Below, one piece after another: positions 1 through 64,000 of a DNA stretch of 64,000 nucleotides (positions within the stretch are counted from its first letter, which is position 1; each line of letters starts with the position of its first letter). The notes beneath the pieces were generated by a model that saw only the letters and a program-made list of their open reading frames with translations, was not told the origin of the DNA and did no database searches. This DNA comes from a virus, in IMG/VR virus record IMGVR_UViG_3300045988_155520, positions 192,001 to 256,000 of that record; one strand, 5' to 3'. A program made the translations under genes and the position numbers.

Positions 1-1
1 T

Positions 2-247
2 TAAAAACTCTATCGCTGGTTTTACTTGTGTTTCGATACGTGGGTCATTAGGGCTTTTAAGCCACCATACCCAAGCACCTCTTCTTCCAATTCCACTCAT
101 AAAAGAAGCACCAAACTCATTCTTCAATTTATCTTTATATTGAAAGGTATTCTCACTACTTGAAGAATCTATATAAGCCATTAGCTTTTTCTTACCTTTG
201 TTGGTGGTGTAATATCCAGTCCTGTAATCAAAAATCTCGTTAATCAT
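2..247 (-). CDS. hypothetical protein, N-terminal part (ORF runs off the left window edge)
   Basis: ATG at 247-245, then an uninterrupted reverse frame to position 2 (MINEIFDYRTGYYTTNKGKK...GAWVWWLKSPNDPRIETQ). Absent from the ORF track only because it is edge-truncated. Confidence 0.5.
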   Translation of the reverse strand, partial: MINEIFDYRTGYYTTNKGKKKLMAYIDSSSSENTFQYKDKLKNEFGASFMSGIGRRGAWVWWLKSPNDPRIETQVKPAIEFL

Positions 248-381
248 TCTTTTTAAGTAATTTTAATATAAATATTTTGCATTATTAATTATGTATATAA
301 TTAAAGTTATACATATATTTATACATATAAAAAGATAATGTAAATACGAGTGAAATAATATGAGAAAATTAATTAAAGTAT

Positions 382-1206
382 ATGGAAACAATAGCTGAAT
401 TATTAATAAAAATATCAACCATAAAAAATGAATTAAAAGAAACCATTAATTGTTTGGGTGGATTTGCTGATAATGATTTTACAAAATATAAGGAATATTT
501 AATTAAATTTTATATTGAGGGAGGAGGGGCTAATGGAAATTATATTGAAAAGTTAGAAATACCATCTTATGTAACTAATATTAGTAATTATAGGTTTAAG
601 TTGTCAAAATTTAAAGAAGTGGTAGTACCCAGTAGTGTTCAAGTTATTAATGATGGGGCGTTTTGTTATAACTCAAATCTTAAAAAAGTTACATTGAATG
701 AAGGTGTTATGAGTATTGGGAGTGAGGTATTTAGTCAATGTACGAATTTGGAGGAAATTAATCTCCCTGATAGTTTAAGTTATATGAACAATAAATGTTT
801 TGATAATTGTCAAAAATTGAAATCAATAACTTTACCAAGTAATTTACAAGGTCTTGGACAGAGTTGCTTTAATCAATGTAAATCATTAACAGAGGTTACT
901 TTTCCTAAGAAAATTAAAAATACAGGAAGTTACAGTTTTGGATGGTGTAGTGGATTAACTACAGTAACAATTCCAAAAACAGTAGGAAGTATTAGTAATA
1001 GTACATTTACAAACTGCACATCTCTAAAAAAAGTTATATTTGTTGAGGGGGAAAAAGAACAAAATCCATTCTTTCCACCATTTATGATGCGAGGTGGAAT
1101 AATTGAAGATAGCGCTTTTGAAAATTGTAAATCGTTAACTGAAATTACAATACCTGATGATTTTGAGAACTTGAGTAGAAGAGTTTTTTATAATGCAGTA
1201 ATTTAA
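382..1206 (+). CDS. BspA-type leucine-rich-repeat protein, 5' portion; frame breaks inside a repeat
   Basis: Repeats of the form (I/L)PxSVxxIxxxAFxxCxxLxxV: VPSSVQVINDGAFCYNSNLKKVTL, LPDSLSYMNNKCFDNCQKLKSITL, IPKTVGSISNSTFTNCTSLKKV. Confidence 0.8.
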   Translation: METIAELLIKISTIKNELKETINCLGGFADNDFTKYKEYLIKFYIEGGGANGNYIEKLEIPSYVTNISNYRFKLSKFKEVVVPSSVQVINDGAFCYNSNLKKVTLNEGVMSIGSEVFSQCTNLEEINLPDSLSYMNNKCFDNCQKLKSITLPSNLQGLGQSCFNQCKSLTEVTFPKKIKNTGSYSFGWCSGLTTVTIPKTVGSISNSTFTNCTSLKKVIFVEGEKEQNPFFPPFMMRGGIIEDSAFENCKSLTEITIPDDFENLSRRVFYNAVI

Positions 1207-1211
1207 CAGGT

Positions 1212-1616
1212 GTGACACTTTCAAATAAAGTGATAAATATTGGTGATGAGGCATTTGGGAATTGTTTAAAACTAACGGAAGTAACGATTCCTGATAGTGT
1301 AAAATATATTGGTAAATTTTGTTTTTTTGGTTGCACTTCATTAACGGCACTTACAATACCGAGTGGTGTAATCGAAATAAATACAAGGATGTTTGGAAAC
1401 TGCACATCGTTAACAACACTTAATTTGTCTAAAAATATTAAGTCTATACATGATGGTATATTCTTTGGTTGTACACAGCCAATAAGAATTAATTATAATG
1501 GTACACGTAACGAATGGATAAGTATAAAAAGAGAAGAAACAGATATACCAAGTGGTAGTAAATTAGTATGTACTGATGGTGAATATACGCTTGACAGAAC
1601 ATTAACACCGTCATAA
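1212..1616 (+). CDS. BspA-type LRR protein, 3' portion of the same gene (frame open from 1194; no ATG, GTG at 1212)
   Basis: CSNLTGVTLSNKVINIGDEAFGNCLKLTEVTIPDSVKYIGKFCFFGCTSLTALTIPSGV continues the repeat that is cut off at 1194 in the other frame. Confidence 0.7.
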   Translation: MTLSNKVINIGDEAFGNCLKLTEVTIPDSVKYIGKFCFFGCTSLTALTIPSGVIEINTRMFGNCTSLTTLNLSKNIKSIHDGIFFGCTQPIRINYNGTRNEWISIKREETDIPSGSKLVCTDGEYTLDRTLTPS

Positions 1617-1746
1617 ATAAATGCAATTTATATAATGTGTGGAGAATTTTGTGGTTATCCAATTTTTAATTGATATTTATTAATAGCGAGCTATCCATTA
1701 GCTAAAGACTCATAGGTAGATTGCAGCATAGTAACGAATATTAAAT

Positions 1747-2013
1747 ATGGTTAATATAAAGAAGATAATAAATGAAGAGTTAAACAACATTGCTCAAGAA
1801 AAAGATGGTGGGCAAGTATATAATGGTATCATTAAAAGCCTTGACCATGTTGATATGGTTTTTGATTCAATTGAAGACGGTCTGAATATAGTCAGACAAG
1901 AAAATGGTTACACAAAACGAAAATTTTATAGACTTGCAAAAGATGCTCAACGCATACGAAAATCTATACAAAACCTAAGAGATATTATGAAAAAAACATA
2001 TTATAATATATAA
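1747..2013 (+). CDS. hypothetical protein
   Basis: 88-aa ATG ORF ending 3 nt before the next gene. N-terminus MVNIKKIINEELNNI resembles the N-termini of the 2815-3174 and 4408-4740 products. Confidence 0.65.
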   Translation: MVNIKKIINEELNNIAQEKDGGQVYNGIIKSLDHVDMVFDSIEDGLNIVRQENGYTKRKFYRLAKDAQRIRKSIQNLRDIMKKTYYNI

Positions 2014-2016
2014 ATT

Positions 2017-2727
2017 ATGAAAAACGTTAAATTATTTACAACAAAACAACTAAGAAGTGATTATGAAGACTCAAGTAACTACACAGAACCATACGTAAGT
2101 CTGGAAGAAGAGGGTAATGAAGTAAAATATAATAATATATCAATTATTAGAATTACAGTAAAAGATGGAGGAAATGCTACATTACAAGGAGGTATTACTC
2201 TTAAACCTGGAGAACATGTTATAAATATGAAACAGAATTATTCGTTACCACTTGGAATTACTAATGGAAAGGAGTACATTGAAGAAGTAGATTTATTTGA
2301 TTATAATGAGACATCTGTAGGACGTTCACTTTTTGAAGGTTTTACTAACTTAAGAAAAGTTTACCTATCTAATAAAATAACTGCTATAGAAGATTGGGCT
2401 TTCAACCGTTGTACTAACTTGGAAGAAGTTATAAATACTGAAAATATTTCCAGCATAGGACTTAACAGCTTCTCTGATTGTAGTAGTTTAGAAAAAATCA
2501 CATTCTCAGATAAAATTAACACTATTTCTCCTTATTCTTTTAAGAATAGTACCAGTTTAAAAAATATAATATTCAATTCGGATACTCCAAAAGATACATT
2601 TCTAAATATATTACAACAAATACCTACTATTCAAAGTATCTATGTTCCACAAGATGCGGTACGAACATATAAGACAGCTTCTGGATGGTCAAGTTATACT
2701 TCTATGATTAAACCAATAGAGCAATAG
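2017..2727 (+). CDS. BspA-type leucine-rich-repeat protein
   Basis: N-terminus ...YTEPYVSLEEEGNEVKYNN, then LRR units (KITAIEDWAFNRCTNLEEV, NISSIGLNSFSDCSSLEKITF, INTISPYSFKNSTSLKNIIF). Confidence 0.8.
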   Translation: MKNVKLFTTKQLRSDYEDSSNYTEPYVSLEEEGNEVKYNNISIIRITVKDGGNATLQGGITLKPGEHVINMKQNYSLPLGITNGKEYIEEVDLFDYNETSVGRSLFEGFTNLRKVYLSNKITAIEDWAFNRCTNLEEVINTENISSIGLNSFSDCSSLEKITFSDKINTISPYSFKNSTSLKNIIFNSDTPKDTFLNILQQIPTIQSIYVPQDAVRTYKTASGWSSYTSMIKPIEQ

Positions 2728-2748
2728 ATTGTAATTATACAATTTATA

Positions 2749-2786
2749 AATCGGTATTACTGCAGATTTTAGCAATAATACCGATT
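2749..2786. terminator. bidirectional hairpin between convergent genes
   Basis: AATCGGTATTA (2749-2759) pairs with TAATACCGATT (2776-2786). T-run follows on +, A-run precedes. Confidence 0.7.
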
Positions 2787-2814
2787 ATTATTTTATTAAT
2801 GAATAAATACAAAA

Positions 2815-3174
2815 TTAAACAGCTACAGCAGCCATTTCCACACCTCCAGCAGCGCCTTCAATACCACCAGCAAGACCTTCAGCACCTCCTGCCATTCCTT
2901 CCATTCCACCAGCAGAACCTTCTGAACTTCCACCTAAAGCATTTCCAGATAAGTTAGTGGAAGGAAGGTTGGAATTATTTGAAATATTTCCACCATTATT
3001 ATTCATTTTACCATCAACAGCATCTGAACCATTAGAATATCCATCTTTGAAATCTTTTATAGGATTCCATGACTTTATTTCATCTGGAACAAGTGAAGAT
3101 ACGCTACCATTTTCTTCAGTGTCTTCTTTTAAAAATCTTTTTATCTCTTCATTAACGATTTTTCTAATATTCAT
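2815..3174 (-). CDS. hypothetical protein with Gly/Ala-rich C-terminus
   Basis: 119-aa ORF. N-terminus MNIRKIVNEEIKRFLKE; C-terminus GGMEGMAGGAEGLAGGIEGAAGGVE. Last gene of a 4-gene reverse operon. Confidence 0.65.
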   Translation of the reverse strand: MNIRKIVNEEIKRFLKEDTEENGSVSSLVPDEIKSWNPIKDFKDGYSNGSDAVDGKMNNNGGNISNNSNLPSTNLSGNALGGSSEGSAGGMEGMAGGAEGLAGGIEGAAGGVEMAAVAV

Positions 3175-3177
3175 AAA

Positions 3178-3456
3178 CTATTTTTTTTCTTTATAAATAG
3201 TTTCATTTTCAAGATGGTCTATAAATTTATTAAGTTCACTTCTTAATAACTTCATTTTTTCTAAAAAATCGTATACGCTATCATCCTTACTCTTATGTAA
3301 TCTAATAGAGCCGTGGCAATCATTAACTTCGAGAAACAAATTGCGATACATATTATCTTGTGATTCAAATTCTCCATCATAACATACAACAGAACCTGTA
3401 GATGGAGAATCTTCTCTATTTAGCCACTTTCGAGTGGAATAAAATGTTTTAAACAT
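3178..3456 (-). CDS. hypothetical protein
   Basis: 92-aa ORF tightly packed between neighbours (3-nt gap, 8-nt overlap). Confidence 0.65.
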   Translation of the reverse strand: MFKTFYSTRKWLNREDSPSTGSVVCYDGEFESQDNMYRNLFLEVNDCHGSIRLHKSKDDSVYDFLEKMKLLRSELNKFIDHLENETIYKEKK

Positions 3457-3748
3457 ATTTTTCTAATTCTTTAACAAATTCAGCAGCATTTGGGCCGACA
3501 TGTTCCCATTCCTTCAAATCTTCCCAATTTCTTTTCAATTCTTCTTCGGAAGCATTATTTAAAAACTCATTCAGTTCTTTAAGTAATGAAGAGATAGACT
3601 CTTTATATTGTTCATGAATTTCATTCTCATCTGTAATAACATATGGACCTATTTCATTCAAATAGTCAAATTCTTCCATATCTTTATCTAAAATATCTTT
3701 TGGTGTATTATTGAAATATTCTTCAAGTTGTTCCACTAATTTTCCCAT
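3449..3748 (-). CDS. hypothetical acidic protein
   Basis: 99-aa ORF overlapping both neighbours, consistent with operon packing. Confidence 0.65.
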   Translation of the reverse strand: MGKLVEQLEEYFNNTPKDILDKDMEEFDYLNEIGPYVITDENEIHEQYKESISSLLKELNEFLNNASEEELKRNWEDLKEWEHVGPNAAEFVKELEKYV

Positions 3749-3974
3749 AATTATTAATATAATTCTTTAATTTCTTAATTTCATCTTTATTCCAATAATC
3801 GAAAACTAAAGATATAGCATATTCACCATTCTCTTCTTGTTTTATTCTCGGAGTTGACATACTTGAGTCTTTTAACAGAAAGTTCCCTAATAAAATTTTT
3901 TTTCCTATATTTTCTCTCTCTTTCTTAGCCTGCTCACACCAGTCATTATACATTTTTTCTACGTTCATTTCCAT
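3723..3974 (-). CDS. hypothetical protein
   Basis: 83-aa ORF, first gene downstream of the promoter at 3992-4024. Confidence 0.6.
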   Translation of the reverse strand: MEMNVEKMYNDWCEQAKKERENIGKKILLGNFLLKDSSMSTPRIKQEENGEYAISLVFDYWNKDEIKKLKNYINNYGKISGTT

Positions 3975-3991
3975 ATCTTATATTTTTTCAG

Positions 3992-4024
3992 CAAAAGTAC
4001 ACATAAAAAATTATATTACCAAAT
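3992..4024 (-). promoter_or_regulatory. Bacteroidota-type promoter for operon 3974-2815
   Basis: rc -7 CAAAAGTA (TActTTTG) at 3992-3999 and rc -33 ACCAAA at 4018-4023. Confidence 0.6.
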
Positions 4025-4050
4025 ATTTTAAATAAATTTATATATTATTA

Positions 4051-4084
4051 TTTGGTATTATGAAAAATAAACTATATCTTTGCA
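4051..4084 (+). promoter_or_regulatory. Bacteroidota-type promoter (divergent from 3992-4024)
   Basis: TTTGG at 4051-4055 and TAtcTTTG at 4075-4082. Confidence 0.6.
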
Positions 4085-4151
4085 ATAATAAAAATTCTGC
4101 TTCATTTTAATATACTATTAAAACGATGCAAAAATATTAAAATATATTCAC

Positions 4152-4310
4152 ATGACAGCAAAAGAAGAATTAATAGAAAAAATACTTGCATACGATAAAG
4201 CATTTAACGAGAAAACTAAGAACTATAAACAATTTGTTATATGCACAAATGCTGAAATAGCAAAACTGTTTAGAGAAAAATTAGAAGAAAATAATAATTC
4301 ACTAAAATAA
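4152..4310 (+). CDS. small hypothetical protein (52 aa)
   Basis: ATG 4152 to TAA 4308-4310 (MTAKEELIEKILAYDKAFNEKTKNYKQF...), ~70 nt downstream of the promoter. Below the ORF-track size cutoff. Confidence 0.45.
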   Translation: MTAKEELIEKILAYDKAFNEKTKNYKQFVICTNAEIAKLFREKLEENNNSLK

Positions 4311-4365
4311 CAAATGCTGATTAACATTATATTTATATTATATAAAAAAAATATTAATATAATGT

Positions 4366-4374
4366 CAAAAAAAA
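4366..4374 (+). repeat. A9 homopolymer separating ATG 4361 from the 4408 reading frame
   Basis: atgtcAAAAAAAAAttatt. As written, the frame gives MSKKNY-stop. Confidence 0.9.
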
Positions 4375-4407
4375 ATTATTAGATTAACCGAATCAGATAT
4401 ACATCGC

Positions 4408-4740
4408 ATGGTAGAGAATGCCACATATAGAATTATAAAAGAAATGTCCGAAAGCGGTGTGGATAAGGAAGGAAATAATTACTTCGCAGTTAATAAAAGA
4501 ACTGGTTTAATAGTTTATGGTTGGGATTACAGAGATTACGAACCATCTGAATTGAAAAGTTTTAAAAATGATTATTTCTTTCAAGATTTAAAAGACAACG
4601 ATTTGAATCCAAAAGATTACAAAATTGTAACTGGTAAATATCTACAAAGAAATGGCGTAGACATTAACGACCAAATGAATTGTTGGTCAAATAATGGAGA
4701 ATTGTCATGCGCAGAAGAACGTCAGCAAAATACGATTTAA
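4408..4740 (+). CDS. hypothetical protein; true N-terminus probably upstream, beyond an A9 tract
   Basis: 110-aa ORF. The same frame is open upstream (KKIIRLTESDIHRMVENAT) and reaches ATG 4361 only if the A-run 4366-4374 is one base shorter. Confidence 0.65.
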   Translation: MVENATYRIIKEMSESGVDKEGNNYFAVNKRTGLIVYGWDYRDYEPSELKSFKNDYFFQDLKDNDLNPKDYKIVTGKYLQRNGVDINDQMNCWSNNGELSCAEERQQNTI

Positions 4741-4760
4741 ACGCAATTTATTCATATGAA

Positions 4761-4799
4761 AAGTCACACTTCCTACTATAAAAATAGGTTGTGTGACTT
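4761..4799. terminator. bidirectional hairpin between convergent genes
   Basis: AAGTCACAC (4761-4769) pairs with GTGTGACTT (4791-4799), followed by TCTTTTTT. Confidence 0.75.
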
Positions 4800-4806
4800 C
4801 TTTTTT

Positions 4807-5586
4807 CTATTCTTCTTTATTCATATCACAATACTCGTCATAAGTAAACAAACTTAAATCATCCATTAATATACAAGCTGTAAAACAATCTATACAAGCA
4901 AAATCTTTATACATAACTGGAACTTCACCGACATTCGTGTGACCGAAGATTTGCATCTTGCAATCCCCAATTCTCTTGTCATCATAGAACTCTCTTAAGT
5001 CACACCATAAACAAGAACCAGTTTTATCATATCCACCACGCATTTCACCAATCTGACCAAGCAATCTTACAAATTTATCTCTTTTGTTTGCCTTATCAGA
5101 TACCTTGGTAGTGAATAAAACATCCCATTCGTCTTTGTCATACTTATTCTTAAGTTCTTTATACCAAGAATGACTAATTCCAGCATGAGAGAAGTACACA
5201 ATTTCTCCACCAATTTCTTCTCTACAAGCAAAACGCATATCAAGAGGTTTCATTACATCATTGAAAATTCCTTTAATTGTATTTTCAAATTTATCACTGT
5301 AACGTGTACTTACTGCAATATCATAAAAATAATCACTAATATAATGAAAATCATGATTACCTACAAGGAATCTATATAGATTAGGACTTAAATTCTTTGT
5401 AACGGTATCATATAAATCTAAGAAGTTTTTAATAGCATCCGTTTCAGTTATTCCCTCAGATGGATAAGGGTCAAAATAATCACCAATAAAGATAATTCTC
5501 TCTACATCCAACTTTCCATCAATCACATCTTGTATCGGCTTCTTCCAAAAATCCCGACCGTGTATATCTCCAATTAATAAAATCAT
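4807..5586 (-). CDS. calcineurin-like metallophosphoesterase (lambda-phosphatase-type fold)
   Basis: Ordered motifs LIGDIHGR, FIGDYFD, VGNHDF, FSHAG, IFGHT. Confidence 0.85.
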   Translation of the reverse strand: MILLIGDIHGRDFWKKPIQDVIDGKLDVERIIFIGDYFDPYPSEGITETDAIKNFLDLYDTVTKNLSPNLYRFLVGNHDFHYISDYFYDIAVSTRYSDKFENTIKGIFNDVMKPLDMRFACREEIGGEIVYFSHAGISHSWYKELKNKYDKDEWDVLFTTKVSDKANKRDKFVRLLGQIGEMRGGYDKTGSCLWCDLREFYDDKRIGDCKMQIFGHTNVGEVPVMYKDFACIDCFTACILMDDLSLFTYDEYCDMNKEE

Positions 5587-5680
5587 ATCATTTATTTTTT
5601 AAATTACTTTGCAAAGATACAATTTTTAATTTGAATAATAAGAAAAAGTTCGTTAAAAATATATAAATAACTGATTTATA

Positions 5681-5714
5681 TTTGCCTATATAAAGTATTA
5701 TGACTATCTTTGTA
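5681..5714 (+). promoter_or_regulatory. Bacteroidota-type promoter for 5754-8595 operon
   Basis: TTTGCC at 5681-5686 and TAtcTTTG at 5705-5712. Confidence 0.6.
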
Positions 5715-5753
5715 TCATATTAAAAAAATAGTAGTACATTAAAAATAAAATTT

Positions 5754-6527
5754 ATGGTATTTCAAATTGATAACAAGGATTTTGATTCTTCAATTTTTAC
5801 AAGATTCTCTAGTAATTCTAAATTTGTAAGATTATGTAATGAACTATACAATAGAATTGAGTGGGACTTAATGTTTACAAATGACAATGATGATAAAGAA
5901 TTTACATTTGAATACAAGCAAAACATTGTTGAATTTATTGATACAATAACACTTAGGGTTGTTATTATTCAAAACCGTATGTATAAACGTTTGCCTATTA
6001 TTCAATTTGATAATGATGAGGTAGTTAGTGGTACTAATCAGTTGAGTAATCCAACCGTCACTTTATTTTTGAATAGTATTGATAAAAAGGAATTTGTAGA
6101 GAATTTTGGTATGACAATAGATTTTCTAAATATTCTATGGAATACGATATACAAAAAGTACCACAATATTCAATGGGGTGAAATTCAATCTTTTGACCCA
6201 TTATCATGTGATATGACAATTCTTATTGAAATTTATAAATTATTTCCTCATTGGTCCCATGCAGGTATTACAATGCTTCATTTCACTGACCATGAAATGC
6301 TATTTCAAAAGATAATGAAAACTCAAGATGAAGTCTATTTCTTACAAAGATGGTTTTATACTATTGATGTTATTAATAAGGACGATAATGATTTTAAAAA
6401 TCATTTCACAAAAGCATTCAATGTAGATATTTCTGAATTTGAAAAATTAAGACAAAGGTTAATATTCATGTATTTGCTTTACTTGAGATATTACTCATTT
6501 ATTTCTAAAATGTTTTATAAAAAATAA
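5754..6527 (+). CDS. hypothetical protein, paralog of 6558-7352
   Basis: FTRFSSNSKFVRLCNELYNR and WFYTIDVINKDDNDFKNHFTKAF match FTSFSHDSKIVELCNELYEE and WLYTIDVTKKDDKEFEKLFTETF in the next gene. Confidence 0.75.
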   Translation: MVFQIDNKDFDSSIFTRFSSNSKFVRLCNELYNRIEWDLMFTNDNDDKEFTFEYKQNIVEFIDTITLRVVIIQNRMYKRLPIIQFDNDEVVSGTNQLSNPTVTLFLNSIDKKEFVENFGMTIDFLNILWNTIYKKYHNIQWGEIQSFDPLSCDMTILIEIYKLFPHWSHAGITMLHFTDHEMLFQKIMKTQDEVYFLQRWFYTIDVINKDDNDFKNHFTKAFNVDISEFEKLRQRLIFMYLLYLRYYSFISKMFYKK

Positions 6528-6557
6528 ATTGCATGTCAAACTAAAATAAAAACGAAT

Positions 6558-7352
6558 ATGAACGTACAAAGTTATAATAATAATTTTAATCTTTCAGAAT
6601 TTACAAGTTTCTCTCATGATTCTAAGATTGTGGAATTATGTAATGAATTATATGAAGAGGCAAAAAAGAATGTATATAAATGTAGTGAACATCTATCAGT
6701 AACATCGGTAAATAAATATACACCTATTGTAGATATTGAAATTTGTAATAGTTTATCAATGAGTATATCTATTTCACCAGATAACAATGTTAATATACCA
6801 TATTATATATTTAGTGATATGTTTCAGATGGTTAGTGATACTAACCAGTTCAATAATCTTACTATAGTTTTATATCTTACTAATTTTGAGAAAGAAAATT
6901 TTATAGAGTGTGCTGGACAAAGTATAGACCAAATTCTAAGAATTTATAATACAATCAATAAGAAAATAGATTATGATAAGTGGAATGATATAACTTCCAT
7001 TGATTCAACGAAAGAAAATATAACATATCTTTCAAGACAAATACTTAGCTTTTTGGAAGAAAATGCACGTATCGTTTATTGTATTAATAATCGTCCTGAA
7101 ACTTTAAACTCACAAGAACTGGACAAGATAAAAGAATATATAGATTTATTTAAGTGTTGGTTGTATACAATAGATGTCACGAAAAAAGATGATAAAGAAT
7201 TTGAAAAGTTATTTACTGAAACATTTTTTTCCTCTTATAATAGTAAACTCTCTGATTTTAATAACTTAAGAAATACTTTAATATTTGCATTATTCGAAAG
7301 TTTAAAACTTTACTCTATACTTCTAAAATATTTTAACAATGGAACAATATAA
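6558..7352 (+). CDS. hypothetical protein, paralog of 5754-6527
   Basis: Same length class and shared motifs. Its 3' end overlaps the methyltransferase start by 14 nt. Confidence 0.75.
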   Translation: MNVQSYNNNFNLSEFTSFSHDSKIVELCNELYEEAKKNVYKCSEHLSVTSVNKYTPIVDIEICNSLSMSISISPDNNVNIPYYIFSDMFQMVSDTNQFNNLTIVLYLTNFEKENFIECAGQSIDQILRIYNTINKKIDYDKWNDITSIDSTKENITYLSRQILSFLEENARIVYCINNRPETLNSQELDKIKEYIDLFKCWLYTIDVTKKDDKEFEKLFTETFFSSYNSKLSDFNNLRNTLIFALFESLKLYSILLKYFNNGTI

Positions 7353-8595
7353 GAGAACATATAATACAGAATGGGACTTTAACAATGTCAACACAAAAGA
7401 ATACACTCATTGCTATCACAAATATCCAGCAATGATGATTCCACAGGTGGCAAGAAAACTTATTGAAGAATATAGACCAGATGGTCAAATTAAAACCATT
7501 CTTGACCCATATATGGGAAGTGGTACAACTCTCGTAGAATCACTTCTTGCTAACATTAATGCTATCGGTACAGATATTAATCCGCTTGCAAGATTTATTA
7601 GTGAAATTAAGACAACCACATACGATATTAATGCGATTATTAACGATTATAAATTAATAGATAAAGAAATATTATCTTACGATATTAATAAAGCTGTAAA
7701 ACAAGATTATTCTCGTTTGATAAACTATCTGTACTGGTATAAAGAAGATGTCTTATTAAAACTTTCATACATAGAACAAACTATAAAAGTATGTGCATCA
7801 AGACCTAAATTCTTTTTGCTAATTTTAGCCGAACTTGTCAGAGAAGTATCTTACACAAGAAAAAGTGAATTTAAACGTTATAAAATGACTGATAAACAAA
7901 TCGCTAATTTTAATCCAGATGTGTTTGGTTTATTCTATAAAATAGTCGCACGGAATATTAAGGGGCTGAAAGAATTTAATGGAAAAATCTCACATGATAG
8001 ATGTATGAGTTCTGCACAGATATGTAACTTCAATAGTGTATACGAAATACCAAATGATATTATAGAAGATGAAACTATTGATATGGTTGTAACTTCACCG
8101 CCTTATGGGGATAGTAAAACAACTGTAGCTTATGGACAATTTTCAAGTTGGGCAAACCAATGGTTTAATTTCAATGACACAAAAAATATTGATAGACTAT
8201 TGATGGGAGGGGTAAAACAAACGGAAGAAACATTTACCACAACATCAATTAGAGAAGAATTAGACCAAATAAAAAATATAGACTATAATAGATATAAAGA
8301 TGTAATAGCATTCCTTAATGACTATAGTAACTCTATTAGAAATGTTGCAAAGAAAGTTAGAACAAAAGGAAAAATATGTTATGTGGTTGGATGTAGAACC
8401 GTGAAAGGTATACAGATTCCTCTTGACTATTTTACAGCCGAGATGTTTGAACAGAATAATTGCAAACATATAGAAACTATAGTTAGGAATATTCCAAGTA
8501 AAAGAATGCCATCTAAAAATAGTCCAACAAATAAAGTCGGAGAAACAGTAACAACAATGAATCACGAATATATCGTGATAATGGAAAAGATGTAA
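7339..8595 (+). CDS. DNA amino-methyltransferase (N6-adenine or N4-cytosine), SPPY type
   Basis: AdoMet motif ILDPYMGSGTTLVES preceded by HKYPAMMIPQVARKLI. Catalytic motif VVTSPPYGDSK lies ~190 aa later (order I then IV). Confidence 0.8.
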   Translation: MEQYKRTYNTEWDFNNVNTKEYTHCYHKYPAMMIPQVARKLIEEYRPDGQIKTILDPYMGSGTTLVESLLANINAIGTDINPLARFISEIKTTTYDINAIINDYKLIDKEILSYDINKAVKQDYSRLINYLYWYKEDVLLKLSYIEQTIKVCASRPKFFLLILAELVREVSYTRKSEFKRYKMTDKQIANFNPDVFGLFYKIVARNIKGLKEFNGKISHDRCMSSAQICNFNSVYEIPNDIIEDETIDMVVTSPPYGDSKTTVAYGQFSSWANQWFNFNDTKNIDRLLMGGVKQTEETFTTTSIREELDQIKNIDYNRYKDVIAFLNDYSNSIRNVAKKVRTKGKICYVVGCRTVKGIQIPLDYFTAEMFEQNNCKHIETIVRNIPSKRMPSKNSPTNKVGETVTTMNHEYIVIMEKM

Positions 8596-8675
8596 AACAA
8601 ATTGTTCAAAATAAATAATATGTTCAATAATAATGAACAAGTTAAAAATGTTGAACACAAATAAATTATAAAATA

Positions 8676-9374
8676 ATGAATAAAGAAATAAAAAACATAG
8701 ATGGTATACTTTATCAAGTAATAGACACTAAACTCTATTATAAAGGGACTTTATATATAATAAATCAATCAATAGATAAATTACCTGATAATTTAGTTGT
8801 AGATGGAGACCTTATTATTCATAATTGTTGTTTTTTAAAAAGAATACCTCATAAATTGAATGTTAATGGCTCATTGTATATCAATGAATGTAATATAAAA
8901 TCATTACCATGTAGTCTGAAAGTGAAAAATAATATAACACTTATCGGCTGTAGACAATTTACAACACTACCAAATAATTTAAATATTAATGGTCATCTTA
9001 CAATTGTAAATTCACCGATATTATCAATACCAGATAATATACATGTAGGACAGTCAATCACATTACGTTCAACCTCTATACAAAAACTCCCAAACAACTT
9101 AACAGTTAAAAGAGAACTTACTCTTAGTCATTGTTATGATTTAACTGTTTTACCAGAAAATTTAAAAGTAGAATATAATCTTATTCTGGATAGTTGCATT
9201 AACTTGAATACAATTTCAAAAAATACAATAGTCGGAAGTTATATGACTTTGAAAGATTGTTTTAAACTTACAGAACTACCAGAAGATTTAAAAGTAGGAA
9301 ATTTTATATTCTTAAAAACCTCATACTTAAATAATATACCAAATCACTTAAAAGAAAAGGTGATGGTTTCATAA
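8676..9374 (+). CDS. repeat protein (LPDNL-x-V-x-G-type ~23-aa LRR-like repeats), paralog 1 of 3
   Basis: LPDNLVVDGDLIIHNC, IPHKLNVNGSLYINEC, LPNNLNINGHLTIVNS, LPNNLTVKRELTLSHC, LPENLKVEYNLILDSC. Confidence 0.75.
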   Translation: MNKEIKNIDGILYQVIDTKLYYKGTLYIINQSIDKLPDNLVVDGDLIIHNCCFLKRIPHKLNVNGSLYINECNIKSLPCSLKVKNNITLIGCRQFTTLPNNLNINGHLTIVNSPILSIPDNIHVGQSITLRSTSIQKLPNNLTVKRELTLSHCYDLTVLPENLKVEYNLILDSCINLNTISKNTIVGSYMTLKDCFKLTELPEDLKVGNFIFLKTSYLNNIPNHLKEKVMVS

Positions 9375-9392
9375 ATTAAATGTTACGACAGA

Positions 9393-11456
9393 ATGAAACA
9401 AGAAAATAAAATATATAAAGAAATAGACGGTGTTAAATATGAAGTAAGAGATAATAAATACTTTTACGATGGTGACTTGAATATAGATAAAACAAATAAT
9501 GGTTATCTACCAGATAATTTAACTATATCAGGACATTTATATGCAGATAATTATGACAAAAATTTAGAACTCCCTAAAAACTTGACAGTTGGAGAAGATT
9601 TAAACTTGTATAATACACCAATAAAAACTTTACCGTCAGGTTTAATTGTAGGTGGAGATTTAGATGCAGACAATTGTACAATGCTGAAAGTTATACCTGA
9701 TTCATTAATTGTTGGAGGTAATTTAACTCTAAGCAATTGTACCAATCTCGTAGAACTATTAATTACTAAAGTTGGGGGGATATTAGATGTTGAAAACACA
9801 AAAATTAAAAAACTGCCAGATAATCTTATCGTTGGAGATTCCCTTTGGCTTGGATATACAAATATAACCGCATTACCAAATAAAATAACAGTAGGACGCT
9901 CCATTGATTTAAACGAAACCCCAATTGAATATATACCAAATGATATCGTTATTGGAGAAAATCTTATATTAAACAAATGTAAAAATATTTACACATTACC
10001 TGATAATATTACAATAGGTAATGACCTGTTTATTGAACGTTCAAATATTAAGACCTTACCACAAAATTTAACGGTGATAGGTGATTTGTTCTTATACTAT
10101 TACCAGAATATAAAAACTTTACCAGATAATATAATCGTACACGGAAATGTTTTTGCGGATGATTCAAGTATTAATAATACCTATGTTAATAAAATTATAC
10201 CCGAGAATGTAATCCATAAATTAAATGATTTACATAATATGGTGATTATATGGGAAAGAAATAATATAACATATATAAAAATAGGAAAACTCTTTACTGT
10301 AATTGATTCAAAATACCAAAACGTTTATCATGCACACGTACTCGGTGATGATACAAAACTATATATCTTAACTGACGGAGAAAATCATTGGGCATACGGA
10401 AAAACTAAAGAAGAAGCATGGATAAAACTTATGTACTCTATCAAAAGAGACCATATCATATACTATCATGATATGAGAATGAACACCAAAATTACAATAG
10501 AAGATGCTTCAAGTATGTTTAAAATAATAACAAATATATTTCATCAAGATATGAATAAAATTGATAACCCATTTAGATTTATACAACAAAAATATATTAC
10601 ATTAAATGATTTATATACACTGCTGAAACTACAATTCGGAAATGATGTGGTGGATAAATATATTAATGCCATAAATTCAACAGAACAATGCGATTGTACA
10701 GCGAAATATAACGATAATATTAAAACACTAACTGCATTTAAACCAATCATCATTACTCTTAATGGTGTGGGATTCTATAAAAAATTAAATCAAAAAATAC
10801 AAAAGCCATTCGATTCTAAGTTTAATAAACTTATGAATGAAACGCTTATATATCTTCTCGAAAATCTACCATATACAAAAGTTGGATATACATGGAGATA
10901 TGAAATGAATATCATTATTAATATTCCAACATATTTTAATACAAATGCACTGTGGAAAAGAGATGTATCAAAAATACAAAGTATTGTAGCATCAATGGCA
11001 AGCACATTCTTTACAAGAGAATATCATGAACTTTTCCAAACAGAAAATAATACAATACTCTTTGAATTTGATTGCCAAACATGGAATACACCAACAGTAG
11101 AAGATGCATATAATTGGTTAGTGTATAGACAAGAAGAATGTATTGATAATAGCATAAAACGTTTCGCAAGATTCTTCTTAACAATTGGAGAAATGAAAGG
11201 GAAGACATCAGAAGAACTTATCAAATATCTCATAGAACATTATAATACAAATTGGAATCATGAGAAAGCAGATAATAAGTTCGGAAGAATATTCATAAAA
11301 GAAAAAGTGATTCAATTCGATATAGATGAAAAAACAAATGAACAAAAAGTATATGGAAAAGAAGAATGGGAAAGATTATCAGTATTCTTCTTCACATTAA
11401 AAGATGAGAAAATAAAAGAGATTATTATCAACGAAATGAATAAAACAGATGAATAA
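9393..11456 (+). CDS. three-part protein: LPDNLTVGG-type repeats + shared central domain + C-terminal degenerate Thg1/TLP-like domain
   Basis: Repeats up to ~aa 260. Centre IWERNNITYIKIGKLFTVIDSKYQNVY...LTDGENHWAYGKTKEEA is shared with 11449-12648. C-terminus (about nt 10740-11310) has IIITLNGVGFYKKL, QKPFDSKFNKLMNE, LWKRDVSKIQSIVASMASTFFT, FDCQTWNTP...AYNWLVYRQEECIDNS. Confidence 0.7.
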   Translation: MKQENKIYKEIDGVKYEVRDNKYFYDGDLNIDKTNNGYLPDNLTISGHLYADNYDKNLELPKNLTVGEDLNLYNTPIKTLPSGLIVGGDLDADNCTMLKVIPDSLIVGGNLTLSNCTNLVELLITKVGGILDVENTKIKKLPDNLIVGDSLWLGYTNITALPNKITVGRSIDLNETPIEYIPNDIVIGENLILNKCKNIYTLPDNITIGNDLFIERSNIKTLPQNLTVIGDLFLYYYQNIKTLPDNIIVHGNVFADDSSINNTYVNKIIPENVIHKLNDLHNMVIIWERNNITYIKIGKLFTVIDSKYQNVYHAHVLGDDTKLYILTDGENHWAYGKTKEEAWIKLMYSIKRDHIIYYHDMRMNTKITIEDASSMFKIITNIFHQDMNKIDNPFRFIQQKYITLNDLYTLLKLQFGNDVVDKYINAINSTEQCDCTAKYNDNIKTLTAFKPIIITLNGVGFYKKLNQKIQKPFDSKFNKLMNETLIYLLENLPYTKVGYTWRYEMNIIINIPTYFNTNALWKRDVSKIQSIVASMASTFFTREYHELFQTENNTILFEFDCQTWNTPTVEDAYNWLVYRQEECIDNSIKRFARFFLTIGEMKGKTSEELIKYLIEHYNTNWNHEKADNKFGRIFIKEKVIQFDIDEKTNEQKVYGKEEWERLSVFFFTLKDEKIKEIIINEMNKTDE

Positions 11457-12648
11457 TGTAATAAAACAATTTGTTAAAGAAACTGGTTACAATTTAGAAA
11501 TAAGGAATGGAAAACCATATTATATTGGCGATTTGGATTTACGTGATATCACTATCTCATCTATTCCAAATGACCTAACTGTAGATGGAAATTTATTTCT
11601 AAAAGGCGATAACGCTAAATTGATGCCAGATAATTTAACAGTATTAGATAAATTATCAATATGGTGTGCTAATATTAAATCCTTACCTAATAATCTGATA
11701 GTAAGATATGGATTAGATTTTATAGACTCCACAATAGAAAATATCCCTAACAATACTGTTATTGGAGGATGGCTTAATTTAAGTGGTACAGCAATTACAG
11801 AGTTACCTGATAACCTAACCATTGGAGGAACTCTTTACCTACTTAATAGTAAAATCACTTCATTACCAAATAACTTAACTGTAGGAGGCGGAATTGATTT
11901 ATCTAATAGTTCAATTAAAACGATACCTCAAAACTTAACAGTACATACTTTTTTAGATTTAGGTGATACAAATATCACATCACTTCCAGATAATTTAACT
12001 GTAGGAGGTTATCTTGATTTGGAATATTCAAATATTATTAAAATTCCTAATAATTTAACTGTATATGGCTATCTTTGTTTGGAAGGCACAAAAATTGAAG
12101 AAGTACCAAATGATTCATTAATATATGGCTGTATATACTATAATGATAATCGTATGGTTCACCCATCACTCCCTTTAGAGGATTATGACAAACGTCAAAA
12201 ATTCCGAAATGAACCTATCTTCTGGGAATCTAATGGGGTGAGGTATATTAAAGTGGATGATATTCTTAGTATCATTGATTCTCAACATGGCAATGTTTAT
12301 CGCACTCATCAGGTCGGTTATGATAAAGAATTATATATTGTTACCGATGGAGAAAATAATTGGGCACATGGTGAAACCCTTAAAGAAGCAAAACTTGACC
12401 TAATTTATAAAATTTCAGACAGAGATACATCCGCTTACAAAAACATGTCACTTGATGATGTCTTGACGTTTGAAGAAGCTATTATAGCATATCGTACCAT
12501 TACTGGTGCATGTTCAGCTGGTACAAGAGATTTTATAGAACACCGACTACCAGAACCACGCAAGAAAACATATACAATAGGAGAAATTATTGAATTGACC
12601 GATAATGAATATGGTAGTGATAAATTTAAAGAGTTTTTTGGAAAATGA
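11449..12648 (+). CDS. repeat protein (LPDNLTVGG-type repeats + shared central domain), paralog 3 of 3
   Basis: LPDNLTIGGTLYLLNSKITSLPNNLTVGGGIDLSNSSIKTIPQNLTV..., then FWESNGVRYIKVDDILSIIDSQHGNVY...VTDGENNWAHGETLKEA. Confidence 0.75.
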   Translation: MNNVIKQFVKETGYNLEIRNGKPYYIGDLDLRDITISSIPNDLTVDGNLFLKGDNAKLMPDNLTVLDKLSIWCANIKSLPNNLIVRYGLDFIDSTIENIPNNTVIGGWLNLSGTAITELPDNLTIGGTLYLLNSKITSLPNNLTVGGGIDLSNSSIKTIPQNLTVHTFLDLGDTNITSLPDNLTVGGYLDLEYSNIIKIPNNLTVYGYLCLEGTKIEEVPNDSLIYGCIYYNDNRMVHPSLPLEDYDKRQKFRNEPIFWESNGVRYIKVDDILSIIDSQHGNVYRTHQVGYDKELYIVTDGENNWAHGETLKEAKLDLIYKISDRDTSAYKNMSLDDVLTFEEAIIAYRTITGACSAGTRDFIEHRLPEPRKKTYTIGEIIELTDNEYGSDKFKEFFGK

Positions 12649-12672
12649 TTATTAACAAGTTATTTAAAATAG

Positions 12673-12966
12673 ATGAAGAAAAATTTAAAATTAGAAAACT
12701 TACTTAGAGAATTTTTAAATATTATGGTAAAACGATATACTTGGCTTACTATAAAATTTGAATATAACGAAAATAAACAACAATATCTTGTATCATATTC
12801 ACCTAAAGATAGAATACAAAGTGATAATGAATTTATGACAGATAGTATGATGTTGGAAGATATGTTTAATGATTTTTTTGGAGAATATGCACCACTGTTC
12901 TGTGATGAAGAAGAATATTTCAAACTATCTCCTAATGCAGAAGTAATAAAATATGAAAGCAAATAG
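12673..12966 (+). CDS. hypothetical acidic protein
   Basis: 97-aa ORF with ordinary composition. The overlapping reverse ORF 12660-13016 is low-complexity and hydrophobic. Confidence 0.55.
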   Translation: MKKNLKLENLLREFLNIMVKRYTWLTIKFEYNENKQQYLVSYSPKDRIQSDNEFMTDSMMLEDMFNDFFGEYAPLFCDEEEYFKLSPNAEVIKYESK

Positions 12967-13009
12967 ATAAATAATAAAACTATAAAGTAATTTATATAGT
13001 ATACGAATA

Positions 13010-13040
13010 TAAGCATTGCGAAAATTAATCGTAGTGCTTA
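13010..13040 (+). terminator. hairpin + T-tract ending the forward block
   Basis: TAAGCATTGCG pairs with CGTAGTGCTTA (one wobble, one mismatch), followed by TTTT. Confidence 0.55.
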
Positions 13041-13426
13041 TTTTAGTTTTAATAAATCTATAGTAAAAAAAAAATGAAATATTAATATAGATACATAAAA
13101 AATGATGACCCTTCTGGAAAATATAAGAAAAAATTTTTTGGAAAATTTTTTTTGAAAGGGTATGGGTAAGAAAAAAGGCCCCATCATGGAAAACGGTGAA
13201 TTTTTTTGGAAAATTTTGGACGGAGAACCGTGGGCGTTCTCAAACACCCCCTTTTATGGCGGTGGGTAGGTGGGTTAAATAGGTGTCCCCCCCATAGGGT
13301 CTACCAATACTATATATTCAGTGAACAAATTAAAATTAAAGCATATTCTTTTTAATTCTAACCGCTTAATAAAATAAAATGATATAAGTTATCATATAAA
13401 TTATTTAAAGTCCTTACAGACGAAAT

Positions 13427-13463
13427 AAAAGGGGTACAGACAAATCAAACAAGTACCCCTTTT
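13427..13463 (-). terminator. hairpin + T-tract, last terminator of the reverse array
   Basis: AAAAGGGGTAC pairs with GTACCCCTTTT. The reverse strand continues TTTATTTCGTCTG. Confidence 0.8.
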
Positions 13464-13473
13464 CTCTATCATG

Positions 13474-13815
13474 CTACAATTTTTTATTTCTAATAACCCA
13501 GTCCGTTTTAATCCACTTTTTTAATGTATTAACCAACATCTTTCTTAATTGTGAAAGATTTTTACACCTCAAATATTTTGGTTCACACTCAATAACCTCA
13601 AATTTATCAAACGCCCTGCATAAACCTTTTTCAAGTAGTTTATTATGAAAGGTTGTTAATTCTTTTTTTTCCTCAACTGATAATATTTCAGACAGCATAA
13701 TAAAACCGACCCCCGAAAACAAATCTATATTATAGATTTTTAAAGTAAAGTTCTCATCAAATTCTAATTTGAGAACACATTTAAAAGTATATTCGCCTAC
13801 TTGTTTAATTTCCAT
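13474..13815 (-). CDS. hypothetical protein
   Basis: 113-aa ORF, 20 nt after the upstream gene. Confidence 0.65.
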   Translation of the reverse strand: MEIKQVGEYTFKCVLKLEFDENFTLKIYNIDLFSGVGFIMLSEILSVEEKKELTTFHNKLLEKGLCRAFDKFEVIECEPKYLRCKNLSQLRKMLVNTLKKWIKTDWVIRNKKL

Positions 13816-13835
13816 AGTCCAATATATTTAGTTAG

Positions 13836-14078
13836 TTACTTTACTTCAATTCCATATACGTAATACATATCGTATTCGCCCGAATTAATGTTTTCAAATA
13901 CTACTTTATAGTCGGTGGTTGTAACTTTAATATCCTTAGTAATTTTATCTTTGTGCTTTTGCACACACTCGTTCCAATATTTTTTAGCGTCCTCCTCCTT
14001 TTGGAAAAGTTCTAAAATCTTATCATACTCGCAATAATTGTTATGAGTAGTAAACCAAACACCATATACTTTATTCAT
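13836..14078 (-). CDS. hypothetical protein (weakly resembles 16676-16939 and 16978-17256)
   Basis: 80-aa ORF with a conserved leader and CATAATTC start context. Shares the ...EEDAKK... motif. Confidence 0.7.
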   Translation of the reverse strand: MNKVYGVWFTTHNNYCEYDKILELFQKEEDAKKYWNECVQKHKDKITKDIKVTTTDYKVVFENINSGEYDMYYVYGIEVK

Positions 14079-14152
14079 AATTCAATGATTTAATTTAACC
14101 GATACTTGAAATAGGGTGGTCGGTTGTTAACCCCTTTATTATTGATTGACGA

Positions 14153-14187
14153 TGCAAAGATAAGCAATTAATTTTAAACTACCAAAT
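14153..14187 (-). promoter_or_regulatory. Bacteroidota-type promoter
   Basis: rc -7 TGCAAAG at 14153-14159 and rc -33 ACCAAA at 14181-14186. Confidence 0.75.
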
Positions 14188-14238
14188 GTTTTATTAAAAA
14201 TATTCATAGCGTTAACTTTTATTAACAATTAAGTATTA

Positions 14239-14270
14239 TTCCTTCGTGTGTGCGTATATATAATATTATA
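14239..14270. repeat. intergenic-block core (alternating purine/pyrimidine), orientation A
   Basis: TTCCTTCGTGTGTGCGTATATATAATATTATA. Perfect Py/Pu alternation over 14245-14262. Confidence 0.8.
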
Positions 14271-14398
14271 ACAATAAAGTAAATTACGCTATTAGTTCAT
14301 TTATTTGCGTTCTAATACGTTTAATTAAAGAAATACTGTAATTATAGGTTTGTTTGAATAAAACCGCTTAAAAGTGAAATAAACCATATATAAACAAT

Positions 14399-14429
14399 AA
14401 AGGTAGTACCCTAAATTGATACTACCTTT
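14399..14429 (-). terminator. hairpin terminator
   Basis: AAAGGTAGTA pairs with TACTACCTTT, directly after the stop of 14437-15015. Confidence 0.8.
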
Positions 14430-14436
14430 CAAGTAT

Positions 14437-15015
14437 TTACTTTGTCAACATATCCCACAACATTTTTAGGTCGTGCGTTTTACCTATTTGCACAATGTTC
14501 TGTAGTTTATATGTAACAACCTTCGTTTGCTCCTCCATTTCAAGTCCTGCCTCCGTTTGTTTTGCATTGTCTTTTTTAGGTGCGGTATAAATCCAACTTT
14601 CAATGTCCGCACGTGTTGTGTCGTCTGTGACCACTTTGCCGTCTAATACAAAGACGTTTTCAAAAGTGGTTTTGTCTGAAGGGCGGTAATTCATTGTTAA
14701 ATAAAATTGTTCACTATCTTTGTCAGACTGAAGAATATAAGGGTACATACCTTCTACAAATTTCATTCCTTTTCGGGGTGCTGCTTTGTAGTCAGTATCA
14801 AGTCCCTTCTTTTCCAAAGTAGCGTTTACACTATTTACATAACTACCAAAACGGCAATTTGTTATTAGTGTCATTTTCTCTACCCTTCCCACGAAAGGAC
14901 AACTTTTACCTCCTCTAAATTTTGGTTCCGACTTTACAACCATTGCAGCACCAAACTTTGTGCTAATAGTCTTAACTAAATTGTAAACGCTTTCGATGTT
15001 TGTTGTATTATTCAT
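14437..15015 (-). CDS. hypothetical protein
   Basis: 192-aa ORF with conserved leader and promoter. No motif I can name. Confidence 0.75.
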   Translation of the reverse strand: MNNTTNIESVYNLVKTISTKFGAAMVVKSEPKFRGGKSCPFVGRVEKMTLITNCRFGSYVNSVNATLEKKGLDTDYKAAPRKGMKFVEGMYPYILQSDKDSEQFYLTMNYRPSDKTTFENVFVLDGKVVTDDTTRADIESWIYTAPKKDNAKQTEAGLEMEEQTKVVTYKLQNIVQIGKTHDLKMLWDMLTK

Positions 15016-15090
15016 AATTCAATGATAATTAATTTAACGGACATTTTATTTAGGTAGTCTGTTGTTATACCTTTTGTTATTGATTGACAT

Positions 15091-15125
15091 TGCAAAGATA
15101 GGCAATTAATTTGAGTTATGCAAAT
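15091..15125 (-). promoter_or_regulatory. Bacteroidota-type promoter
   Basis: rc -7 TGCAAAG at 15091-15097 and rc -33 GCAAA at 15120-15124. Confidence 0.7.
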
Positions 15126-15173
15126 AAAATAAAGTATTTAACATTATTTTAACAATAAAAACTACTCTTTGTT

Positions 15174-15395
15174 TTAATATCTATTGTGTCCATAATTCTT
15201 TTCCACGTAATGTTCACCGATTTTATTATAGATGTCTTCAATGTGGATAAGTATTAGACACACGAAATAGACACCTAAAAGAATAAACCACGCTGAAATA
15301 TTTTGACAGCCACTAAGAAGTAAGTAAGCGTTTACAATATACATTAATATTGTTGACAAACATACCAAGCCATATTGTATAAAAATTTTATTCAT
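15174..15395 (-). CDS. small membrane protein (two predicted TM segments)
   Basis: 73 aa, hydrophobic (LVCLSTILMYIVNAYLLL, AWFILLGVYFVCLILI). C-half resembles the product of 15458-15601. Confidence 0.65.
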   Translation of the reverse strand: MNKIFIQYGLVCLSTILMYIVNAYLLLSGCQNISAWFILLGVYFVCLILIHIEDIYNKIGEHYVEKNYGHNRY

Positions 15396-15457
15396 AATTC
15401 AATATCTTTAAATTTAACCAACTCTTTAATTAGGGTGGTCGGTTGTTTAACCCTTTG

Positions 15458-15601
15458 TTATTTATTTATCAAATAGACACCTAAAAACATAAAGCAATAT
15501 GAAATCATTTTCCAATCACTCAAAGTTGAGTAAGTGTGTGCAACATGAAGTAATATTATTAACAATAATATTAAACCAATCAGTATTATATTTCTTTTCA
15601 T
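15458..15601 (-). CDS. small membrane protein (47 aa), paralog of 15174-15395
   Basis: ATG 15601-15599 to stop 15460-15458: MKRNIILIGLILLLIILLHVAHTYSTLSDWKMISYCFMFLGVYLINK. Promoter lies 50 nt upstream. Below the track cutoff. Confidence 0.55.
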   Translation of the reverse strand: MKRNIILIGLILLLIILLHVAHTYSTLSDWKMISYCFMFLGVYLINK

Positions 15602-15652
15602 AATTCAATGTTTTTAAAAAATTTTGTGGGACTATTCTTATTTGATTGATGT

Positions 15653-15687
15653 TGCAAAGTTAAGCAATTTATTTCATTCCACAAAAT
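15653..15687 (-). promoter_or_regulatory. Bacteroidota-type promoter
   Basis: rc -7 TGCAAAG at 15653-15659 and rc -33 CACAAAA at 15680-15686. Confidence 0.7.
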
Positions 15688-15725
15688 TATTATAGTTAAT
15701 TAAAGTTAACGCACGTATTTTACTT

Positions 15726-15741
15726 GTACTTATATAAGTCA
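15726..15741. promoter_or_regulatory. 16-bp palindrome copy (GTACTTATATAAGTCA)
   Basis: Family GTACTTA-NN-TAAGTA. Lies just upstream of the GTTAA element and the promoter at 15653-15687. Confidence 0.7.
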
Positions 15742-15770
15742 GTGTTTGGATATTGATTTGGTTTATATGT

Positions 15771-15810
15771 CTTATACGTGTGTATATATAATATATATAT
15801 AATATAATAA
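15771..15810. repeat. intergenic-block core, orientation A (partial)
   Basis: CTTATACGTGTGTATATATAATATATATATAATATAATAA. Confidence 0.6.
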
Positions 15811-15811
15811 C

Positions 15812-15843
15812 AAAGGGACAGCAATATAAATTACTATCCCTTT
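15812..15843 (-). terminator. hairpin terminator
   Basis: AAAGGGA pairs with TCCCTTT after the stop of 15871-16182. Confidence 0.65.
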
Positions 15844-15870
15844 TATACAAGTTATCTATGTGTTTGTTTA

Positions 15871-16182
15871 TTAATACTCTTGTTCCTCAAAGTAGTCAAT
15901 AATCTCATCAATATTATCATTAATGGTTAACATAACATCGCCTGCTGTACCGCTAATTACATTTCCGTTTCTGTCATATTTAAAGAAACTATCGTATGGG
16001 TTAAACTTTCCGCTTGCGAGTTTGCGTGCAATTTCAAATGGTGGGTAGTCTGCAAAATGATTATCAAAGTCGCTCATTGCATACCATTTGTTTGGTGACT
16101 CTACAGCATCCCAATACTCTTCGGCATATTGAAATTTCTCTACTGGTGATAAAGTTTCCCACTTTTCATATAAATTTTCCAT
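15871..16182 (-). CDS. hypothetical acidic protein, paralog of 16296-16604
   Basis: MENLYEKWETLSPVEKFQYAEEYWDAVESPNKWYAM versus MERLYRIWKTLSPIDKFFYAQEYWKSVNSPKMWYGM. Confidence 0.75.
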   Translation of the reverse strand: MENLYEKWETLSPVEKFQYAEEYWDAVESPNKWYAMSDFDNHFADYPPFEIARKLASGKFNPYDSFFKYDRNGNVISGTAGDVMLTINDNIDEIIDYFEEQEY

Positions 16183-16264
16183 ATCTATATTTTACTTTTT
16201 ATTATGTATTTATTTGCTTTAAAAGTTGATTTAATCTTATATAATTATCATACACAATCTATTT

Positions 16265-16280
16265 GTACTTAATTAAGTAT
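16265..16280. promoter_or_regulatory. 16-bp palindrome copy (GTACTTAATTAAGTAT)
   Basis: In the 113-bp gap upstream of 15871-16182, which lacks a TGCAAAG-type promoter. Confidence 0.7.
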
Positions 16281-16295
16281 AGATGTAATAATAAT

Positions 16296-16604
16296 TTATA
16301 ATTCGTTTGCGTTATATTCTATAATGTTATCAATATCGGAATTAATATCCTTCATGACATCTTCTGCGTTTCCGCTAACTAAAAGATGATGTTCATTGTA
16401 TCTAAAGAAACTATCTCTTATATCAAACTCTCTTGGTTGTATTATGCTTAAAACATCAATAGGTTTGTAACCTTTTAACTTTGTATCTATTTCATTCATT
16501 CCATACCACATTTTTGGTGAGTTAACACTCTTCCAATACTCTTGTGCGTAAAAGAATTTATCTATAGGTGATAATGTCTTCCAAATTCTATATAAACGTT
16601 CCAT
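16296..16604 (-). CDS. hypothetical protein, paralog of 15871-16182
   Basis: See the motifs listed for 15871-16182. Confidence 0.75.
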   Translation of the reverse strand: MERLYRIWKTLSPIDKFFYAQEYWKSVNSPKMWYGMNEIDTKLKGYKPIDVLSIIQPREFDIRDSFFRYNEHHLLVSGNAEDVMKDINSDIDNIIEYNANEL

Positions 16605-16675
16605 ATATTATTAATTGTATATTTTATCTATTCTATTTAATAAATATGTTTATTTAGAATAAAAATAACTCCCTA

Positions 16676-16939
16676 TTAATAGAGAGTTATCTTCTTTATT
16701 TCAATTTTACTATACTCATCGCTATCTATTACATTAATATAAATTGCGTGTTCATTCTCATCTACAAAAATGTCGTCTATAGGAAACTCGTTTTCAAAGT
16801 AAGACATATCTTCTTTGATAAGTTCCTTCATTTTCTTTTTAGCGTCTTCCTCGTTGCTATACGCTGCAATAGTAGCATAGTATGTTTCTCCACACATTTG
16901 TGTTTCCTGTGTAACGATAAAAATATTCTTTCCTTCCAT
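16676..16939 (-). CDS. hypothetical protein
   Basis: 87-aa ORF with CATAATT start context. Confidence 0.7.
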   Translation of the reverse strand: MEGKNIFIVTQETQMCGETYYATIAAYSNEEDAKKKMKELIKEDMSYFENEFPIDDIFVDENEHAIYINVIDSDEYSKIEIKKITLY

Positions 16940-16977
16940 AATTATTCTTTGTTTTTATTTGTTAATAAATTTATCTG

Positions 16978-17256
16978 TTACTTTTCCCACTTATCAAGTA
17001 TTGTTTCGGTAATTCTCAATGTTGTGTGAACACTATTCTGAACTTCTGAAATGTGCATTATATCATCACTCTTTGTAATTATATAATCATTTTTATTCAT
17101 TTTGGAATATTCACTCTCGTAAATAGTTTCAAATGTTTCCTTCATTGCTTGTTTAGCACTTCTTTCACTACTAAATGTGCCAAGTACTAATACATCATTA
17201 GTAAACTTAACTTTTTCCTCCAACGTTAAAACGTACACTTTCTTAATTTGTTTCAT
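16978..17256 (-). CDS. hypothetical protein
   Basis: 92-aa ORF with CATAATTCTTATTTG context, downstream of the promoter at 17285-17319. Confidence 0.7.
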   Translation of the reverse strand: MKQIKKVYVLTLEEKVKFTNDVLVLGTFSSERSAKQAMKETFETIYESEYSKMNKNDYIITKSDDIMHISEVQNSVHTTLRITETILDKWEK

Positions 17257-17284
17257 AATTCTTATTTGTTTTCTGATTTACATT

Positions 17285-17319
17285 TGCAAAGTTAAGGATA
17301 ATAATTGATATTACCAAAT
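17285..17319 (-). promoter_or_regulatory. Bacteroidota-type promoter
   Basis: rc -7 TGCAAAG at 17285-17291 and rc -33 ACCAAA at 17313-17318. Confidence 0.75.
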
Positions 17320-17364
17320 TATATTTGACTGAATATGTATTATTCTTTTTCATAACCCTATATA

Positions 17365-17949
17365 TTAACTGAAATAAAGTAAATCAAAGAAGAATGTAAT
17401 CAAATCTTCCTTCTTCATATCTTTAATCTCAATCTTTATTTTATCATCTTCTTTCTCTCCCAATCGGACAAAATATAATTCTGTAGGTTTATTTACCAAA
17501 CTGAAATAACGTCCGCTTAATACACTTATATCGTCCGTGTGTTTAATTAATTCTTTTGTAAACTTGAAGATAATACGTTTAACATCGTCCTCCGTGTACT
17601 TATCATATCCTATAAAGAAAGATAAACTACACATGATACTATTTTTGGTTTTCTCGTCCAATTCGTGTGTAATCTCTTTAATTGCAATATTATTCCTAAA
17701 GGACCAACCATATAACCGAGCAAATACATACTCATTGTAATTCTCTCTTGCAATGACACGATTGTATTTATAATCATAATCAAAGCATATAGCAATCATA
17801 TTCCTATCTTTATCTGAAACATAAAAGCGTTTCATATTGTAGGCAAGTTTAATTACATTTACTTTGTAATTAACGTTCTCCAAAAATCCTTCAAAGTTAT
17901 TGTCTTTAATAACTTTATCCAAGATAGAATTTAAATTAGGACTTGTCAT
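17365..17949 (-). CDS. hypothetical protein
   Basis: 194-aa ORF with CATAATTAC context. Confidence 0.7.
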   Translation of the reverse strand: MTSPNLNSILDKVIKDNNFEGFLENVNYKVNVIKLAYNMKRFYVSDKDRNMIAICFDYDYKYNRVIARENYNEYVFARLYGWSFRNNIAIKEITHELDEKTKNSIMCSLSFFIGYDKYTEDDVKRIIFKFTKELIKHTDDISVLSGRYFSLVNKPTELYFVRLGEKEDDKIKIEIKDMKKEDLITFFFDLLYFS

Positions 17950-18000
17950 AATTACTTGTTTTTATTTGTTCTGTAGGACTATTCCTTTATTGTTTACGTA

Positions 18001-18035
18001 TGCAAAGGTAAGTAATTTATTTCAATTAACCAAAT
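18001..18035 (-). promoter_or_regulatory. Bacteroidota-type promoter
   Basis: rc -7 TGCAAAG at 18001-18007 and rc -33 AACCAAA at 18028-18034. Confidence 0.75.
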
Positions 18036-18058
18036 TATTTATGTTAATAAAAACAAAA

Positions 18059-18091
18059 AACCATAACTACTTATCTCAAGCGGTTATGGTT
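18059..18091 (-). terminator. terminator hairpin with conserved loop (copy 1 of 5)
   Basis: Stem AACCATAAC/GTTATGGTT, loop TACTTATCTCAAGCG. Confidence 0.75.
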
Positions 18092-18143
18092 TGACTAAAC
18101 AATTTAATAACTAAATTAATATTAACTACAAAACTTATCTATA

Positions 18144-18398
18144 CTAATCTATATTTGAGATTGAATGCCAGCCATTTTCTGTTTGTTTCCACGCAACTTC
18201 GAACTTTTCCTTCTTATCTCCAAAAGCAAGTTTAAGCACTGATACATCATTTCCAACGTCCGTTAGTGTTATCTCTGTTGCAAGTCCTCCTAACGTTTCA
18301 TTCACTCGTTCAGAAAGGATTTCTCGCTTTCTGAACTTTGCAGGTTTCCAATTCTTTAATAAGTTGGACTTTATTACATCTCTAAATGTATTACTCAT
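18144..18398 (-). CDS. hypothetical protein
   Basis: 84-aa ORF, 11 nt after the upstream gene. Confidence 0.65.
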   Translation of the reverse strand: MSNTFRDVIKSNLLKNWKPAKFRKREILSERVNETLGGLATEITLTDVGNDVSVLKLAFGDKKEKFEVAWKQTENGWHSISNID

Positions 18399-18409
18399 AA
18401 CCTTATATC

Positions 18410-18955
18410 TTACAAGTGAAAATTTGGTTTAATACGCTTATATGTATTCTCGTTTGGACACTTGTTACTTGATACAACAACGTCCGTTGCCCATGAGCTG
18501 ATAAATTTCAGTTCCCCTTCGTTAGGGTTGTAATCGTGGCACTTATCATAACTCAACTTGGTAAGGATAGGTAGTGGGTGCACAATCATATCCTTAACAT
18601 TTGGACAATCTTCAATGTCGACAAATTCCTTCTTTGTCTTATTGATAAAGTAACGGTACTCATTTGCTTTCAAGTCCTTTACATTCTCGTCAGTATTATT
18701 GATACGTGCAATATCCCAATGGTTATATTTTCCGTCTACCTCGTCCGCATAGTCACCTGCCCATACCATAGGATAACCTTTATACTTTCCGTCCTCATCA
18801 TTAATAAGAGTAGCAAAGGTATTAACAAATATATTACCCACGTAAGAATGTTCCATTAACTTGGAACCGCAGTTTAAGTCATGTGAGTGCAATGATGCAA
18901 TTACTTTTTTACTATCTTTTTTGTCAATAATGATAGGTTTAAAATATTGTCCCAT
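18410..18955 (-). CDS. hypothetical protein
   Basis: 181-aa ORF (MGQYFKPIIIDKKDSKK...LMEHSYVGNIFVN...VWAGDYAD) with CATAATTC context. Confidence 0.75.
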   Translation of the reverse strand: MGQYFKPIIIDKKDSKKVIASLHSHDLNCGSKLMEHSYVGNIFVNTFATLINDEDGKYKGYPMVWAGDYADEVDGKYNHWDIARINNTDENVKDLKANEYRYFINKTKKEFVDIEDCPNVKDMIVHPLPILTKLSYDKCHDYNPNEGELKFISSWATDVVVSSNKCPNENTYKRIKPNFHL

Positions 18956-18990
18956 AATTCTTAAATGTTTTGTTTGTTTTTAAATGATAG

Positions 18991-19025
18991 TGCAAAGATA
19001 AGCAATTATCATTACACTACCAAAT
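18991..19025 (-). promoter_or_regulatory. Bacteroidota-type promoter
   Basis: rc -7 TGCAAAG at 18991-18997 and rc -33 ACCAAA at 19019-19024. Confidence 0.75.
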
Positions 19026-19037
19026 AATTTTGTCTGT

Positions 19038-19376
19038 TTAACTTTTATTTAACATATTGCGGTACTTTGGATTTCCATAAAACAAAGCAATATGATAATA
19101 ATCAACCACACCACACATCCCTTCAATTCCCTTAATATCTTTTTCGGAAAGGTCTATTTTACGTGGATATTCCAAGATAATACTATCTTTGTCCGTCTTA
19201 GTTTCGGGAACTCCATTTACAATATTTACCTCCTCTGCAATTCCGTCTTTAAACAACATTTTGAACTCGTGTTCAGTACGTGGGTTTTTGTCATTAAAGA
19301 AAGGACCATATCCCATATTGATAAGAGTTTCGTCACAAATATAGATAGTGTCCCAATAACTTTCTAATACTTCCAT
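19038..19376 (-). CDS. hypothetical protein
   Basis: 112-aa ORF, 15 nt after the upstream gene. Confidence 0.7.
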   Translation of the reverse strand: MEVLESYWDTIYICDETLINMGYGPFFNDKNPRTEHEFKMLFKDGIAEEVNIVNGVPETKTDKDSIILEYPRKIDLSEKDIKGIEGMCGVVDYYHIALFYGNPKYRNMLNKS

Positions 19377-19391
19377 AATGCTTATTATTTA

Positions 19392-19688
19392 TTATAAAGA
19401 TGTTTCAAGTATAGCATTATAAACATTCATTTGACTAATACTATCGCATTTTTCGATAGATGTTTGTTCCCATTCATTCATACTATCATCTGTCATTAAG
19501 TCAACACAAATGTCATTACCAACAACAAAGGCTCTTATAACGGGATAATATTCTTTATCGCTTTCAATATAAGCCATAGCAGGAATATTCTCAACAAGTG
19601 CATATCCGTCTTCGTCAATAAAGCGCACTTCTTGTAAATCGTTATTTTTAAAAAAACGTATTACTCTTTGTTTAATTTCATTGTTCAT
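19392..19688 (-). CDS. hypothetical protein, paralog of 24061-24375
   Basis: IKQRVIRFFKNNDLQEVRFIDEDGYALVENIPAMAY versus LFRKHAISLMKANDIKELTFISNEGEWLIEDVPYVLC. Confidence 0.7.
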   Translation of the reverse strand: MNNEIKQRVIRFFKNNDLQEVRFIDEDGYALVENIPAMAYIESDKEYYPVIRAFVVGNDICVDLMTDDSMNEWEQTSIEKCDSISQMNVYNAILETSL

Positions 19689-19740
19689 AATTCTTAATGT
19701 TTTTAATTTGTTTGTTATTGAAATACATCTGCAAATTTAA

Positions 19741-19772
19741 CAAGGAAAATTTATATATTTGGATTTTCCTTG
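19741..19772 (-). terminator. hairpin terminator
   Basis: CAAGGAAAAT pairs with ATTTTCCTTG (perfect 10 bp) after the stop of 19789-20502. Confidence 0.8.
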
Positions 19773-19788
19773 TTAAATTATGTTTAGT

Positions 19789-20502
19789 TTAAGAATATAA
19801 TTTTTCTACAAATTCTATTACGTTTTTATAGAAGTTATAATATTTCTCACCACGTAATTTTGCAAAATCTAAAATTTCGTCCTTTGTTCCGTTGATAAAG
19901 AGCGTGGACCATTGATTATTAGAACGTGTATAAACAAAAGTGTGACCACCTTCCCAATTTTCATGACCTACATAGTAGTCAGCAGGTGACATTATTTTTG
20001 CATCACTAATAAAGCGTACAAAATCGTATATATAAGCGTCACCACAAACAATTGCATTATCTCTCACCAAGCAAGTACCTATTAAATTTGCATTGTCACA
20101 AACTTGTGCATTATCTAATAGAAGGGAATTACCATACACTTGTGCGTTATCCTTAACAATAGAACAACCTTCCATACGTGCGTTATTAAACACACGTGCG
20201 TTATCTTTAACTTTAGAATGTCCTCTTACTTGTGCATTACCAAATACCACTGCATTGCCACAAACTTGTGCAAAGCCGTCTATTATACCATTACCAAATA
20301 CCTTTGCATTGTCGTAAACTTTTCCGTCCAAGAATATCCAACAATTGCCTTCTTGTGAAAGATTATCTTCTTTCTCAATAAAACCACCTATACTACCCTT
20401 CTTGACATTTCCAAAGTCTTTAAGAGCCTCAACTCGATAAAGTTTGTGTCCGTCAAATGTATAACTTAAATCTTTTCTGATTTTATATTTCTTTGTTTCC
20501 AT
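19789..20502 (-). CDS. beta-helix-like repeat protein (family BH, 1 of 4)
   Basis: N-terminus KYKIRKDLSYTFDGHKLYRVEALKDFGNVKKGSIGGFIEKEDNLSQEGNCW, then repeats VFGNAQVRGHSKVKDNARVFNNARMEG...DNAQVYGNS...DNAQVCDNA. Confidence 0.8.
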   Translation of the reverse strand: METKKYKIRKDLSYTFDGHKLYRVEALKDFGNVKKGSIGGFIEKEDNLSQEGNCWIFLDGKVYDNAKVFGNGIIDGFAQVCGNAVVFGNAQVRGHSKVKDNARVFNNARMEGCSIVKDNAQVYGNSLLLDNAQVCDNANLIGTCLVRDNAIVCGDAYIYDFVRFISDAKIMSPADYYVGHENWEGGHTFVYTRSNNQWSTLFINGTKDEILDFAKLRGEKYYNFYKNVIEFVEKLYS

Positions 20503-20530
20503 AATTCTAATTTGTTTATTAATTTATGAT

Positions 20531-20566
20531 TGCAAAGTTAAATAATTAATTTCAATCTACCAAAGA
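20531..20566 (-). promoter_or_regulatory. Bacteroidota-type promoter
   Basis: rc -7 TGCAAAG at 20531-20537 and rc -33 ACCAAAG at 20559-20565. TTAAC x2 at 20578-20582 and 20589-20593. Confidence 0.75.
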
Positions 20567-20607
20567 AAATTACTAATTTAACATATAATTAACATTAAGT
20601 GCCTTTT

Positions 20608-20647
20608 GTGTATTATATATAATATATTACGCATACACATGAAGGAA
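20608..20647. repeat. intergenic-block core, orientation B
   Basis: GTGTATTATATATAATATATTACGCATACACATGAAGGA. Confidence 0.8.
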
Positions 20648-20761
20648 AAAATAAACTTATTCTAAAGCGTTCTAACCGCTTATTTTAGTGTTTATCTTAT
20701 AAGTTATCAAGTTTATATATCCAAGTCGTCAGAAACGAAATAAAGTGACAATAAATAGAAA

Positions 20762-20792
20762 AGTGGTACTACTTATCCCAAGCAATACCACT
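20762..20792 (-). terminator. terminator hairpin with conserved loop (copy 2 of 5)
   Basis: Stem AGTGGTA/TACCACT, loop CTACTTATCCCAAGCAA. Confidence 0.75.
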
Positions 20793-20825
20793 ATTAGCAT
20801 AAAAACAATTTATATTTAATAAGAT

Positions 20826-21347
20826 TTATTTCTTGTCATCAATTCCATAAACCTTCTTTACAAAAGGACGGATACTCTTTGTAGCCTTCTTAAATTGCTT
20901 TAGGTTCATTCCTCCGCACGCAATTTTGTTCATAATGTCATAGGCTCTCTTTTCAGTGTCCACGTATCTATACAATACGTTGTTTGTTCCGTCATGATGT
21001 ACACCCCTAAATCGTACATTCCACTCGTCCAAGTACCACTCGCACTCATCACATGATGTGTTCTGTAGAATGTCTGAAATGTCGTTGTACACCTTTGATG
21101 CAACACGTACACCATTCCATAGTCCAAGTTCTGCAAACGCTACTACATACCCCTTAAAATTAGTATATTTTTCAGAAAGATTATCTCTTTCGTCATCAAT
21201 GTACATATTATTTGTTTCGTCAATAACTCTCATTACGTTATTGTCTGAAAGGTCATTGAAGTTTTGTTCACGCATATATTCACGTGTTTCCTTCATTGTT
21301 TCCTCATCATAGAGGTCAATGTTTGTCCAAATTAAGCAACGTTTCAT
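20826..21347 (-). CDS. hypothetical protein
   Basis: 173-aa ORF with CATAATTCTAATTG context. Confidence 0.75.
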   Translation of the reverse strand: MKRCLIWTNIDLYDEETMKETREYMREQNFNDLSDNNVMRVIDETNNMYIDDERDNLSEKYTNFKGYVVAFAELGLWNGVRVASKVYNDISDILQNTSCDECEWYLDEWNVRFRGVHHDGTNNVLYRYVDTEKRAYDIMNKIACGGMNLKQFKKATKSIRPFVKKVYGIDDKK

Positions 21348-21398
21348 AATTCTAATTGTTTTAATTAAATTGTGTCAGCAATATCACTGATTTACATT

Positions 21399-21433
21399 TG
21401 CAAAAGTACGTATTTATTTTGACTTGTGCAAAT
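21399..21433 (-). promoter_or_regulatory. Bacteroidota-type promoter
   Basis: rc -7 TGCAAAAG at 21399-21406 and rc -33 GTGCAAA at 21426-21432. Confidence 0.7.
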
Positions 21434-21463
21434 TTTTAATATTTATAAATGTTAATCGAATTA

Positions 21464-21808
21464 TTATTTGTATATACTTAAGATGTTGAGAGTTTTAATA
21501 AACTCGTTCTGTAGTGTTTCTGATGCGTCTATACTTCGAACACTCCATGCAATAGGCTCGTTATCATCACACTCTCCACTCTTCCAATCGTGCAACTCAA
21601 ATAACTTCTCATTAACACTAATAACCCACGTGTAATGTATCTCTTTATCTTTACTTAATTTGTCCTTTGTCGGTTCTCCAAATACACTTTCTAAAACACT
21701 CTTCGCAATAGGTTTTGTTTGCGTAATAAATGTTGTACAAGTGTCGGGAATGTTATCCTCCTTCTGATATACTTCAATTTGAAGGTTATTAATATTTACT
21801 TGTTTCAT
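21464..21808 (-). CDS. hypothetical protein
   Basis: 114-aa ORF, 4 nt after the upstream gene. Confidence 0.7.
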   Translation of the reverse strand: MKQVNINNLQIEVYQKEDNIPDTCTTFITQTKPIAKSVLESVFGEPTKDKLSKDKEIHYTWVISVNEKLFELHDWKSGECDDNEPIAWSVRSIDASETLQNEFIKTLNILSIYK

Positions 21809-21812
21809 AATC

Positions 21813-22103
21813 TTAAACTAATATGTTAGTAAAAACTTTTTCGCACATATCATCTGATAATACACTATCTTCTGATGATGTAACCATTTCTCCATTAAGT
21901 AAATTAGTGGACGTAAAATAGAATTTATCTGTCTTCTTGTTATAAGAAACTCTTTTTACAGCACACATATAAACATCTTGATGATTAATTGATAATACTT
22001 CAATGTATGGACGTTCATTCAATTTCCTATCACTAAAATCTACAATGAACGTACGATTCTTTTTCATACGTGCGATAGCTTTCTTTCTATTATCTTGATA
22101 CAT
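21813..22103 (-). CDS. hypothetical protein, paralog of 25765-26097
   Basis: DNRKKAIARMKKNRTFIVDFSDRKLNERPYIEVLS versus QDRKDAINRMEKFNTFEVDFTIIVRSSRPSIRVVG. Confidence 0.7.
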   Translation of the reverse strand: MYQDNRKKAIARMKKNRTFIVDFSDRKLNERPYIEVLSINHQDVYMCAVKRVSYNKKTDKFYFTSTNLLNGEMVTSSEDSVLSDDMCEKVFTNILV

Positions 22104-22137
22104 AATTCTATTTGTTTAATTTTTTGTAAAGTGTGTA

Positions 22138-22362
22138 TTACTTTCTGTTTCGCTTTTGTAAACAAGTTGTAACATAATCAAATAGTTTATCTTCATTTAT
22201 GTTACCTTCCTTGTCTTCAAAGTCCGACAACGTTTTACCTTCAAACTGATATACACTATCTTTATCAGTGTTAATACCGAAATCTAAAGTAACTTTTATT
22301 CCTTTTATATTTGCACATGAATAATTCTTTATTGCACACGCACCAATTCTAACTTCTTTCAT
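22138..22362 (-). CDS. hypothetical protein
   Basis: 74-aa ORF with CATAATTCTATTTG context, downstream of the promoter at 22389. Confidence 0.7.
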   Translation of the reverse strand: MKEVRIGACAIKNYSCANIKGIKVTLDFGINTDKDSVYQFEGKTLSDFEDKEGNINEDKLFDYVTTCLQKRNRK

Positions 22363-22388
22363 AATTCTATTTGTTATTGATTTATATT

Positions 22389-22423
22389 TGCAAAGTTAAT
22401 GATATAAATCGAATATACAAAAT
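22389..22423 (-). promoter_or_regulatory. Bacteroidota-type promoter
   Basis: rc -7 TGCAAAG at 22389-22395 and rc -33 TACAAAA at 22416-22422. Confidence 0.7.
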
Positions 22424-22455
22424 TATTATAGTTAAACAAAGTTAATACATAAAAA

Positions 22456-22487
22456 TAACCGACATGACATTTGTTTCGTGTCGGTTA
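22456..22487 (-). terminator. hairpin terminator
   Basis: TAACCGACA pairs with TGTCGGTTA after the stop of 22501-22854. Confidence 0.8.
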
Positions 22488-22500
22488 TAAATTATGTCTT

Positions 22501-22854
22501 TTATATAGACATTTTCAAATAATCATTTACGTAATTCATAGTTTCTTTGTCTTCAAATATTTTATCACGATACTTGTTTACTAACTCAAGTGCCTCATTA
22601 TCGGTAACACTTTTAATATTATAATCTTTATCGCACGTATAAAAATTATGTCTAGTATTGAAGTTTATAAAGTTAAGTTGTTTTTTGAAATCTTTTCTAT
22701 TAAAGGAATGTACCCACTGACCATAATCACACATAGGGTGTAAAAATATTTCTTCATTATTATTGTTAGCAAATGTATTGTGTATAAAAATTTTCTCTTC
22801 AAGTTGAAGGGTGTCAAAAATTCTATTGAATCTTTTAAAATCTATATTAATCAT
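22501..22854 (-). CDS. hypothetical protein, paralog of the C-half of 22891-23532
   Basis: FIHNTFANNN...FYTCDKDYNIKSVTDNEALELVNKYRD versus LIHNEYALFN...YFVCDKERNTKSLTRREASDITFKYLT. Confidence 0.7.
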   Translation of the reverse strand: MINIDFKRFNRIFDTLQLEEKIFIHNTFANNNNEEIFLHPMCDYGQWVHSFNRKDFKKQLNFINFNTRHNFYTCDKDYNIKSVTDNEALELVNKYRDKIFEDKETMNYVNDYLKMSI

Positions 22855-22890
22855 AACTTTATTTTTAAATGTTACTTAAAAGTGTACTTA

Positions 22891-23532
22891 TTATTTATCT
22901 CCAAACAAGATAGGATATTTTTCATGTAATTTTTTCATAAAGTTAATATCATAATACATTTCAGTTAGATATTTGAAAGTTATATCTGATGCCTCCCTTC
23001 TTGTCAAACTCTTTGTATTCCTTTCTTTGTCACATACAAAGTATTTACTTTTTTTGTTAAACTTATCTTCACAAATTAATGGTTTCTTTCCACACTCAAT
23101 CTCCATATTTTTAAAAATATCGAAATATTCCATAGGGATTAGATAATCATCTACAGCGTTAAATAACGCATATTCATTGTGTATCAAAGTTCTTTCCTTA
23201 ACACTTAAAGTTTTAAATCTTTCCTCAAATTCATAAGGATATACGTTATTAAGAAAGTTTCTCTTAATACAATTGAATACCTCCCATTTAGAGTATGTAT
23301 CAATATCCATATCATTAAGAATATAATTGTTACCGCAATATGTTACGTAATATAGTAATCTATCATAATCGAAACAATCATCTATTATCACTTTATTAAC
23401 GGAAACATTGCAATAGTTTCCGTTAAAATCGGCACAAACTTCGGGTACATCATTTTTAAAGACGAATCCCTTTATATTATTCCTTCTCATAAAAGACATA
23501 AGGAAATATTTAAATTCTTCTCTATTATTCAT
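22891..23532 (-). CDS. hypothetical protein
   Basis: 213-aa ORF with CATAATTCTTATTTG context. Confidence 0.75.
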   Translation of the reverse strand: MNNREEFKYFLMSFMRRNNIKGFVFKNDVPEVCADFNGNYCNVSVNKVIIDDCFDYDRLLYYVTYCGNNYILNDMDIDTYSKWEVFNCIKRNFLNNVYPYEFEERFKTLSVKERTLIHNEYALFNAVDDYLIPMEYFDIFKNMEIECGKKPLICEDKFNKKSKYFVCDKERNTKSLTRREASDITFKYLTEMYYDINFMKKLHEKYPILFGDK

Positions 23533-23559
23533 AATTCTTATTTGTTATTAATTTATGTA

Positions 23560-23594
23560 TGCAAAAATAACAATAAACTTTCAAATAAACAAAT
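23560..23594 (-). promoter_or_regulatory. Bacteroidota-type promoter
   Basis: rc -7 TGCAAAA at 23560-23566 and rc -33 ACAAA at 23589-23593. TTAAC x2 at 23607-23611 and 23618-23622. Confidence 0.65.
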
Positions 23595-23653
23595 AAAAAT
23601 CTATATTTAACATATAATTAACTTTATTACTCTTGAGATATTATTTCGATATG

Positions 23654-23687
23654 CTATATATAATATATTACGCATACGCATGAAGGA
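23654..23687. repeat. intergenic-block core, orientation B
   Basis: CTATATATAATATATTACGCATACGCATGAAGGA, followed by GCGTTTTAAGCGTG at 23709-23722. Confidence 0.8.
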
Positions 23688-23846
23688 TATACAGTTAAAC
23701 CATAATTTGCGTTTTAAGCGTGTTTTATAGTCACTTTCTTATAACTTGTCAAGAATATAATTTAAGTCCGTCAAACACAAAATAAAACCCCACCAACGCA
23801 ATGTATTATATTACGTTGATAGGATTAAATTATGAAAGTATTTATT

Positions 23847-24071
23847 TTAATTGTTTTCGTCTTCTATCTTTTCAATTTCATAAGAATAAGCGGTTCTTTC
23901 CTCCCACCCATTTTTAATGTAAATTTCACTATCCCCTGCCACACCATTATCTCTCATTCTGAAAATAACCCATGTCAGTTCATTATCACCTTCACAGAAA
24001 CTTTCACTATCACTATTATAGCGTACCGAATCTCCGCAATAAAGTTCCTTTCCGTTCTTATCAGTTACCAT
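23847..24071 (-). CDS. hypothetical protein
   Basis: 74-aa ORF overlapping the upstream gene by 11 nt. The antisense ORF 23832-24104 is low-complexity. Confidence 0.6.
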   Translation of the reverse strand: MVTDKNGKELYCGDSVRYNSDSESFCEGDNELTWVIFRMRDNGVAGDSEIYIKNGWEERTAYSYEIEKIEDENN

Positions 24072-24375
24072 TTCCCAATTCCTTGTTTATGTCTTCTATT
24101 ATAGTTGAGTAAACATATTCCATTGTGTTATATAATGGGTCGTACTCGTTTAATCTATAAACATCATCACAATCATTTACAATAATTTGCAATTTATCAT
24201 CATCATTCAAGATGACTTTACTAACTGCCAAATCTAAAATATCTTCTTTTACTTGACAAAGAACATAAGGCACATCTTCGATTAACCATTCGCCTTCATT
24301 ACTGATAAACGTTAATTCTTTAATATCATTTGCTTTCATTAAAGAAATTGCGTGTTTTCTAAATAGTCCGTTCAT
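24061..24375 (-). CDS. hypothetical protein, paralog of 19392-19688
   Basis: See 19392-19688. CATAATTCTATTATTT context. Confidence 0.7.
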   Translation of the reverse strand: MNGLFRKHAISLMKANDIKELTFISNEGEWLIEDVPYVLCQVKEDILDLAVSKVILNDDDKLQIIVNDCDDVYRLNEYDPLYNTMEYVYSTIIEDINKELGNGN

Positions 24376-24402
24376 AATTCTATTATTTAAATTTGTTTGT
24401 TC

Positions 24403-24765
24403 TTACTTAATTTCGAATAGTGTTGAGAGTTTCTTAAGTTCATTCTTAATCCACATAGTATCTTCCAATACGTCCTTCAATTCATAGGGTGCACCATTCT
24501 TTCCGTGTCCGTCCCAATCAAGCCAAATGTAAGTTTCATATGATACATCATAACTCTCGTCATATTCTTTGAATGTTTTATAAATTTGTTCCTTTGTAGT
24601 GTTGTCCTTAAACTCGTACTCAAAAACAATATCACGTCCTGTAGGCGACCATTTTTCAATCGAAAGTTCAACTTGTTTCTCTTTTTCGTTGATTGTCGTG
24701 CTAACCTTCCACTCTGTATCTTTTAACTTATTCTCAAAATACTTTTCAATATTAACTAAATTCAT
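24403..24765 (-). CDS. hypothetical protein
   Basis: 120-aa ORF with CATAATTCTTAAATG context. Confidence 0.7.
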   Translation of the reverse strand: MNLVNIEKYFENKLKDTEWKVSTTINEKEKQVELSIEKWSPTGRDIVFEYEFKDNTTKEQIYKTFKEYDESYDVSYETYIWLDWDGHGKNGAPYELKDVLEDTMWIKNELKKLSTLFEIK

Positions 24766-24806
24766 AATTCTTAAATGTTTTAATTGTTAATGTTTTGAAT
24801 AACTGA

Positions 24807-24841
24807 TGCAAAGGTACAAATAAGTTTTTTATTATGCAAGT
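24807..24841 (-). promoter_or_regulatory. Bacteroidota-type promoter
   Basis: rc -7 TGCAAAG at 24807-24813 and rc -33 TGCAAG at 24835-24840. Confidence 0.65.
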
Positions 24842-24894
24842 AAAATTAAGTATTTAACATTTAATTAACATATCTATAATTTTAGATGTAAACC

Positions 24895-24935
24895 AAAGAA
24901 GATAAGCAATTATTCTCAAACTACTTACCTTCTTT
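24895..24935 (-). terminator. hairpin terminator
   Basis: AAAGAAGATAAG pairs with CTTACCTTCTTT (one mismatch) after the stop of 24942-25466. Confidence 0.7.
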
Positions 24936-24941
24936 GTTCAC

Positions 24942-25466
24942 TTATTTTTTACAACACAACTCTTGTATCTTGTCATAAAAGTTTTTCTCAAACTTATCAA
25001 AATTATTCAAAAAGTACTCCATATCATTTATTACGTCTTGAGGATATGGATATTCAAAAATATCTATTTTGTTCCAAAAAGTGCCGTAAAATACACCTTC
25101 CTGAGAAATCATAAGATTTTTTGGATTCTCTGTGCTACCGTTTTCCACACCGATATATTTTATTCTTTCTTTCTCATCATCATCACCTATAATTGCATAA
25201 CAACTAAGAAAACCTAATTTTTCATCCCAACCATTAGCAATTGCACATAAAGTACGTGTTTTATCACTTTCCTTTAATTTACTATGTTTAAGTGTACTAA
25301 CAAGCAAAAATCTATGCTTTATCAAATGATTTGCAGTATCTATCAAATCTATAATTCTATCACCCAAAGAAAGAATTTTATCTCTCAATGAAAACATTTT
25401 CTCCTTCTGTTTGTACTCTTCACTCTGCTTGTAAGCGTTGGCAATTTCGTTTTCAAACTTAATCAT
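24942..25466 (-). CDS. hypothetical protein
   Basis: 174-aa ORF with CATAATTCTAAATTG context. Confidence 0.75.
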   Translation of the reverse strand: MIKFENEIANAYKQSEEYKQKEKMFSLRDKILSLGDRIIDLIDTANHLIKHRFLLVSTLKHSKLKESDKTRTLCAIANGWDEKLGFLSCYAIIGDDDEKERIKYIGVENGSTENPKNLMISQEGVFYGTFWNKIDIFEYPYPQDVINDMEYFLNNFDKFEKNFYDKIQELCCKK

Positions 25467-25518
25467 AATTCTAAATTGTTTTAAATTGTTTGTTTCAGCA
25501 ATATTACTGATTTATGCT

Positions 25519-25553
25519 TGCAAATGTAAGGATAAAAATTCAAATACGCAAGT
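25519..25553 (-). promoter_or_regulatory. Bacteroidota-type promoter
   Basis: rc -7 TGCAAAT at 25519-25525 and rc -33 CGCAAG at 25547-25552. Confidence 0.6.
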
Positions 25554-25600
25554 AAATTTCTTATTTTAACTTTTAATTAACATTTGAATGATTATAGAAG

Positions 25601-25630
25601 ATTATATAATATACACATACGCATGAATGA
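25601..25630. repeat. intergenic-block core, orientation B
   Basis: ATTATATAATATACACATACGCATGAATGA, followed by GCGTTTTAAGACGT at 25642-25655. Confidence 0.75.
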
Positions 25631-25720
25631 ATCTAATATATGCGTTTTAAGACGTTTAAATAATAGTAACCTTATATGTACCTATAAAGTTGAATATAAG
25701 CTATTAGATAACAAAAGAAA

Positions 25721-25756
25721 ACCTCATAAAGGTATTTGTATATTCCTTCATGAGGT
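25721..25756 (-). terminator. hairpin terminator
   Basis: ACCTCATAAAGG pairs with CCTTCATGAGGT after the stop of 25765-26097. Confidence 0.75.
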
Positions 25757-25764
25757 AACTATGT

Positions 25765-26097
25765 TTATATTTTCTTGTACACTGATATATTGATATAATT
25801 CAACACTTCATTAAATACAAAATCGCACATAGAATAAGAAAACTCATCTTCATTTAATCTCTTTTCTATTCGTGTGTTGTATGTTTCGTATTTCAAAGTA
25901 AATACGTCTTTATTTTTATCATATTGTACTTCATTTATTATGATTGTACATACACACCCTTCACCAACAACCCTTATAGAAGGGCGTGAACTTCTTACTA
26001 TGATAGTAAAATCAACTTCAAACGTATTGAATTTTTCCATACGATTTATAGCATCTTTCCTATCTTGTTCTATGTATGTCTTATATATTCCCTCCAT
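25765..26097 (-). CDS. hypothetical protein, paralog of 21813-22103
   Basis: See 21813-22103. Confidence 0.7.
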   Translation of the reverse strand: MEGIYKTYIEQDRKDAINRMEKFNTFEVDFTIIVRSSRPSIRVVGEGCVCTIIINEVQYDKNKDVFTLKYETYNTRIEKRLNEDEFSYSMCDFVFNEVLNYINISVYKKI

Positions 26098-26172
26098 TAT
26101 TGTTTATTTTATTATGTAATACAATCATATTTACTTGTTTTATTCATTTGCAAGTATATTAACTTGTTTTAC

Positions 26173-26397
26173 TTACTTTGCTGTAATTGTTACCTTTGTA
26201 AGTTTCAACCACTGATATCCTAAAGCACTTTTACGCTTTTTATTTGCGCACGCTGCAATATTTCCAATGGTTGCACGATTGTTACTTCCTAAAGCAATTG
26301 CAGCCTCCGTGCATGAATTATAACGTGCAATTACTTTGCCGTCCTTCACTTGTGCAACGGCTACTGATTGATATTTCTTTTTCTTATTTTCTCCCAT
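26173..26397 (-). CDS. stand-alone NUMOD1/IENR1-like DNA-binding protein (homing-endonuclease-type HTH module, no nuclease domain)
   Basis: VAVAQVKDGKVIARYNSCTEAAIALGSNNRATIGNIAACANKKRKSALGYQWLKL fits the pattern V-Q-d-G-i-f-S-eAA-lG-I-c-gkRk-GY-W. Confidence 0.45.
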   Translation of the reverse strand: MGENKKKKYQSVAVAQVKDGKVIARYNSCTEAAIALGSNNRATIGNIAACANKKRKSALGYQWLKLTKVTITAK

Positions 26398-26413
26398 ATT
26401 ATTGTCCTTCCTT

Positions 26414-26608
26414 TTAATCTAACTTAATCGGAGAAATACCACAAGTTTTTAACATTTCATTTACTTTGTCCATGTTTGTTTCTCTTTCAGCACCAACTTC
26501 CTCCAAAAAATCTTGCAACGTTTGCCCGATAAATGATATACCTCCAAAAGGTGTGTTATCATCTTCTAACTTCACATTGAGATATTTGCTTACTGACTTG
26601 TTACTCAT
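26414..26608 (-). CDS. hypothetical protein
   Basis: 64-aa ORF, 16 nt upstream of 26397. Confidence 0.6.
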   Translation of the reverse strand: MSNKSVSKYLNVKLEDDNTPFGGISFIGQTLQDFLEEVGAERETNMDKVNEMLKTCGISPIKLD

Positions 26609-26740
26609 GACTTCTAATTTTATATATTTATTTAATTATATTCTTATATTTAGATATATTAATGTATTTATATCTTTTTATAATTGTTTATTTATTCATA
26701 TCCTCCCTTCACTTGAAAGGAGGTTATGAATATTTTGTTT

Positions 26741-27094
26741 TTAATCGGTTGTTTGAATAAAGTAATTTAAATCATCACCTTTGAAAGTAGAGAGTGCTTT
26801 ATCTCGTGCAACATAATAGAGTTCAGTGTACAATCTTGTAAGTTGCTCATTTCCTCTCTCATGTAATTCCCATGCCTTGATGTTAAGAGCCATAGTAAAC
26901 TCTGTAAAATATTTCACATCGTCCTTCCACTCTTTTACAATACGATTAAAGGTTTCCTCAATTGCCTTCTGTCCTCCCATTAATTCTGCAATTGTTAAAT
27001 CACTTGAAAATGTTGTAAAACGTTCATATCCGCTTTCAGCCATGACATTTTCAAAGTAATTTTCTGACATCATTGCTGCTTGAAATACGTTCAT
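26741..27094 (-). CDS. hypothetical protein
   Basis: 117-aa ORF with CATAATTCTTATTTG context. Confidence 0.75.
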   Translation of the reverse strand: MNVFQAAMMSENYFENVMAESGYERFTTFSSDLTIAELMGGQKAIEETFNRIVKEWKDDVKYFTEFTMALNIKAWELHERGNEQLTRLYTELYYVARDKALSTFKGDDLNYFIQTTD

Positions 27095-27153
27095 AATTCT
27101 TATTTGTTTTAATTTGTTATATGGGAATATTCCCTTGTTGTTTTGAATTACGA

Positions 27154-27188
27154 TGCAAAGATAGTAATAAAAGTTGGAATGTACAAGT
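27154..27188 (-). promoter_or_regulatory. Bacteroidota-type promoter
   Basis: rc -7 TGCAAAG at 27154-27160 and rc -33 TACAAG at 27182-27187. Confidence 0.65.
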
Positions 27189-27438
27189 AAATTTTTCTTT
27201 TTAACTTGAGATTAACATTTCTATAAATTTATGTTAATTTATTTAGATAATAACTTTGCAATTGAAGTATAAATTAATAAATTAGCTATAAGGCTGTTTA
27301 TTTTCGTTATAAGGGACTTTATACTACAAAGTGGTATATTTACTCATAAAACAAAAAATAAAGCGTCAAAACGCAAATATTTAAATTATTTCAGTTGGAA
27401 TGATGATAGTTTTATTATTTTCAAATTTTCTGCAAAAG

Positions 27439-27475
27439 TTTCCTTCGTGCGTGCGCATGCGTATATATTATATCT
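27439..27475. repeat. intergenic-block core, orientation A (longest alternating tract)
   Basis: TTTCCTTCGTGCGTGCGCATGCGTATATATTATATC. Perfect 23-nt Py/Pu alternation over 27446-27468. Confidence 0.85.
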
Positions 27476-27779
27476 AGTAATAATAATATAATACTAGTAA
27501 TTAATATATAATTAAAATATAATATCTAGTATATAATAAATTAATTATATATTCTAGTATTAATTTATAATATTATAAAAAGAAAAAAATATAAAAAAAG
27601 AAAAAGTTAAAACTTTCAGAGTGCAATAGAAAAGTCATTGTTTGGAAAGTTTTTATTTTTAATAAAAATCATATTCCAACTTTAGATTTAAAAATTACCG
27701 TGGCCAGGCCATGAAAAACGGAAAAAATTGAAGGAATTTTCACTTTTCAGAATTTTTTGAGTAGAGTAGAAAAAGAATA

Positions 27780-27818
27780 AACGGCTCAGATTAGCGTTTA
27801 TTTGCTCTCTAAGCCGTT
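27780..27818 (-). terminator. hairpin terminator
   Basis: AACGGCT pairs with AGCCGTT. The reverse strand continues TATTCTTTTTC. Confidence 0.6.
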
Positions 27819-27865
27819 ATAACCACATTTGCAGTATAATTGTACTCTAAATCAAAAACAAGCCG

Positions 27866-28522
27866 TTAGAACGCAACAAATAGGGTTTTATCGTAAATCA
27901 TTTCTGTTGAGTAACATTGTACAGCCAAACGGCACATACGCAGTCCAAAGTTTTCAGGAGAACCAAGTTCACCTTCGTTCCATAGTTCGTTTATCTGCTT
28001 TAAGACAATAATTTTACCATAAGTTTTGTTTAACCTTTCCAAAGTGTTGTACAATCTTCTGCAGGCGTTTTCGTCATAGCAAAGATACCTTCTTTCTCCA
28101 AACTCATTAATATCTTTGTTTTCACGATGCAAACTAACTTCATAATACATTAGCGGTCTTAAATTAGGAATAAACTTGTTTAGTTTATCAAACGAAGGAC
28201 ATGGTTTTTTATATAACCCCACTTTGTAATAAATTTTACCAATTCTTTCCTCTATGCGTTCTACTTTTACCAAACAGCCATAATTTTCCTTATAACTATC
28301 TACTATTTCAAGAACACTGAAACGTCCTACCTTATAGTGGTGAAGTATTGCAGAATTATTATTAAAAGATATTTCGGTAATTTCTAACTTTATCTTTGCT
28401 GTAAAAGTTAAAATAAGTTCTGAAAAATTATTTGTTCTATCTTTCAATAACTTGTCAACCGCAGTAGAAATTGTTTCGTTTAAAAACTCTTTCAAATCAT
28501 CTAAATAGTGAATTTCTTTCAT
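27866..28522 (-). CDS. hypothetical protein
   Basis: 218-aa ORF with CATAATTCTATTTG context. Confidence 0.75.
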   Translation of the reverse strand: MKEIHYLDDLKEFLNETISTAVDKLLKDRTNNFSELILTFTAKIKLEITEISFNNNSAILHHYKVGRFSVLEIVDSYKENYGCLVKVERIEERIGKIYYKVGLYKKPCPSFDKLNKFIPNLRPLMYYEVSLHRENKDINEFGERRYLCYDENACRRLYNTLERLNKTYGKIIVLKQINELWNEGELGSPENFGLRMCRLAVQCYSTEMIYDKTLFVAF

Positions 28523-28573
28523 AATTCTATTTGTTTTAAATTGTTTGTTTCAGCACTATTACTGATTTATATT

Positions 28574-28608
28574 TGCAAAGATAAGCATAAATTTTCAAAC
28601 CACCAAAT
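28574..28608 (-). promoter_or_regulatory. Bacteroidota-type promoter
   Basis: rc -7 TGCAAAG at 28574-28580 and rc -33 ACCAAA at 28602-28607. Confidence 0.75.
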
Positions 28609-28660
28609 TTATAACGTTAAATGATGTTAAACAAAAACTTTAATTGAATTAAATAAAAAA

Positions 28661-28695
28661 GTAGTGTGCTAACTATATAAGTAAAAACACACTAC
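28661..28695 (-). terminator. hairpin terminator
   Basis: GTAGTGTG pairs with CACACTAC after the stop of 28722-29276. Confidence 0.75.
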
Positions 28696-28721
28696 CATAA
28701 ACAAATGTATAGAATTATGAA

Positions 28722-29276
28722 TTAATAATCAAGTTCAATATATCCGTCAGAGATAAGTTCATGTAAAGAAACCTCGTCTAAAAGTTTATTAATCAAAAAC
28801 TCTCTCAATACCTTCTTAAAAGATACTTTTGAATCACTATCAGTATCAAAGGCAAAATCATACCAAACATCAGCATTGAAATATGTATCAACAAGTTCCA
28901 ACAACTCACTATTTGTTTTCTTTTCTAACAAGTTTTTATAACCTTTAGAAAGAAACAGAAAATATTTGAGGATAAGTTCCAAATCTTCATTTTTTGTATT
29001 AGTCGTTGAAATCTGAATTTTATTATATGTTCGAGAAATTTTATCTATTGTCAAACTTATAAGAATAATATCATCATTAACATTTAAATACCAACTATCC
29101 GCATTATAATCAATTCTCGTATTTGGTACACCAAGTATGCGAATAATATCATCAATAGGTAAATTAACGGTCCTATTATACTTTTCCTTAAATTTGATAT
29201 CACTATAATCATCAAATTCCTCATCATACAAAGCATTAATAATTGAATTAACCTTTGGAAAATCAATCTGTAGCAT
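28722..29276 (-). CDS. hypothetical protein, paralog of 31264-31815
   Basis: SWYLNVNDDIILISLTIDK...ELLELVDTYFNADVWYDF...LISDGYIE versus TWYLQIHEGIYTLTFSKDD...ELIKITNHYFSKEIWYEY...LIKDGFW. Confidence 0.75.
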   Translation of the reverse strand: MLQIDFPKVNSIINALYDEEFDDYSDIKFKEKYNRTVNLPIDDIIRILGVPNTRIDYNADSWYLNVNDDIILISLTIDKISRTYNKIQISTTNTKNEDLELILKYFLFLSKGYKNLLEKKTNSELLELVDTYFNADVWYDFAFDTDSDSKVSFKKVLREFLINKLLDEVSLHELISDGYIELDY

Positions 29277-29331
29277 AACTCTTAAATGTTTTAGTTTGTT
29301 TTTGTGGGACTATTCCCTTGTTGTTTATGTT

Positions 29332-29366
29332 TGCAAAGGTACGGATAAAAAGTCATATAAACAAAT
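29332..29366 (-). promoter_or_regulatory. Bacteroidota-type promoter
   Basis: rc -7 TGCAAAG at 29332-29338 and rc -33 ACAAA at 29361-29365. Confidence 0.7.
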
Positions 29367-29384
29367 TATCCGTACTAAATAATG

Positions 29385-30119
29385 TTAACAACCTTTACAA
29401 CTTTCAATGTCGTTGTATGTTTCCTCTACATACTTAACAATTCGTTCATAGTTACGACCGCTTAACTCACTATCTTCATAAGCCTTCTTTATTAGTTCCT
29501 CGCTTGTTCCATAGAAACAACCTACTTTCCACATATTATTAGGACGTGTGTACGTGAAATAACGTCCGCTACTCCATATGTTCTTTCCAACATAATAATC
29601 AGACATTTCCTTAATTTCAACATTACCACATATCACTGCTTTACCTTTGACAGAAGTTTTAATAACTGAATTACCAAAAACAAGTACATTATCGGTAATT
29701 AAAGCATGACTATAAATCATGGCATTCTCATAAACTTGTGCATAATCATGAAGACTTGCATTTTCAAATATTTGGGCATTATCTGATAAAATAACATTAT
29801 CAAAAATCTTTGCATTGCCAAATACTTTTACATTGTCATAAACGGTCACATCATCAAAGATTTTTGCATTGTCATATATTTGTGCATAACCTGTAACAGT
29901 AGCGTTTCCACAAACACGTGCGTCACCATATACCATTGCCTCATGATAAATCCAACAATTACCTTTTTGAGAAAGGTTTTCCTCCTTCTCAACCCAACCG
30001 CCTAAGTCACCCTTATGAAGATTTCTAAAATCTCGTAATAGTTCAATACGATAGAGTTTGTGACCATTATATGACATTGTAAGGTCTTCTCTCAACTTAA
30101 ACTTCTTTTCTGTTTTCAT
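29385..30119 (-). CDS. beta-helix-like repeat protein (family BH, 2 of 4)
   Basis: Start moved to ATG 30119 (MKTEKKFKLREDL, CATAATTC context), parallel to the paralog starts. The track ORF extends 16 codons into the leader. Confidence 0.8.
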   Translation of the reverse strand: MKTEKKFKLREDLTMSYNGHKLYRIELLRDFRNLHKGDLGGWVEKEENLSQKGNCWIYHEAMVYGDARVCGNATVTGYAQIYDNAKIFDDVTVYDNVKVFGNAKIFDNVILSDNAQIFENASLHDYAQVYENAMIYSHALITDNVLVFGNSVIKTSVKGKAVICGNVEIKEMSDYYVGKNIWSSGRYFTYTRPNNMWKVGCFYGTSEELIKKAYEDSELSGRNYERIVKYVEETYNDIESCKGC

Positions 30120-30162
30120 AATTCTATTTGTTTTAATTGTTTGTTTACTATTGAAATACGAT

Positions 30163-30198
30163 TGCAAAATTAATCATAATAATTGAAACTACCAAAAA
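30163..30198 (-). promoter_or_regulatory. Bacteroidota-type promoter
   Basis: rc -7 TGCAAAA at 30163-30169 and rc -33 ACCAAAA at 30191-30197. Confidence 0.7.
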
Positions 30199-30300
30199 TA
30201 TTATATTAATAAAAGTTAACTACATACTAAAAATAAAAGTGACATAACCTTCATATAGGAAAGTTACGCCACTATAAACAAATTATCGAACTATGAACAT

Positions 30301-30654
30301 TTAAATTTCGTCCTCCTTCTCATCAAATTCCTTTTTAAGACTCTCTTCAATAGCATTGATAACTTTATTGTTAATCGGTAATTCCGAAGATAGATACAAT
30401 GTCTTAAACCTTCCATTATCACCATTAACAAACATAGCCTTGAATATTTGTCCGTTATAATTCAAATACCAATCAGTATGTTTACTGAAAGTATGTACGG
30501 GTCTTCCTAATTGATTAACAATATCCCTACGAATTAAGTCCACATCAACAACGGACATATCAATAAGATTTAATTCATAGTCAATCTTATCAAACTCTTC
30601 CTCTGTATATGATTTCAAGTCCTCCAAATGTTTTTTTAAAAACGTCTGTTTCAT
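30301..30654 (-). CDS. hypothetical protein, paralog of 34597-34926
   Basis: Start taken at ATG 30654 (CATAATTCTAAATG). DVDLIRRDIVNQLG...WYLNYNGQIFKAMFVNGDNGRFKTLYLSSEL versus DVDLTRKDVSTILK...WYLDYKGKIIKLMFVMNDNERYKRLYISSEL. Confidence 0.75.
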   Translation of the reverse strand: MKQTFLKKHLEDLKSYTEEEFDKIDYELNLIDMSVVDVDLIRRDIVNQLGRPVHTFSKHTDWYLNYNGQIFKAMFVNGDNGRFKTLYLSSELPINNKVINAIEESLKKEFDEKEDEI

Positions 30655-30679
30655 AATTCTAAATGTTTTAGTTGTTTTA

Positions 30680-30976
30680 TTAAAAGTTATTGTCAAGATA
30701 TTTTAACAACTCACGAAAAGTATCACCAGTAAAAGAATCTGTACTGATAGGGGCATTATCTTCCTCTAAATCATCATAATAACAAAAATTGTAATATAAT
30801 ATATCATTTTCAATGTAAAGACTTTGTAGTTCAATTTCTACATCATCTTCATTAATATAAAAATCATTTTCTATTGTTATCTTTCCTCCTTTGTTCTCAA
30901 CAAATTCTTTAATAGCATCGACAATAGACTTTTTAATATCATCATATTGCTTGATAAGTTCTTTAATTTTATCCAT
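30680..30976 (-). CDS. hypothetical acidic protein
   Basis: 98-aa ORF with CATAATTTTAAT context. Confidence 0.7.
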   Translation of the reverse strand: MDKIKELIKQYDDIKKSIVDAIKEFVENKGGKITIENDFYINEDDVEIELQSLYIENDILYYNFCYYDDLEEDNAPISTDSFTGDTFRELLKYLDNNF

Positions 30977-30998
30977 AATTTTAATATTGATTTATGAC

Positions 30999-31034
30999 TG
31001 CAAAGATAGATAATAAATCTCAAACAGCCAAAAG
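30999..31034 (-). promoter_or_regulatory. Bacteroidota-type promoter
   Basis: rc -7 TGCAAAG at 30999-31005 and rc -33 GCCAAAA at 31027-31033. TTAAC x2 at 31046-31050 and 31057-31061. Confidence 0.75.
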
Positions 31035-31084
31035 AAATTAAATGTTTAACATATAATTAACAATTCAAAAACAAACGCTATATT

Positions 31085-31114
31085 GATATAATATATACGC
31101 ATACGAATGAAAGA
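31085..31114. repeat. intergenic-block core, orientation B
   Basis: GATATAATATATACGCATACGAATGAAAGA, followed by GCGTTTTAAGACGT at 31136-31149. Confidence 0.75.
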
Positions 31115-31211
31115 ATTATCAAACATGAAATAAAAGCGTTTTAAGACGTTGAAATACATCTAAGTGAACAATTATACTAAACTATAGTTTAAAACGCTTA
31201 GAACGAAAGAA

Positions 31212-31249
31212 AAGCGGTATATAAGCAATTCTATGCAAATACACCGCTT
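31212..31249 (-). terminator. hairpin terminator
   Basis: AAGCGGT pairs with ACCGCTT (the stem extends with one mismatch) after the stop of 31264-31815. Confidence 0.7.
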
Positions 31250-31263
31250 AAACATTTATAGAA

Positions 31264-31815
31264 TTATGTTTGCCAAAAGCCGTCTTTTATAAGTTTATCT
31301 ATATCTAAATGAGTTGAAATCAACCTACATAACCAATCTTTTAAAAGTTTGTTATGTGGTTCCGTACTCTCCCCTTCGATTTGTAGAAAATACTCGTACC
31401 AAATTTCTTTACTGAAATAATGGTTTGTTATTTTAATAAGTTCGTCATTTGACAAGTTATGTAGTTTTTCTCTAAAACTAATTTCATACTTTGTGAAATA
31501 GTTTAATAACTTATCGGCAATTTCCAAGCTACATTCCTTTGTACCTTTAATTTTAAGGTAACAATAGTTTGTACTATCTACATCATCTTTTGAAAATGTA
31601 AGAGTATAGATACCTTCGTGAATTTGTAAATACCATGTAGCACTATATGGTTCACTATTTGCAGCCCTTCCCAATTGAAAAAAGAGTTCCATAGTAGGAT
31701 ATTCAATCTTTTTGACACAAAGCATATTAAAATTATTCAACTTGTCTTTTTCTATCTCGTCATGTTGAAGGGATATTGCATAAGTGCCTAAATGTAAACC
31801 GAAAATAGGTAACAT
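31264..31815 (-). CDS. hypothetical protein, paralog of 28722-29276
   Basis: See 28722-29276. Confidence 0.7.
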   Translation of the reverse strand: MLPIFGLHLGTYAISLQHDEIEKDKLNNFNMLCVKKIEYPTMELFFQLGRAANSEPYSATWYLQIHEGIYTLTFSKDDVDSTNYCYLKIKGTKECSLEIADKLLNYFTKYEISFREKLHNLSNDELIKITNHYFSKEIWYEYFLQIEGESTEPHNKLLKDWLCRLISTHLDIDKLIKDGFWQT

Positions 31816-31846
31816 AAATGTATGTTTTGAAAATTAATATTATTAT

Positions 31847-31877
31847 AAGTGCTATCAACATTCAATCAATAGCACTT
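31847..31877 (-). terminator. hairpin
   Basis: AAGTGCTAT pairs with ATAGCACTT after the stop of 31895-32776. Confidence 0.65.
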
Positions 31878-31894
31878 ATATTTTGTTATCTTAC

Positions 31895-32776
31895 TTACTT
31901 CTTTCTTACAAAATACTTTCCGTCGTAAAAGTCGTAAATATCATATGTAGGGTTTTTGCTACAGATATTTTTCAAAGGTTCATATAAGAACTCTGAAATT
32001 TCCTCATAACTTTCTTTGTCATTATCATATATCTCTTCCTTTTTGTAAGCACATTCCAAATCATACTTGCTTGTGTTGAGAAATGACATAGAACACTCGT
32101 CATTATCATAAATGATTTGAATGTTATTCTCATTGAGTTTATCCTTCATCTTCATAAACTCATCAACAAGTTCCTTCTGCTCGTCTGTTAGCGAAAGTGC
32201 CTTGAGAATACCCTCCTTAATAGTTTCAGTTCCGTTCTCTGATACTTTAATATCATTCCAAGCCAAAGCCTCCTCCCTTGTCTTGTAAATACCCTTGAAA
32301 GCGTTATCATACTTTCCATTCTCTCCATATATAATAGGTGCACCTATGTGTACCTCCTCAACATCACCATTTGCAAACTTGTAAGATACAAAATCATAGA
32401 AATTAGTACCGCCATTATTAACAAGTTGTGCAGGCAATTCACGTACCGATGTTAAACCATTCAAGAAGTCTACAAGTGACAACTCCTCCTCGATACGGAT
32501 ATCCTTCTCATAGTCCTCTACAGAATTGTAAGCGACAAAATTTTTCATTATCTTGCCTTCAAAAGGTTTCTGTGACACTTCAAAGAAAGTAACACCATTT
32601 TTATTTTTGGAAATTACTTTCTCCTCACTTCCCTTTGATGTGACCATGTAAAGAATAACACCGCTTAATGTATCAACACTATGAAACTTGATAGAACACA
32701 ATGTAAGAACATTGTTAATCATTACATACGCATCAACATTTGAAGATGTAATCACACGAATAGTTAAATTTTCCAT
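31895..32776 (-). CDS. hypothetical protein
   Basis: 293-aa ORF with CATAATTCTTAATTTG context. Confidence 0.8.
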   Translation of the reverse strand: MENLTIRVITSSNVDAYVMINNVLTLCSIKFHSVDTLSGVILYMVTSKGSEEKVISKNKNGVTFFEVSQKPFEGKIMKNFVAYNSVEDYEKDIRIEEELSLVDFLNGLTSVRELPAQLVNNGGTNFYDFVSYKFANGDVEEVHIGAPIIYGENGKYDNAFKGIYKTREEALAWNDIKVSENGTETIKEGILKALSLTDEQKELVDEFMKMKDKLNENNIQIIYDNDECSMSFLNTSKYDLECAYKKEEIYDNDKESYEEISEFLYEPLKNICSKNPTYDIYDFYDGKYFVRKK

Positions 32777-32812
32777 AATTCTTAATTTGTTTGTTTATTA
32801 CTGAATTGTGAG

Positions 32813-32847
32813 TGCAAAGGTAAGCAATTATTTTTATACTACCAAAT
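32813..32847 (-). promoter_or_regulatory. Bacteroidota-type promoter
   Basis: rc -7 TGCAAAG at 32813-32819 and rc -33 ACCAAA at 32841-32846. Confidence 0.75.
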
Positions 32848-32870
32848 ATTTCCTTACTTTAAACTTTTAT

Positions 32871-33512
32871 TTAACACTTATCTTCCAAACAATCTATTAG
32901 GTGTTGTAATAAATTGTATGTTCCCTCTATACTAAGCGCACCTAAAGGGAAAGTCTGTGTATTTGCTTTCAACATAACACGTTTATCTTCCACGCTTATG
33001 CTTTTAAAACTTTCTTCATTTGTAGCTATGCAAGTGTGGAACATATCGCAATCTTCAAAGATAAAAGTTCTCTCGTCCTCGTCTGAAAGAAGTTCGATAA
33101 ACTTTTTTTCAATATCCTTACGTAACTTGTAAATTTTATCATCAAAATACAAGAAATTTTGACAATAATACTCAATAGCAAGATACACTGCGTTATCGGT
33201 ATGGTAATAACAATCATTGCGACTAATATATCCTTCTTTGTCTACAAATACATGAGAAGACAAATCGGTAGTATTAACTACCTTGATGTATATATCGTCC
33301 TTAGTTAATAAATCGCCACGAACTAACTTAATATCAGTTACCTCTGTGTCGTAAACTTCTCCCTGCTTATTTGCAAGAAGAACGCATGGTGTATCGGTAT
33401 CTCTACCATAATTTGCATTATCTGTAATTGATATGTGGGTAATTTCATTATCCAACATCAACTTAATAGCTGTTTCTCTGTTTCTTTCTAAAACAGAATT
33501 TAATGATTCCAT
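32871..33512 (-). CDS. hypothetical protein (N-terminus resembles 37521-38171)
   Basis: 213-aa ORF. SVLERNRETAIKLML versus NLVERKRNEVISMLK. Confidence 0.75.
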   Translation of the reverse strand: MESLNSVLERNRETAIKLMLDNEITHISITDNANYGRDTDTPCVLLANKQGEVYDTEVTDIKLVRGDLLTKDDIYIKVVNTTDLSSHVFVDKEGYISRNDCYYHTDNAVYLAIEYYCQNFLYFDDKIYKLRKDIEKKFIELLSDEDERTFIFEDCDMFHTCIATNEESFKSISVEDKRVMLKANTQTFPLGALSIEGTYNLLQHLIDCLEDKC

Positions 33513-33556
33513 AACTCTAAATGTTTTGTTTAATTGTTTGTTTATTGATTTACGTT

Positions 33557-33591
33557 TGCAAAGATACTAACTTAATTGCAAACTGCCAAAC
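33557..33591 (-). promoter_or_regulatory. Bacteroidota-type promoter
   Basis: rc -7 TGCAAAG at 33557-33563 and rc -33 GCCAAA at 33585-33590. Confidence 0.75.
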
Positions 33592-33634
33592 ATATTTCTG
33601 ATTTTAACACTTATTTAACATATCACTTTATAGG

Positions 33635-33672
33635 TTATATATTATATACGCACACACAATATATTATATAAT
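33635..33672. repeat. intergenic-block core, orientation B (degenerate)
   Basis: TTATATATTATATACGCACACACAATATATTATATAAT, followed by ACGTTTTAAGACGT at 33683-33696. Confidence 0.65.
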
Positions 33673-33775
33673 CTCAAATAAGACGTTTTAAGACGTGAGA
33701 ATTACTCACGACTTGTAATTTATCATCGTATAACTTATAAAGTATTAGAATGAAAATAAACCACACATAAAAGGA

Positions 33776-33810
33776 AATCTATCACTACTTATCACAAGCA
33801 ATGATAGATT
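33776..33810 (-). terminator. terminator hairpin with conserved loop (copy 3 of 5)
   Basis: Stem AATCTATCA/TGATAGATT, loop CTACTTATCACAAGCAA. Confidence 0.8.
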
Positions 33811-33836
33811 AATAAAAAAAACAAACTAAATTATAA

Positions 33837-33844
33837 CCTATTCC
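33837..33844. repeat. 8-bp direct repeat CCTATTCC (left copy) flanking the orphan scaffold
   Basis: The identical octamer recurs at 33982-33989. Confidence 0.8.
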
Positions 33845-33981
33845 GATAGTTGTTCGTTAACAAATCCTAACAAAAACGTCAGCTTTGTTACTAATCATCT
33901 GTAAGCATTTCAACCTACAGCGGAGCTATCTTTCATCGCCCGTATTAAGATGTTACGGGCACCATTAAGGTCTCTGTGAAC
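33845..33981 (-). ncRNA. orphan omega-RNA-like scaffold: ORF-less copy of the TnpB 3' end / right end
   Basis: Hand alignment to 53652-53788 gives ~14 mismatches in ~137 nt with no gaps. Only the last 24 TnpB codons (VHRDLNGARNILIRAMKDSSAVG-stop) remain, preceded by an in-frame TGA. All four predicted stems are retained. Confidence 0.65.
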
Positions 33982-33989
33982 CCTATTCC
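33982..33989. repeat. 8-bp direct repeat CCTATTCC (right copy)
   Basis: Identical to 33837-33844. Contains the stop codon of the 31-aa ORF 33983-34078. Confidence 0.8.
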
Positions 33990-34078
33990 TTCATATTATC
34001 TATTTTATCCTTCCACTCATCGTAACTATGTGACGTTATAATCATGATTATAACTACCACCAAAATATAAATCATCAT
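33983..34078 (-). CDS. small hydrophobic peptide (31 aa)
   Basis: ATG 34078-34076 shares its A with the TGA stop of 34078-34440 (TGATG coupling). MMIYILVVVIIMIITSHSYDEWKDKIDNMKE. Below the track cutoff. Confidence 0.45.
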   Translation of the reverse strand: MMIYILVVVIIMIITSHSYDEWKDKIDNMKE

Positions 34079-34440
34079 CATTCTTTTGTCCGTGCATAAG
34101 TTCCTACAAGTTCGTCCAAAATAGCTATCCAATCTCCATAGTGAAAATCAGAACAATATTTTAAATCTTCTGTGAACTCTTCATTGTTAGCAATGTAAGT
34201 AATATCAATTGTTTCCGTTTCGTCATTTACAGACAATTCTTTTACATTGATATCCAACAATGAGTTATCCGACCACCCATCAAAATCAGGTGCCAAAGTT
34301 GAATAGATAACTTCCACTTTACCCCCACATGATATAACAATATCACGCATAACATTCAATACTTCCTCCGCACTCTTTTCTAAATTCTCTCGTGCTGACA
34401 TTGAAAGTTCCGAAAACTTTAATTTAAATGATTTATCCAT
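34078..34440 (-). CDS. hypothetical acidic protein
   Basis: 120-aa ORF with CATAATTCTTTAT context. Confidence 0.75.
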   Translation of the reverse strand: MDKSFKLKFSELSMSARENLEKSAEEVLNVMRDIVISCGGKVEVIYSTLAPDFDGWSDNSLLDINVKELSVNDETETIDITYIANNEEFTEDLKYCSDFHYGDWIAILDELVGTYARTKE

Positions 34441-34468
34441 AATTCTTTATATTTAATTTGTTTACGCT

Positions 34469-34503
34469 TGCAAAGTTAAGAAAATAAATTGAACTATCCA
34501 AAT
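34469..34503 (-). promoter_or_regulatory. Bacteroidota-type promoter
   Basis: rc -7 TGCAAAG at 34469-34475 and rc -33 TCCAAA at 34497-34502. Confidence 0.75.
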
Positions 34504-34541
34504 ATTTTATACTAATAAAAGTTAATAGTCTATTAAATTAA

Positions 34542-34580
34542 AAGTAGTATGTCAACCATATTAGTTAAAACACACTACTT
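34542..34580 (-). terminator. hairpin terminator
   Basis: AAGTAGT pairs with ACTACTT (the stem extends with one mismatch) after the stop of 34597-34926. Confidence 0.7.
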
Positions 34581-34596
34581 GAAAAAAAATATTGAA

Positions 34597-34926
34597 CTAT
34601 TTTTTGAAACTTTCTCCGATTGCATTAATAACATCATCACTTACATTTAATTCAGATGATATATATAGACGCTTATATCTCTCATTGTCATTCATAACAA
34701 ACATAAGTTTGATGATTTTTCCTTTATAATCTAAATACCAAATATGAGGTGACAAAACAGATTTACTATCGGTTTTTAATATAGTAGATACGTCCTTGCG
34801 TGTTAAGTCCACGTCAATAATAGTCCTATCAAAAAGAGTTTTAAAAAACTCACTAATCTTATTAGATTCATTTTTTGAATAAGACTTTAAATCTTTTATC
34901 TTATTATTTAAATTAATTGCATTCAT
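34597..34926 (-). CDS. hypothetical protein, paralog of 30301-30654
   Basis: See 30301-30654. Confidence 0.75.
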   Translation of the reverse strand: MNAINLNNKIKDLKSYSKNESNKISEFFKTLFDRTIIDVDLTRKDVSTILKTDSKSVLSPHIWYLDYKGKIIKLMFVMNDNERYKRLYISSELNVSDDVINAIGESFKK

Positions 34927-34954
34927 AATTTCTATTTGTTTATTGATTTACGAC

Positions 34955-34989
34955 TACAAAGATAATTATTTAATTTGATATATCCAAAT
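34955..34989 (-). promoter_or_regulatory. Bacteroidota-type promoter
   Basis: rc -7 TACAAAG at 34955-34961 and rc -33 TCCAAA at 34983-34988. Confidence 0.65.
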
Positions 34990-35125
34990 AGATTTTATAT
35001 TTTAATATTAATTTAACACTTGATAGAATATTTGCTTTGTAAGACGTTAAAACAAACTATCTATATAAGTTATCAGATAAAACAAAAGAACTCTTTAGAA
35101 ACGAAATAAAGTGCATAAAACAAAA

Positions 35126-35160
35126 AATCTACCATGACTTATCACAAGCAATGGTAGATT
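35126..35160 (-). terminator. terminator hairpin with conserved loop (copy 4 of 5)
   Basis: Stem AATCTACCAT/ATGGTAGATT, loop GACTTATCACAAGCA. Confidence 0.8.
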
Positions 35161-35212
35161 ATGAAAAACATTGACTAACTAACCAACTAAATTATTTTCT
35201 ATTGTATTTTTT

Positions 35213-35563
35213 TTAATCAAAATATATCCTATCAACTAAAGACAAAACGTCTTCCATGTGCATAGCATCAATATTTACCCACTTATCACACTTCTGTCCA
35301 TTTTCGACAACAACATGACCTTCAAAACTTGTAAAGTAATCAGTTTTATTGCTTCTTACTTTGTCGATATATAATAGCGAACAAGTTTTATTAATAGCTG
35401 TGCCTTGTAAAAGATAACACTTGAAAGGGTAGTTATTATTCAACACAGAAACACCTTCTTGTCCATACTTTTCAATTTCAGTTTTAACTTCATCAAAACA
35501 TTCACGATAGTAATTAGAAATATCGTCTAAATATCCCTTGATAATAGCTTGATTGTTTGTCAT
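35213..35563 (-). CDS. hypothetical protein, paralog of 35569-35922
   Basis: CDKWVNIDAMHMEDVLSLVDRIYF versus CDEWIAINDFDIETAFGIIGCIKF. Confidence 0.7.
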   Translation of the reverse strand: MTNNQAIIKGYLDDISNYYRECFDEVKTEIEKYGQEGVSVLNNNYPFKCYLLQGTAINKTCSLLYIDKVRSNKTDYFTSFEGHVVVENGQKCDKWVNIDAMHMEDVLSLVDRIYFD

Positions 35564-35568
35564 AACGT

Positions 35569-35922
35569 TTACTTGCTTTGTTCAAATTTAATACAACCAA
35601 TAATACCAAATGCTGTTTCAATGTCAAAATCATTGATTGCTATCCACTCATCGCACACTTCATGGTTATTAGTTACCACGTGTACTTCAAGTATCGGTTC
35701 GGGCAATACACTATCAGCGACACGAATAGCGTTAATCTCGTAACGTACAGATTCGCAATCATCGTAAACAGCGTCCGCAACATAATTCTCATCGTCCCAA
35801 ACAACAGGTAAACCCTTCTCTCCAAATGGTTTCAAATAATTTACAACATAAGCAATTGTCATGTTATATCGGTTATATGTTTCATACATTAACCTATCAA
35901 ATTCTTTTTGAAATTCTTTCAT
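35569..35922 (-). CDS. hypothetical protein, paralog of 35213-35563
   Basis: 117-aa ORF with CATAATTCTAAATG context. Confidence 0.7.
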   Translation of the reverse strand: MKEFQKEFDRLMYETYNRYNMTIAYVVNYLKPFGEKGLPVVWDDENYVADAVYDDCESVRYEINAIRVADSVLPEPILEVHVVTNNHEVCDEWIAINDFDIETAFGIIGCIKFEQSK

Positions 35923-35946
35923 AATTCTAAATGATTATTAGTTTGT

Positions 35947-36120
35947 TTATTCAATTTCAATATCGGTAAATTCAGTGTCAACTACTCTCATACCTTCAAT
36001 CTCATCAGCTGTTACTGAATAAGTACATTCTGTACCAAATGTATCTAATAACTCTTCTTCTGTCATGTTTTCGTCATGTTCAACCAAAACACTAATTGTT
36101 AATTGTAGTCTTGTTTTCAT
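35947..36120 (-). CDS. small acidic protein (57 aa)
   Basis: ATG 36120-36118 (CATAATTCC) to stop 35949-35947: MKTRLQLTISVLVEHDENMTEEELLDTFGTECTYSVTADEIEGMRVVDTEFTDIEIE. Promoter lies 40 nt upstream. Below the track cutoff. Confidence 0.6.
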   Translation of the reverse strand: MKTRLQLTISVLVEHDENMTEEELLDTFGTECTYSVTADEIEGMRVVDTEFTDIEIE

Positions 36121-36159
36121 AATTCCTTTTTGTTTGTTTGTTTGTTAATTGATTTGTAG

Positions 36160-36194
36160 TGCAAAGGTAATGAAATAAATTGAAACTACAAAAT
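36160..36194 (-). promoter_or_regulatory. Bacteroidota-type promoter
   Basis: rc -7 TGCAAAG at 36160-36166 and rc -33 TACAAAA at 36187-36193. Confidence 0.7.
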
Positions 36195-36213
36195 ATTCCA
36201 TTACTATTAACAT

Positions 36214-36531
36214 TTATTTAACACTAATAAAGTTTTTGTTCTTATTGAATTGATTAAAAACATCAACACAAATTGTCATTTCGCTATATACGTTGTCTAC
36301 ATACATAGTCCTTGCCCATTCTTTTGCCTCCTCTAAAGTTGGAAAACTATTAGTAGGTGTCCTATCATCATATTCCCTATAGAAATCATAACAAGTTTTA
36401 TTTAAGTAAGAAGATTTACTAATTTTGCATATTCCTTCACTTGTTACGGCTAATAAATCACCTTCCATTTCAAACCATTCAAGACAAACAGACTTGGCTG
36501 CAATCTGACTTATGTTAATCTCTTTTTCCAT
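36214..36531 (-). CDS. hypothetical protein
   Basis: 105-aa ORF, 10 nt after the upstream gene. Confidence 0.7.
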   Translation of the reverse strand: MEKEINISQIAAKSVCLEWFEMEGDLLAVTSEGICKISKSSYLNKTCYDFYREYDDRTPTNSFPTLEEAKEWARTMYVDNVYSEMTICVDVFNQFNKNKNFISVK

Positions 36532-36541
36532 AGGTAATTTA

Positions 36542-36790
36542 TTATAAATTCATTTCATATACTGCCTTCATGTTTCCTATCTTATTAATCTCAACATGAC
36601 AAGATTTATCAGACTTCTTACAATAGTAAACGTCCTCCGCTATTGAAGATGCACAATTTTCCAAATAACTCTTATCATTATTGAATGTAAGAAATTTTCT
36701 CGCAAGTTCCAAACCGCTATAAGTGCCGTTCTCTATTTCCTTTGCGTGTTCTCTAATTGATAGAATAGGGTTTATATATACATTATTCAT
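36542..36790 (-). CDS. hypothetical protein
   Basis: 82-aa ORF. Confidence 0.65.
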   Translation of the reverse strand: MNNVYINPILSIREHAKEIENGTYSGLELARKFLTFNNDKSYLENCASSIAEDVYYCKKSDKSCHVEINKIGNMKAVYEMNL

Positions 36791-36823
36791 ATTTCTAAAT
36801 TTAATATATGTTAAAAAAATATG

Positions 36824-37426
36824 TTAACAATCTCCAATCATAGGAGGACATATTAAATCAAATAATTGTTCCTCAACAACCTTCTTGAAAATATGATATA
36901 ACATAATTTGGTCTTTTAATCGTAATTGATTTATATATATCCATTTGTCACTAACCTTATCATAGAACCTTATTGAACCATTATCACATACAACCTTTGT
37001 AAAAGTGAAATGTCCATTTACATTTGGTATGGTACGAACATTCTCATTAGCAATAATTTCATTATTATTTAAAGCTAAGAAAGTTGCAAACTTGTCAATT
37101 ATTTTCTGAGACAAATCACTTTCTTCCTCGCTTAATTCATAAATTGTTTCAGTCAATGAAATAGCCTTATAGATATGATTTAAACCATGTTCACTTGATA
37201 AATCAGACATAGGGATAAATTTATTATCCAAACAATCAAGTCTATTAACGCAATGGAAATAAATATCGCCCTTACTAAGTACAATGTTGCATACATCATA
37301 CTCTTCAATATCTTTTCTAACAATAGGACAATTATTAACGAATGAAATATTATTACGATATTTCTTTTGCATATACATACGCAAATTATTTACATCACTC
37401 TCGCTAAATTTTAATAATTTACTCAT
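36824..37426 (-). CDS. hypothetical protein
   Basis: 200-aa ORF with CATAATTCTTAATTTG context. Confidence 0.75.
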   Translation of the reverse strand: MSKLLKFSESDVNNLRMYMQKKYRNNISFVNNCPIVRKDIEEYDVCNIVLSKGDIYFHCVNRLDCLDNKFIPMSDLSSEHGLNHIYKAISLTETIYELSEEESDLSQKIIDKFATFLALNNNEIIANENVRTIPNVNGHFTFTKVVCDNGSIRFYDKVSDKWIYINQLRLKDQIMLYHIFKKVVEEQLFDLICPPMIGDC

Positions 37427-37455
37427 AATTCTTAATTTGTTTTATTGATTTACAA

Positions 37456-37490
37456 TGCAAAAGTAGGAAATTAATTTGATATACACAAAT
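37456..37490 (-). promoter_or_regulatory. Bacteroidota-type promoter
   Basis: rc -7 TGCAAAAG at 37456-37463 and rc -33 CACAAA at 37484-37489. Confidence 0.7.
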
Positions 37491-37520
37491 AATCCCTTAC
37501 TTTTAACTAAAATTTAACGT

Positions 37521-38171
37521 TTACATACTAATATAAAGGTTTTTATTCTCACCACCTTCTGTGAGGATATAGAAGTGTCTACATATCGTAATTTTATCTT
37601 CAAAGGTAAGTTCATTGAAGTTGATATATGTTTCACTTGCATTGTCATATGCAAACATTTCCCCTTCTTTAAATTTAATTTCGGTAAATTCATACCAAAG
37701 TTTCCCAAACTCATCATCAAAACCTTTTTTAATAAAACATGGTTCTAACTCGTTGTCAGTATCGGAAATTACATTACCAAACATTTCAAACATTCGTAAG
37801 AAATTATTTTCCAAAGCCGTTGTAATGAATTTAAAATTACGGAATACCATAGAAAGTGTATCATCTGTAAAGCCTATATGTTCATAAATAATAAGTTCTC
37901 CTTCATTATAGGAACTTAAAACATTTTCAATAGGTAATGAACAAATTTCACCATGTTCTGTTGTACCACTAACCATTAACTTATTGTTAATAAGTGTTAA
38001 TTCCTTAACATCTAAAGTAACAATAGAATTTGTATCTTCTTTGTCCTTGCTTGGAATAACAAATTTAACTTGTGGATATGGTGCCGTCAAAAAATATGTT
38101 GAATTATTCTTTTTCAACATAGAAATTACTTCATTTCTCTTTCTCTCTACTAAATTTGTATAAGCACTCAT
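37521..38171 (-). CDS. hypothetical protein (N-terminus resembles 32871-33512)
   Basis: 216-aa ORF with CATAATTCTTATATT context. Confidence 0.75.
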   Translation of the reverse strand: MSAYTNLVERKRNEVISMLKKNNSTYFLTAPYPQVKFVIPSKDKEDTNSIVTLDVKELTLINNKLMVSGTTEHGEICSLPIENVLSSYNEGELIIYEHIGFTDDTLSMVFRNFKFITTALENNFLRMFEMFGNVISDTDNELEPCFIKKGFDDEFGKLWYEFTEIKFKEGEMFAYDNASETYINFNELTFEDKITICRHFYILTEGGENKNLYISM

Positions 38172-38210
38172 AATTCTTATATTTTAATTTGTTTATAATT
38201 GAATTGTGGG

Positions 38211-38245
38211 TGCAAAGATAAAAAAATAACTTGAATTATACAAAT
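38211..38245 (-). promoter_or_regulatory. Bacteroidota-type promoter
   Basis: rc -7 TGCAAAG at 38211-38217 and rc -33 TACAAA at 38239-38244. Confidence 0.7.
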
Positions 38246-38266
38246 AATCCAAGTTAATAAAAGTTA

Positions 38267-38361
38267 ATTACCTTGCGGTAAAGTGTTACAAACATCACAA
38301 AAATTGGTGCGATAGTAATAGATACGTTGTGATTACCTTTCGGTATTATATTACAAACATC
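38267..38361. repeat. two copies of a 30-bp direct repeat, 65-bp period
   Basis: ATTACCTTGCGGTAAAGTGTTACAAACATC (38267-38296) and ATTACCTTTCGGTATTATATTACAAACATC (38332-38361) match at 25 of 30 positions. Confidence 0.8.
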
Positions 38362-38366
38362 TTTAT

Positions 38367-38531
38367 TTATTTTCTCTTTGGTTTATTCTTTTTCCTTCTA
38401 TTACGCTTATTGCTGTACGGTGTTGACCCACTTCTATTTTTACCTTCCGACTTAAATTTCCTAAGCATATAATCATGCAAATAGTCAGTAGTTGGTTTTA
38501 ACTCCCAAGCAATACTTCTAAAATCTTCCAT
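38367..38531 (-). CDS. small protein with a highly basic tail (54 aa)
   Basis: ATG 38531-38529 to stop 38369-38367: MEDFRSIAWELKPTTDYLHDYMLRKFKSEGKNRSGSTPYSNKRNRRKKNKPKRK. Promoter lies 27 nt upstream. Below the track cutoff. Confidence 0.5.
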   Translation of the reverse strand: MEDFRSIAWELKPTTDYLHDYMLRKFKSEGKNRSGSTPYSNKRNRRKKNKPKRK

Positions 38532-38557
38532 ATTTTCTAAATGTTTTGATAATTTGC

Positions 38558-38592
38558 CACAAAGATAGATAATATTTTTAACATAACCAAAT
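38558..38592 (-). promoter_or_regulatory. Bacteroidota-type promoter
   Basis: rc -7 CACAAAG at 38558-38564 and rc -33 ACCAAA at 38586-38591. Confidence 0.6.
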
Positions 38593-38637
38593 AATACATA
38601 GCATTTAACTATAATTTAACATCCTATGTACTACTTT

Positions 38638-38653
38638 GTACTTATTTAAGTAT
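38638..38653. promoter_or_regulatory. 16-bp palindrome copy (GTACTTATTTAAGTAT)
   Basis: Overlaps the stop of 38646-39398. Lies upstream of the GTTAA element and the promoter at 38558-38592. Confidence 0.7.
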
Positions 38654-39398
38654 GACTCTCTATGTTATTATACATTTCTTCTACATATTTAATAACTCTT
38701 TCGTACTCTTGTCCGCTTAACTTACTATCTTCATAAGCCTTCTTGATAAGTTCCTCACTTGTACCATAGAAACAACCTACCTTCCACTTCTTATTTGAAC
38801 GTGTATAAACAAAGTAACGACCACTACTCCATGTATTCTTTCCAACATAGTAGTCAGTAATTGATTTTATTTCAGCGTCTCCACATATATGAATGTTCCC
38901 GTATATTTCAGTGTAACCATGAACTTTAACATTATCATAAATTTGTACATCATTGAATATATAAGCATTTCCATAAATATATGCACATCCAAATACCTTT
39001 ACATTGTTATAAATTTGTGCGTTATTAGAAATTCTTGCATTATCAAAAATGTGTGCATTATCATATACTGAAACATCATTTTGTAAAATTGCGCAATCTT
39101 GTATTTTTGAATTACCTCCTACTTCTGCATTGTCAGTAACAATAGCATATCCAAATACCTTCGCATTGCCACAAACTATAGCTTTTCCACTGACATGAGC
39201 ATTCTGAAATACCATTGCTTCATCATACACCCAACATGTTCCTCTTTGAGATAGATTTTCTTCTTTCTCAATCCATCCCCCTAAATCACCCTTCTTGATT
39301 TGATAAAAATCTCTTAGTGCTTCTATTCTATAAAGGGTAATGCCATTGAACTCCTTTGAAATATCAGTTCTAATTTTATACTTGTTTATCGCATTCAT
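38646..39398 (-). CDS. beta-helix-like repeat protein (family BH, 3 of 4)
   Basis: KYKIRTDISKEFNGITLYRIEALRDFYQIKKGDLGGWIEKEENLSQRGTCW plus GNAxV/DNAxI repeats. C-terminus DYYVGKNTWSSGRYFVYTRSNKKWKVGCFYGTSEELIKKAYEDS is nearly identical to that of 29385-30119. Confidence 0.8.
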   Translation of the reverse strand: MNAINKYKIRTDISKEFNGITLYRIEALRDFYQIKKGDLGGWIEKEENLSQRGTCWVYDEAMVFQNAHVSGKAIVCGNAKVFGYAIVTDNAEVGGNSKIQDCAILQNDVSVYDNAHIFDNARISNNAQIYNNVKVFGCAYIYGNAYIFNDVQIYDNVKVHGYTEIYGNIHICGDAEIKSITDYYVGKNTWSSGRYFVYTRSNKKWKVGCFYGTSEELIKKAYEDSKLSGQEYERVIKYVEEMYNNIESHT

Positions 39399-39407
39399 GT
39401 TCTATTT

Positions 39408-39423
39408 GTACTTATTTAAGTAT
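39408..39423. promoter_or_regulatory. 16-bp palindrome copy (GTACTTATTTAAGTAT)
   Basis: Fills the 30-nt gap between 39429-39872 and 38646-39398, 9 nt upstream of ATG 39398. Confidence 0.7.
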
Positions 39424-39428
39424 GGTTA

Positions 39429-39872
39429 TTATACTAATTCAGTATGTTCTAAAATATCATTTCCTCCAACTCTTGCAAAACCTGCAATTTTAGAATGACC
39501 TAAAACTTTAGCATTATGACATACCCATGCATCTCCGTACACTTCTGCGTAATCAAATACTTCTGCGTTATCACTTATATACGCATTTTCACATAGATTA
39601 GCATTACCATATACTCGGACCTCATTAAACAATCTTGCTTTATCACGAACTTTAGCATTGTCAAATACTTTGGCATTCTCACGGACGAAGGCATTACCAT
39701 ATACCCAACAGTCGCCTTCTTGAGATAGATTTTCCCCTTTCTCAATCCAACCACCAATATCTCCCTTTTTTACATCACTAAAGTCCTTTAACGCTTCAAT
39801 ACGATAAAGGGTAATACCACCATCAAGTTTTAATGACATATCTTCTCTAATTCTGTATTTCTTTTCTTCCAT
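39429..39872 (-). CDS. beta-helix-like repeat protein, C-terminally short (family BH, 4 of 4)
   Basis: Start taken at MEEKKYRIREDM (ATG 39872), parallel to the paralogs. Lacks the DYYVGKN...YTR C-terminal domain. Confidence 0.7.
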   Translation of the reverse strand: MEEKKYRIREDMSLKLDGGITLYRIEALKDFSDVKKGDIGGWIEKGENLSQEGDCWVYGNAFVRENAKVFDNAKVRDKARLFNEVRVYGNANLCENAYISDNAEVFDYAEVYGDAWVCHNAKVLGHSKIAGFARVGGNDILEHTELV

Positions 39873-40053
39873 AATTTCATTTATAATTGAATGATACAAA
39901 ATTACAAAGAAAAAATCAATTATCCAAATTAATTAATTATGTTTAACAAACTTATTTATTTTCGTTTTAAGAAGCTTTATTCAACCAAACATATAAATTT
40001 ATAGTCTACATTCCGAAATACTCTCACAGGTGCTTAAAATAGTAAAATCTTTA

Positions 40054-40077
40054 AATATGTACGCATGTGTATATTAT
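40054..40077. repeat. intergenic-block core, orientation A (short)
   Basis: ATATGTACGCATGTGTATATTATG. Confidence 0.5.
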
Positions 40078-40147
40078 GCCAACACTTATATAGAACTTGT
40101 GTAACTGTTAAAAAATACTTATCATATAAAATTAATGGACCAAATAT

Positions 40148-40180
40148 TTTGTCAATTAAAAGAAATGTCTTACCTTTGCA
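40148..40180 (+). promoter_or_regulatory. Bacteroidota-type promoter (forward)
   Basis: TTTG at 40148-40151 and TAccTTTG at 40171-40178. Confidence 0.65.
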
Positions 40181-40258
40181 TTGTGATTGAGAAAAACAGG
40201 TACTCTTTCACATATCCGACAGGAATGGTTCCTTTCTGGATACATACACACACTACCT

Positions 40259-40274
40259 GTACTTATTTAAGTAT
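40259..40274. promoter_or_regulatory. 16-bp palindrome copy (GTACTTATTTAAGTAT) abutting a start codon
   Basis: Its last two bases are the AT of ATG 40273. Confidence 0.7.
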
Positions 40275-40590
40275 GATAAATCGTTGTAAATCAACAAAGG
40301 TGTCTTATATTCAGTCACCTGAAAATATTGATAATGTAGAACTTAATGGAGATTATAAGCAGGAGGTTTATATTGATTTAACCAAGGAACAACTGGAAGC
40401 TTACAACCTTCATGTCAGAGAGTTCGAAAAAGAAAAATTGAACGGGTTGGATACTCATTCAATATTAAAGGAAGGTGTCAATAATTTGGATTCAAATGGA
40501 CTCCTTCAGATATTGTTCTATTTCAATGTTGAAACCGATGAACAATTCAAAGTATATAGAAATACAATTGTTCAAGTAAGTGTTTCTTAA
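40273..40590 (+). CDS. hypothetical protein
   Basis: Start moved to ATG 40273 (MINRCKSTKVSY...) because the track ORF (from 40135) would contain its own promoter at 40148-40180. Confidence 0.55.
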   Translation: MINRCKSTKVSYIQSPENIDNVELNGDYKQEVYIDLTKEQLEAYNLHVREFEKEKLNGLDTHSILKEGVNNLDSNGLLQILFYFNVETDEQFKVYRNTIVQVSVS

Positions 40591-40669
40591 AAGGAGGTAT
40601 TAGGTTAATAAAGATTTTGAATGAAGTTTTTTCATAGTTTAAAATTAAGTTATTATTTATTATAGTGGA

Positions 40670-40711
40670 GTGCACGATGAAGGACTAAAGCGTTAGAACA
40701 CCCACGTGCAC
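40670..40711. repeat. compact version of the intergenic block inside an inverted repeat
   Basis: GTGCACG-ATGAAGGACTAAAGCGTTAGAACACC-CACGTGCAC. Confidence 0.55.
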
Positions 40712-40758
40712 AGAAGCTATAAAACGTTATTAAACCACTTTTACAGGGGTATTAAAGT

Positions 40759-40774
40759 GTACTTATTTAAGTCA
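40759..40774. promoter_or_regulatory. 16-bp palindrome copy (GTACTTATTTAAGTCA)
   Basis: In non-coding DNA. Confidence 0.65.
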
Positions 40775-41333
40775 GACACAGAAAGCATCATCACATTGTA
40801 CGATGCTAATTATTAAAAATGACTCACTTTAATTCCTGAAATATATCCAACATAAACAAGAAGTATCTCGAAATAGGTCGCATGATACGCAGATTAAACA
40901 TGGATGATGTGTCAAGTAATCCTTTACAGATGGTACATTATATGGTATATTATACCAAGGGTGTGAATTATATATAAACATATAAATATATATTCTTCTC
41001 TACTACTCTGATGATTACTATCAACAAATACATATAATATAAGGTTATACAGAACAGACATGCAAGCAGAGATAATGTATACATACTATATATGATACGA
41101 TAATGATATAAGATACTACATCCATCATAACATGATACATATATCTTCTGTTCCAAATTAGAACACATGCTTATATGATAAGATACAAATACGATTAATA
41201 ATAGGATATAAAGATTATATATACTATCAAGATGAGAATAATAGATACAATATAAAGAAGAAAAGATATAAAAAGTATATGCAATAAAGATATAAATAAT
41301 AAGCCTTCAATCTACAGAATTTTTGAGGCGTAT

Positions 41334-41349
41334 GTACTTAATTAAGTAT
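41334..41349. promoter_or_regulatory. 16-bp palindrome copy (GTACTTAATTAAGTAT)
   Basis: In non-coding DNA. About 55 nt downstream on + is the hairpin 41405-41434 followed by CTTTTATT. Confidence 0.65.
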
Positions 41350-41404
41350 GGACTTTATGTAAAAGAAAAATATAACCACTATATAAAACGAGAATGTAAA
41401 TGCT

Positions 41405-41434
41405 AAGGGGTGTCCTAATTACGGAACATCCCTT
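41405..41434 (+). terminator. hairpin + T-tract in non-coding DNA
   Basis: AAGGGGTGT pairs with ACATCCCTT (one wobble), followed by CTTTTATT. Confidence 0.45.
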
Positions 41435-41688
41435 CTTTTATTATATCAATTTTCTTATTATAATATGATGCAGTACGTGCCAGTATGGGTGGGCAGGTAG
41501 GCGGTTGTGTACCATAATGTGTACACGAGGTGGGTGGGATGGTAGATAGAAAACTTGCATAAATATTGCATATGAGTTAAACACTATGAAAGACATTTAA
41601 ACAATAATTTACAAATTATAGATTGTTAAATGAATTAACATAATGTATCTTTTATCCTTCTTTTTCTACGTAATTTTTGGGCAAGTAT

Positions 41689-41704
41689 GTACTTATATAA
41701 GTAT
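41689..41704. promoter_or_regulatory. 16-bp palindrome copy (GTACTTATATAAGTAT)
   Basis: In non-coding DNA. Confidence 0.65.
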
Positions 41705-42040
41705 AACTTATTGATTATCAAGTAATATACAGTTTTCTGTATATTGTTAATTAGTGTTTATGTATATAGTAGTCTGTTTATCATAATAATATGTTATCTA
41801 ATATAATAATCTAAATCAAATAGTTCAATTAACAAATCTAAACCATATTCATGCATAAAACAAAATCCTTTCATTCCTCTAATATATTAACTAAAAACCG
41901 CACAATGGGAGTAACAACAACCACTGTGCGGAACAACAAAATAAAACAATAAAAAATTAAAATTATACAGATTAATTAAATTTCAACTATTGTCAACAAA
42001 ATTCCAATACCTAATGACAAAATAGATAAAAGCATCATGT

Positions 42041-42154
42041 TTAGGAAAAAATTCTTTGCATCATCTGTATCCATTCCTGTTCTAATATATATCCCATCAA
42101 TGAAAATGCCATTAAACAACATAATAAAGCACAAAAAATAAATAACAAATTCAT
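42041..42154 (-). CDS. small hydrophobic peptide (37 aa)
   Basis: ATG 42154-42152, MNLLFIFCALLCCLMAFSLMGYILEQEWIQMMQRIFS, 25 nt downstream of the promoter at 42179-42213. Confidence 0.35.
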   Translation of the reverse strand: MNLLFIFCALLCCLMAFSLMGYILEQEWIQMMQRIFS

Positions 42155-42178
42155 AATGTATATCTTTTTAAAACTGTT

Positions 42179-42213
42179 TGCAAAGATAAAGAATAAATCT
42201 TGTTGTACCAAAT
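42179..42213 (-). promoter_or_regulatory. Bacteroidota-type promoter (divergent pair with 42247-42283)
   Basis: rc -7 TGCAAAG at 42179-42185 and rc -33 ACCAAA at 42207-42212. Confidence 0.7.
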
Positions 42214-42246
42214 AAACAGAATAATATTATTAACTTTTAACACAAA

Positions 42247-42283
42247 ATTGTTGGATATATGAAAATTATAATATAACTTTGCA
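42247..42283 (+). promoter_or_regulatory. Bacteroidota-type promoter for the forward module
   Basis: ATTG at 42247-42250 (imperfect -33) and TAacTTTG at 42274-42281. Confidence 0.55.
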
Positions 42284-42310
42284 CCATATTAAAATAAAAA
42301 GAATAAATAT

Positions 42311-42676
42311 ATGGATATAAACGAAAAAGCAAGAGAATACGCTAATAAAAGATTTAAAGATAAAACTGGAGAATCTAACTTTATCAATCTTGATAAAAAG
42401 ATATTCACATATAATGATATCAAAAATGCTTTCATTAAAGGTTTTGAATGCATCAATCAAAATGTAAAGATTCAATGGCACGAAGAACCATATTGTTTCA
42501 AAGCCGATTTGCCTTTCATTAATATGATTATTAAAAAGGAAACAAATAATCAATATGTAGGATATATTAATAAAGAAAGAATCAATCTACCAAATTATAT
42601 TGATGAAACAAATATAAATGAAGTAATGAGATTTATGTCCGATAGAATTATTACTAATGTAAGAGATTATGAATAA
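42311..42676 (+). CDS. hypothetical protein
   Basis: 121-aa ORF, first gene after the promoter. Confidence 0.7.
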   Translation: MDINEKAREYANKRFKDKTGESNFINLDKKIFTYNDIKNAFIKGFECINQNVKIQWHEEPYCFKADLPFINMIIKKETNNQYVGYINKERINLPNYIDETNINEVMRFMSDRIITNVRDYE

Positions 42677-43073
42677 AGAACAACTTAAAATTGATGATTA
42701 TACTTCTTTCATAAAGAGATTAAATAATATAAAATCATTGGAAGAAACTTTAAAAGAAAAATTTTCAGATGACAAAATCCAAATAAAAGATGTTATTGAA
42801 TATTGTCAAATAAGTTATTGTTTAGGTGTTAGTGATGCAAAAGAAAGATTAAAAGATTTGGAATGGGATACTAACAATACCGCATACGGATATAAAGTTA
42901 AATATGAAATATATCCATCAGATTTTGGTGGTATTTATCAACTCTTTATTAATAACAATAAATATGGTAATTTCAATAACCTCAATGAAGCAAGAGAGAA
43001 AGCGCAAGAACATTACAAGTCAAGATTAAATGAATTATTCTATGGATATGAAATTGAAGGAAAACAATTATAA
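42669..43073 (+). CDS. hypothetical protein, paralog of 43030-43422
   Basis: DLEWDTNNTAYGYKVKY...NLNEAREKAQEHY versus KLEWNEDNIAYGFNNKF...VDGAKEAALAYN. Confidence 0.7.
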   Translation: MNKEQLKIDDYTSFIKRLNNIKSLEETLKEKFSDDKIQIKDVIEYCQISYCLGVSDAKERLKDLEWDTNNTAYGYKVKYEIYPSDFGGIYQLFINNNKYGNFNNLNEAREKAQEHYKSRLNELFYGYEIEGKQL

Positions 43074-43422
43074 ATCTATCTTAGAACGCATTAATCACTA
43101 CGTAAGGCGCAAAAGTAACTTCGGTGATACATTACCAACCAAAGATGCTTTATTCGCCTTAGAGATAACGTATGGGGCTGCAATCAACGATATTATTGAT
43201 AGAATAAGTAAGTTAGAATGGAATGAAGATAATATAGCTTACGGGTTTAATAATAAATTCCACGTCAACATTAATGCAGACACTATGCATCCAGAACTCT
43301 ATATTAATGACGCAATCCAAGCTGAATACATTACAGTAGACGGAGCAAAAGAAGCAGCACTGGCATATAATACTGATAAGATAAGAGAAGAACTTGATAT
43401 TGTAAGTAAAGAAAATGGATAA
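43030..43422 (+). CDS. hypothetical protein, paralog of 42669-43073 (start may be 43042 or 43048)
   Basis: 130-aa ORF. Three in-frame ATGs lie within the 44-nt overlap. Confidence 0.65.
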   Translation: MNYSMDMKLKENNYKSILERINHYVRRKSNFGDTLPTKDALFALEITYGAAINDIIDRISKLEWNEDNIAYGFNNKFHVNINADTMHPELYINDAIQAEYITVDGAKEAALAYNTDKIREELDIVSKENG

Positions 43423-43990
43423 GGATTTATTAACACCCGAAAGTAAAATGGAATTACGAAAAGGGGATTTCATTGTAAACACAGTTAATGACGATATTGT
43501 TATTGTTAAAGAGCCTGTAGATTTTGGAATAATATCAAAAGCATATAATAATTGTCAAGATAGTTCCATTATTGCCCGAGAGTTTATTTTAGGTGAAAAG
43601 TTTATATGTAATATAGGAACTTGGAGAAAAGCTACTCACGAAGAAAAGAATGAGTTTATTCAGGAACTTAAAGAACATGGTCATGAATGGGTTGAAGATG
43701 CAAAAGAATTATATTATGGTGGTAAAAGAACACCGATAGATTTTGAAAATAATCCTCCAAATAAAAATGATATCATTGTAAGAAGTGATGGTTTGATATA
43801 CGCAGAGTATCATCAAATGAATAGTACCAAAAATATATTCTTTGGAAAACTATGTATCTTTAGTGATAGAATGTATTTGGATGATTTGGTTATCATTGAT
43901 GATATGGCTTATACAGATGATTTGGAGTGGTATCATGCAAATGATAGAGAAATAGCAGTATTTAACAAATTACTTAAAACAAAGAAATAA
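43415..43990 (+). CDS. repeat-module protein (2 modules)
   Basis: Modules of the form KGDFIV...WRKATHEEKNEFIQELKEHGHEWVEDAKEL. Confidence 0.7.
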   Translation: MDKDLLTPESKMELRKGDFIVNTVNDDIVIVKEPVDFGIISKAYNNCQDSSIIAREFILGEKFICNIGTWRKATHEEKNEFIQELKEHGHEWVEDAKELYYGGKRTPIDFENNPPNKNDIIVRSDGLIYAEYHQMNSTKNIFFGKLCIFSDRMYLDDLVIIDDMAYTDDLEWYHANDREIAVFNKLLKTKK

Positions 43991-43991
43991 A

Positions 43992-45467
43992 ATGGATAAA
44001 ATTCAAAAATTCGAATCAGGCACTTATATCACTAATGGAGAAATGAGTGGTATAGTTAAATGTTACTCAGCTGATATGTTTTATTTTCATAATAGATTCC
44101 CAGAAGAAGGAGGGAGTATATTTTTATACATAGCTTTTCTTAATGCAGATGATAAGCATACTATTCTCAAAGAAACGAAAACTTTTAATGATGGCTCATT
44201 CCGTGAAATGAATGATTCTGAAATTAATGAATTTAATCAAATGCTCTTGAAAAACGGATATATATGGGACGATGATTCTATGAAAGTCATTAAAATGGAA
44301 GCAACAGTCTCATCGGTTAATCAAGAAAATAAAACTGAAGAAATGAAAGAAACTAAACCAAAGTTCAAGACAGGTGATTTCCTTACAAGTATTGACGGAG
44401 TCGAAACATTTATCTTCATGAGATACGAAGAAGATGAATGGTTGTTAGGATGGAATATAGTATACGGTATAGACGAATGTTGTAATAAGTGTGAGGTGCA
44501 AAGATTTAATCCTGCACATCCTTGGCAATATTCAACCGATTATGAGAAACAACAATTTCTCTACAGACTAAGAGGCACATGTTATGTTTGGCATGATGAT
44601 GTAAAAGAAATGCGTAAGGAATATGAGTTAGATGATGATAAACTCAAATGTGGTGACGTTATTTATTTCAGAGATGGAGAAACTGTTATCTTCAAGGGAA
44701 TAACTGCTGATAAACTCAAGATGAGAGTATGGCATGCACCTACAGATGGTAACGTCTTAACTGAGTATAATAGATTTATTCCTTGGAAATATGCTACAGC
44801 TAATCAACAAGATTATATTCGTGATATATTAAAATTAAATGGATATGTATGGGATAAGGATGAAAATAACTTCTTCTCACACCCAAGAATGATAACTACT
44901 AATATTAGTGATAATTCCATTTCAATTCCAAATGAAATTCAACCTATCAATATTCCAGACGGATATATAGCAACTATTGAGAATGGAAAGATTTATTTCA
45001 CCAAAGAGTTTAAGGATGGTGATTTTATTAAAACGAAAACTGACTGTGCAATAGCAATCTTTAAAGAAATATCAGATGGAGGAGAGATTATTGGATACGC
45101 TGAATATTTTACTAAGAGTGACGGTTTTCTTATGGCAGAGGATGTTATCGGACACCATTTAAATCAATGGACAAAAGCTACAGATGAAGATATACAATTG
45201 TTCAAAGATAAATTGGCAGAACAGAATTATAAGTGGAATGAGGAATTAAAGCAACTTGTAGATTTATGCTGGATGCCTGAAATTGGAGAAACGTATTACT
45301 TTATTAATAGATATTTTAAGGTGATTAAAGCAAGAAATATTAATAGTAAAGCACAGCGAAAATATATATCATTACATAATTGTTTTAAGACAGAAGAAGA
45401 TGCAACGGAACTCTTAAAGGAACTGAAGCAAATGTTTGTAAACTATAATAAACAAAAATATGAATAA
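43992..45467 (+). CDS. repeat-module protein (about 5 modules)
   Basis: FREMNDSEINEFNQMLLKNGYIWDDDSMKV; YSTDYEKQQFLYRLRGTCYVWHDDVKEM; KYATANQQDYIRDILKLNGYVWDKDENNF; WTKATDEDIQLFKDKLAEQNYKWNEELKQL. Confidence 0.8.
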   Translation: MDKIQKFESGTYITNGEMSGIVKCYSADMFYFHNRFPEEGGSIFLYIAFLNADDKHTILKETKTFNDGSFREMNDSEINEFNQMLLKNGYIWDDDSMKVIKMEATVSSVNQENKTEEMKETKPKFKTGDFLTSIDGVETFIFMRYEEDEWLLGWNIVYGIDECCNKCEVQRFNPAHPWQYSTDYEKQQFLYRLRGTCYVWHDDVKEMRKEYELDDDKLKCGDVIYFRDGETVIFKGITADKLKMRVWHAPTDGNVLTEYNRFIPWKYATANQQDYIRDILKLNGYVWDKDENNFFSHPRMITTNISDNSISIPNEIQPINIPDGYIATIENGKIYFTKEFKDGDFIKTKTDCAIAIFKEISDGGEIIGYAEYFTKSDGFLMAEDVIGHHLNQWTKATDEDIQLFKDKLAEQNYKWNEELKQLVDLCWMPEIGETYYFINRYFKVIKARNINSKAQRKYISLHNCFKTEEDATELLKELKQMFVNYNKQKYE

Positions 45468-46341
45468 TGTTTTTAAGAACGGAGATATTATTACCAGTGT
45501 AAACACCACTGGTATCTTCAAAGATTATGATAAATCTACAGATAAGATAACGTTCTGGGTAGAAATTACATGGTCTGTTGACCCTACTGTTGAAATAAAT
45601 GCTGTTGCTACGGGTATTGAATACTTTACCAAAGCAACTCCAAGAAAAGAAATAGAAGCCGTTAATTTCTTAAATAAAGAGGGATATATATGGGATGATA
45701 AAAATGGTGTGTTAATAGATACCTATGCAAATCTTACTTATGATATCATCAAAAAGCATTTACTTGAAAATAGTTGGTATACAAATGATGAAACTGGTGA
45801 ATGTTTCCTAATGAGAGATTATATTTCTAAAAAGGATGGGGTTATCGGGACATACGCATTCATTGATAAAGATAATTTCATCCATATTGATGAAAATGTT
45901 TTTAAAATAGATGGCAATTGGAGATGTGTAAGAAGAAGTGAAGAGGAACATCTATTTGATAGATTAAGTCGAGTGGGCTATCTTTGGAATGATGTAACGG
46001 ATGAATTGGTCTATGTTGGTAAATATAATCTATCAAGCAAAGAAAAGGATAGATTAACAAAAGGAGATTTTATTGTTGATGAAACAAAAAATGAAATATT
46101 CATTTTAAAAGAACAAGATTATTTTATAACAGTTAGTGTCAAAAATTACACGCCTTATTATAAAACATGGGCTTCAATGAAACTTGGTAAACCAAAAAGT
46201 ATCTCTGTAACTAATGAGAAATATCCAATGTATTCAACACTAAGATACGCAACATTACCAGAAATAAATGATTTCCTCCAAGTTCTTAAAGATAATGGTT
46301 ATACTTGGAATAATAAAACAAAACAATTAATAGAAGAATAA
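45460..46341 (+). CDS. repeat-module protein (about 3 modules)
   Basis: TKATPRKEIEAVNFLNKEGYIWDDKNGVL; RRSEEEHLFDRLSRVGYLWNDVTDEL; RYATLPEINDFLQVLKDNGYTWNNKTKQL. Confidence 0.8.
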   Translation: MNNVFKNGDIITSVNTTGIFKDYDKSTDKITFWVEITWSVDPTVEINAVATGIEYFTKATPRKEIEAVNFLNKEGYIWDDKNGVLIDTYANLTYDIIKKHLLENSWYTNDETGECFLMRDYISKKDGVIGTYAFIDKDNFIHIDENVFKIDGNWRCVRRSEEEHLFDRLSRVGYLWNDVTDELVYVGKYNLSSKEKDRLTKGDFIVDETKNEIFILKEQDYFITVSVKNYTPYYKTWASMKLGKPKSISVTNEKYPMYSTLRYATLPEINDFLQVLKDNGYTWNNKTKQLIEE

Positions 46342-46344
46342 AAT

Positions 46345-46752
46345 ATGAATACAAGACAAAACGTATATATAGGATTATTATCCTTTACACTCTTTAATTT
46401 GTCAGCATATCAATTTTTGACATTAAACGATTATTTGAATTATTATTATTTAGTTTTTGTGTTCTTCTTTATTAATCAATCATTCATTGTAATGAATATA
46501 TTTGATATAATAACATTTGATGAAGAAAAAGATATAAAAGAAATCATTCAAAAAAATATTCAACTATATAGTATAGGGCAAGTAATTCTTATCACAGCAA
46601 TAAACATTATAATGATTGTCTTAGGATTTAACATACTATATGGAATCATCAACATAGGAACATATTATATCCTACTATATATCTTATATAAAATATCAAA
46701 GAATGTAATTACAAATTCAAAATCACAACATATTAAGAGAAAAACTATATAA
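46345..46752 (+). CDS. membrane protein (multi-TM)
   Basis: 135 aa with hydrophobic segments (VYIGLLSFTLFNL, YYLVFVFFFINQSFIVM, VILITAINIIMIVLGFNILYGIINIGTYYILLYILY). Confidence 0.65.
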   Translation: MNTRQNVYIGLLSFTLFNLSAYQFLTLNDYLNYYYLVFVFFFINQSFIVMNIFDIITFDEEKDIKEIIQKNIQLYSIGQVILITAINIIMIVLGFNILYGIINIGTYYILLYILYKISKNVITNSKSQHIKRKTI

Positions 46753-46775
46753 AGAATACATAATACTAATATTTA

Positions 46776-46816
46776 TAGGTAAGCAAATATATAATATACT
46801 GCTTGCCTATTTTTTT
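46776..46816 (+). terminator. hairpin + T7
   Basis: TAGGTAAGCA pairs with TGCTTGCCTA (one wobble), followed by TTTTTTT. Confidence 0.8.
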
Positions 46817-46847
46817 ATAACTAATAAATTCAACAAAAAACAAAGTA

Positions 46848-47117
46848 ATGCGGATGAAAAAGACGTACTACCGAAAAACACCACCTAAAAAGTTTGAACC
46901 AGATAAATGCCACTGGACAAGAACTGACAAAAATAGATGGAAAAGTAAAGTCACTTACGAAACAGAAGACGATGCCGAAGAATGGCTTAAACAGCACCCT
47001 AAACTAATACAACAAGGAATGGTATCATATGTCTGCCCCATATGCAATAAATGGCACTGTGGACATAATACAATAGATAAAGACACAAAACAACTACTTA
47101 AAAATAATTTTAACTAA
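46848..47117 (+). CDS. small Cys/His-containing protein
   Basis: 89 aa, with ...DKCHW...YVCPICNKWHCGH suggesting a zinc-binding knuckle. Confidence 0.6.
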   Translation: MRMKKTYYRKTPPKKFEPDKCHWTRTDKNRWKSKVTYETEDDAEEWLKQHPKLIQQGMVSYVCPICNKWHCGHNTIDKDTKQLLKNNFN

Positions 47118-47132
47118 TATAAAAACAATAAT

Positions 47133-47164
47133 CCCTCAATAGATAATAATATGCCTATTGAGGG
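47133..47164. terminator. hairpin terminator
   Basis: CCCTCAATAG pairs with CTATTGAGGG (perfect 10 bp), followed by GTTTT. Confidence 0.8.
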
Positions 47165-47173
47165 GTTTTAATG

Positions 47174-47338
47174 TTATTTGTGACGTTTATATTGAGGTCC
47201 TGTAGTATATTCAGGATTATAAGGACAAACACCGCCAGCGCCCTTGCGATTAATCAAATCGTCAATAGTCTTAGCATCATGTTCGCATCCAACTTATATC
47301 ACACTGCATAATGGTCTTATATAATTAATCTTTTTCAT
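47174..47338 (-). pseudogene. small ORF interrupted by an in-frame TAA
   Basis: ATG 47338: MKKINYIRPLCSVI-stop(47296-47294)-VGCEHDAKTIDDLINRKGAGGVCPYNPEYTTGPQYKRHK-stop. The second part has no start codon of its own. Confidence 0.3.
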
Positions 47339-47367
47339 ATTCAATATAAAAATCATCATAATAACAA

Positions 47368-47400
47368 ATGTGTGTCTACCTATCACAGGCAAACACACAT
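47368..47400 (-). terminator. terminator hairpin with conserved loop (copy 5 of 5)
   Basis: Stem ATGTGTGT/ACACACAT, loop CTACCTATCACAGGCAA (15 of 17 identical to the 33776 copy). Confidence 0.75.
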
Positions 47401-47467
47401 CATATCTAATTATTAAAATCTAAACAAACTAAAATTTATATTTAAGTAATTATGAATCTCTTTAAAA

Positions 47468-47529
47468 GCGAGAGGGGATGCTGACCGCAGCAATCTCACT
47501 AAAAGGTCACGACATCGACCCTCTCACGC
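47468..47529 (-). ncRNA. structured element (long bulged hairpin + T-tract) 3' of the tRNA-like sequence
   Basis: Reverse strand reads GCGTGAGAGGG...(inner GCTG-CGGT-CAGC hairpin)...CCCCTCTCGC followed by TTTT. Confidence 0.4.
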
Positions 47530-47539
47530 ACCAAACTGA

Positions 47540-47609
47540 GCTGGATTATGGAATCGAACCACTCCTCTGTATTGGAAAAACACAGCGTGCACCATTACAC
47601 CTTATCCGC
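47540..47609 (-). tRNA. tRNA-like sequence with a defective acceptor stem (possible tRNA pseudogene or tRNA-derived RNA; anticodon loop reads UUUUCCA, so UUC if it is a tRNA)
   Basis: Reverse strand: GCGGATAAGGTGTAATGGTGCACGCTGTGTTTTTCCAATACAGAGGAGTGGTTCGATTCCATAATCCAGC. Canonical T-arm GGTTCGATTCC and a 5-bp anticodon stem TGTGT/ATACA, but GCGGATA and ATCCAGC pair poorly. Confidence 0.35.
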
Positions 47610-47743
47610 ATATAAAATAGGAAGCAAAGTTGTTTAAATAAACCAATATTATATTCTGTATTAATACTGCTGTACGCTTCCACTAAGTATATATAAGTCT
47701 GAGTATGGAACTCAGAGGAGAATAAGACTTCTCTAAATCACAA

Positions 47744-47778
47744 TGCAAAGATACTACTTTTATTTTAAACTGCCAAAT
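47744..47778 (-). promoter_or_regulatory. Bacteroidota-type promoter driving the tRNA-like locus
   Basis: rc -7 TGCAAAG at 47744-47750 and rc -33 GCCAAA at 47772-47777. No ORF follows. Confidence 0.7.
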
Positions 47779-48541
47779 AAAATCATATAATTTTATATAC
47801 ATTAACTAAATTGATAAATAAGATAATTAATATAAACACTATTTAATACTATATTCCCAATTTTTTAAATTTTCAAAATTTTATAAAAAATTTTATTTTT
47901 TTTGTAAAAATGGACACCAAACAGTCCTTCCTGCACGTTTTCATCAATTTTCCTCCCTTGCAGTTACACTCCCTCGCAGACATACCTCAAAAGTCCTCCC
48001 TTGCAGTATATCTCTCCGAAAGTGTCCATTCAAGTTCCATTCCTTCCCCATTCCTCCCTTTCCCTACAAACTATATCATTCCACTATTCTCCCTTGCAGT
48101 TACACTTTCTTACAGTTGTCACTCATTCACATTTCCACTTGCTGTATATCTCCCTTTGCTGTTATACTTCTTTCCTATATATAATGACATATATAAAATC
48201 ATATATATTATTTCTATAATTTTATCTTATAATATCTCTATATCTCTATTCTTCTATAATATTTCAATATATCTATGTTTTTCTTTAATATTATATTTTC
48301 ATATCATGTATATATTTATCTATATTTCAATAACTCTATATTTCAGATAAGGATATTTCTATATAATATTATTTTTATCCTATCTTATTTCTTATTATAT
48401 CTCTATATAGTTAAAATTATTTCATAGTATATTTTTTCTTTCTTTTTATAGTTGGAAGGTAAGGATTTGTATTATGTACATATATGTTTATTTATAGTGG
48501 ATATATTAGTATTATATAGTTTATTCTTTCAATACTTTATT

Positions 48542-48772
48542 TTATCTATCTTTAGTTTCTTTATTCTTTCCAATTTGTTTTATTTCATCAAGTCGTTTTC
48601 TTCCTTCGTTTAAGACCTTATAATATGCCATAATTTCTTTATAAGACTTTTCATATTGTTCTTTGTTTTTAATATATTCCTTTTTGCTTTCTCTATAATC
48701 TCTTTCAGCGTTTGGACTAAGAAAAATGGGAGAATCATCATCTTTAAAATATCTTTCTTTAATATCTTTCAT
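48542..48772 (-). CDS. hypothetical lysine-rich protein
   Basis: 76-aa ORF. A weaker promoter-like TGCAAAT lies at 48819-48825. Confidence 0.6.
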   Translation of the reverse strand: MKDIKERYFKDDDSPIFLSPNAERDYRESKKEYIKNKEQYEKSYKEIMAYYKVLNEGRKRLDEIKQIGKNKETKDR

Positions 48773-48985
48773 ACTTGATTTATTTTTATTTCAATTAAAT
48801 AAGTTATCTTCTTACATTTGCAAATATACATATAATATTTTATATTGGCAAGGATTTTTGTTTTATTATTAGATAGTTTGGTGATATATATATATATAAA
48901 GAAAAGAGAGAACATGAATTATATTATATTCACATTCTCTCCTATATTAGAATAAGTATTTTCTTACATTATTTACTTTATTCAA

Positions 48986-49537
48986 TTACAAATGGTCAAA
49001 TCTTAAATGCAGACCTTTTGTTCGTTTCTCTGGTTCATGGTTATCCATATATTTAGAAAAATCTCTATGAACTTTACTTAACACATCTACTGTAGGGTGG
49101 TCAGGATTCGCTCTATTAACTCTTAATAAAATTGGATTATTATTACTATCAAAATAACAAGCAATCTCTCCTACGAAATCTCTCACATCGCTATCCTTTC
49201 TTTTTAGACCTGTTAATGTAAATTTGGTCACTAATCTACCGTCTTCTATCAAATCAAGAGAATCTGGCGTAATTGTTAAATTACATAAAAATAATGAAAT
49301 TTCATTATAAGTTAATCCTCGAATGCTTTCAATATTTTTAGAGTTATAGAATCCTTCACCTCTTATTGTTTCGTCATTAGACATGTCTTGTACAGTTGTC
49401 TTCACAGGTATATCTTCATTAGTAATATAGTTTCCATTTGAACCATTAATTAAAGAAGATTCAGAATAAGTATAGAACTTAAAATTTATATAGAATAGCT
49501 TATCTACTCCCCCCATTTTCTTTAACAAGTGCGACAC
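48986..49537 (-). CDS. hypothetical protein, main part of a gene split at a G6 tract; paralog of 49647-49937
   Basis: TLTGLKRKDSDVRDFVGEIACYFDSNNNPILL versus FSFDGLKRKDNGQRDYIGQIACYCDKNKQPFVL. The only start in this frame is GTG. Confidence 0.7.
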   Translation of the reverse strand: MSHLLKKMGGVDKLFYINFKFYTYSESSLINGSNGNYITNEDIPVKTTVQDMSNDETIRGEGFYNSKNIESIRGLTYNEISLFLCNLTITPDSLDLIEDGRLVTKFTLTGLKRKDSDVRDFVGEIACYFDSNNNPILLRVNRANPDHPTVDVLSKVHRDFSKYMDNHEPEKRTKGLHLRFDHL

Positions 49538-49610
49538 GTAGTTGATTTAAATTCGTTTCTTTATCCTTGTTAAATTCTGTCATTGAATTAAAGATATTAA
49601 TGTATTTCAT
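49500..49610 (-). CDS. 5' fragment (36 aa) of the same gene, in a different frame
   Basis: ATG 49610: MKYINIFNSMTEFNKDKETNLNQLRVALVKENGGSR-stop. Removing one G from the run at 49509-49514 gives ...VKENGGVDKLFYINF... continuous with 48986-49537. Confidence 0.6.
   Translation of the reverse strand: MKYINIFNSMTEFNKDKETNLNQLRVALVKENGGSR
49509..49514 (-). repeat. G6 (C6 on +) homopolymer at the frame break
   Basis: tactCCCCCCatttt. Confidence 0.9.
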
Positions 49611-49646
49611 AATATTTGTTTATATTTTTTTAATGTTATTTCAAAT

Positions 49647-49937
49647 TTAGAACTTTGATACTGATTTATATAATTTAGTTCTGTAATCAGGCAGATATGT
49701 ATCATTATATTTGGAAAATGAATCTATTTCTACCCTCCCCCCTTGTGCCTTTTTAAGAACAAATGGTTGTTTATTTTTATCGCAATAACAAGCAATTTGA
49801 CCTATATAATCTCTTTGACCATTATCTTTTCTTTTTAGACCGTCAAATGAAAAGATTGTTGTTAATTTTTCTTCTTGATTATATTGAAGAACAAATATAT
49901 TTCCATTAGCATCAACAAATGTTGTTATTTGTTCCAC
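49647..49937 (-). CDS. hypothetical protein, paralog of 48986-49610 (GTG start; degenerate extra repeat upstream)
   Basis: The frame stays open upstream to 49997 without an ATG (VVFNFDGLRSKEDKSIRDC...), repeating the F-x-F-DGL-(K/R) motif. Confidence 0.55.
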   Translation of the reverse strand: MEQITTFVDANGNIFVLQYNQEEKLTTIFSFDGLKRKDNGQRDYIGQIACYCDKNKQPFVLKKAQGGRVEIDSFSKYNDTYLPDYRTKLYKSVSKF

Positions 49938-50098
49938 ACAATCTCTTATACTCTTATCTTCCTTACTTCTAAGTCCATCAAAATTAAATACAACTTATCT
50001 AACAGATTTGTGTTATAAGTGGTTACAAGCGATTCTAAAGTATATCTATCAAGAATATTAGAATATATATAAAAAGTTAGGTATATTATAAATAAAAA

Positions 50099-50126
50099 CT
50101 GGAGAGAACTTGATTATTCTCTCCAG
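50099..50126 (-). terminator. hairpin terminator
   Basis: CTGGAGAGAA pairs with TTCTCTCCAG (perfect 10 bp) after the stop of 50139-50573. Confidence 0.8.
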
Positions 50127-50138
50127 TTTACCTATTAA

Positions 50139-50573
50139 TTAGTGATAATATTTTTTCAATCCTGTAAGAAGATAATGTATTGTATCAGTTATCAGGCATG
50201 TATTTCTTTGCAAATAAATATCAATATATTCATTCAGTGGCATTATGGGATACTCCATTTGCCACCTTTTAAGAAGATGCCATGTGAAGTCTGCCAATGC
50301 AAAATTTTCAGAAGATGTTTTTGAAAAAACGAAATTAACGTTTAACCATTCCAATGCTTGAAATGCTACATCAAAATATTTACTGACTTGTATCCATAAT
50401 TCTTCACTAACAAAGCAATCGACCTTACGTTTAATCTTTGCATCTCCATAATGCACGGATACAATAATTTTACCAACATCGTCTTTGATATCTGATAGTT
50501 TATATGTGAAGCGAGTTGGTAAATTTGGAACTTCTTCATGTCCTGTTATTGCAAATGTAAATTTACGTTTCAT
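50139..50573 (-). CDS. hypothetical protein
   Basis: 144-aa ORF. Its start overlaps the stop of the upstream gene by 1 nt. Confidence 0.7.
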   Translation of the reverse strand: MKRKFTFAITGHEEVPNLPTRFTYKLSDIKDDVGKIIVSVHYGDAKIKRKVDCFVSEELWIQVSKYFDVAFQALEWLNVNFVFSKTSSENFALADFTWHLLKRWQMEYPIMPLNEYIDIYLQRNTCLITDTIHYLLTGLKKYYH

Positions 50574-51370
50574 TATATTGTTTTTGCTGTTTGAATTAAA
50601 TCATATATTGCAGAAAAACTGTGTTCCAATTCTTTTTCAATTAAATACATTGAATCATCAATACTAACTGATTCCCAACACATATAATAAGACTTCTCCA
50701 AACCTACTTTTAATGCTGCTCTAAAGAAATCATAAAAAGCTGACATTTCGCTATTTTTTGTCTTGTGAAAAATTTTAAAAGACTTTGTATGTCTTTCTTT
50801 ATCGTCAGAGTCTTTCAATACATATACATAATTAACATTTACAAAATTATCTTCTGAATAAAATGAACATGTAAGAAATCTTATGGTAAAGAACTTCATA
50901 TCACTAACATTTTCATCTACCGTAATTCCAATTGTATACGGAGATAAAGTTGATGAGTCTTCGTCTTCGTCCTCTTCCATTATCTTTTCTTCTAAGATGC
51001 GTGCATATTCTTTAAAGAAAGCGGACTCAAATTCTTGTTGAATAAAATAGTGGAAAAGAAAATCTTCATCACGTTTGAAATGAGGTAATAATGCTTTAAT
51101 ATTTTTTTCAACTTCTTTAGCAACACTTTCAAAAGATGGAAGAATAATATTATAAGCCATTTCTGATTGATTTTCAAATACTTTAACTTCTTCCTTTTCT
51201 AACAAATCTTCTTGTGTATATTCATCAGCAGTCCATGTATAGCCGACTTCAATACACTTCTTAGCTGGATTCAAGAAGCACATCATTTTATTCACATACA
51301 TATCTCCAAGATAAATTCCATCTTGAAAGAGGCATGCATTGATAGGATATTTTTCATTTTTTCCTTCCAT
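50573..51370 (-). CDS. hypothetical protein, paralog of 51387-52172
   Basis: MEGKNEKYPINACLFQDGIYLGDMYVNKMMC versus MKEKEINYPTNIQVFKDGLNLGDLCLTKMNC. Confidence 0.75.
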   Translation of the reverse strand: MEGKNEKYPINACLFQDGIYLGDMYVNKMMCFLNPAKKCIEVGYTWTADEYTQEDLLEKEEVKVFENQSEMAYNIILPSFESVAKEVEKNIKALLPHFKRDEDFLFHYFIQQEFESAFFKEYARILEEKIMEEDEDEDSSTLSPYTIGITVDENVSDMKFFTIRFLTCSFYSEDNFVNVNYVYVLKDSDDKERHTKSFKIFHKTKNSEMSAFYDFFRAALKVGLEKSYYMCWESVSIDDSMYLIEKELEHSFSAIYDLIQTAKTI

Positions 51371-51386
51371 ATTATTTACAATTTAA

Positions 51387-52172
51387 TTATTTACTTAATT
51401 CTTTGAAGACTTGAATATGTGCGTAAGTAACTAAGAAACTTTTATTAAGTTCTTCTGTTATTGCGTCTTCTTCACTACAATATTGTCTAACATAATTCCA
51501 TTCATGTTTAGCATTATTTAGACCAGCAAATACAGCTAATTTAAAAATTGGATAATAGTCTATGATATCTCCAACATTATTATCTTTAAGAACTCTAAGT
51601 GTCGTTGAATATATAAAATCAGTAGAATACTCACCTGTATATTTGTATCTATATTTTACTAATAGAGTATTACTTAACGCATCAAAAAAACAACTTAAAT
51701 GAATGATTGAAATTTTTTCAAAATCCACCTTGTTATCTTCGTTAATAACATCGAGTACTATAGAATCTTCATCTATATTTTCAGTTACATTTTCTTTTTG
51801 AATGTGTGCAATAGTTTTATAGAAACACTGTTCAAAAGTTTCTTTAATTGTACATAAAGCTATGTCGACATCCATATCCACACCTTTAAGAGAAATACTT
51901 TTCATAATCATTAAGCCTTCCGCTTCTTTAACAGCATTTTCAAAAATCGCTAAAATTATTTCAAATGTATCTTCGTCTTCATCTTTTAGAATATGGAAAG
52001 TTTCAGTCCATTTGGAATTGTCATCTTTATAATTATATTTCATCTTAAGTACTATACGCTTAAGTGGGATATCAATTTTACAGTTCATTTTTGTGAGACA
52101 TAAATCCCCCAAATTTAAACCATCTTTAAACACTTGAATATTTGTTGGATAGTTTATTTCTTTTTCCTTCAT
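51387..52172 (-). CDS. hypothetical protein, paralog of 50573-51370
   Basis: See 50573-51370. Overlaps the upstream gene by 4 nt. Confidence 0.75.
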   Translation of the reverse strand: MKEKEINYPTNIQVFKDGLNLGDLCLTKMNCKIDIPLKRIVLKMKYNYKDDNSKWTETFHILKDEDEDTFEIILAIFENAVKEAEGLMIMKSISLKGVDMDVDIALCTIKETFEQCFYKTIAHIQKENVTENIDEDSIVLDVINEDNKVDFEKISIIHLSCFFDALSNTLLVKYRYKYTGEYSTDFIYSTTLRVLKDNNVGDIIDYYPIFKLAVFAGLNNAKHEWNYVRQYCSEEDAITEELNKSFLVTYAHIQVFKELSK

Positions 52173-53002
52173 AAGTTTTGATAAACTAATTTTATTTGTG
52201 AAACAATATTTTTTATATATTCTTTATTAACATTCTTTTCATCAAAGTTTTCTTCAGAAATAATAGAAGGAATTTTCTTAAATAAATCCAAAGCATAGAT
52301 TGATTTCATACCAACTGGATATCGTAAAATATAGTCATTGAATTTTTGTAAAAGAAAATTTATTTTATCTTCGTCCTCTATCCATTGTTCAGTAGTATAT
52401 TCCCATAAAGTATATGTATAAACTTCTTTGTAGATTGTATCATCTTCCGATGTAGTTGTGATACGCAATACGACCGTTCCATTATCTTCATCAATTGGCT
52501 CGTAAGTATAAGATACTTGGATAACATCTTCAGAACAATATTTCCATTTACATCTATCAACATAATATGTAAATTGTTTAACAAGACTCATTTTCTTATA
52601 AACAGATTTAAATAATTCACCCTCGTTATAGTTGGTAAGTATAAATGCTTTATAAGCCAATGCAAGTTTATCTTCAAATATTTGTTTAATTGTTTTTTCA
52701 ACAACGTTAATATCTGTTACATTTTTTAATGATTTTATGCAAACTTTTTTAGCATCATCAAGAACATAAGGAAGATAAGAAGTTGTATTATAACTATCTC
52801 CAATAGTATATTCAACAAATATCATTTCGTCTACGACTTTCACTTCTTCTCCATTAATATCACTGTATTCATAAATTAGATGATATGTGTTATATGCCAT
52901 GCTTGATTCACATTTCATTGAATGAATGGTAATGGAACCAAATTGACTTGGCTCTGTAATTAGTTGTACTACATTCGGGCTTATTCTGTTTGAAATTTCC
53001 AT
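52169..53002 (-). CDS. hypothetical protein (distant member of the same family)
   Basis: 277-aa ORF. ...QFGSITIHSMKCES... lies at the position equivalent to the N-terminal motif of the two paralogs. Confidence 0.7.
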   Translation of the reverse strand: MEISNRISPNVVQLITEPSQFGSITIHSMKCESSMAYNTYHLIYEYSDINGEEVKVVDEMIFVEYTIGDSYNTTSYLPYVLDDAKKVCIKSLKNVTDINVVEKTIKQIFEDKLALAYKAFILTNYNEGELFKSVYKKMSLVKQFTYYVDRCKWKYCSEDVIQVSYTYEPIDEDNGTVVLRITTTSEDDTIYKEVYTYTLWEYTTEQWIEDEDKINFLLQKFNDYILRYPVGMKSIYALDLFKKIPSIISEENFDEKNVNKEYIKNIVSQIKLVYQNL

Positions 53003-53016
53003 ATTCTTTTATATTA

Positions 53017-53493
53017 TTACATATCTCTTTCACTAAAATAGTTTATCATTTCATCATATAGGGCAAGTTGCATTTCCGTGCAAGGAATAGATAACAGAGT
53101 AAACTTTCGAAAAAGAAATAAATCTTCGCTAAAAGAATTACAAGATATGTCCCAATTAAAGAATATATTGACAGCAAAATGTAATAAATCTGACAAATCA
53201 TTGATGTTAATCTTAGTTTTATTACAAAGATAAAAGTTATCAATACAGTCGAGTAAAAGAGGAAGTTTATCCTCTATTTCAATCCAGAGATATAGATTCA
53301 ATTCATCAATAACTTCTTCATTGATAGTAGACATTTCATCATCTTTAGAAAATGAATCCACACGCATAACAACGTTACCATACTCTTCAATAACGTCAGA
53401 AAGTTCGATATAACAACTAATCATTTTAATATCATTATGACCATCCATTGTTACACCATAAGAAAAATTATTTATATCTTTACAATAGTCCAT
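53017..53493 (-). CDS. hypothetical protein (start moved)
   Basis: Start taken at ATG 53493 (MDYCKDINNF...). The track ORF runs to 53670 and would include its own promoter (53515-53550) and the TnpB element end. Confidence 0.65.
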   Translation of the reverse strand: MDYCKDINNFSYGVTMDGHNDIKMISCYIELSDVIEEYGNVVMRVDSFSKDDEMSTINEEVIDELNLYLWIEIEDKLPLLLDCIDNFYLCNKTKININDLSDLLHFAVNIFFNWDISCNSFSEDLFLFRKFTLLSIPCTEMQLALYDEMINYFSERDM

Positions 53494-53514
53494 ATCATGT
53501 ATATTTTTATTTGG

Positions 53515-53550
53515 TGCAAAGATAGCAAAAAATACTTTACCATACAAATA
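53515..53550 (-). promoter_or_regulatory. Bacteroidota-type promoter for operon 53493-50139
   Basis: rc -7 TGCAAAG at 53515-53521 and rc -33 TACAAA at 53544-53549. Confidence 0.7.
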
Positions 53551-53640
53551 ATAAAAGTTAAAAAAACAAAAGAGAGAAGCGACATTATTCATCACTTCTC
53601 TCTTTAATTTATAAAAAATATTTTTTGAATAACATGTTTC

Positions 53641-53651
53641 GTGAATACGCC
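53641..53651. repeat. direct repeat GTGAATACGCC flanking the TnpB element (right-end side)
   Basis: Matches GTTAATACGCC at 55151-55161 (10 of 11). Confidence 0.8.
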
Positions 53652-53800
53652 GATAGTTGTTCGTTAACAAATCCTAACAATAGTGTCAGCCTTGTTACTA
53701 ATCATCCACAGGTATCTCAACCTGCAGCGGAGCTATCTCTCATCGCCCGTATTAAGATGTTACGGGCACCATTAAGGTCTCTATGGACCTTAATTCCATC
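53652..53800 (-). ncRNA. omega-RNA (reRNA) scaffold candidate overlapping the tnpB 3' end
   Basis: Four hairpins on the reverse strand: GCCCGTA/TACGGGC (53745-53767), CTGCAGGT/ACCTGTGG, TAACAA/TTGTTA, TTGTT/AACAA. Ends at the element boundary. Confidence 0.6.
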
Positions 53801-55066
53801 ATACATAAACCACTCTTTTCCACCCAAGTTAGTCATTAACTCACCAGTAAAGCTATTGGTCTTGCTTGTGTATGACTCATTTTGTTCTACATACGCCACA
53901 CCGCACTCCTTGCACTTTTGCTTCAATCTCTCCTTAAACTCAAAGAATCGAAGGGATAGCATAGAGCGTACAATACTCTTACGTAGCTTCCTACCTTTCT
54001 TCGTCATTCCTTTTACCTCGAAAGGAGGGAATACTACGACAGAAAAATTGTGCACAAGGTAGTTTATACACTGCCAGTGCAATTCATCAACCAAGTCTTG
54101 TATTCTGTGGTACGTCCTATTAAGCGTGCGCTTCAGTTTACCTTTCTTCTTCTTATCCTTTGTTAATGCCAACCTGCTTAGCAGGTGGTCACGCTTAAGG
54201 TTAAGTGTTAGTATTCTGTCAAAGGCGTGTACACCAAGCCATCCAAATCGTCCATCTTCACTGAAGTAGGTAAGGAAATTCCTAACCCCAGGGTCTAAGG
54301 CAACAATACCACCTTGGCTTTCGGTCGGCATGGTTGTTATCTTCTGAGGTACGGAAAGATACCATCTTCCGTGGTCATAAATGAGACGACAATCACAGAT
54401 GTCATTTTTAAAAAACTCTCTTTCAGAGAACTTGAGTTTACCACTGATAGTGCGGTAAATTCCACTTGTTGACACAGCGGATTTAGGAATGTAACAACTC
54501 TGAACAGGGTTTTTACGAGTCTTATAATGCAACTTAAATGGTTTACCAGACTTCTTTGTTTTATTGCAGTTTGTCCACCATGAAGTGTAAGCGTCCTTTA
54601 CTGCAATCTTCTTTATCTGATATGGCACAGATTTAATATAGCTTTCAGTAAATTCAGCTAAGATTGTAGTACTCATTTTCATCCACCCTTTAATTTCAAT
54701 TTCTTTGCCGTTAAAGTGTTTAATGCAAGTATTGTACACCTTTCTTTCAACGCCAAACCACTGCTTAAAGAGTTGCTTTTGCTGTTGTGATGGATAAATC
54801 CTTATCCGTCTTGCCTTCGTCACTATAGTTCCTGGGTCTATGCATTCTTTATGTAAATGTATAAAGAGTTGCAAATAAGTATTCTGTGGGTTATTATTCT
54901 TAGATGTGACTTGTTTTGTAGAAAACCATGGTTTAACATTCATTGCACAGGAAGTGTTATCACATTCTGACATAGCACATTCTATGTCTTTGTGTGACAA
55001 CAAGTGTGAACTAATGCTTTTACATAAATCATCATAAAAAGTCTTATGGTCTTCCTGTACAGTCAT
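53717..55066 (-). CDS. tnpB: TnpB-like RNA-guided nuclease (IS605 OrfB family)
   Basis: RIRIYPSQQQKQLFKQWFGVERKVYN; GIVALDPGVRNFLT (RuvC-I D); VVFPPFEVKGMTKK (RuvC-II region); ESYTSKT...VHRDLNGARNILIR (RuvC-III D). Confidence 0.85.
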   Translation of the reverse strand: MTVQEDHKTFYDDLCKSISSHLLSHKDIECAMSECDNTSCAMNVKPWFSTKQVTSKNNNPQNTYLQLFIHLHKECIDPGTIVTKARRIRIYPSQQQKQLFKQWFGVERKVYNTCIKHFNGKEIEIKGWMKMSTTILAEFTESYIKSVPYQIKKIAVKDAYTSWWTNCNKTKKSGKPFKLHYKTRKNPVQSCYIPKSAVSTSGIYRTISGKLKFSEREFFKNDICDCRLIYDHGRWYLSVPQKITTMPTESQGGIVALDPGVRNFLTYFSEDGRFGWLGVHAFDRILTLNLKRDHLLSRLALTKDKKKKGKLKRTLNRTYHRIQDLVDELHWQCINYLVHNFSVVVFPPFEVKGMTKKGRKLRKSIVRSMLSLRFFEFKERLKQKCKECGVAYVEQNESYTSKTNSFTGELMTNLGGKEWFMYDGIKVHRDLNGARNILIRAMRDSSAAG

Positions 55067-55150
55067 TATTTTTTATTTCTCTATTTAAAATATAATAAAA
55101 CCATAGGCTTTATCAAGTTATTATAAAAAATTATTAGTAACTGAAGAATA

Positions 55151-55161
55151 GTTAATACGCC
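55151..55161. repeat. direct repeat GTTAATACGCC flanking the TnpB element (left-end side)
   Basis: See 53641-53651. Confidence 0.8.
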
Positions 55162-55323
55162 TCAATTTTATATATTTTTGTATTTATATATGTATATTAT
55201 AATATATTGATTATCAGATAGTTACAATATCTAAATAATTAACATTTATGATAACAGAACTTAATGAGGGCCGTGCGTTGATACGTATGTTTATTTGCTA
55301 AAATATCACATCATTTCATGTAT

Positions 55324-56991
55324 CTATCCAAATATTTCTCTAATATCCATTGGTGTAATGGTTGTAAATTCATTGAGTTTCTCGAAGTCCTTTAATGAAA
55401 CATTAGAGAAAAACCCTTTATTTTGTTTGAGAGCTATACCATGTGTTTTACACATAATCAAGTATACACATTCTTCAGGAACATCTTTCGATGGTGTAAC
55501 ATAGAAAGTCTCTTCTATTGGAAGCTGAGTTAGTAGCCCAAATTTTTCAGAAATAACAAACATTCCATCTTCATCTTGAATTAAGTATAAGGTTTGTTCA
55601 CCTTCTCCTATCTTGCTAATGATGTCTGCCCAATATATATAAATTTCACATGTATCTGTATTTATTACAGAAATTTGATTATCTTTAAAACAAACCAACC
55701 TACCATATTGGTATACACATTTATCCACAGACTCATCAAACATGACCTTATTAGTTTTTTTATCTATTACTTGTTTATCTCCATCATCATCAGTCAGTAT
55801 AAGAATATTTTGATAGTTATCTAATTCCCTAATAGAAATCTCTTTTAACTTTTCCAAGGTCTTTGCGTTATAAATTCCGCCACCATCTTCTTCTTCATCA
55901 GTATTGGCGACAAATAAAAGACCATTATTTTCAATTGTGTCTATCCATTCATCACCGAAAGCTGCCTCGTGAATTAAACCATTCCTATCAATTAGAGCAC
56001 AAATTTCATATCCTTCATCAGTTTCACCTTGATAGACAACATAGTTTTTACTGTTGAAACAAACATTATCGTTAAAGTTGTAACCATAAATGTACAAATT
56101 GCCAGTTGTTTTATTCTGACACAATTTAAAACCATAATTCAAATTATCATCCAAAACTTCCACACCTTCAGGAATTAAACTCTGAATATCATCTGGATTA
56201 AATATACTATATATATCAGTTCCAATTAATTTAGAAAGTTGTTCTGGAGTCATTACAGAGTCGTTACCTCCGTTGTCATGATTCCATCTACAGGTTACTG
56301 TATTTACAGAACCATCATGTCTAAAAGATAGGGCAATCATCGAAAGTCCATATTCATCCAATGGACAATTTGGGCCTACCTTTCTTGGAACATTTTCAAA
56401 ACCTTCTTTTAATAAGAAATAAAACAAACCCTTACCTATACCGACATAATTAATGAAATCCTGTGAACGGTGAGTTACACACCATGTGGTGTAATCGCTA
56501 TATTCAGATGCCTCTGAAAACGATGGGATTGGAACAATTGTATAGCCATTATTATGTCCATTACTCTGTCCATAATGTGCGGTATTTTCTCTATTAGCCT
56601 TATCCGCTTGATGAACATAGCCTTCAAAATTTCTAAAAAACTCATCCAATGGCATACCATTAAGATTCTGGTCAAGATTTAGTTCCTTAGATTTGGCTGC
56701 TGCAACACTAATAAATTTGTTAAGTTTTAATAATGTGTCAGCATTTATTGATTTAGGATTCTGTAATAAAAATCTTACAACCGCTGGAAACAAATGAAAG
56801 TTTTCTTTACGTACACTTGGTATGTCATGCAATACTTTCTCTGTAAACTCTTTATCATTTGTATTTGGGGATAGTTCTCTAACCATTTTTCTTGCAAGGG
56901 ATTGGTTCTTTGAAGCACGGTTCTCAGTAATTAAACGACTTCTTTTAAATAAACTTGCGAACTGGTTTTTGTCTATAATAATTCTTCTCAT
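55324..56991 (-). CDS. hypothetical protein sharing a ~110-aa domain with 57564-58577
   Basis: GPNCPLDEYGLSMIALSFRHDGSVNTVTCRWNHDNGGNDSVMTPEQLSKLIGTDIYSIF versus GDNAPLDEYGLSMIAVSFRKDGEINSVTSRWGHKNDGNDNIMSSKQLSHLIGTDIYSV. Confidence 0.8.
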   Translation of the reverse strand: MRRIIIDKNQFASLFKRSRLITENRASKNQSLARKMVRELSPNTNDKEFTEKVLHDIPSVRKENFHLFPAVVRFLLQNPKSINADTLLKLNKFISVAAAKSKELNLDQNLNGMPLDEFFRNFEGYVHQADKANRENTAHYGQSNGHNNGYTIVPIPSFSEASEYSDYTTWCVTHRSQDFINYVGIGKGLFYFLLKEGFENVPRKVGPNCPLDEYGLSMIALSFRHDGSVNTVTCRWNHDNGGNDSVMTPEQLSKLIGTDIYSIFNPDDIQSLIPEGVEVLDDNLNYGFKLCQNKTTGNLYIYGYNFNDNVCFNSKNYVVYQGETDEGYEICALIDRNGLIHEAAFGDEWIDTIENNGLLFVANTDEEEDGGGIYNAKTLEKLKEISIRELDNYQNILILTDDDGDKQVIDKKTNKVMFDESVDKCVYQYGRLVCFKDNQISVINTDTCEIYIYWADIISKIGEGEQTLYLIQDEDGMFVISEKFGLLTQLPIEETFYVTPSKDVPEECVYLIMCKTHGIALKQNKGFFSNVSLKDFEKLNEFTTITPMDIREIFG

Positions 56992-57050
56992 TATTTTAAT
57001 ATTAATATATAAAAATAAATATTAAATTTAACATTAAAAGCAAAAAAAAA

Positions 57051-57076
57051 ACTTGACAGAAATACATCTATCAAGT
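57051..57076 (-). terminator. hairpin + T10
   Basis: ACTTGACAG pairs with CTATCAAGT (one mismatch). The A10 at 57041-57050 is a T-tract on the reverse strand. Confidence 0.7.
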
Positions 57077-57102
57077 TATGTGATTTTAACAACTTTCTTA
57101 GT

Positions 57103-57489
57103 TTAATTAGAGGTTGCTCTCTTCATTCTGCAACTCAAAGTGCCTAAATAGTTATGCATGGCTTGAAGTTGTTCATTCAATAGGTTCCTATCAGTTTCTT
57201 CTAAAGAAGCAAATGAATCTGAATCTATGAATTTTTCCAATTTTTCAATACGTTCATCCAATTCATCCAGTTCTAATTTCATTCTATCAATGAATGAATC
57301 AGCTAATGCGAAGTTCTCTTCAAAAAATGATTTTGGAGTCCAAGTAAGCTCACCATAATGATTTTCCACTAAATAACCATCCATTTCTTCATCACAATCC
57401 ATGTTGAATGGAAGTACGCCATCGGGTACATCTTTTAATTTCATAGGCTCAGCCATACAACAAGTTGTCTTTGATAAATATTTCTTCAT
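57103..57489 (-). CDS. hypothetical protein with C-terminal coiled-coil; paralog of 59537-59866
   Basis: KKYLSKTTCCMAEPMKLKD...LDERIEKLEKFIDSDSF versus KKVSQTTYCMDEAMKSND...INERLEKLEKFIDPDSL. Confidence 0.75.
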   Translation of the reverse strand: MKKYLSKTTCCMAEPMKLKDVPDGVLPFNMDCDEEMDGYLVENHYGELTWTPKSFFEENFALADSFIDRMKLELDELDERIEKLEKFIDSDSFASLEETDRNLLNEQLQAMHNYLGTLSCRMKRATSN

Positions 57490-57510
57490 AACATATATTT
57501 TTTAATACTC

Positions 57511-57545
57511 TGCAAAGATATAGAAAAAATATAATATCTCAAAAT
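57511..57545 (-). promoter_or_regulatory. Bacteroidota-type promoter
   Basis: rc -7 TGCAAAG at 57511-57517 and rc -33 CTCAAAA at 57538-57544. Confidence 0.65.
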
Positions 57546-57563
57546 TTCAATATATAAAATATG

Positions 57564-58577
57564 TTAAAAATCTATTATTGATTCATGACCTAATTCTTTT
57601 CCTGTTTTCGCATCAAATTTAACTATGACTCTTCCAAGTTCGATATAAAGAACGTTATCTTTAATATAAGCATTTCGTATAGTTCTTGATTGAGAAACAA
57701 AGGATAAACCATTTATAGTTGCACATACATCGTAAGAATTATCAGTATGTAAAACTATAACATCTTTACCTGCGAAGTATTTTTTAACCGAATTACTTTT
57801 ATCTGTTACCAAATAATCATTTGCTTGCTTATCATAGACCAATTTAAAACCGTCTTTTAAGTTCTTTACCAACTTCAAACTATCTGTATGTTGTTCGTTA
57901 TCTCTTAAATCGTGTTTAATCTCTCTGGTTAAGTCTATTACTACATCTCTACCAAAATCAAATTGTTTATTCAATACTATTGCATCACGTCCATGAAAAT
58001 ATTCTACATCTTCTAAGAATTTATCAGTTACCAAATAATCATTCTTAGATTTATCATAGAATAGCATTAATCTATCTGCTATTTTCTTAATATATCTCCA
58101 ATCTTTAGGATAAGAAATATTGTTATACACGGTGTTTTTTGTTACAGAGTATATATCAGTACCTATAAGGTGAGAAAGCTGCTTAGAAGACATTATATTG
58201 TCATTTCCGTCATTCTTATGACCCCACCTGCTTGTAACACTATTAATTTCACCATCTTTTCTAAATGACACTGCTATCATTGATAAACCGTATTCATCCA
58301 ATGGTGCGTTATCTCCCTCCTCTTCTGGTATTGAAGCAAATTCTTTCTTTAATATAAAATAGAAATAACCACCATTACGTATAAATTTCAGGAATGTATT
58401 TTTATCTTTGGTAAAGTTCCAATTTGCATAATTAGAATATGTATTTGCTTCCTCAAACGTTCTTATCAAAGCAAGCATGTGACCGTTAAATTCACCATAA
58501 GGACCTCTTTCTTCATTCATAATCTTCAGAACTATATTCTTAAATTGTTGCTCATTAATACGTACTAATCTTCTCAT
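57564..58577 (-). CDS. hypothetical protein sharing a domain with 55324-56991
   Basis: See 55324-56991. The N-termini are also alike (MRRLVRINEQQFKNIV versus MRRIIIDKNQFASLF). Confidence 0.8.
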   Translation of the reverse strand: MRRLVRINEQQFKNIVLKIMNEERGPYGEFNGHMLALIRTFEEANTYSNYANWNFTKDKNTFLKFIRNGGYFYFILKKEFASIPEEEGDNAPLDEYGLSMIAVSFRKDGEINSVTSRWGHKNDGNDNIMSSKQLSHLIGTDIYSVTKNTVYNNISYPKDWRYIKKIADRLMLFYDKSKNDYLVTDKFLEDVEYFHGRDAIVLNKQFDFGRDVVIDLTREIKHDLRDNEQHTDSLKLVKNLKDGFKLVYDKQANDYLVTDKSNSVKKYFAGKDVIVLHTDNSYDVCATINGLSFVSQSRTIRNAYIKDNVLYIELGRVIVKFDAKTGKELGHESIIDF

Positions 58578-58706
58578 TAATTTATCTTTTATTTATAAAT
58601 ACCATAATTAACACAAAAGATAATATAGATAAAAATATAACAAATAAATATATATTATATAATCAAAGTATTATTTATTATAATAATAACAAATATTTTT
58701 TAATCT

Positions 58707-58823
58707 ATGAGTACATATTTAAAAATCTTTGATGATAACGACCAAAGACTGAATTATGAGTTTGGAGACACTTATGTAAAACCTTATGTGTCAGTAATAA
58801 ATGAAGAAAATGGGGGGGGGTAG
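58707..58823 (+). CDS. 5' fragment (38 aa) of a BspA-type LRR gene, ending just after a G9 tract
   Basis: MSTYLKIFDDNDQRLNYEFGDTYVKPYVSVINEENGGG-stop. ...PYVSVINEEN... parallels ...PYVSLEEEGN... at the N-terminus of 2017-2727. Confidence 0.6.
   Translation: MSTYLKIFDDNDQRLNYEFGDTYVKPYVSVINEENGGG
58812..58820 (+). repeat. G9 homopolymer at the frame break
   Basis: aaatGGGGGGGGGtagtag. Confidence 0.9.
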
Positions 58824-58855
58824 TAGACCCTCACTACAATGTACCAGATGATATT

Positions 58856-59485
58856 TTGAGTATCGTTACAAAGTTTGATAAATCTATTGCATATCTAACA
58901 GGTGAAGGAGAAATAACTAAACAAAAATTACCTGATGCACCTATAATAAAAGCTATATTAACTAATAGATGTACTGGTATAGGTCCGTCAGCATTTAAAC
59001 ATAATATCTTACAGAAAATTACTATTTCCAATACGGTAACTTCAATAGGTAGTAATGCTTTTGAAGATTGCTACGGATTAGAAAATATTTCATTACCACA
59101 ATCATTAAAAACGATAGGAGATAAAGCTTTTAGTGGCTGTTGGGCAACAAATCTTGCAATACCAGATGGTGCTAAAACCATTGGGAATGATGCTATAAAT
59201 AACTGTCCAAAATTGGAGACCTTAGTATTACCAGCATCATTAGAAAATATAGGAAATAACTTAAACTTTGAAAACTGTCGGAAGCTATCTCAAATTGTTT
59301 TATATGGAAGTGTTTCCAGATTAAATGACGACTTTAAAGAATTTTTGAGCAGTAATAATGAGTTTAAAAATCAAAATAGAACATATGGAAGTCTAAGCAT
59401 AACTGTAGAAGCATCTATTGCAGCAGAATATGAAGACTTTAAAAATAGGATAAATGGTAATTTCAACATTAATATAATGTATTAA
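58856..59485 (+). CDS. BspA-type LRR protein, main part (frame open from ~58808; only a TTG start at 58856)
   Basis: ISNTVTSIGSNAFEDCYGLENISLPQSLKTIGDKAFSGCWATNLAIPDGAKTIGNDAINNCPKLETLVLPASLENIG. Confidence 0.75.
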   Translation: MSIVTKFDKSIAYLTGEGEITKQKLPDAPIIKAILTNRCTGIGPSAFKHNILQKITISNTVTSIGSNAFEDCYGLENISLPQSLKTIGDKAFSGCWATNLAIPDGAKTIGNDAINNCPKLETLVLPASLENIGNNLNFENCRKLSQIVLYGSVSRLNDDFKEFLSSNNEFKNQNRTYGSLSITVEASIAAEYEDFKNRINGNFNINIMY

Positions 59486-59494
59486 AACAAAAAT

Positions 59495-59524
59495 ACGAGC
59501 TGTGAAACAAAATCATTAGCTCGT
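59495..59524. terminator. bidirectional hairpin between convergent genes
   Basis: ACGAGCT pairs with AGCTCGT, followed by CTTTTTG. Confidence 0.7.
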
Positions 59525-59536
59525 CTTTTTGTTAGT

Positions 59537-59866
59537 CTACAAATTATCTTTTCTACCATTATTCGGGTTATGAACGTCGTTCTTTGTTACAGAACAACCA
59601 TTAGATTGAGTTGGTTCACCAGGAGTAAATCTACCTCCTGTTATTGAACCACCACAAAACATATCACACATTTCTATATATTCATCTACAGTCATCAACG
59701 AATCAGGGTCAATAAACTTTTCCAGTTTTTCAAGACGTTCATTGATTTTTCTTAATTCATTGATTTTTGCATCGTAATCAAAACTATCATTAGATTTCAT
59801 AGCTTCGTCCATACAATAAGTTGTCTGTGAAACTTTTTTTTCTATTTTAACCATAATATTTAACAC
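59537..59866 (-). CDS. hypothetical protein, short paralog of 57103-57489
   Basis: 109 aa. Overlaps the 3' end of the Panacea-like gene by 20 nt. Confidence 0.65.
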   Translation of the reverse strand: MLNIMVKIEKKVSQTTYCMDEAMKSNDSFDYDAKINELRKINERLEKLEKFIDPDSLMTVDEYIEMCDMFCGGSITGGRFTPGEPTQSNGCSVTKNDVHNPNNGRKDNL

Positions 59867-60368
59867 TATTTCTTATCATTTTTGTTGGAATTATTATATT
59901 AAAATTACCATTTGTTAAAGCAACGTCATAACAAATTTTCCAACAAGACCATTTCTGAACAATATCTACCAATTTAGTAGGTTGATAATATAGGATGTTT
60001 GGATTTTTTTCAAGTAATAAATTTATTGCTTCATCGACCACTTGTTTACTATCATTATCTAAATCAATACTAACACTATCGTTCTTTATGTTACAGGAGG
60101 AATTGGTAATAGAGTATTTTGATAAGATATCTGCTGCAATAAATTCACAAACATCTTCTTCTACTGGACCAAATGGTTTTGCTACAAACTTATTGAAAAT
60201 TTCTGTTAGTTGTTTATTCTCATCTGTTGAAAACAAACCAACAGTTAAAAACAATAATCTAATTAACTTAGGTGCAGTAAATGTATCTGTTTTATTATTG
60301 TTTTTACGTATTAATGCATCTACAAAATATTCAAAAAATAAACTTTTAGCTTTCATACTCTTATTCAT
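59847..60368 (-). CDS. Panacea-domain (DUF4065, SocA/GepA-like) protein, tentative
   Basis: AKSLFFEYFVDALI...TFTAPKLIRLLFLTVGLFSTDENKQLTEIFNKFVAKPFGPVEEDVCEFI fits the pattern a-YF...KLxKLLYLxxG...lFxexFxAWxxGPVxxxvY. Confidence 0.45.
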   Translation of the reverse strand: MNKSMKAKSLFFEYFVDALIRKNNNKTDTFTAPKLIRLLFLTVGLFSTDENKQLTEIFNKFVAKPFGPVEEDVCEFIAADILSKYSITNSSCNIKNDSVSIDLDNDSKQVVDEAINLLLEKNPNILYYQPTKLVDIVQKWSCWKICYDVALTNGNFNIIIPTKMIRNSVKYYG

Positions 60369-60960
60369 TTTTATGCATATTCAGATGATAATTTTCTTTT
60401 AATTCTTCATATCTGTCAAGAATGAGTTTCTTATCATCTTCAGTAAGTTTTTCAGCTTCTTCTTTTGTTTGAAAGTAGTTTCCTGCGAGCCATGCCAAAC
60501 TATTACTATGGATTATATCTTCAATAGATTCTTTTACTGTATTTTCTTCCAAATTATAATAGAAGAATCGTTCATTGTCATTTGCATCAAATTGATATCG
60601 TTTTAGATAACTATTCCAAGATACGTTCTTAAATTTTCTACATATGTTTTGTAAGTAGACGTAATGGTCAAAATATCCCTTTTCCCACTTATATTCTTCA
60701 GTATTATCAATTTCTACTGTGGTATCGAATTTAATTCCTTCTGAAGGTGAAAAATAACAAAAAACTTTAGCTTTAGTTTCTGTAATATACTCATTAAATA
60801 ATGCATAAATAGTTTCGTCTCTATTTTGCATTCTCATAATATCTTCTTTTTCAAACTTAGGATATTCAATCTGTTCGAAAGAGACTACACCATCTTCAAT
60901 AACTGGTTTGTAACCATCTGGAATATCTATGCGGTCACATTCGTCAAAAATAATTTTCAT
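60361..60960 (-). CDS. hypothetical protein related to the 43992-46341 repeat-module family
   Basis: IDIPDGYKPVIEDGVVSFEQ parallels INIPDGYIATIENGKIYFTKE in 43992-45467. Overlaps the next gene by 8 nt. Confidence 0.7.
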   Translation of the reverse strand: MKIIFDECDRIDIPDGYKPVIEDGVVSFEQIEYPKFEKEDIMRMQNRDETIYALFNEYITETKAKVFCYFSPSEGIKFDTTVEIDNTEEYKWEKGYFDHYVYLQNICRKFKNVSWNSYLKRYQFDANDNERFFYYNLEENTVKESIEDIIHSNSLAWLAGNYFQTKEEAEKLTEDDKKLILDRYEELKENYHLNMHKNE

Positions 60961-60981
60961 ATTCTTAAAATTACTAAATTA

Positions 60982-61185
60982 TTAATAAACATCATTTAAA
61001 AATTTATAAACTGCGAATACACATAATGGGAATAATGATGATATAACGTACATTATTCGAACAAAAACAATACCATAAAAATCAGAACTTATCCATTCCA
61101 AATTCCATAGAATAATAGCAAAGATAATGTACAGTGAGGTAAAACTTGTAATCGTAATGCAAGCTACTTTTGAAAACTTCTTCAT
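60982..61185 (-). CDS. small membrane protein (two TM segments)
   Basis: 67 aa: VACITITSFTSLYIIFAIILW and IMYVISSLFPLCVFAVY. Confidence 0.6.
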   Translation of the reverse strand: MKKFSKVACITITSFTSLYIIFAIILWNLEWISSDFYGIVFVRIMYVISSLFPLCVFAVYKFLNDVY

Positions 61186-61197
61186 ATTATTTTTTTT

Positions 61198-61794
61198 TTA
61201 AAATTTATCTCTCACATCAGTTTCTTGAACTATTCCATCTTTAACAGTATAATATGTGTCTGGTTTATACATTTTACCATCAACAACATACATTAATTCT
61301 CGTTCAGTTTCAAATGTATTATTTTCTTTATTATATCTTACGTCAGAAATGTTAACGATAGTTCCGACCGAAGCTATAACTATATCTCCGAAGCCATGGG
61401 CATAAATAGTACATTTTTCACCATCACATCTAACTTGATTTCCATTTCCTAAAGTATGGATTTTACAATCATTACCATGGTTTATTATAGTTGGAGAATC
61501 AGCATGAACAATAATAGAACAATTGTTGCCATAGTTTTCAATGTATCCACCTCTCTTCATCAACGATATTTTACAATGTTTACCACTATTAACGACATTT
61601 GTATTACAACCATTACAATACATATCAACTAAATCACCAGTATTATATATCTTAGCCAAGCTACCAGTTCCTAATATCGTTGTATATGAAGCATCATTTG
61701 TAATTTCAGTTTTGATTCTATTGTAAAACAATGTTTTATTTTCACAATGATTAACAAATGATTCATCGCTGAAAGGGATTTTCGTTATGTCCAT
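61198..61794 (-). CDS. hypothetical protein with short Gly/Asn/Cys-rich repeats (beta-solenoid-like)
   Basis: NGCNTNVVNSGKHCKISLMKRGGYIENYGNNCSIIVHADSPTIINHGNDCKIHTLGNGNQVRCDGEKCTIYAHGFGD. Confidence 0.7.
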   Translation of the reverse strand: MDITKIPFSDESFVNHCENKTLFYNRIKTEITNDASYTTILGTGSLAKIYNTGDLVDMYCNGCNTNVVNSGKHCKISLMKRGGYIENYGNNCSIIVHADSPTIINHGNDCKIHTLGNGNQVRCDGEKCTIYAHGFGDIVIASVGTIVNISDVRYNKENNTFETERELMYVVDGKMYKPDTYYTVKDGIVQETDVRDKF

Positions 61795-61815
61795 ATATTC
61801 TCTTATTAATTACAC

Positions 61816-61850
61816 TGCAAAGATAATAAAACTATTCAATACAACAAAAT
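61816..61850 (-). promoter_or_regulatory. Bacteroidota-type promoter
   Basis: rc -7 TGCAAAG at 61816-61822 and rc -33 AACAAAA at 61843-61849. Confidence 0.65.
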
Positions 61851-61872
61851 AAAAATAGTTAAAAAAATAAAA

Positions 61873-61896
61873 GTGGAATACAAAAACATATTCCAC
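61873..61896 (-). terminator. hairpin terminator
   Basis: GTGGAATA pairs with TATTCCAC. The reverse strand continues TTTTATTTTTTT. Confidence 0.8.
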
Positions 61897-61905
61897 TAAT
61901 CCTAT

Positions 61906-62154
61906 TCACCAAGAAATACGGAGATATACACTTCCGTTAAAACCTTGACTTTCTTCAGCTACAGAAAAACCACTTTTCACCAACTCAGAACATATATAAT
62001 CATTCCATAAATCTCTATCATAAATATACGTTTCCCGTACACCCAAAAGAGCGTCGTGTTTTAATATATCGTTAAGTTTTTCAATTCTCTTAATATTGCC
62101 TTCAGTATCTTTTGAAAATTCAATTAATTCATTTGGAGATATAAAATTTACCAT
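61906..62154 (-). CDS. hypothetical protein, paralog of 62195-62443
   Basis: FISPNELIEFSKDTEGNIKRIEKLNDIL...YIYDRDLWNDYICSELVKSGFSV versus FSTPDELIKISENRKNNAEKIEKINDML...FIYEKELWNDEILSELSQNGFTI. Confidence 0.75.
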   Translation of the reverse strand: MVNFISPNELIEFSKDTEGNIKRIEKLNDILKHDALLGVRETYIYDRDLWNDYICSELVKSGFSVAEESQGFNGSVYLRISW

Positions 62155-62194
62155 AACTATATATTTTTTTATAAATTATCAGACTACTATTAGT

Positions 62195-62443
62195 TCACCA
62201 AGAAATATAAAGAGAAGGGTCTTCGAAAAATCCCTCTTTCTCTTCAGTAATTGTAAAACCATTTTGAGATAATTCAGAAAGAATTTCATCATTCCATAAC
62301 TCTTTCTCATAAATAAAAATTTCTCGTTTACCATCACTTGCAGCTTCTATTAACATATCGTTAATTTTCTCAATTTTTTCTGCATTATTTTTTCTATTTT
62401 CAGAAATCTTAATTAATTCATCTGGTGTTGAAAATTTTGTCAT
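62195..62443 (-). CDS. hypothetical protein, paralog of 61906-62154
   Basis: See 61906-62154. Confidence 0.75.
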   Translation of the reverse strand: MTKFSTPDELIKISENRKNNAEKIEKINDMLIEAASDGKREIFIYEKELWNDEILSELSQNGFTITEEKEGFFEDPSLYISW

Positions 62444-62455
62444 AACTATATATTT

Positions 62456-63193
62456 TTATATTGTAAATAATTTCTCTATTGGTTTCTTTGTGATTGTTTG
62501 ATTTAAAGAACATAATACAGGTTTCTCCCATATACATTCAAAATCATCTGGCATATTGTATTCAGAAACAAAAACTTTATATCCATCTTTACTACGCTCT
62601 CGACACCATTGATAGAATGCCTCGTAATCGAATGTTTTTGAAGTACTGTACTGTTTTACGCCTTTATATGGAATATCGCAATACACAATACATTTATCGG
62701 TTGGTGGAAGTATGAATTTATCATAATTCTCACAAGAGAAAACTATATCTTTAATTGCAGGTAATTGATTCATTACGTTTCTAATTGATTCAGAAATGTA
62801 ATCTCGTGGTTTACCATTACTTCCTTGCACATTATGACCACTATATCCACCAGCAAAGAAACGACCGTTAAAACTTGCCATATGACCTATCCAACCTAAT
62901 TCTGCTTTAGTGAAAGTTGAATAATCACATTTATTATATGCCTCACGTGCTTTGTTATAAAGTTCTCTTTCAATTGTAGTTTCTCCAACCCATTCATTTT
63001 GGAGAGCTTTCCACATTTCAATTAAGAACTCATTATTATCATTGGATAATCTGATAAAGTCACGAGGAACTTTATCTATTAAATTACAGCCACCACAAAA
63101 TAGGTCAACAAAATAATCACCTTTATTTAGCTTACCTGTCATAAGTGGTATAATCTCACTTGCCGTTCTATTTTTTGAACCTTGATATTTCAT
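62456..63193 (-). CDS. dam: D12-class (Dam-type) N6-adenine DNA methyltransferase
   Basis: MKYQGSKNR (YxGxK), DLFCGGCNL (AdoMet motif) and VYCDIPYKG (DPPY-type catalytic motif), in Dam order. Confidence 0.85.
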   Translation of the reverse strand: MKYQGSKNRTASEIIPLMTGKLNKGDYFVDLFCGGCNLIDKVPRDFIRLSNDNNEFLIEMWKALQNEWVGETTIERELYNKAREAYNKCDYSTFTKAELGWIGHMASFNGRFFAGGYSGHNVQGSNGKPRDYISESIRNVMNQLPAIKDIVFSCENYDKFILPPTDKCIVYCDIPYKGVKQYSTSKTFDYEAFYQWCRERSKDGYKVFVSEYNMPDDFECIWEKPVLCSLNQTITKKPIEKLFTI

Positions 63194-63200
63194 GAACTAT

Positions 63201-63527
63201 TTAAACTTTTAATCCTATAGCTTCAAACCAATTCCATATTTTGATATATTTATCAGTATCATATTGAAAGCTACCAGTAACAAAATAATTAATTGGCATC
63301 ATAATAAACATTATTAATATTAGGATTATAGCCAATGGCATAGTTAATCTCAAAAGGGCAGGAACTTTCTTCTTATGGACCATGAAAAATCTCACATTAG
63401 ATTGAGAAAATCTTCTATATAGTTCATCACGTGATAGGTCTTTAAGTTCTGGAAAAATCTTATCAAAATCTGGAATATAGTTCATACTTCCAAATGATGT
63501 TACATTTTCTAATTTTGTAAAAATCAT
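63201..63527 (-). CDS. hypothetical membrane-anchored protein
   Basis: 108 aa with a central TM segment (LRLTMPLAIILILIMFIMMPINYFV). Confidence 0.6.
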   Translation of the reverse strand: MIFTKLENVTSFGSMNYIPDFDKIFPELKDLSRDELYRRFSQSNVRFFMVHKKKVPALLRLTMPLAIILILIMFIMMPINYFVTGSFQYDTDKYIKIWNWFEAIGLKV

Positions 63528-63537
63528 ATTTATCTAT

Positions 63538-63966
63538 TTATTTTATCTCAAAGAAATCAAAAGAAAATCTATATTTAAAGAAACGTGAAAGATATTCATC
63601 TAACATTTCAGTAAAAAAATAATTATAAAAATATAGCTTCTTATTATTTTGCGTCGATGATATTGTTAAAACGTCGCATTTTTTGCCACGTTTCATGTTT
63701 TTTGCAATAACATCTTGTAAAATTAAGTCATCACTACAGAAATCTATAGTTTTACAGTTTACTCGTAAAATATTCGTTCCATCTATTTTTAGAATATTCG
63801 CAATGTTTGATAAATCATCTGTTAAATCTAAAATATTATTTTCAACATAAAAATTTTTAGACAAACCAAAATGGTCATATTTATTATCTGTTAATTTCTT
63901 TATCTCGTAAGATAATTTAACTTCTTCAATTTCATATTCTAAATCGTAAAGTTTTATTCGTAACAT
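63538..63966 (-). CDS. hypothetical protein
   Basis: 142-aa ORF, 10 nt upstream of the next gene. Confidence 0.65.
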   Translation of the reverse strand: MLRIKLYDLEYEIEEVKLSYEIKKLTDNKYDHFGLSKNFYVENNILDLTDDLSNIANILKIDGTNILRVNCKTIDFCSDDLILQDVIAKNMKRGKKCDVLTISSTQNNKKLYFYNYFFTEMLDEYLSRFFKYRFSFDFFEIK

Positions 63967-64000
63967 ATTTCTGTTCTAAATAAATTATTACTATTATCTT

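What the first reader, a model, noticed from the sequence alone, without database searches (positions are those of the whole stretch)
33837..33989. ORF-less second copy of the TnpB omega-RNA scaffold, 20 kb from the nuclease gene, with compensatory stem changes and its own flanking direct repeat
Seen directly: 33845-33981 aligns without gaps to 53652-53788, the last 24 codons of tnpB plus the structured right end. By hand I count about 14 mismatches in ~137 nt. Upstream of the retained VHRDLNGARNILIRAMKDSSAVG-stop codons there is an in-frame TGA and no ATG, so no nuclease can be made here. Seven of the mismatches cluster in one hairpin, and they preserve it. On the reverse strand the full-length copy reads CUGCAGGU-ugagau-ACCUGUGG and this copy reads CUGUAGGU-ugaaau-GCUUACAG, 8 bp in both. 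One pair is a C:G to U:A double change; the others are G:C to G:U transitions. The other three stems (GCCCGUA/UACGGGC, UAACAA/UUGUUA, UUGUU/AACAA) are unchanged or lengthened. The fragment is bracketed by an exact 8-bp direct repeat, CCTATTCC, at 33837-33844 and 33982-33989. It sits in a transcribed position, just 3' of the stop of a 31-aa ORF and 5' of the terminator at 33776-33810. Inference: this is a stand-alone guide-RNA gene that could load the TnpB encoded at 53717-55066 with a second guide. The reverse-strand sequence after the scaffold is GGAATAGGTTATAATTTAGT, versus GGCGTATTCACGAAACATGT at the full-length copy. That would be one nuclease with two dispersed guides in a phage. Alternatively it is a 5'-truncated homing or repair product. 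Caveat: the sequence just beyond the right repeat (CTATTCCTTCATA) weakly resembles the corresponding tnpB sequence (TTAATTCCATCATA), so part of the repeat may be residual homology.
Basis: partly seen in the sequence, partly recalled or inferred. Interest (0 to 1): 0.85.

Follow-up and report, generated by a model that had tools for sequence, protein, structure and literature searches.

The report
Truncated TnpB guide-RNA end in phage
A 137-base piece of a phage's RNA-guided nuclease element, holding only the guide-RNA scaffold and no nuclease gene, was inserted at a second site in this oral jumbo phage; it is most likely an aborted copying product that could still make a second guide, not a proven guide gene.

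Summary
Window 33843-33985 aligns without gaps to 53650-53792, with 14 mismatches in the core 139 nt. There is no ORF, and an exact 8-bp repeat flanks the fragment. Relatives change the interpretation. The scaffold belongs to a TnpB family found only in large oral-type phages: about 20 full-length copies, no TnpA, and no match in 185,579 bacterial genomes. Its RNA structure is well supported (45 pairs, 99.2% paired). The "compensatory" A/B differences are ordinary family polymorphism; full-length elements carry near-B hairpins, and B is no closer to A than to any other copy. At least ten related phages have a clean empty site, so B is a lineage-specific insertion and the 8-bp repeat is a real target duplication. 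The full-length element A has the same signature: an exact 8-bp duplication and the same right terminus. Three further independent ORF-less right-end fragments exist, all 140 nt or shorter, and two have 5' joins in patches of target/tnpB similarity. In the one lineage with measurable post-insertion change, both stem substitutions break pairs. Best reading: a 5'-truncated homing or repair product in a transcribed 3'UTR. It is structurally intact and may supply a guide in trans, but selection for that is not shown.

The parts
33845..33981 (-). Inserted 137-nt right-end fragment (copy B). It holds the last 24 codons of a tnpB (33910-33981, stop at 33910-33912) plus 65 nt of non-coding guide-RNA scaffold, ending ...GTTAACGAACAACTATC at 33845.
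   Evidence: Ungapped alignment to copy A. Covariance model score 164.5 bits over all 147 positions. Absent from the orthologous site in at least 10 related phages. No ORF.
33837..33844 (-). Downstream copy of the 8-bp target duplication (GGAATAGG in RNA sense). Its first GG is the IS607-type right-flanking dinucleotide. It also forms the first 8 nt of the would-be guide.
   Evidence: The empty site in relatives has one copy only.
33982..33989 (-). Upstream copy of the 8-bp target duplication (GGAATAGG). It contains the TAG stop of the small ORF and contributes the 5' arm of scaffold hairpin H1.
33825..33844 (-). Would-be guide, the 20 nt after ...CTATC: GGAATAGGTTATAATTTAGT. If the GG belongs to the scaffold, as in IS607-type RNAs, the guide is AATAGGTTATAATTTAGTTT (33823-33842).
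   Evidence: Position is by analogy with copy A and with the sharp loss of similarity after ...CTATCG(G) in all family members. It matches the empty allele of L030, L031 and L043 with 1 mismatch.
33776..33810 (-). Intrinsic terminator-like hairpin with a T-rich tail, 35 nt downstream of the scaffold end. It is ancestral to the site and present in relatives.
   Evidence: 16-pair stem; 2 terminators found against 0.2 expected. Conserved in L030-L044. Member of repeat family D18.
33983..34081 (-). Small hydrophobic ORF (MMMIYILVVVIIMIITSHSYDEWKDKIDNMKE*) immediately upstream. Its start overlaps the stop of the 120-aa gene. It is conserved in relatives that lack the insert.
34078..34440 (-). 120-aa gene of unknown function that heads the transcription unit containing copy B.
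   Evidence: Orthologues at 83-91% identity in 15 phage contigs. No Pfam or PHROG hit.
34451..34525 (-). Promoter-like repeat upstream of that gene. In minus-strand sense it reads TTTGG...TTAACTTTGCA, resembling the Bacteroidota-type -33/-7 TAnnTTTG motif.
   Evidence: Repeat families D2-D10. The promoter assignment is inference from the known Bacteroidota consensus.
53652..55153 (-). Full-length element (copy A): left end AACTATTCTTCAGTTACTAATA at 55132-55153, tnpB at 53717-55066, and guide-RNA scaffold down to 53652.
   Evidence: Precisely absent from 12 related phages.
53644..53651 (-). Downstream copy of copy A's exact 8-bp target duplication (GGCGTATT), which is also the start of A's guide.
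55154..55161 (-). Upstream copy of copy A's 8-bp target duplication (GGCGTATT), preceded by TTGA.
   Evidence: The empty site AAAATTGAGGCGTATTCACG occurs as a single copy in L045-L056.
53717..55066 (-). tnpB, 449 aa, the only nuclease gene of this family in the window. It is the candidate partner for a trans-acting guide.
   Evidence: Pfam Cas12f1-like_TNB and HTH_OrfB_IS605. Closest solved structure is mimivirus L79 Fanzor2, 9b0l. RuvC-type motifs are invariant in 16 copies.
53569..53605 (-). Terminator-like hairpin 46 nt downstream of copy A's scaffold. The layout matches that at copy B.
   Evidence: sequence AAAGAGAGAAG...CTTCTCTCTTT followed by a T run.

Best explanation
Copy B is a 5'-truncated insertion of the right end of a TnpB element. 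The family is IS607/Fanzor2-like, lacks TnpA, and is known only from large oral-type phages.

Shown:
- B arrived as a short DNA patch at a previously empty intergenic site, just after a stop codon and 35 nt before a terminator.
- It came from a family member other than copy A.
- Its right junction is the exact element terminus (...CTATC|GG), and 8 bp of target are duplicated on either side.
- Its left junction lies where the target (ATATGAAGGAAT-AGG) happens to resemble tnpB (GTATGATGGAATTAAGG).

Inferred mechanism:
- A break at or near this site was repaired by copying from an element, starting at the right-end/flank junction and running leftwards into the element.
- Synthesis stopped after about 140 nt.
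- The new strand re-annealed to the other broken end through that chance similarity. The first 8 target bases were thereby used at both junctions and so duplicated.
- This is an aborted or ectopic homing event.

Consequence (inferred):
- The fragment is transcribed in sense as part of the 3'UTR of the 120-aa/small-ORF unit.
- It keeps 44 of 45 scaffold base pairs, so the phage's own TnpB could bind it and use the adjacent 16-20 nt as a second guide. That guide is directed at the uninterrupted allele of this site in competing phages.
- The insertion also separates the TAM from the target, making this allele immune to such cleavage.
- There is no evidence that the guide function is maintained by selection.
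For: - Empty site: at least 10 of 15 related phages read ATATGGAAGAATAG|TTATAATTTAGTTTG with nothing inserted. No relative has a full-length element there.
- The same insertion signature in the full-length element A: an exact 8-bp duplication (GGCGTATT), the identical terminus ...CAACTATC, and a single-copy empty site in 12 relatives.
- A donor other than A: B is 125/139 identical to A but 128/139 to L012 and L022. B-type hairpin arms occur in full-length elements L022, L080, L081 and L082.
- Recurrence and bias: three more independent ORF-less right-end fragments exist. They are L025x (also seen as L085), L019x and L078. All retain 140 nt or less, and none retains a longer part of the 1.5-kb element.
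- 5' joins in similarity patches: B at TATGA.GGAAT, and L078 at AACAAT.. against AACATATTG...
- Relaxed constraint after insertion: L025x and L085 differ at 6/147 positions against 4/600 in the flanks (P=0.0055). Both stem substitutions break a pair.
- Transcribed position and intact partner: terminator, promoter-like repeat, conserved catalytic motifs.
- Structural integrity of B: 164.5 bits against 163.7-182.4 for full-length copies. Only pair 5/26 is broken.
- Persistence: the same insertion is found in an independent assembly, L079.
Against: - No donor with an element at exactly this site was found, so the right-junction homology that true homing needs is not demonstrated. An ectopic event would have had only GG or GGAAT(A) to prime on.
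- B and the independent L025x begin within about 2 nt of each other, at the foot of hairpin H1. Purely random abortion does not predict that. It could instead point to selection for a complete scaffold or to a defined intermediate.
- An 8-bp duplication could also come from a transposase acting in trans.
- Only 3 of 11 full-length elements show a flanking repeat. L029 has a clean empty site with no duplication. The mechanism is therefore not uniform across the family.
- The evidence for relaxed constraint comes from another ORF-less lineage and from only two stem substitutions. For B itself, the window and L079 are too similar to test (1/153 against 8/421, P=0.46).
Confidence: 0.6

Rival explanations
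1. B is a working, selected stand-alone guide-RNA gene. It is transcribed from the upstream unit and processed, then loaded onto the TnpB encoded at 53717-55066. It directs cleavage of the uninterrupted allele (AAGG + AATAGGTTATAATTTAG...) in co-infecting relatives. This gives the phage a second dispersed guide for homing or competitor exclusion, in the manner of a nuclease-free selfish element.
For: - The scaffold is complete, with 44/45 pairs and 164.5 bits.
- It lies in sense orientation between a stop codon and a terminator, the same layout as copy A.
- An intact, conserved nuclease is in the same genome.
- Two independent ORF-less copies, B and L025x, start at the same point, the foot of H1.
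- L019x keeps helices H3-H5, has a C-G to U-A double change at an otherwise invariant pair, and sits after a tRNA array where processing would release it.
- B's guide matches the empty allele of three relatives with 1 mismatch.
- B is retained in two assemblies with different neighbouring gene content.
- The idea of ORF-less elements supplying guide RNAs in trans is already accepted for PATEs (PMC10055086).
Against: - The compensatory changes cited for it are inherited polymorphism.
- There is no detectable constraint on B.
- The only ORF-less lineage with measurable post-insertion change shows two pair-breaking substitutions and faster change than its flanks.
- L078 has a degenerate terminus.
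- Only 4 insertion events are ORF-less against about 20 full-length.
- In the sampled relatives the target has either a 1-nt deletion in the seed, or ACG where the family's left flanks have AGG.
Confidence: 0.2
2. B is what remains of a full-length element that once sat at this site and lost its left end and most of tnpB by a simple internal deletion.
For: - The target's left flank (TATGAAGGAAT) resembles tnpB sequence (TATGATGGAAT) just 5' of the breakpoint. That similarity could have mediated a deletion between the flank and the gene.
- Degraded IS copies are common.
Against: - The fragment is bracketed by two exact copies of an 8-bp target sequence that is single-copy in the empty sites. 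A deletion starting in the left flank would have removed or altered the upstream copy.
- A deletion inside the element would have left some left-end sequence, and none is present.
- No relative carries a full-length element at this site.
- Four independent fragments all retain 140 nt or less, which random deletions do not predict.
Confidence: 0.1
3. B and A were both inserted by a transposase or recombinase supplied in trans that makes 8-bp staggered cuts, or that recombines through an 8-bp core. B would have been mobilised through an internal pseudo-left-end.
For: - Both A and B have exact 8-bp duplications and the same terminus.
- GG lies at both junctions of nearly all elements, as at an IS607-type crossover (PMC10711439).
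- The left end AACT(G/A)TTCTTCAG and B's start GTTCACAG share GTTC..CAG.
- TnpB relatives captured by TSD-forming transposons are known (PMC10711439, PMC13565253).
Against: - No recombinase motif occurs in the window.
- No TnpA lies next to any of about 20 elements.
- The family is absent from bacterial genomes that could supply one.
- Most full-length copies lack a flanking repeat, and L029 has none at a clean empty site.
- 5' ends differ among fragments.
- The sequence at B's left junction is the target's version of the similar patch, not the donor's. That fits annealing better than site-specific exchange.
Confidence: 0.1

Closest known systems
IS607-family TnpB elements and their right-end (omega) RNAs, including viral Fanzor2
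   Same: - A RuvC nuclease with an HTH_OrfB_IS605 N-terminal domain and a TNB domain.
- The closest solved structure is mimivirus Fanzor2 L79.
- The guide RNA overlaps the 3' end of the gene and runs to the element terminus.
- Insertion after (T)GAGG or AAGG, a terminus of ...CGG, and GG at both junctions. These match the published IS607 pattern (PMC10711439, PMC13565253).
   Different: - No serine-recombinase TnpA lies in or near any copy.
- The zinc-finger cysteines are absent (SKTNSFTGEL).
- There is no Rfam RAGATH-18 similarity.
- Two insertions in this phage carry exact 8-bp target duplications, which IS607 does not make.
- The family was seen only in phage contigs.
PATEs, the ORF-less IS200/IS605 derivatives that encode guide RNAs used in trans
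   Same: Both have no nuclease gene but a retained right end with a guide-RNA scaffold, so any activity would need a TnpB encoded elsewhere (PMC10055086).
   Different: PATEs keep both the left and right ends and are mobilised by TnpA. B has no left end, has a target duplication, and shows a junction mediated by microhomology.
Illegitimate or incomplete double-strand-break repair products of homing elements in phages (intron and free-standing homing-endonuclease systems), and resistance alleles in gene drives
   Same: All three show presence/absence polymorphism at exact sites among related phages, joins at short similarities, duplication of recipient sequence next to the insert, and loss of the cleavage target once the site is interrupted. 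The concept of canonical (non-restorative) homing by TnpB elements into co-resident DNA is discussed in PMC13565253. The T4 illegitimate-repair precedent is recalled from my own knowledge and was not checked here.
   Different: Here the endonuclease is RNA-guided, and the truncated product itself carries the guide scaffold. The scar could therefore still programme the nuclease.
5'-truncated insertions of non-LTR retrotransposons
   Same: An exact 3' end, a variable 5' truncation, a flanking target duplication, and microhomology at the 5' join.
   Different: No reverse transcriptase or poly(A)-like tail is involved. The full-length element, including sequence upstream of its gene, shows the same duplication. 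TnpB cuts distal to the TAM and so would not provide a primer at the right place. This is a resemblance only.

Membership tests
TnpB / omega-RNA (OMEGA) system | A TnpB-type RuvC nuclease gene with conserved catalytic residues | tested here: met
   This applies to copy A. Pfam Cas12f1-like_TNB (E 3e-11) and HTH_OrfB_IS605 (E 4e-10), with a weak OrfB_IS605 match. PDB 9b0l at E 1.6e-20. D/E/D-type motifs are invariant in 16 copies. Copy B has no nuclease gene.
TnpB / omega-RNA (OMEGA) system | A structured RNA scaffold that overlaps the 3' end of tnpB and ends at the element's right terminus, followed by a variable flank that serves as the guide | tested here: met
   There are 21 scaffolds with 45 pairs in 5 helices. 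99.2% of cells are paired, against 31-46% when the partners are slid. Five pairs show double changes. Similarity stops at ...CTATCG(G) in all copies. B scores 164.5 bits over the whole model.
TnpB / omega-RNA (OMEGA) system | The RNA is expressed, bound by TnpB, and directs TAM-dependent DNA cleavage | not testable with these tools
   No expression or biochemical data are available. Only position argues for transcription: sense orientation between a stop codon and a terminator.
IS607 family | A serine-recombinase TnpA in the element or available in trans | tested here: not met
   No gene lies between the left end and tnpB in about 14 elements examined. No serine-recombinase catalytic motif occurs in any window ORF of 90 aa or more. 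The remaining ~186 kb of the genome was not examined.
IS607 family | Insertion at a GG dinucleotide, a terminus ending in GG, and a G-rich TAM (GAGGG or AGGAG) | tested here: met
   Left flanks read TTGA|GG, GTGA|GG, ATGA|GG, CCAA|GG and, for B, TGAA|GG. The right end reads ...CTATC|GG in most copies and GT/GT in L002. Criteria are from PMC13565253 and PMC10711439.
IS607 family | No target-site duplication beyond the crossover dinucleotide | tested here: not met
   A has GGCGTATT twice and B has GGAATAGG twice. Each is single-copy in the empty sites. L020 has 7/8 and L002 6/8. The other 8 full-length elements do conform.
IS607 family | A RAGATH-18-type guide RNA | tested here: not met
   No Rfam match at the gathering threshold over the whole window, or at E<=10 on either scaffold.
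IS200/IS605 family | A Y1 (HUH) TnpA, insertion 3' of an AT-rich TAM, subterminal hairpins at both ends, and no duplication | tested here: not met
   There is no TnpA. Flanks are G-rich and 8-bp duplications occur. The closest solved structure is an IS607-derived Fanzor2, not ISDra2 TnpB.
PATE (ORF-less IS200/IS605 derivative) | Both the left end and the right end retained around a short non-coding core | tested here: not met
   B begins inside tnpB codon 426. It has no left-end sequence (AACTGTTCTTCAGTTACTAATA) and no left-end hairpin.

The most novel reading that the evidence does not exclude
These jumbo phages use TnpB as an RNA-guided homing and competition nuclease that spreads without any transposase. 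Under this reading, short right-end fragments such as B are not debris. They are nuclease-free "guide-only" elements that reprogramme the resident TnpB against additional alleles of rival phages. That would amount to a dispersed multi-guide system built by recombination, a possible natural intermediate between single-guide transposon nucleases and arrayed guides.
Probability: 0.15. Interest if true: 0.85.

Novelty: new variant of a known kind. Interest (0 to 1): 0.5.

Why it matters
TnpB elements are thought to move by TnpA and to use their guide only to restore or home the element. Here a TnpA-less family is confined to phages and shows clean presence/absence at many sites. It also shows target duplications that neither IS605 nor IS607 makes, and a set of short right-end-only insertions.

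If these are products of break repair, they record TnpB-driven spread to new sites by recombination alone. They also record how such spread fails. Those failures leave scars that are immune to re-cutting yet still carry a guide scaffold. That makes the question of whether a single TnpB can serve several dispersed guides directly testable in a natural system. It also gives a concrete, small (147-nt) scaffold and nuclease pair to test.

Tried and rejected
- Known RNA families: Rfam over the whole window at gathering threshold, and both scaffolds at E<=10, gave nothing relevant and no RAGATH-18.
- GenBank phages: megablast of 33000-35000 gave no match. The TnpB protein found only ~32%-identical "transposase" genes in Vibrio and other phages.
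- Exact 36-nt core in IMG/VR: no match because the pattern was too strict. It was replaced by degenerate patterns.
- Bacterial and archaeal genomes: both the protein-based and the scaffold-pattern scans found nothing. No host copy or TnpA association could therefore be studied.
- Constraint test on B using the second strain, L079: a first Fisher test looked highly significant. It was rejected because nearly all flank differences lie beyond a mosaic breakpoint near 33685. Within the co-linear block the result is 1/153 against 8/421, P=0.46.
- A general target duplication in the family: the permutation test is driven by A, L020 and L002 (P=0.024 with A, 0.11 without). L029 has none at a clean empty site. 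The claim that all elements make 8-bp duplications was rejected.
- L026 as an empty site for L019x: rejected as not clean, because the adjacent tRNA gene also differs.
- RNA-templated (retro) origin of B: considered because the fragment equals a plausible mature scaffold. Set aside because the full-length element shows the same duplication and because TnpB cuts far from where a primer would be needed. This rests on inference only.
- Very short matches to the right terminus in L086, L089, L093 and L094 (19-26 nt): not pursued. About 10 chance matches are expected for that pattern.
Full report
**1. The observation**

- Window 33843-33981 aligns without gaps to 53650-53788 (offset 19807) with exactly 14 mismatches in 139 nt. 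Similarity continues to 33985.
- A 39-nt core occurs exactly twice in the window, against none expected.
- A covariance model of the scaffold, run with all filters off, finds only these two copies. They score 178.6 and 164.5 bits, and the next hit scores 13.6.
- In the tnpB frame the second copy (B) reads VHRDLNGARNILIRAMKDSSAVG*, preceded by stop codons and no ATG.
- Seven mismatches lie in one hairpin that stays 8 bp in both copies.
- CCTATTCC is present at 33837-33844 and 33982-33989.
- A 16-pair terminator-like hairpin lies at 33810->33776.
- The 449-aa ORF at 53717-55066 carries the Pfam TnpB domains.

**2. Context**

- All genes in this region are on the minus strand. Most have their own copy of a promoter-like repeat. 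Read on the minus strand it is TTTGG...TAnnTTTGCA, which resembles the Bacteroidota -33/-7 consensus (the promoter reading is my inference).
- The window's exact 120-aa protein and its exact TnpB are both encoded about 19.8 kb apart on a 250.7-kb contig from a human oral metagenome. Relatives are IMG/VR viral contigs of up to 222 kb. This is an accessory-gene region of an oral jumbo phage.

**3. The element family**

- TnpB relatives at 79-100% identity occur in many of these phage contigs, with up to three full-length copies per contig.
- No element has a TnpA. No serine-recombinase motif occurs in the window.
- Neither the protein nor the scaffold occurs in 185,579 species-representative bacterial and archaeal genomes.
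- The closest solved structure is mimivirus L79, a Fanzor2.
- The elements insert after (T)GAGG or AAGG and end ...CTATCGG, with GG at both junctions. That is the published IS607 pattern (PMC10711439, PMC13565253).
- The putative RuvC motifs are invariant across 16 distinct intact copies, so the nuclease appears active and under selection.
- The RNA scaffold matches nothing in Rfam, including RAGATH-18, even at E<=10.

**4. The RNA structure, and what the "compensatory" changes mean**

- Twenty-one distinct scaffolds align without gaps over 147 columns.
- The consensus has 45 pairs in five helices, including a long-range helix that pairs GAUAG in the coding part with the terminal CUAUC.
- 99.2% of cells are paired, against 31-46% when partners are slid by 1-3 columns. 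No shuffle out of 500 reaches the observed covariation score. The family scaffold is therefore a real structured RNA.
- The hairpin that differs between A and B is the family's variable helix. It has double changes at 4 of its pairs and no broken pair in any of the 21 sequences.
- B's 5' arm, CUGUAGGU, occurs in full-length copies L001, L020, L022, L080, L081 and L082. Full-length L080 and L082 have ACUUACAG, one transition from B's GCUUACAG.
- B is 125/139 identical to A but 128/139 to L012 and L022.
- The A/B differences are therefore polymorphism inherited from different full-length lineages. They show that the family RNA is constrained. They do not show that the ORF-less copy has been.

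**5. B is an insertion, and the repeat is a true target duplication**

- Fifteen related phages carry the orthologue of the 120-aa gene. In at least ten, the site reads ...GATAATATGGAAGAATAG|TTATAATTTAGTTTG.... The small ORF, its stop codon and the terminator are all present, and nothing lies between them.
- The window reads ...ATATGAA GGAATAGG [137 nt] GGAATAGG TTATAATTTAG.
- No relative has a full-length element at this site.
It belongs to the target and is not residual element sequence.

**6. The full-length element has the same signature**

- Twelve relatives carry the orthologue of the 555-aa upstream gene and read AAAATTGA GGCGTATT CACGAAGC once.
- The window reads TTGA GGCGTATT [AACTATTC...tnpB...CAACTATC] GGCGTATT CACG, with the duplication at 55154-55161 and 53644-53651.
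- A and B therefore share an exact 8-bp duplication, the same terminus, and a position after a stop codon and 35-46 nt before a terminator.
- Published descriptions of both IS200/IS605 and IS607 state that they make no target duplication (PMC13565253).
- The feature is not universal in this family. L020 (7/8) and L002 (6/8) show it. Eight other full-length copies do not exceed chance. L029 has a clean empty site with no duplication. I cannot fully explain this.

**7. Other ORF-less fragments**

Screening the loci with the model, plus a relaxed scan anchored on the terminus, found three more independent right-end-only insertions.

- **L025x.** It begins at ...AAGGTCCACAG, within about 2 nt of B's start. 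It is present in a second contig, L085.
- **L019x.** It begins about 45 nt further in. It lies directly after the last gene of a five-tRNA array and before a terminator hairpin.
- **L078.** It is fused to the 3' end of a gene whose orthologue in the window ends differently. Its right terminus is degenerate.

All four fragments retain 140 nt or less of a 1.5-kb element. About 20 other scaffolds have a full-length gene. In B and L078 the 5' join lies where the target resembles the tnpB 3' region.

**8. Is there selection on the ORF-less copies?**

- **B.** A second assembly (L079, an 83.6-kb contig) has the same insertion, differing at one base. That base is the window-private G->A at 33932. The co-linear flanks differ at 8/421 positions, so nothing can be concluded (P=0.46). 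An apparently strong signal was an artefact of a mosaic breakpoint near 33685.
- **L025x and L085.** The insert differs at 6/147 positions against 4/600 in the flanks (P=0.0055). Four differences cluster in one loop and match variants seen in full-length copies, which suggests gene conversion. The two stem substitutions each break a pair.
- This is a small sample. It points to relaxed constraint and not to a maintained RNA.

**9. Mechanism**

Shown:
- B is a lineage-specific insertion.
- It has an exact right terminus and an 8-bp duplication of target.
- Its left join lies in a chance similarity patch.
- Its donor was not A.
- Similar short fragments recur in the family.

Inferred:
- A break at the site was repaired by copying from an element, starting at the right-end/flank junction.
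- Synthesis aborted after about 140 nt.
- The nascent strand annealed to the other broken end through the similarity GGAAT-AGG / GGAATTAAGG.
- The first eight target bases were thereby used at both junctions and so duplicated.
- The analogous annealing for A would be between the target GGCGTATT and the usual left-end start GG(G)TATT.

This is an aborted or ectopic homing event. It explains the exact 3' end, the bias towards short fragments, the microhomology and the duplication. It needs no transposase.

Its weak points are three. No donor at the same site was found. B and L025x share a 5' boundary. Duplications are not uniform across the family.

**10. What B may do now**

- B lies in sense orientation in a transcription unit and keeps 44 of 45 pairs. 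An apparently active TnpB is encoded 20 kb away. Production of a second guide is therefore plausible.
- Its 20 nt after the GG match the empty allele of three relatives with one mismatch. Those alleles have ACG where this family's left flanks have AGG. The other relatives have a 1-nt deletion in the seed.
- By contrast, A's guide matches its empty alleles with two distal mismatches behind the same TTGAGG.
- The insertion also splits the TAM from the target, so the B allele would be immune to cutting at this site.
- The concept of ORF-less elements supplying guide RNAs to a TnpB encoded elsewhere is already in the literature for PATEs (PMC10055086). B differs in lacking a left end.

**11. Verdict**

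B is best described as a 5'-truncated, recombination-derived insertion of a TnpB right end in a phage-restricted, TnpA-less, IS607/Fanzor2-like family. It is a new variant of a known kind.

Interest is moderate. The individual fragment is probably a by-product. The family's transposase-free spread, its non-canonical 8-bp duplications and its recurrent guide-only scars are worth an experiment.

Noticed in passing
window 14135-61872, e.g. 33534-33620, 34451-34525, 34932-35018, 53513-53566: More than 25 copies of a 75-95-nt intergenic repeat. Read on the minus strand it is TTTGG..N..TTATCTTTGCA, which resembles the Bacteroidota -33/-7 (TAnnTTTG) promoter consensus. Nearly every small gene has its own copy, which hints at a Bacteroidota host.
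   Followed up: partly
window 20729-20802, 33745-33818, 35095-35168: A repeated terminator-like hairpin family (TCTATCA..GCTTGTGATAAGT..TGATAGA) follows several small genes. The copy at 33776-33810 is the terminator downstream of copy B.
   Followed up: partly
window 20036-20313, 29686-29927, 38929-39716: Coding repeats with an 18-nt (6-codon) period occur in three or four paralogous genes about 9.3-9.6 kb apart (repeat families D1, D6, D11, D14). This suggests a duplicated gene module encoding hexapeptide-type repeat proteins.
   Followed up: no
window 9393-11456 and 7339-8595: A 687-aa protein has a C-terminal match to tRNA-His guanylyltransferase (phrog_4717, E 7e-29). It sits next to a DNA methyltransferase (phrog_18146).
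   Followed up: no
L006:1168-1314 and L006:4276-4422 (contig IMGVR_UViG_3300008147_000007, about 55.9 and 59.0 kb): Two full-length tnpB elements lie about 3.1 kb apart in the same orientation. The second has an altered, longer N-terminus (530 aa). The same contig also holds a third full-length copy and the ORF-less L025x.
   Followed up: partly
L025:6961-6975 and L085:9471-9485: The right flank of the ORF-less L025x/L085 fragment (GGGATTAAACATATT) resembles the usual left-end start (GGGT.ATTAAC...). It looks as if a right end were joined to a decayed left end, which may be a trace of a circular or tandem junction.
   Followed up: no
L019:6871-7301 then 7316-7405: A phage array of five tRNA genes (Gln, Asn, Ser, Ser, Met) is followed at once by T9, an ORF-less scaffold fragment and a terminator hairpin. 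The related contig L026 has a different last tRNA and no fragment.
   Followed up: partly
L015:1-80 and L018:14553-14635 (the two ends of contig IMGVR_UViG_3300008734_000012): Both ends of this 117-kb contig stop inside a scaffold copy, in opposite orientations. The assembly probably broke at this repeat, so copy numbers per genome are lower bounds.
   Followed up: no
window about 33685, and 31150-33540 compared with L079: There is a mosaic breakpoint. L079 is nearly identical to the window from 34259 to about 33686, then diverges sharply. It lacks the window's two genes at 31895-33512 and rejoins at about 31149.
   Followed up: partly
L084:578-964 (window about 57100-57500, minus strand): A 128-aa protein two genes upstream of tnpB has a precomputed Pfam hit to PF21825 (Sequestin).
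   Followed up: no
window 55095-55113: The left end holds a conserved hairpin (ATAAAGCC-TAT-GGTTTTAT; AAAGCCGTAGGCTTT in most relatives) about 30 nt upstream of the tnpB start. It may be a promoter-region or end-recognition structure.
   Followed up: no

Follow-up and report, generated by a model that had tools for sequence, protein, structure and literature searches.

The tnpB gene in the 64-kb stretch of phage DNA analyzed here (the window) belongs, with a probability that we put at roughly 85%, to a non-autonomous IS607-family element that encodes a Fanzor-like TnpB and resides in a ~250-kb human oral phage. The inserted element spans 1510 bp (positions 53650 to 55159) on the minus strand, as do all features described below; its borders follow from empty sites and from conservation of the right end (RE), with the left GG (55160 to 55161) counted as target and the junction ambiguous within GGCGTATT. 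What had looked like a solo TnpB with a target duplication is resolved as an IS607 derivative present in occupied, empty, autonomous, and orphan states. This analysis established how the element is built, where its empty sites lie, and to which family it belongs, as well as the conservation of its residues, the covariation in its RNA, and the selection acting on it.

The insertion is evident from the comparison of alleles. The empty site, ...TTGAGGCGTATTCACGAA... (...AAAATTGAGGCGTATTCACGAAGC...), is present in at least 12 contigs of related phages; in L011-L022, L029, and L044-L049 it reads ...TTGAGG followed by CGTATTCACGAA..., and empty-site contigs lose homology to the window at 55151/55154 and 53650/53651. 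The occupied allele is organized as TTGA-GG-(...)-ATC-GG-CGTATT and the empty one as TTGA-GG-CGTATT. A survey of occupied versus empty sites, proposed as a check in the preliminary description, thus placed the flanking 11-mer at the borders of the 1510-bp insertion, and because at least 12 related contigs carry the empty site, this 11-mer marks the borders of the mobile unit. The suggestion that its CC (GG) ends recall IS607 also held, given that GG occurs once in the empty site and at both junctions of the occupied one. About 31 distinct insertion sites in the family share a sharp RE border, at which conservation stops at ...CAACTATCG(G); the right-flanking (RF) base is G in 22/31 copies (P=1e-13) and T or C in 9/31. 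At the left end (LE), GG is found at 13 of 15 tips and is missing from two. The nine copies with T or C and the two GG-less tips indicate that some events do not fit a clean GG crossover.

The transposase expected of this family was found in relatives of the element. Copies L006 and L124 are autonomous, with a tnpA that matches the NCBIfam equivalog transpos_IS607 at 183 bits (cutoff, 110) and encodes a serine recombinase with an N-terminal MerR-type HTH, and one contig holds both a solo and an autonomous copy. No autonomous copy was found within the 64-kb window, and tblastn with an IS607 TnpA query detected no intact tnpA in it, only an out-of-frame remnant (54768 to 55043; 42% identity) corresponding to the dead 3' half of the gene (TnpA residues ~108-202). 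This alternative frame contains several stop codons in 14/14 solo copies and has a dN/dS of 1.29. In the window copy, tnpA codons 2 to ~104 are deleted and the tnpA ATG is joined to tnpB, M1 of TnpB being the former tnpA initiator. Given that the window holds a dead remnant only, while L006 and L124 encode an IS607 TnpA, the window copy is a non-autonomous IS607 derivative. The earlier statement that no partner transposase exists is therefore correct for intact serine-recombinase genes within the window, but it overlooked the dead tnpA half and the autonomous tnpA-tnpB copies of related phages. The LE itself (55067 to 55159; tip CGTA-TTAACTATTCTTCAGTTACTAATA) contains a σ70-like motif, TTGATA-16-TATATT (55116 to 55089), which is conserved across the family and may act as a promoter, as well as GTTACTAAT, an inverted repeat of ATTAGTAAC in the RE, to which TnpA would be expected to bind.

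The tnpB coding sequence (53717 to 55066; 449 amino acids) contains all TnpB motifs quoted in the preliminary description. Its product matches the NCBIfam model NF040570 (guided_TnpB) over residues 87-440 with 136.7 bits, above the curated cutoff of 100, and holds the Pfam domains HTH_OrfB_IS605 and Cas12f1-like_TNB. The gene is under strong purifying selection, with a dN/dS of 0.11 for the whole gene and 0.08 for its core; a long open frame is retained in 21/21 copies examined, and its length varies only from 444 to 454 amino acids in the 19 copies without tnpA. The first 85 residues (54812 to 55066) form an N-terminal extension that was delineated by conserved residues, dN/dS, and profile alignment and that overlies the tnpA remnant in the other frame. 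Some 65-72% of relatives share it, notably P9, F/Y10, W11, S19, L22, P25, and S46-W47-F48, and its dN/dS is 0.28 in the tnpB frame. The family profile aligns this SWF motif with S82-W-Y84 in the RuvC-R of ApmFz2, the Fanzor2 of Acanthamoeba polyphaga mimivirus (PDB accession no. 9B0L), and the alignment extends to ApmFz2 residue 76, in a region where AF2 confidence is low. By this alignment, the extension is the putative counterpart of the N-terminal domain of Fanzor2. The extension had been described as Cys/His-rich; while the ~85 residues exist and are conserved, their cysteines and histidines are not conserved among relatives, which rules out a metal site.

The 3' end of tnpB overlaps a predicted guide RNA. 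A ~144-nt omegaRNA (reRNA) scaffold with five helices (53650 to 53793) covers the last 25 tnpB codons and ends at the fixed RF G (53650). In 27 distinct copies, 98.9% of the cells of its 43 pairs are paired, with compensatory changes at 7 pairs (34 cells); none of 500 shuffles scored as high, and slid controls were paired at 46% or less, so the covariation supports the predicted RNA. The predicted guide, CGTATTCACGAAACATGTTA (53630 to 53649), is flanking phage DNA whose start coincides in all copies with the first nonconserved bases past the RE; this role would follow from the biology of IS607 TnpBs. On the opposite side, 5' of the LE, GAGG (55160 to 55163) combines the GG crossover core with a TAM-like preference for RA (A at -1 in 13/13 sites, P=1.3e-6; R at -2 in 13/13, P=7e-5). 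RAGG is the likely TAM, and GGG is the published TAM of both ISXfa1 and ApmFz2. Rfam gave no match in the window at the gathering threshold and none in 53580-53880 at E≤10, indicating that the element contains neither RAGATH-18 nor an embedded group I intron and ruling out an IStron. Viral contigs contained no exact match to the guide flank.

A complete omegaRNA module is also found without the gene, in an orphan right-end fragment of ~150 nt (33843 to 33995). The homology of this orphan (~33845) stops at the right-end base of the element, ...CAACTATCGG, the same base at which the preliminary description had placed the right border, and the adjoining flank, AATAGGTTATAATTTAGTTT (33823 to 33842), would serve as the guide of the orphan. 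L129 carries this orphan too, and in L149-L152 its place is taken by ~38 nt of unrelated sequence; the 5' edge of the orphan lies within a GGAAT(A/T)A microhomology. This alternative sequence and the microhomology rule out a simple GG insertion; the fragment at 33.8 kb was left behind by a deletion that spared the guide-RNA module. It might be argued that the phage has domesticated TnpB as an anti-phage weapon or regulator and keeps the orphan omegaRNA as a second guide, the whole being a multi-guide module and not a selfish element. The strong selection on tnpB would agree with this, as would the occurrence of orphans at three or more loci, which keep about 120-150 nt and thus roughly the whole RNA module, one of them inherited across phages, and the restriction of the family to phage contigs, a scan of 185,579 species genomes having yielded no match above 48% identity. 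We nevertheless consider domestication unlikely, since an element with intact transposon ends, autonomous relatives, and about 31 insertion sites is apparently still mobile, and since the catalytic triad is intact and the protein not TldR-like. Furthermore, orphans at one shared site measure 145 versus 316 nt, as progressive decay predicts, neither the element guide nor the orphan guide has a second target in the window at up to 2 mismatches, and the orphan-free alleles lack RAGG and have a different seed.

With respect to distribution, the window contig comes from a human oral metagenome and its relatives lie on phage contigs, the closest cultured ones in Vibrio, Microcoleus, and Aeromonas phages. 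A megablast search of the GenBank phages with 51000-58000 gave zero matches, and a tRNA search found none. Cellular relatives above 32% identity are confined to small MAG contigs; among cellular proteins, cyanobacterial pro-Fanzors come closest (26-32% identity).

Both 11-mers of the preliminary description are present (GTGAATACGCC at 53641 to 53651 and GTTAATACGCC at 55151 to 55161). On the element strand, the right copy, GGCGTATTCAC, consists of the last RE base, the RF G, and the first 9 nt of the guide/target, and the left copy, GGCGTATTAAC, consists of the GG core and the LE tip. Taken alone the 11-mer is not significant, as two or more matches at 1 mismatch occurred in 24/100 shuffles. 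One could regard the repeat as a genuine target-site duplication left by a TnpB-only element through staggered cuts 8-11 bp apart, by an unknown mechanism. The repeat indeed occurs once in the empty site and twice in the occupied one, where the copies agree at 10/11 positions, and the match between the window's own LE tip and flank (8/9) exceeds all 204 non-own pairings, with L108 reaching 7/9. However, a census of 15 LE/RE junction pairs contradicts a duplication, because 13 of these independent insertions show similarity beyond the GG at chance level (mean, 4.7 versus 4.3 of 9); TTAAC, like most of the tip, belongs to the conserved sequence of the element, L146 as the nearest relative reading GGCTA-TTAAC; and IS607 serine recombinases, to which the family transposase belongs, generate no target duplications. 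A duplication therefore appears very improbable. As judged from the junctions, the 11-bp repeat combines the IS607 GG core with a target similar to the LE tip that the element inherited (GG-N3-4-TTAAC), and it extends beyond GG because the target resembles GG-C(G)TA-TTAAC, whether by chance or through target preference. A direct repeat that had seemed unexplained is accounted for in this manner, and other insertions lack a long one, although the 8/9 match, higher than all 204 non-own pairings, suggests that something beyond chance may act at the window site.

The nuclease center of TnpB is of the rare Fanzor-like type. D258 (RuvC-I; 54293-54295), G260, E397 (53876-53878; 151/152), and D430 (RuvC-III; 53777-53779) are invariant in relatives. 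RuvC-I carries a DPG motif (D258-P259-G260, with Pro in 145/152 relatives), and the canonical RuvC-II Glu column is occupied by Pro (P347, 54026-54028, in the query and 149/152 relatives). D258, E397, and D430 align with Asp324, Glu467, and Asp501 of ApmFz2, so that the predicted catalytic Glu is E397, the "Ealt" of Fanzors and pro-Fanzors, 50 residues downstream of the canonical position. The preliminary description had correctly recognized PPFE at the canonical site but assumed a Glu displaced by about three residues; this residue, E350 (54017-54019), is conserved in only 66/152 relatives and is rejected as the catalytic one. The zinc-finger-equivalent segment (residues 404-428; 53783 to 53857) is Cys-free, as first reported, with N404 and T407 in place of the first CxxC. 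Between E397 and D430 there are 0 cysteines in the query and in 78/152 relatives and 4-5 in 60/152, and cyanobacterial relatives retain CxxC...CxxC; the zinc-finger cysteines have indeed been lost, and across the clade. The profile and structure comparison that had been called for identified Fanzor2 9b0l as the best match, both in family-profile E-values (9b0l, 2.3e-69; ISFba1, 2.3e-27; ISDra2, 5.6e-19) and in Foldseek, whose TM-scores of ~0.3 are good for ranking only. The AF2 model, built on a 34-sequence alignment, has a pLDDT below 50 at residues 1-83 and 396-449 and is too weak at both termini for placing E397 or judging the Cys-less fold. TldR-like inactivation is ruled out because the triad is intact, and the idea of a reduced or repurposed nuclease does not agree with an invariant D-Ealt-D triad, a dN/dS of 0.11, and a guide RNA kept with covariation. 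That the element is a decaying relic whose TnpB is inactive without the canonical Glu and zinc finger, as Pro at the Glu position, the Cys-free segment, and the destroyed tnpA might suggest, is the least probable reading, with a core dN/dS of 0.08, an open frame in 21/21 copies, a triad invariant over 152 relatives, and an ApmFz2 that is catalytically active with the equivalent Pro/Gly-for-Glu arrangement.

For the history of this IS607 derivative, we infer nuclease activity, a TAM, homing, and mobilization in trans as follows. The ancestor would have comprised an LE, a serine-recombinase tnpA, an overlapping tnpB, and a guide RNA encoded in the RE. A ~310-bp deletion took out tnpA codons 2 to ~104, joining the putative tnpA promoter and the ATG to tnpB codon ~83, and the derivative would then have spread among many sites of related phage genomes. 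Insertion would proceed by serine-recombinase crossover at the GG within ...TTGA-GG-CGTATTCAC..., with a GG left at either junction and the target not truly duplicated. The TnpB, presumably a Fanzor-like ("pro-Fanzor/TnpB2") RuvC nuclease with D258, the alternative E397, and D430, would use the ~144-nt omegaRNA and the guide CGTATTCACG... to cut RAGG-adjacent empty alleles of coinfecting sibling phages, so that the element would be copied in by recombination (homing). Moves to new sites would require TnpA in trans from autonomous copies, and the predicted circle junction of the excised element is ...ATCGG/CGTATTAAC....

Compared with known systems, the element is a variant within the IS607 family and not a separate kind of system. 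The published IS607 mechanism comprises a GG crossover, an RF G in the scaffold, a ~150-nt reRNA, and a GGG TAM. ISXfa1 and IS607 of Helicobacter pylori likewise have a MerR-HTH serine-recombinase TnpA (here in autonomous relatives) encoded upstream of tnpB, junctions that both carry GG where the empty site has a single one, a fixed RF G, a ~150-nt RE-encoded guide RNA, and a G-rich, TAM-like left flank. In contrast to them, the phage element resides in jumbo-phage genomes, its tnpA and tnpB overlap by at least ~290 nt, and the window copy lacks tnpA codons 2 to ~104, tnpB probably being expressed from the tnpA start. The serine-recombinase TnpA typical of the family is absent from the window copy and present in L006 and L124; target-site duplications are likewise absent, the window copy being an outlier whose target resembles the LE tip. 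With pro-Fanzors/TnpB2, described in 2023 as exclusively cyanobacterial (Yoon et al. 2023, PMC10711439), the protein shares DPG, Pro at the canonical Glu, the IS607 association, and an invariant Glu six residues ahead of the first zinc-finger position (here E397). It differs in that the four zinc-finger cysteines are gone, so that the published defining regex fails, and in that it occurs in phages of a noncyanobacterial (human oral) habitat. ApmFz2 is the best sequence, profile, and fold match and the closest solved structure, with an aligned triad, an SW[FY] motif in RuvC-R, and a TAM ending in GG, at an identity of only ~19% in the structural alignment. Unlike the window TnpB, whose context is a phage, it is borne by a eukaryotic virus, as expected of Fanzor2, and carries an NLS; its zinc finger is intact and its omegaRNA longer. 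ISDra2 TnpB (IS200/IS605) shares the TnpB architecture, RE-encoded guide, and homing logic; it differs in having a canonical Glu, a hydrophobic residue in the D-φ-G motif, a zinc finger, a Y1 transposase, a TTGAT TAM, and no N-terminal domain. Autonomous relatives pair tnpB with a serine recombinase instead of the Y1 (HUH) TnpA of IS200/IS605. TldRs are also TnpB derived and lack a transposase partner, but they are immobile and have lost catalytic RuvC residues, whereas the TnpB studied here keeps an invariant triad and lies in an element that has transposon ends and occupies many insertion sites.

The window element does not overturn current models. The Fanzor-like clade with DPG and the alternative Glu, earlier described as cyanobacterial and defined by an intact zinc finger, now gains a large phage-borne subclade without zinc-finger cysteines, whose strong purifying selection makes it a natural test of whether the zinc ribbon of TnpB and Fanzor is dispensable. 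The "unique" Fanzor2 N-terminal domain would be older than eukaryotic viruses, and these proteins are compact candidate nucleases for which the guide RNA is defined and RAGG is the likely TAM. It is tempting to speculate, doubtful as it may be, that the Cys-less phage clade is a zinc-independent Fanzor-like lineage that jumbo phages use, along with guide-RNA modules both full-length and orphan, for multi-guide homing and exclusion against siblings and that, on the viral side, connects the pro-Fanzors of cyanobacteria to the Fanzor2 of giant viruses, the N-terminal domain being already present. The extra ~75 residues of relatives with 520-550 amino acids are of low complexity and little conserved, and so probably reflect read-through of tnpA in an alternative frame and not a domain.

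The feature is an IS607 element that is non-autonomous and encodes a Fanzor-like TnpB, and its long direct repeat, absent transposase, "displaced" glutamate, and N-terminal extension have ordinary explanations. An ORF with the TnpB motifs quoted in the preliminary description was indeed read at 53717..55066 (− strand; 449 amino acids), and it can be assigned to TnpB because it scores 136.7 bits against NCBIfam guided_TnpB (cutoff, 100) and carries the Pfam domains HTH_OrfB_IS605 and Cas12f1-like_TNB. The window is part of a contig of 250.7 kb whose source is a human oral metagenome. A search of GenBank phages for a close match to the region found none; metagenomic contigs as long as ~330 kb encode more than 100 proteins at 80 to 86% identity, with several often found together on one contig. 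The family comprises 572 clusters (50% identity) with E ≤ 1e-30. Relatives at 24 to 32% identity are present in cultured Vibrio, Microcoleus, and Aeromonas phages.

Alignment of paralogous copies showed a sharp right-end (RE) border at ...GTTAACGAACAACTATCG, followed by G in 22 of 31 copies and otherwise by T or C, and the left end (LE) starts at RA|GG-N3-4-TTAACTRTTCTTCAGTTACTAATA. On at least 12 related contigs, the orthologous flanking genes are present without the element, and the empty site reads ...ATATAAAATTGAGGCGTATTCACGAAGC.... Taken together, empty sites and copy alignments define an insertion of 1510 bp with the 11-mer at its borders; the preliminary description had offered the position of the 11-mer as a way to refute itself, and the empty alleles uphold it. 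These alleles show GAGG, then 12 nt identical to the predicted guide (CGTATTCACGAAACATGTTA), and then polymorphisms. Two of them (L013 and L017) read TTGAAGCGTATTCACGAAGC, with AG in place of the GG core, and others vary at guide positions 8 to 15; such variation could be due to ordinary drift or to escape of the target site from TnpB or TnpA.

Both 11-mers (53641-53651 and 55151-55161) were found where reported, but the pair alone is not significant, as two or more hits with one mismatch arose in 24 of 100 shuffles. The LE tip was compared with its own flank in 15 independent LE/RE junction pairs, using non-own pairings as a control. Beyond GG, the match averaged 4.7/9 for own and 4.3/9 for non-own flanks, i.e., chance level, with the window (8/9) and locus L108 (7/9) as outliers. 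The element carries TTAAC and most of its LE tip by inheritance (GGCGTA|TTAAC in the window versus GGCTA|TTAAC in its nearest relative, L146). IS607 elements recombine at GG dinucleotides of LE, RE, and target without duplication, and their RE is followed by a fixed G that is part of the guide-RNA scaffold (PMC10711439). Given these chance-level matches, the inherited tip, and the GG mechanism, the repeat, previously regarded as unexplained, is a GG core plus a target resembling the LE tip. Since no non-own pairing reaches 8/9, an insertion preference for LE-like targets is possible but unproven. In two other copies, L069 and L097, the LE flanks are identical (...TTTTCCAGAAGGGTCA|TTAAC) and the RE flanks unrelated (CACTACGTTT... 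versus GAATGGAAAA...), which suggests inter-copy recombination or RE-adjacent deletion. LE GTTACTAAT (55133-55141) and the invariant RE ATTAGTAAC (53694-53702) form an inverted repeat whose RE copy lies inside the guide-RNA scaffold; with AACTAT, which is present close to both element tips, they are candidates for TnpA binding.

The claim that no partner transposase exists holds for the window, where no intact IS607 TnpA was found, but not for the family. In copies of ~1,830 bp on related contigs (L006 and L124), a 202-amino-acid MerR-HTH/resolvase protein, an IS607 transposase equivalog (183 bits; cutoff, 110), lies directly 3' of the same LE. The window copy, like all of the ~15 solo copies, is without tnpA codons 2 to ~104 and has the tnpA ATG joined to tnpB codon ~83. 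The window retains a remnant of the tnpA 3' half (54768..55043, − strand; 42% identity) in a different frame from tnpB; such remnants carry stop codons in 14 of 14 solo copies analyzed (dN/dS, 1.29). As some contigs carry both solo and autonomous copies, TnpA can probably be supplied in trans. In autonomous L006, the longest tnpB ORF (2764-4356; 530 amino acids) begins 64 nt after the tnpA start (tnpA, 2700-3308) and, as in L124, overlaps nearly all of tnpA in a different frame. At least 55 additional N-terminal residues, of low complexity and poorly conserved, occur in 61 of 152 distant relatives, representing either a genuine long tnpA/tnpB overlap or an ORF-calling artifact. Related phages also encode a distant IS607-like serine recombinase (L005, 6278-6835; L030, 8680-9255; L014, 2028-2396; L060, 3301-3669) with 33 to 34% identity to the L006 TnpA, suggesting that these genomes hold a further IS607 lineage or some other serine recombinase.

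Fanzors and "pro-Fanzor" IS607 TnpBs are defined by a RuvC-I DPG and an alternative Glu that precedes the first CxxC by six residues (Yoon et al. 2023, PMC10711439). The window TnpB has D258-P-G and E397-SYTSKT-N404. Among 152 relatives at 30 to 59% identity, D258, G260, E397, and D430 are invariant or present in 151, and 149 have Pro in the canonical Glu column. Among solved structures, the closest is the mimivirus Fanzor2 ApmFz2 (PDB 9b0l; phmmer E, 1.6e-20), which is also the top Foldseek hit of the TnpB model (1.7e-16) and leads by family profile (2.3e-69, versus 2.3e-27 for ISFba1 TnpB and 5.6e-19 for ISDra2 TnpB). Its experimentally defined triad Asp324/Glu467/Asp501 (PMC11832414) aligns with D258/E397/D430, and its Gly416 aligns with P347, where Fanzors carry Pro or Gly. 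Conservation and triad alignment thus point to a predicted active site with a relocated Glu (E397), an arrangement already known. The Glu displaced by about three residues that had been proposed from PPFE does not stand, since E350 is kept in only 66 of 152 relatives.

The E397-D430 segment lacks cysteine, as had been noted, and so it does in 78 of 152 relatives, with four or five Cys in 60; cyanobacterial relatives (26 to 32% identity), in contrast, retain CxxC...CxxC. The Cys-less form is limited to a closer subclade of phage or uncultured members. That some TnpB branches have lost the zinc finger, and that rearranged branches specific to viruses exist, has been mentioned in general terms (PMC10691335). 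The N-terminal extension of 85 residues shows conservation (P9, F/Y10, W11, S19, L22, P25, and SWF46-48) and, when read in the tnpB frame, purifying selection (dN/dS, 0.28), but its Cys and His, which had been emphasized, are not conserved. In the family profile, SWF aligns with S82-W-Y84 of the ApmFz2 N-terminal-domain "RuvC-R," and Fanzor2 and the Cys-less phage subclade may have this domain in common. AF2 confidence is low at residues 1 to 83 and 396 to 449, covering the extension and the Cys-less segment. The novelty is modest, namely, a Cys-less subclade of the DPG/alternative-Glu lineage that is large, confined to phages, and under strong selection (whole-gene tnpB dN/dS, 0.11) and that falls outside the published pro-Fanzor definition and host range.

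The last 144 nt, including the flanking G, form five predicted helices, one being a closing GAUAG/CUAUC formed with the RE terminus. Across 27 distinct copies, 98.9% of cells were paired (≤46% in slid controls), with compensatory changes at 7 pairs (34 cells; 0 of 500 shuffles as high). Searches of Rfam families gave no match, and second targets of the element or orphan guide with ≤2 mismatches were not found in the window. A hairpin of 16 bp with a T-run behind it (53569-53605, − strand) lies ~45 nt 3' of the RE and takes in the ATG of the next gene (a 191-amino-acid ORF from 53592). Its presence at empty sites such as L029 assigns it to the phage rather than the element, and it could be a guide-RNA transcript terminator or a regulator of the downstream gene.

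The orphan copy at 33843..33995 (− strand) is real: ~150 nt match the last ~25 tnpB codons and the ~65 nt that follow them, and in both copies the homology ends at one base, ...CAACTATCGG. Its 5' edge lies within GGAAT(A/T)A microhomology. The same orphan is found in L129, and the alleles in L149-L152 have ~38 nt of other sequence instead, then the same flank. Further orphans (140 nt in L054; at one site, 145 nt in L137 versus 316 nt in L122) were detected. Orphans look like deletion remnants, with the RNA module kept by chance or by selection. At the place of the window's orphan, L149 (~3140-3170), L150 (~2945-2975), L151, and L152 (twice, <100 nt apart) carry an intergenic ~25-nt motif, TTATACCG(A/C)AAGGTAATCACAAC, which may be a phage regulatory repeat.

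The element is flanked by tandem paralogous gene sets (50573-53002 and 55324-58577, − strand), the former comprising three paralogues of 261 to 277 amino acids. Proteins of 555 and 337 amino acids share a conserved block (...APLDEYGLSMIA.SFR.DG...), and related phages (L023-L030) hold more copies at 41% identity; a Sequestin-domain gene lies nearby (57103-57489).
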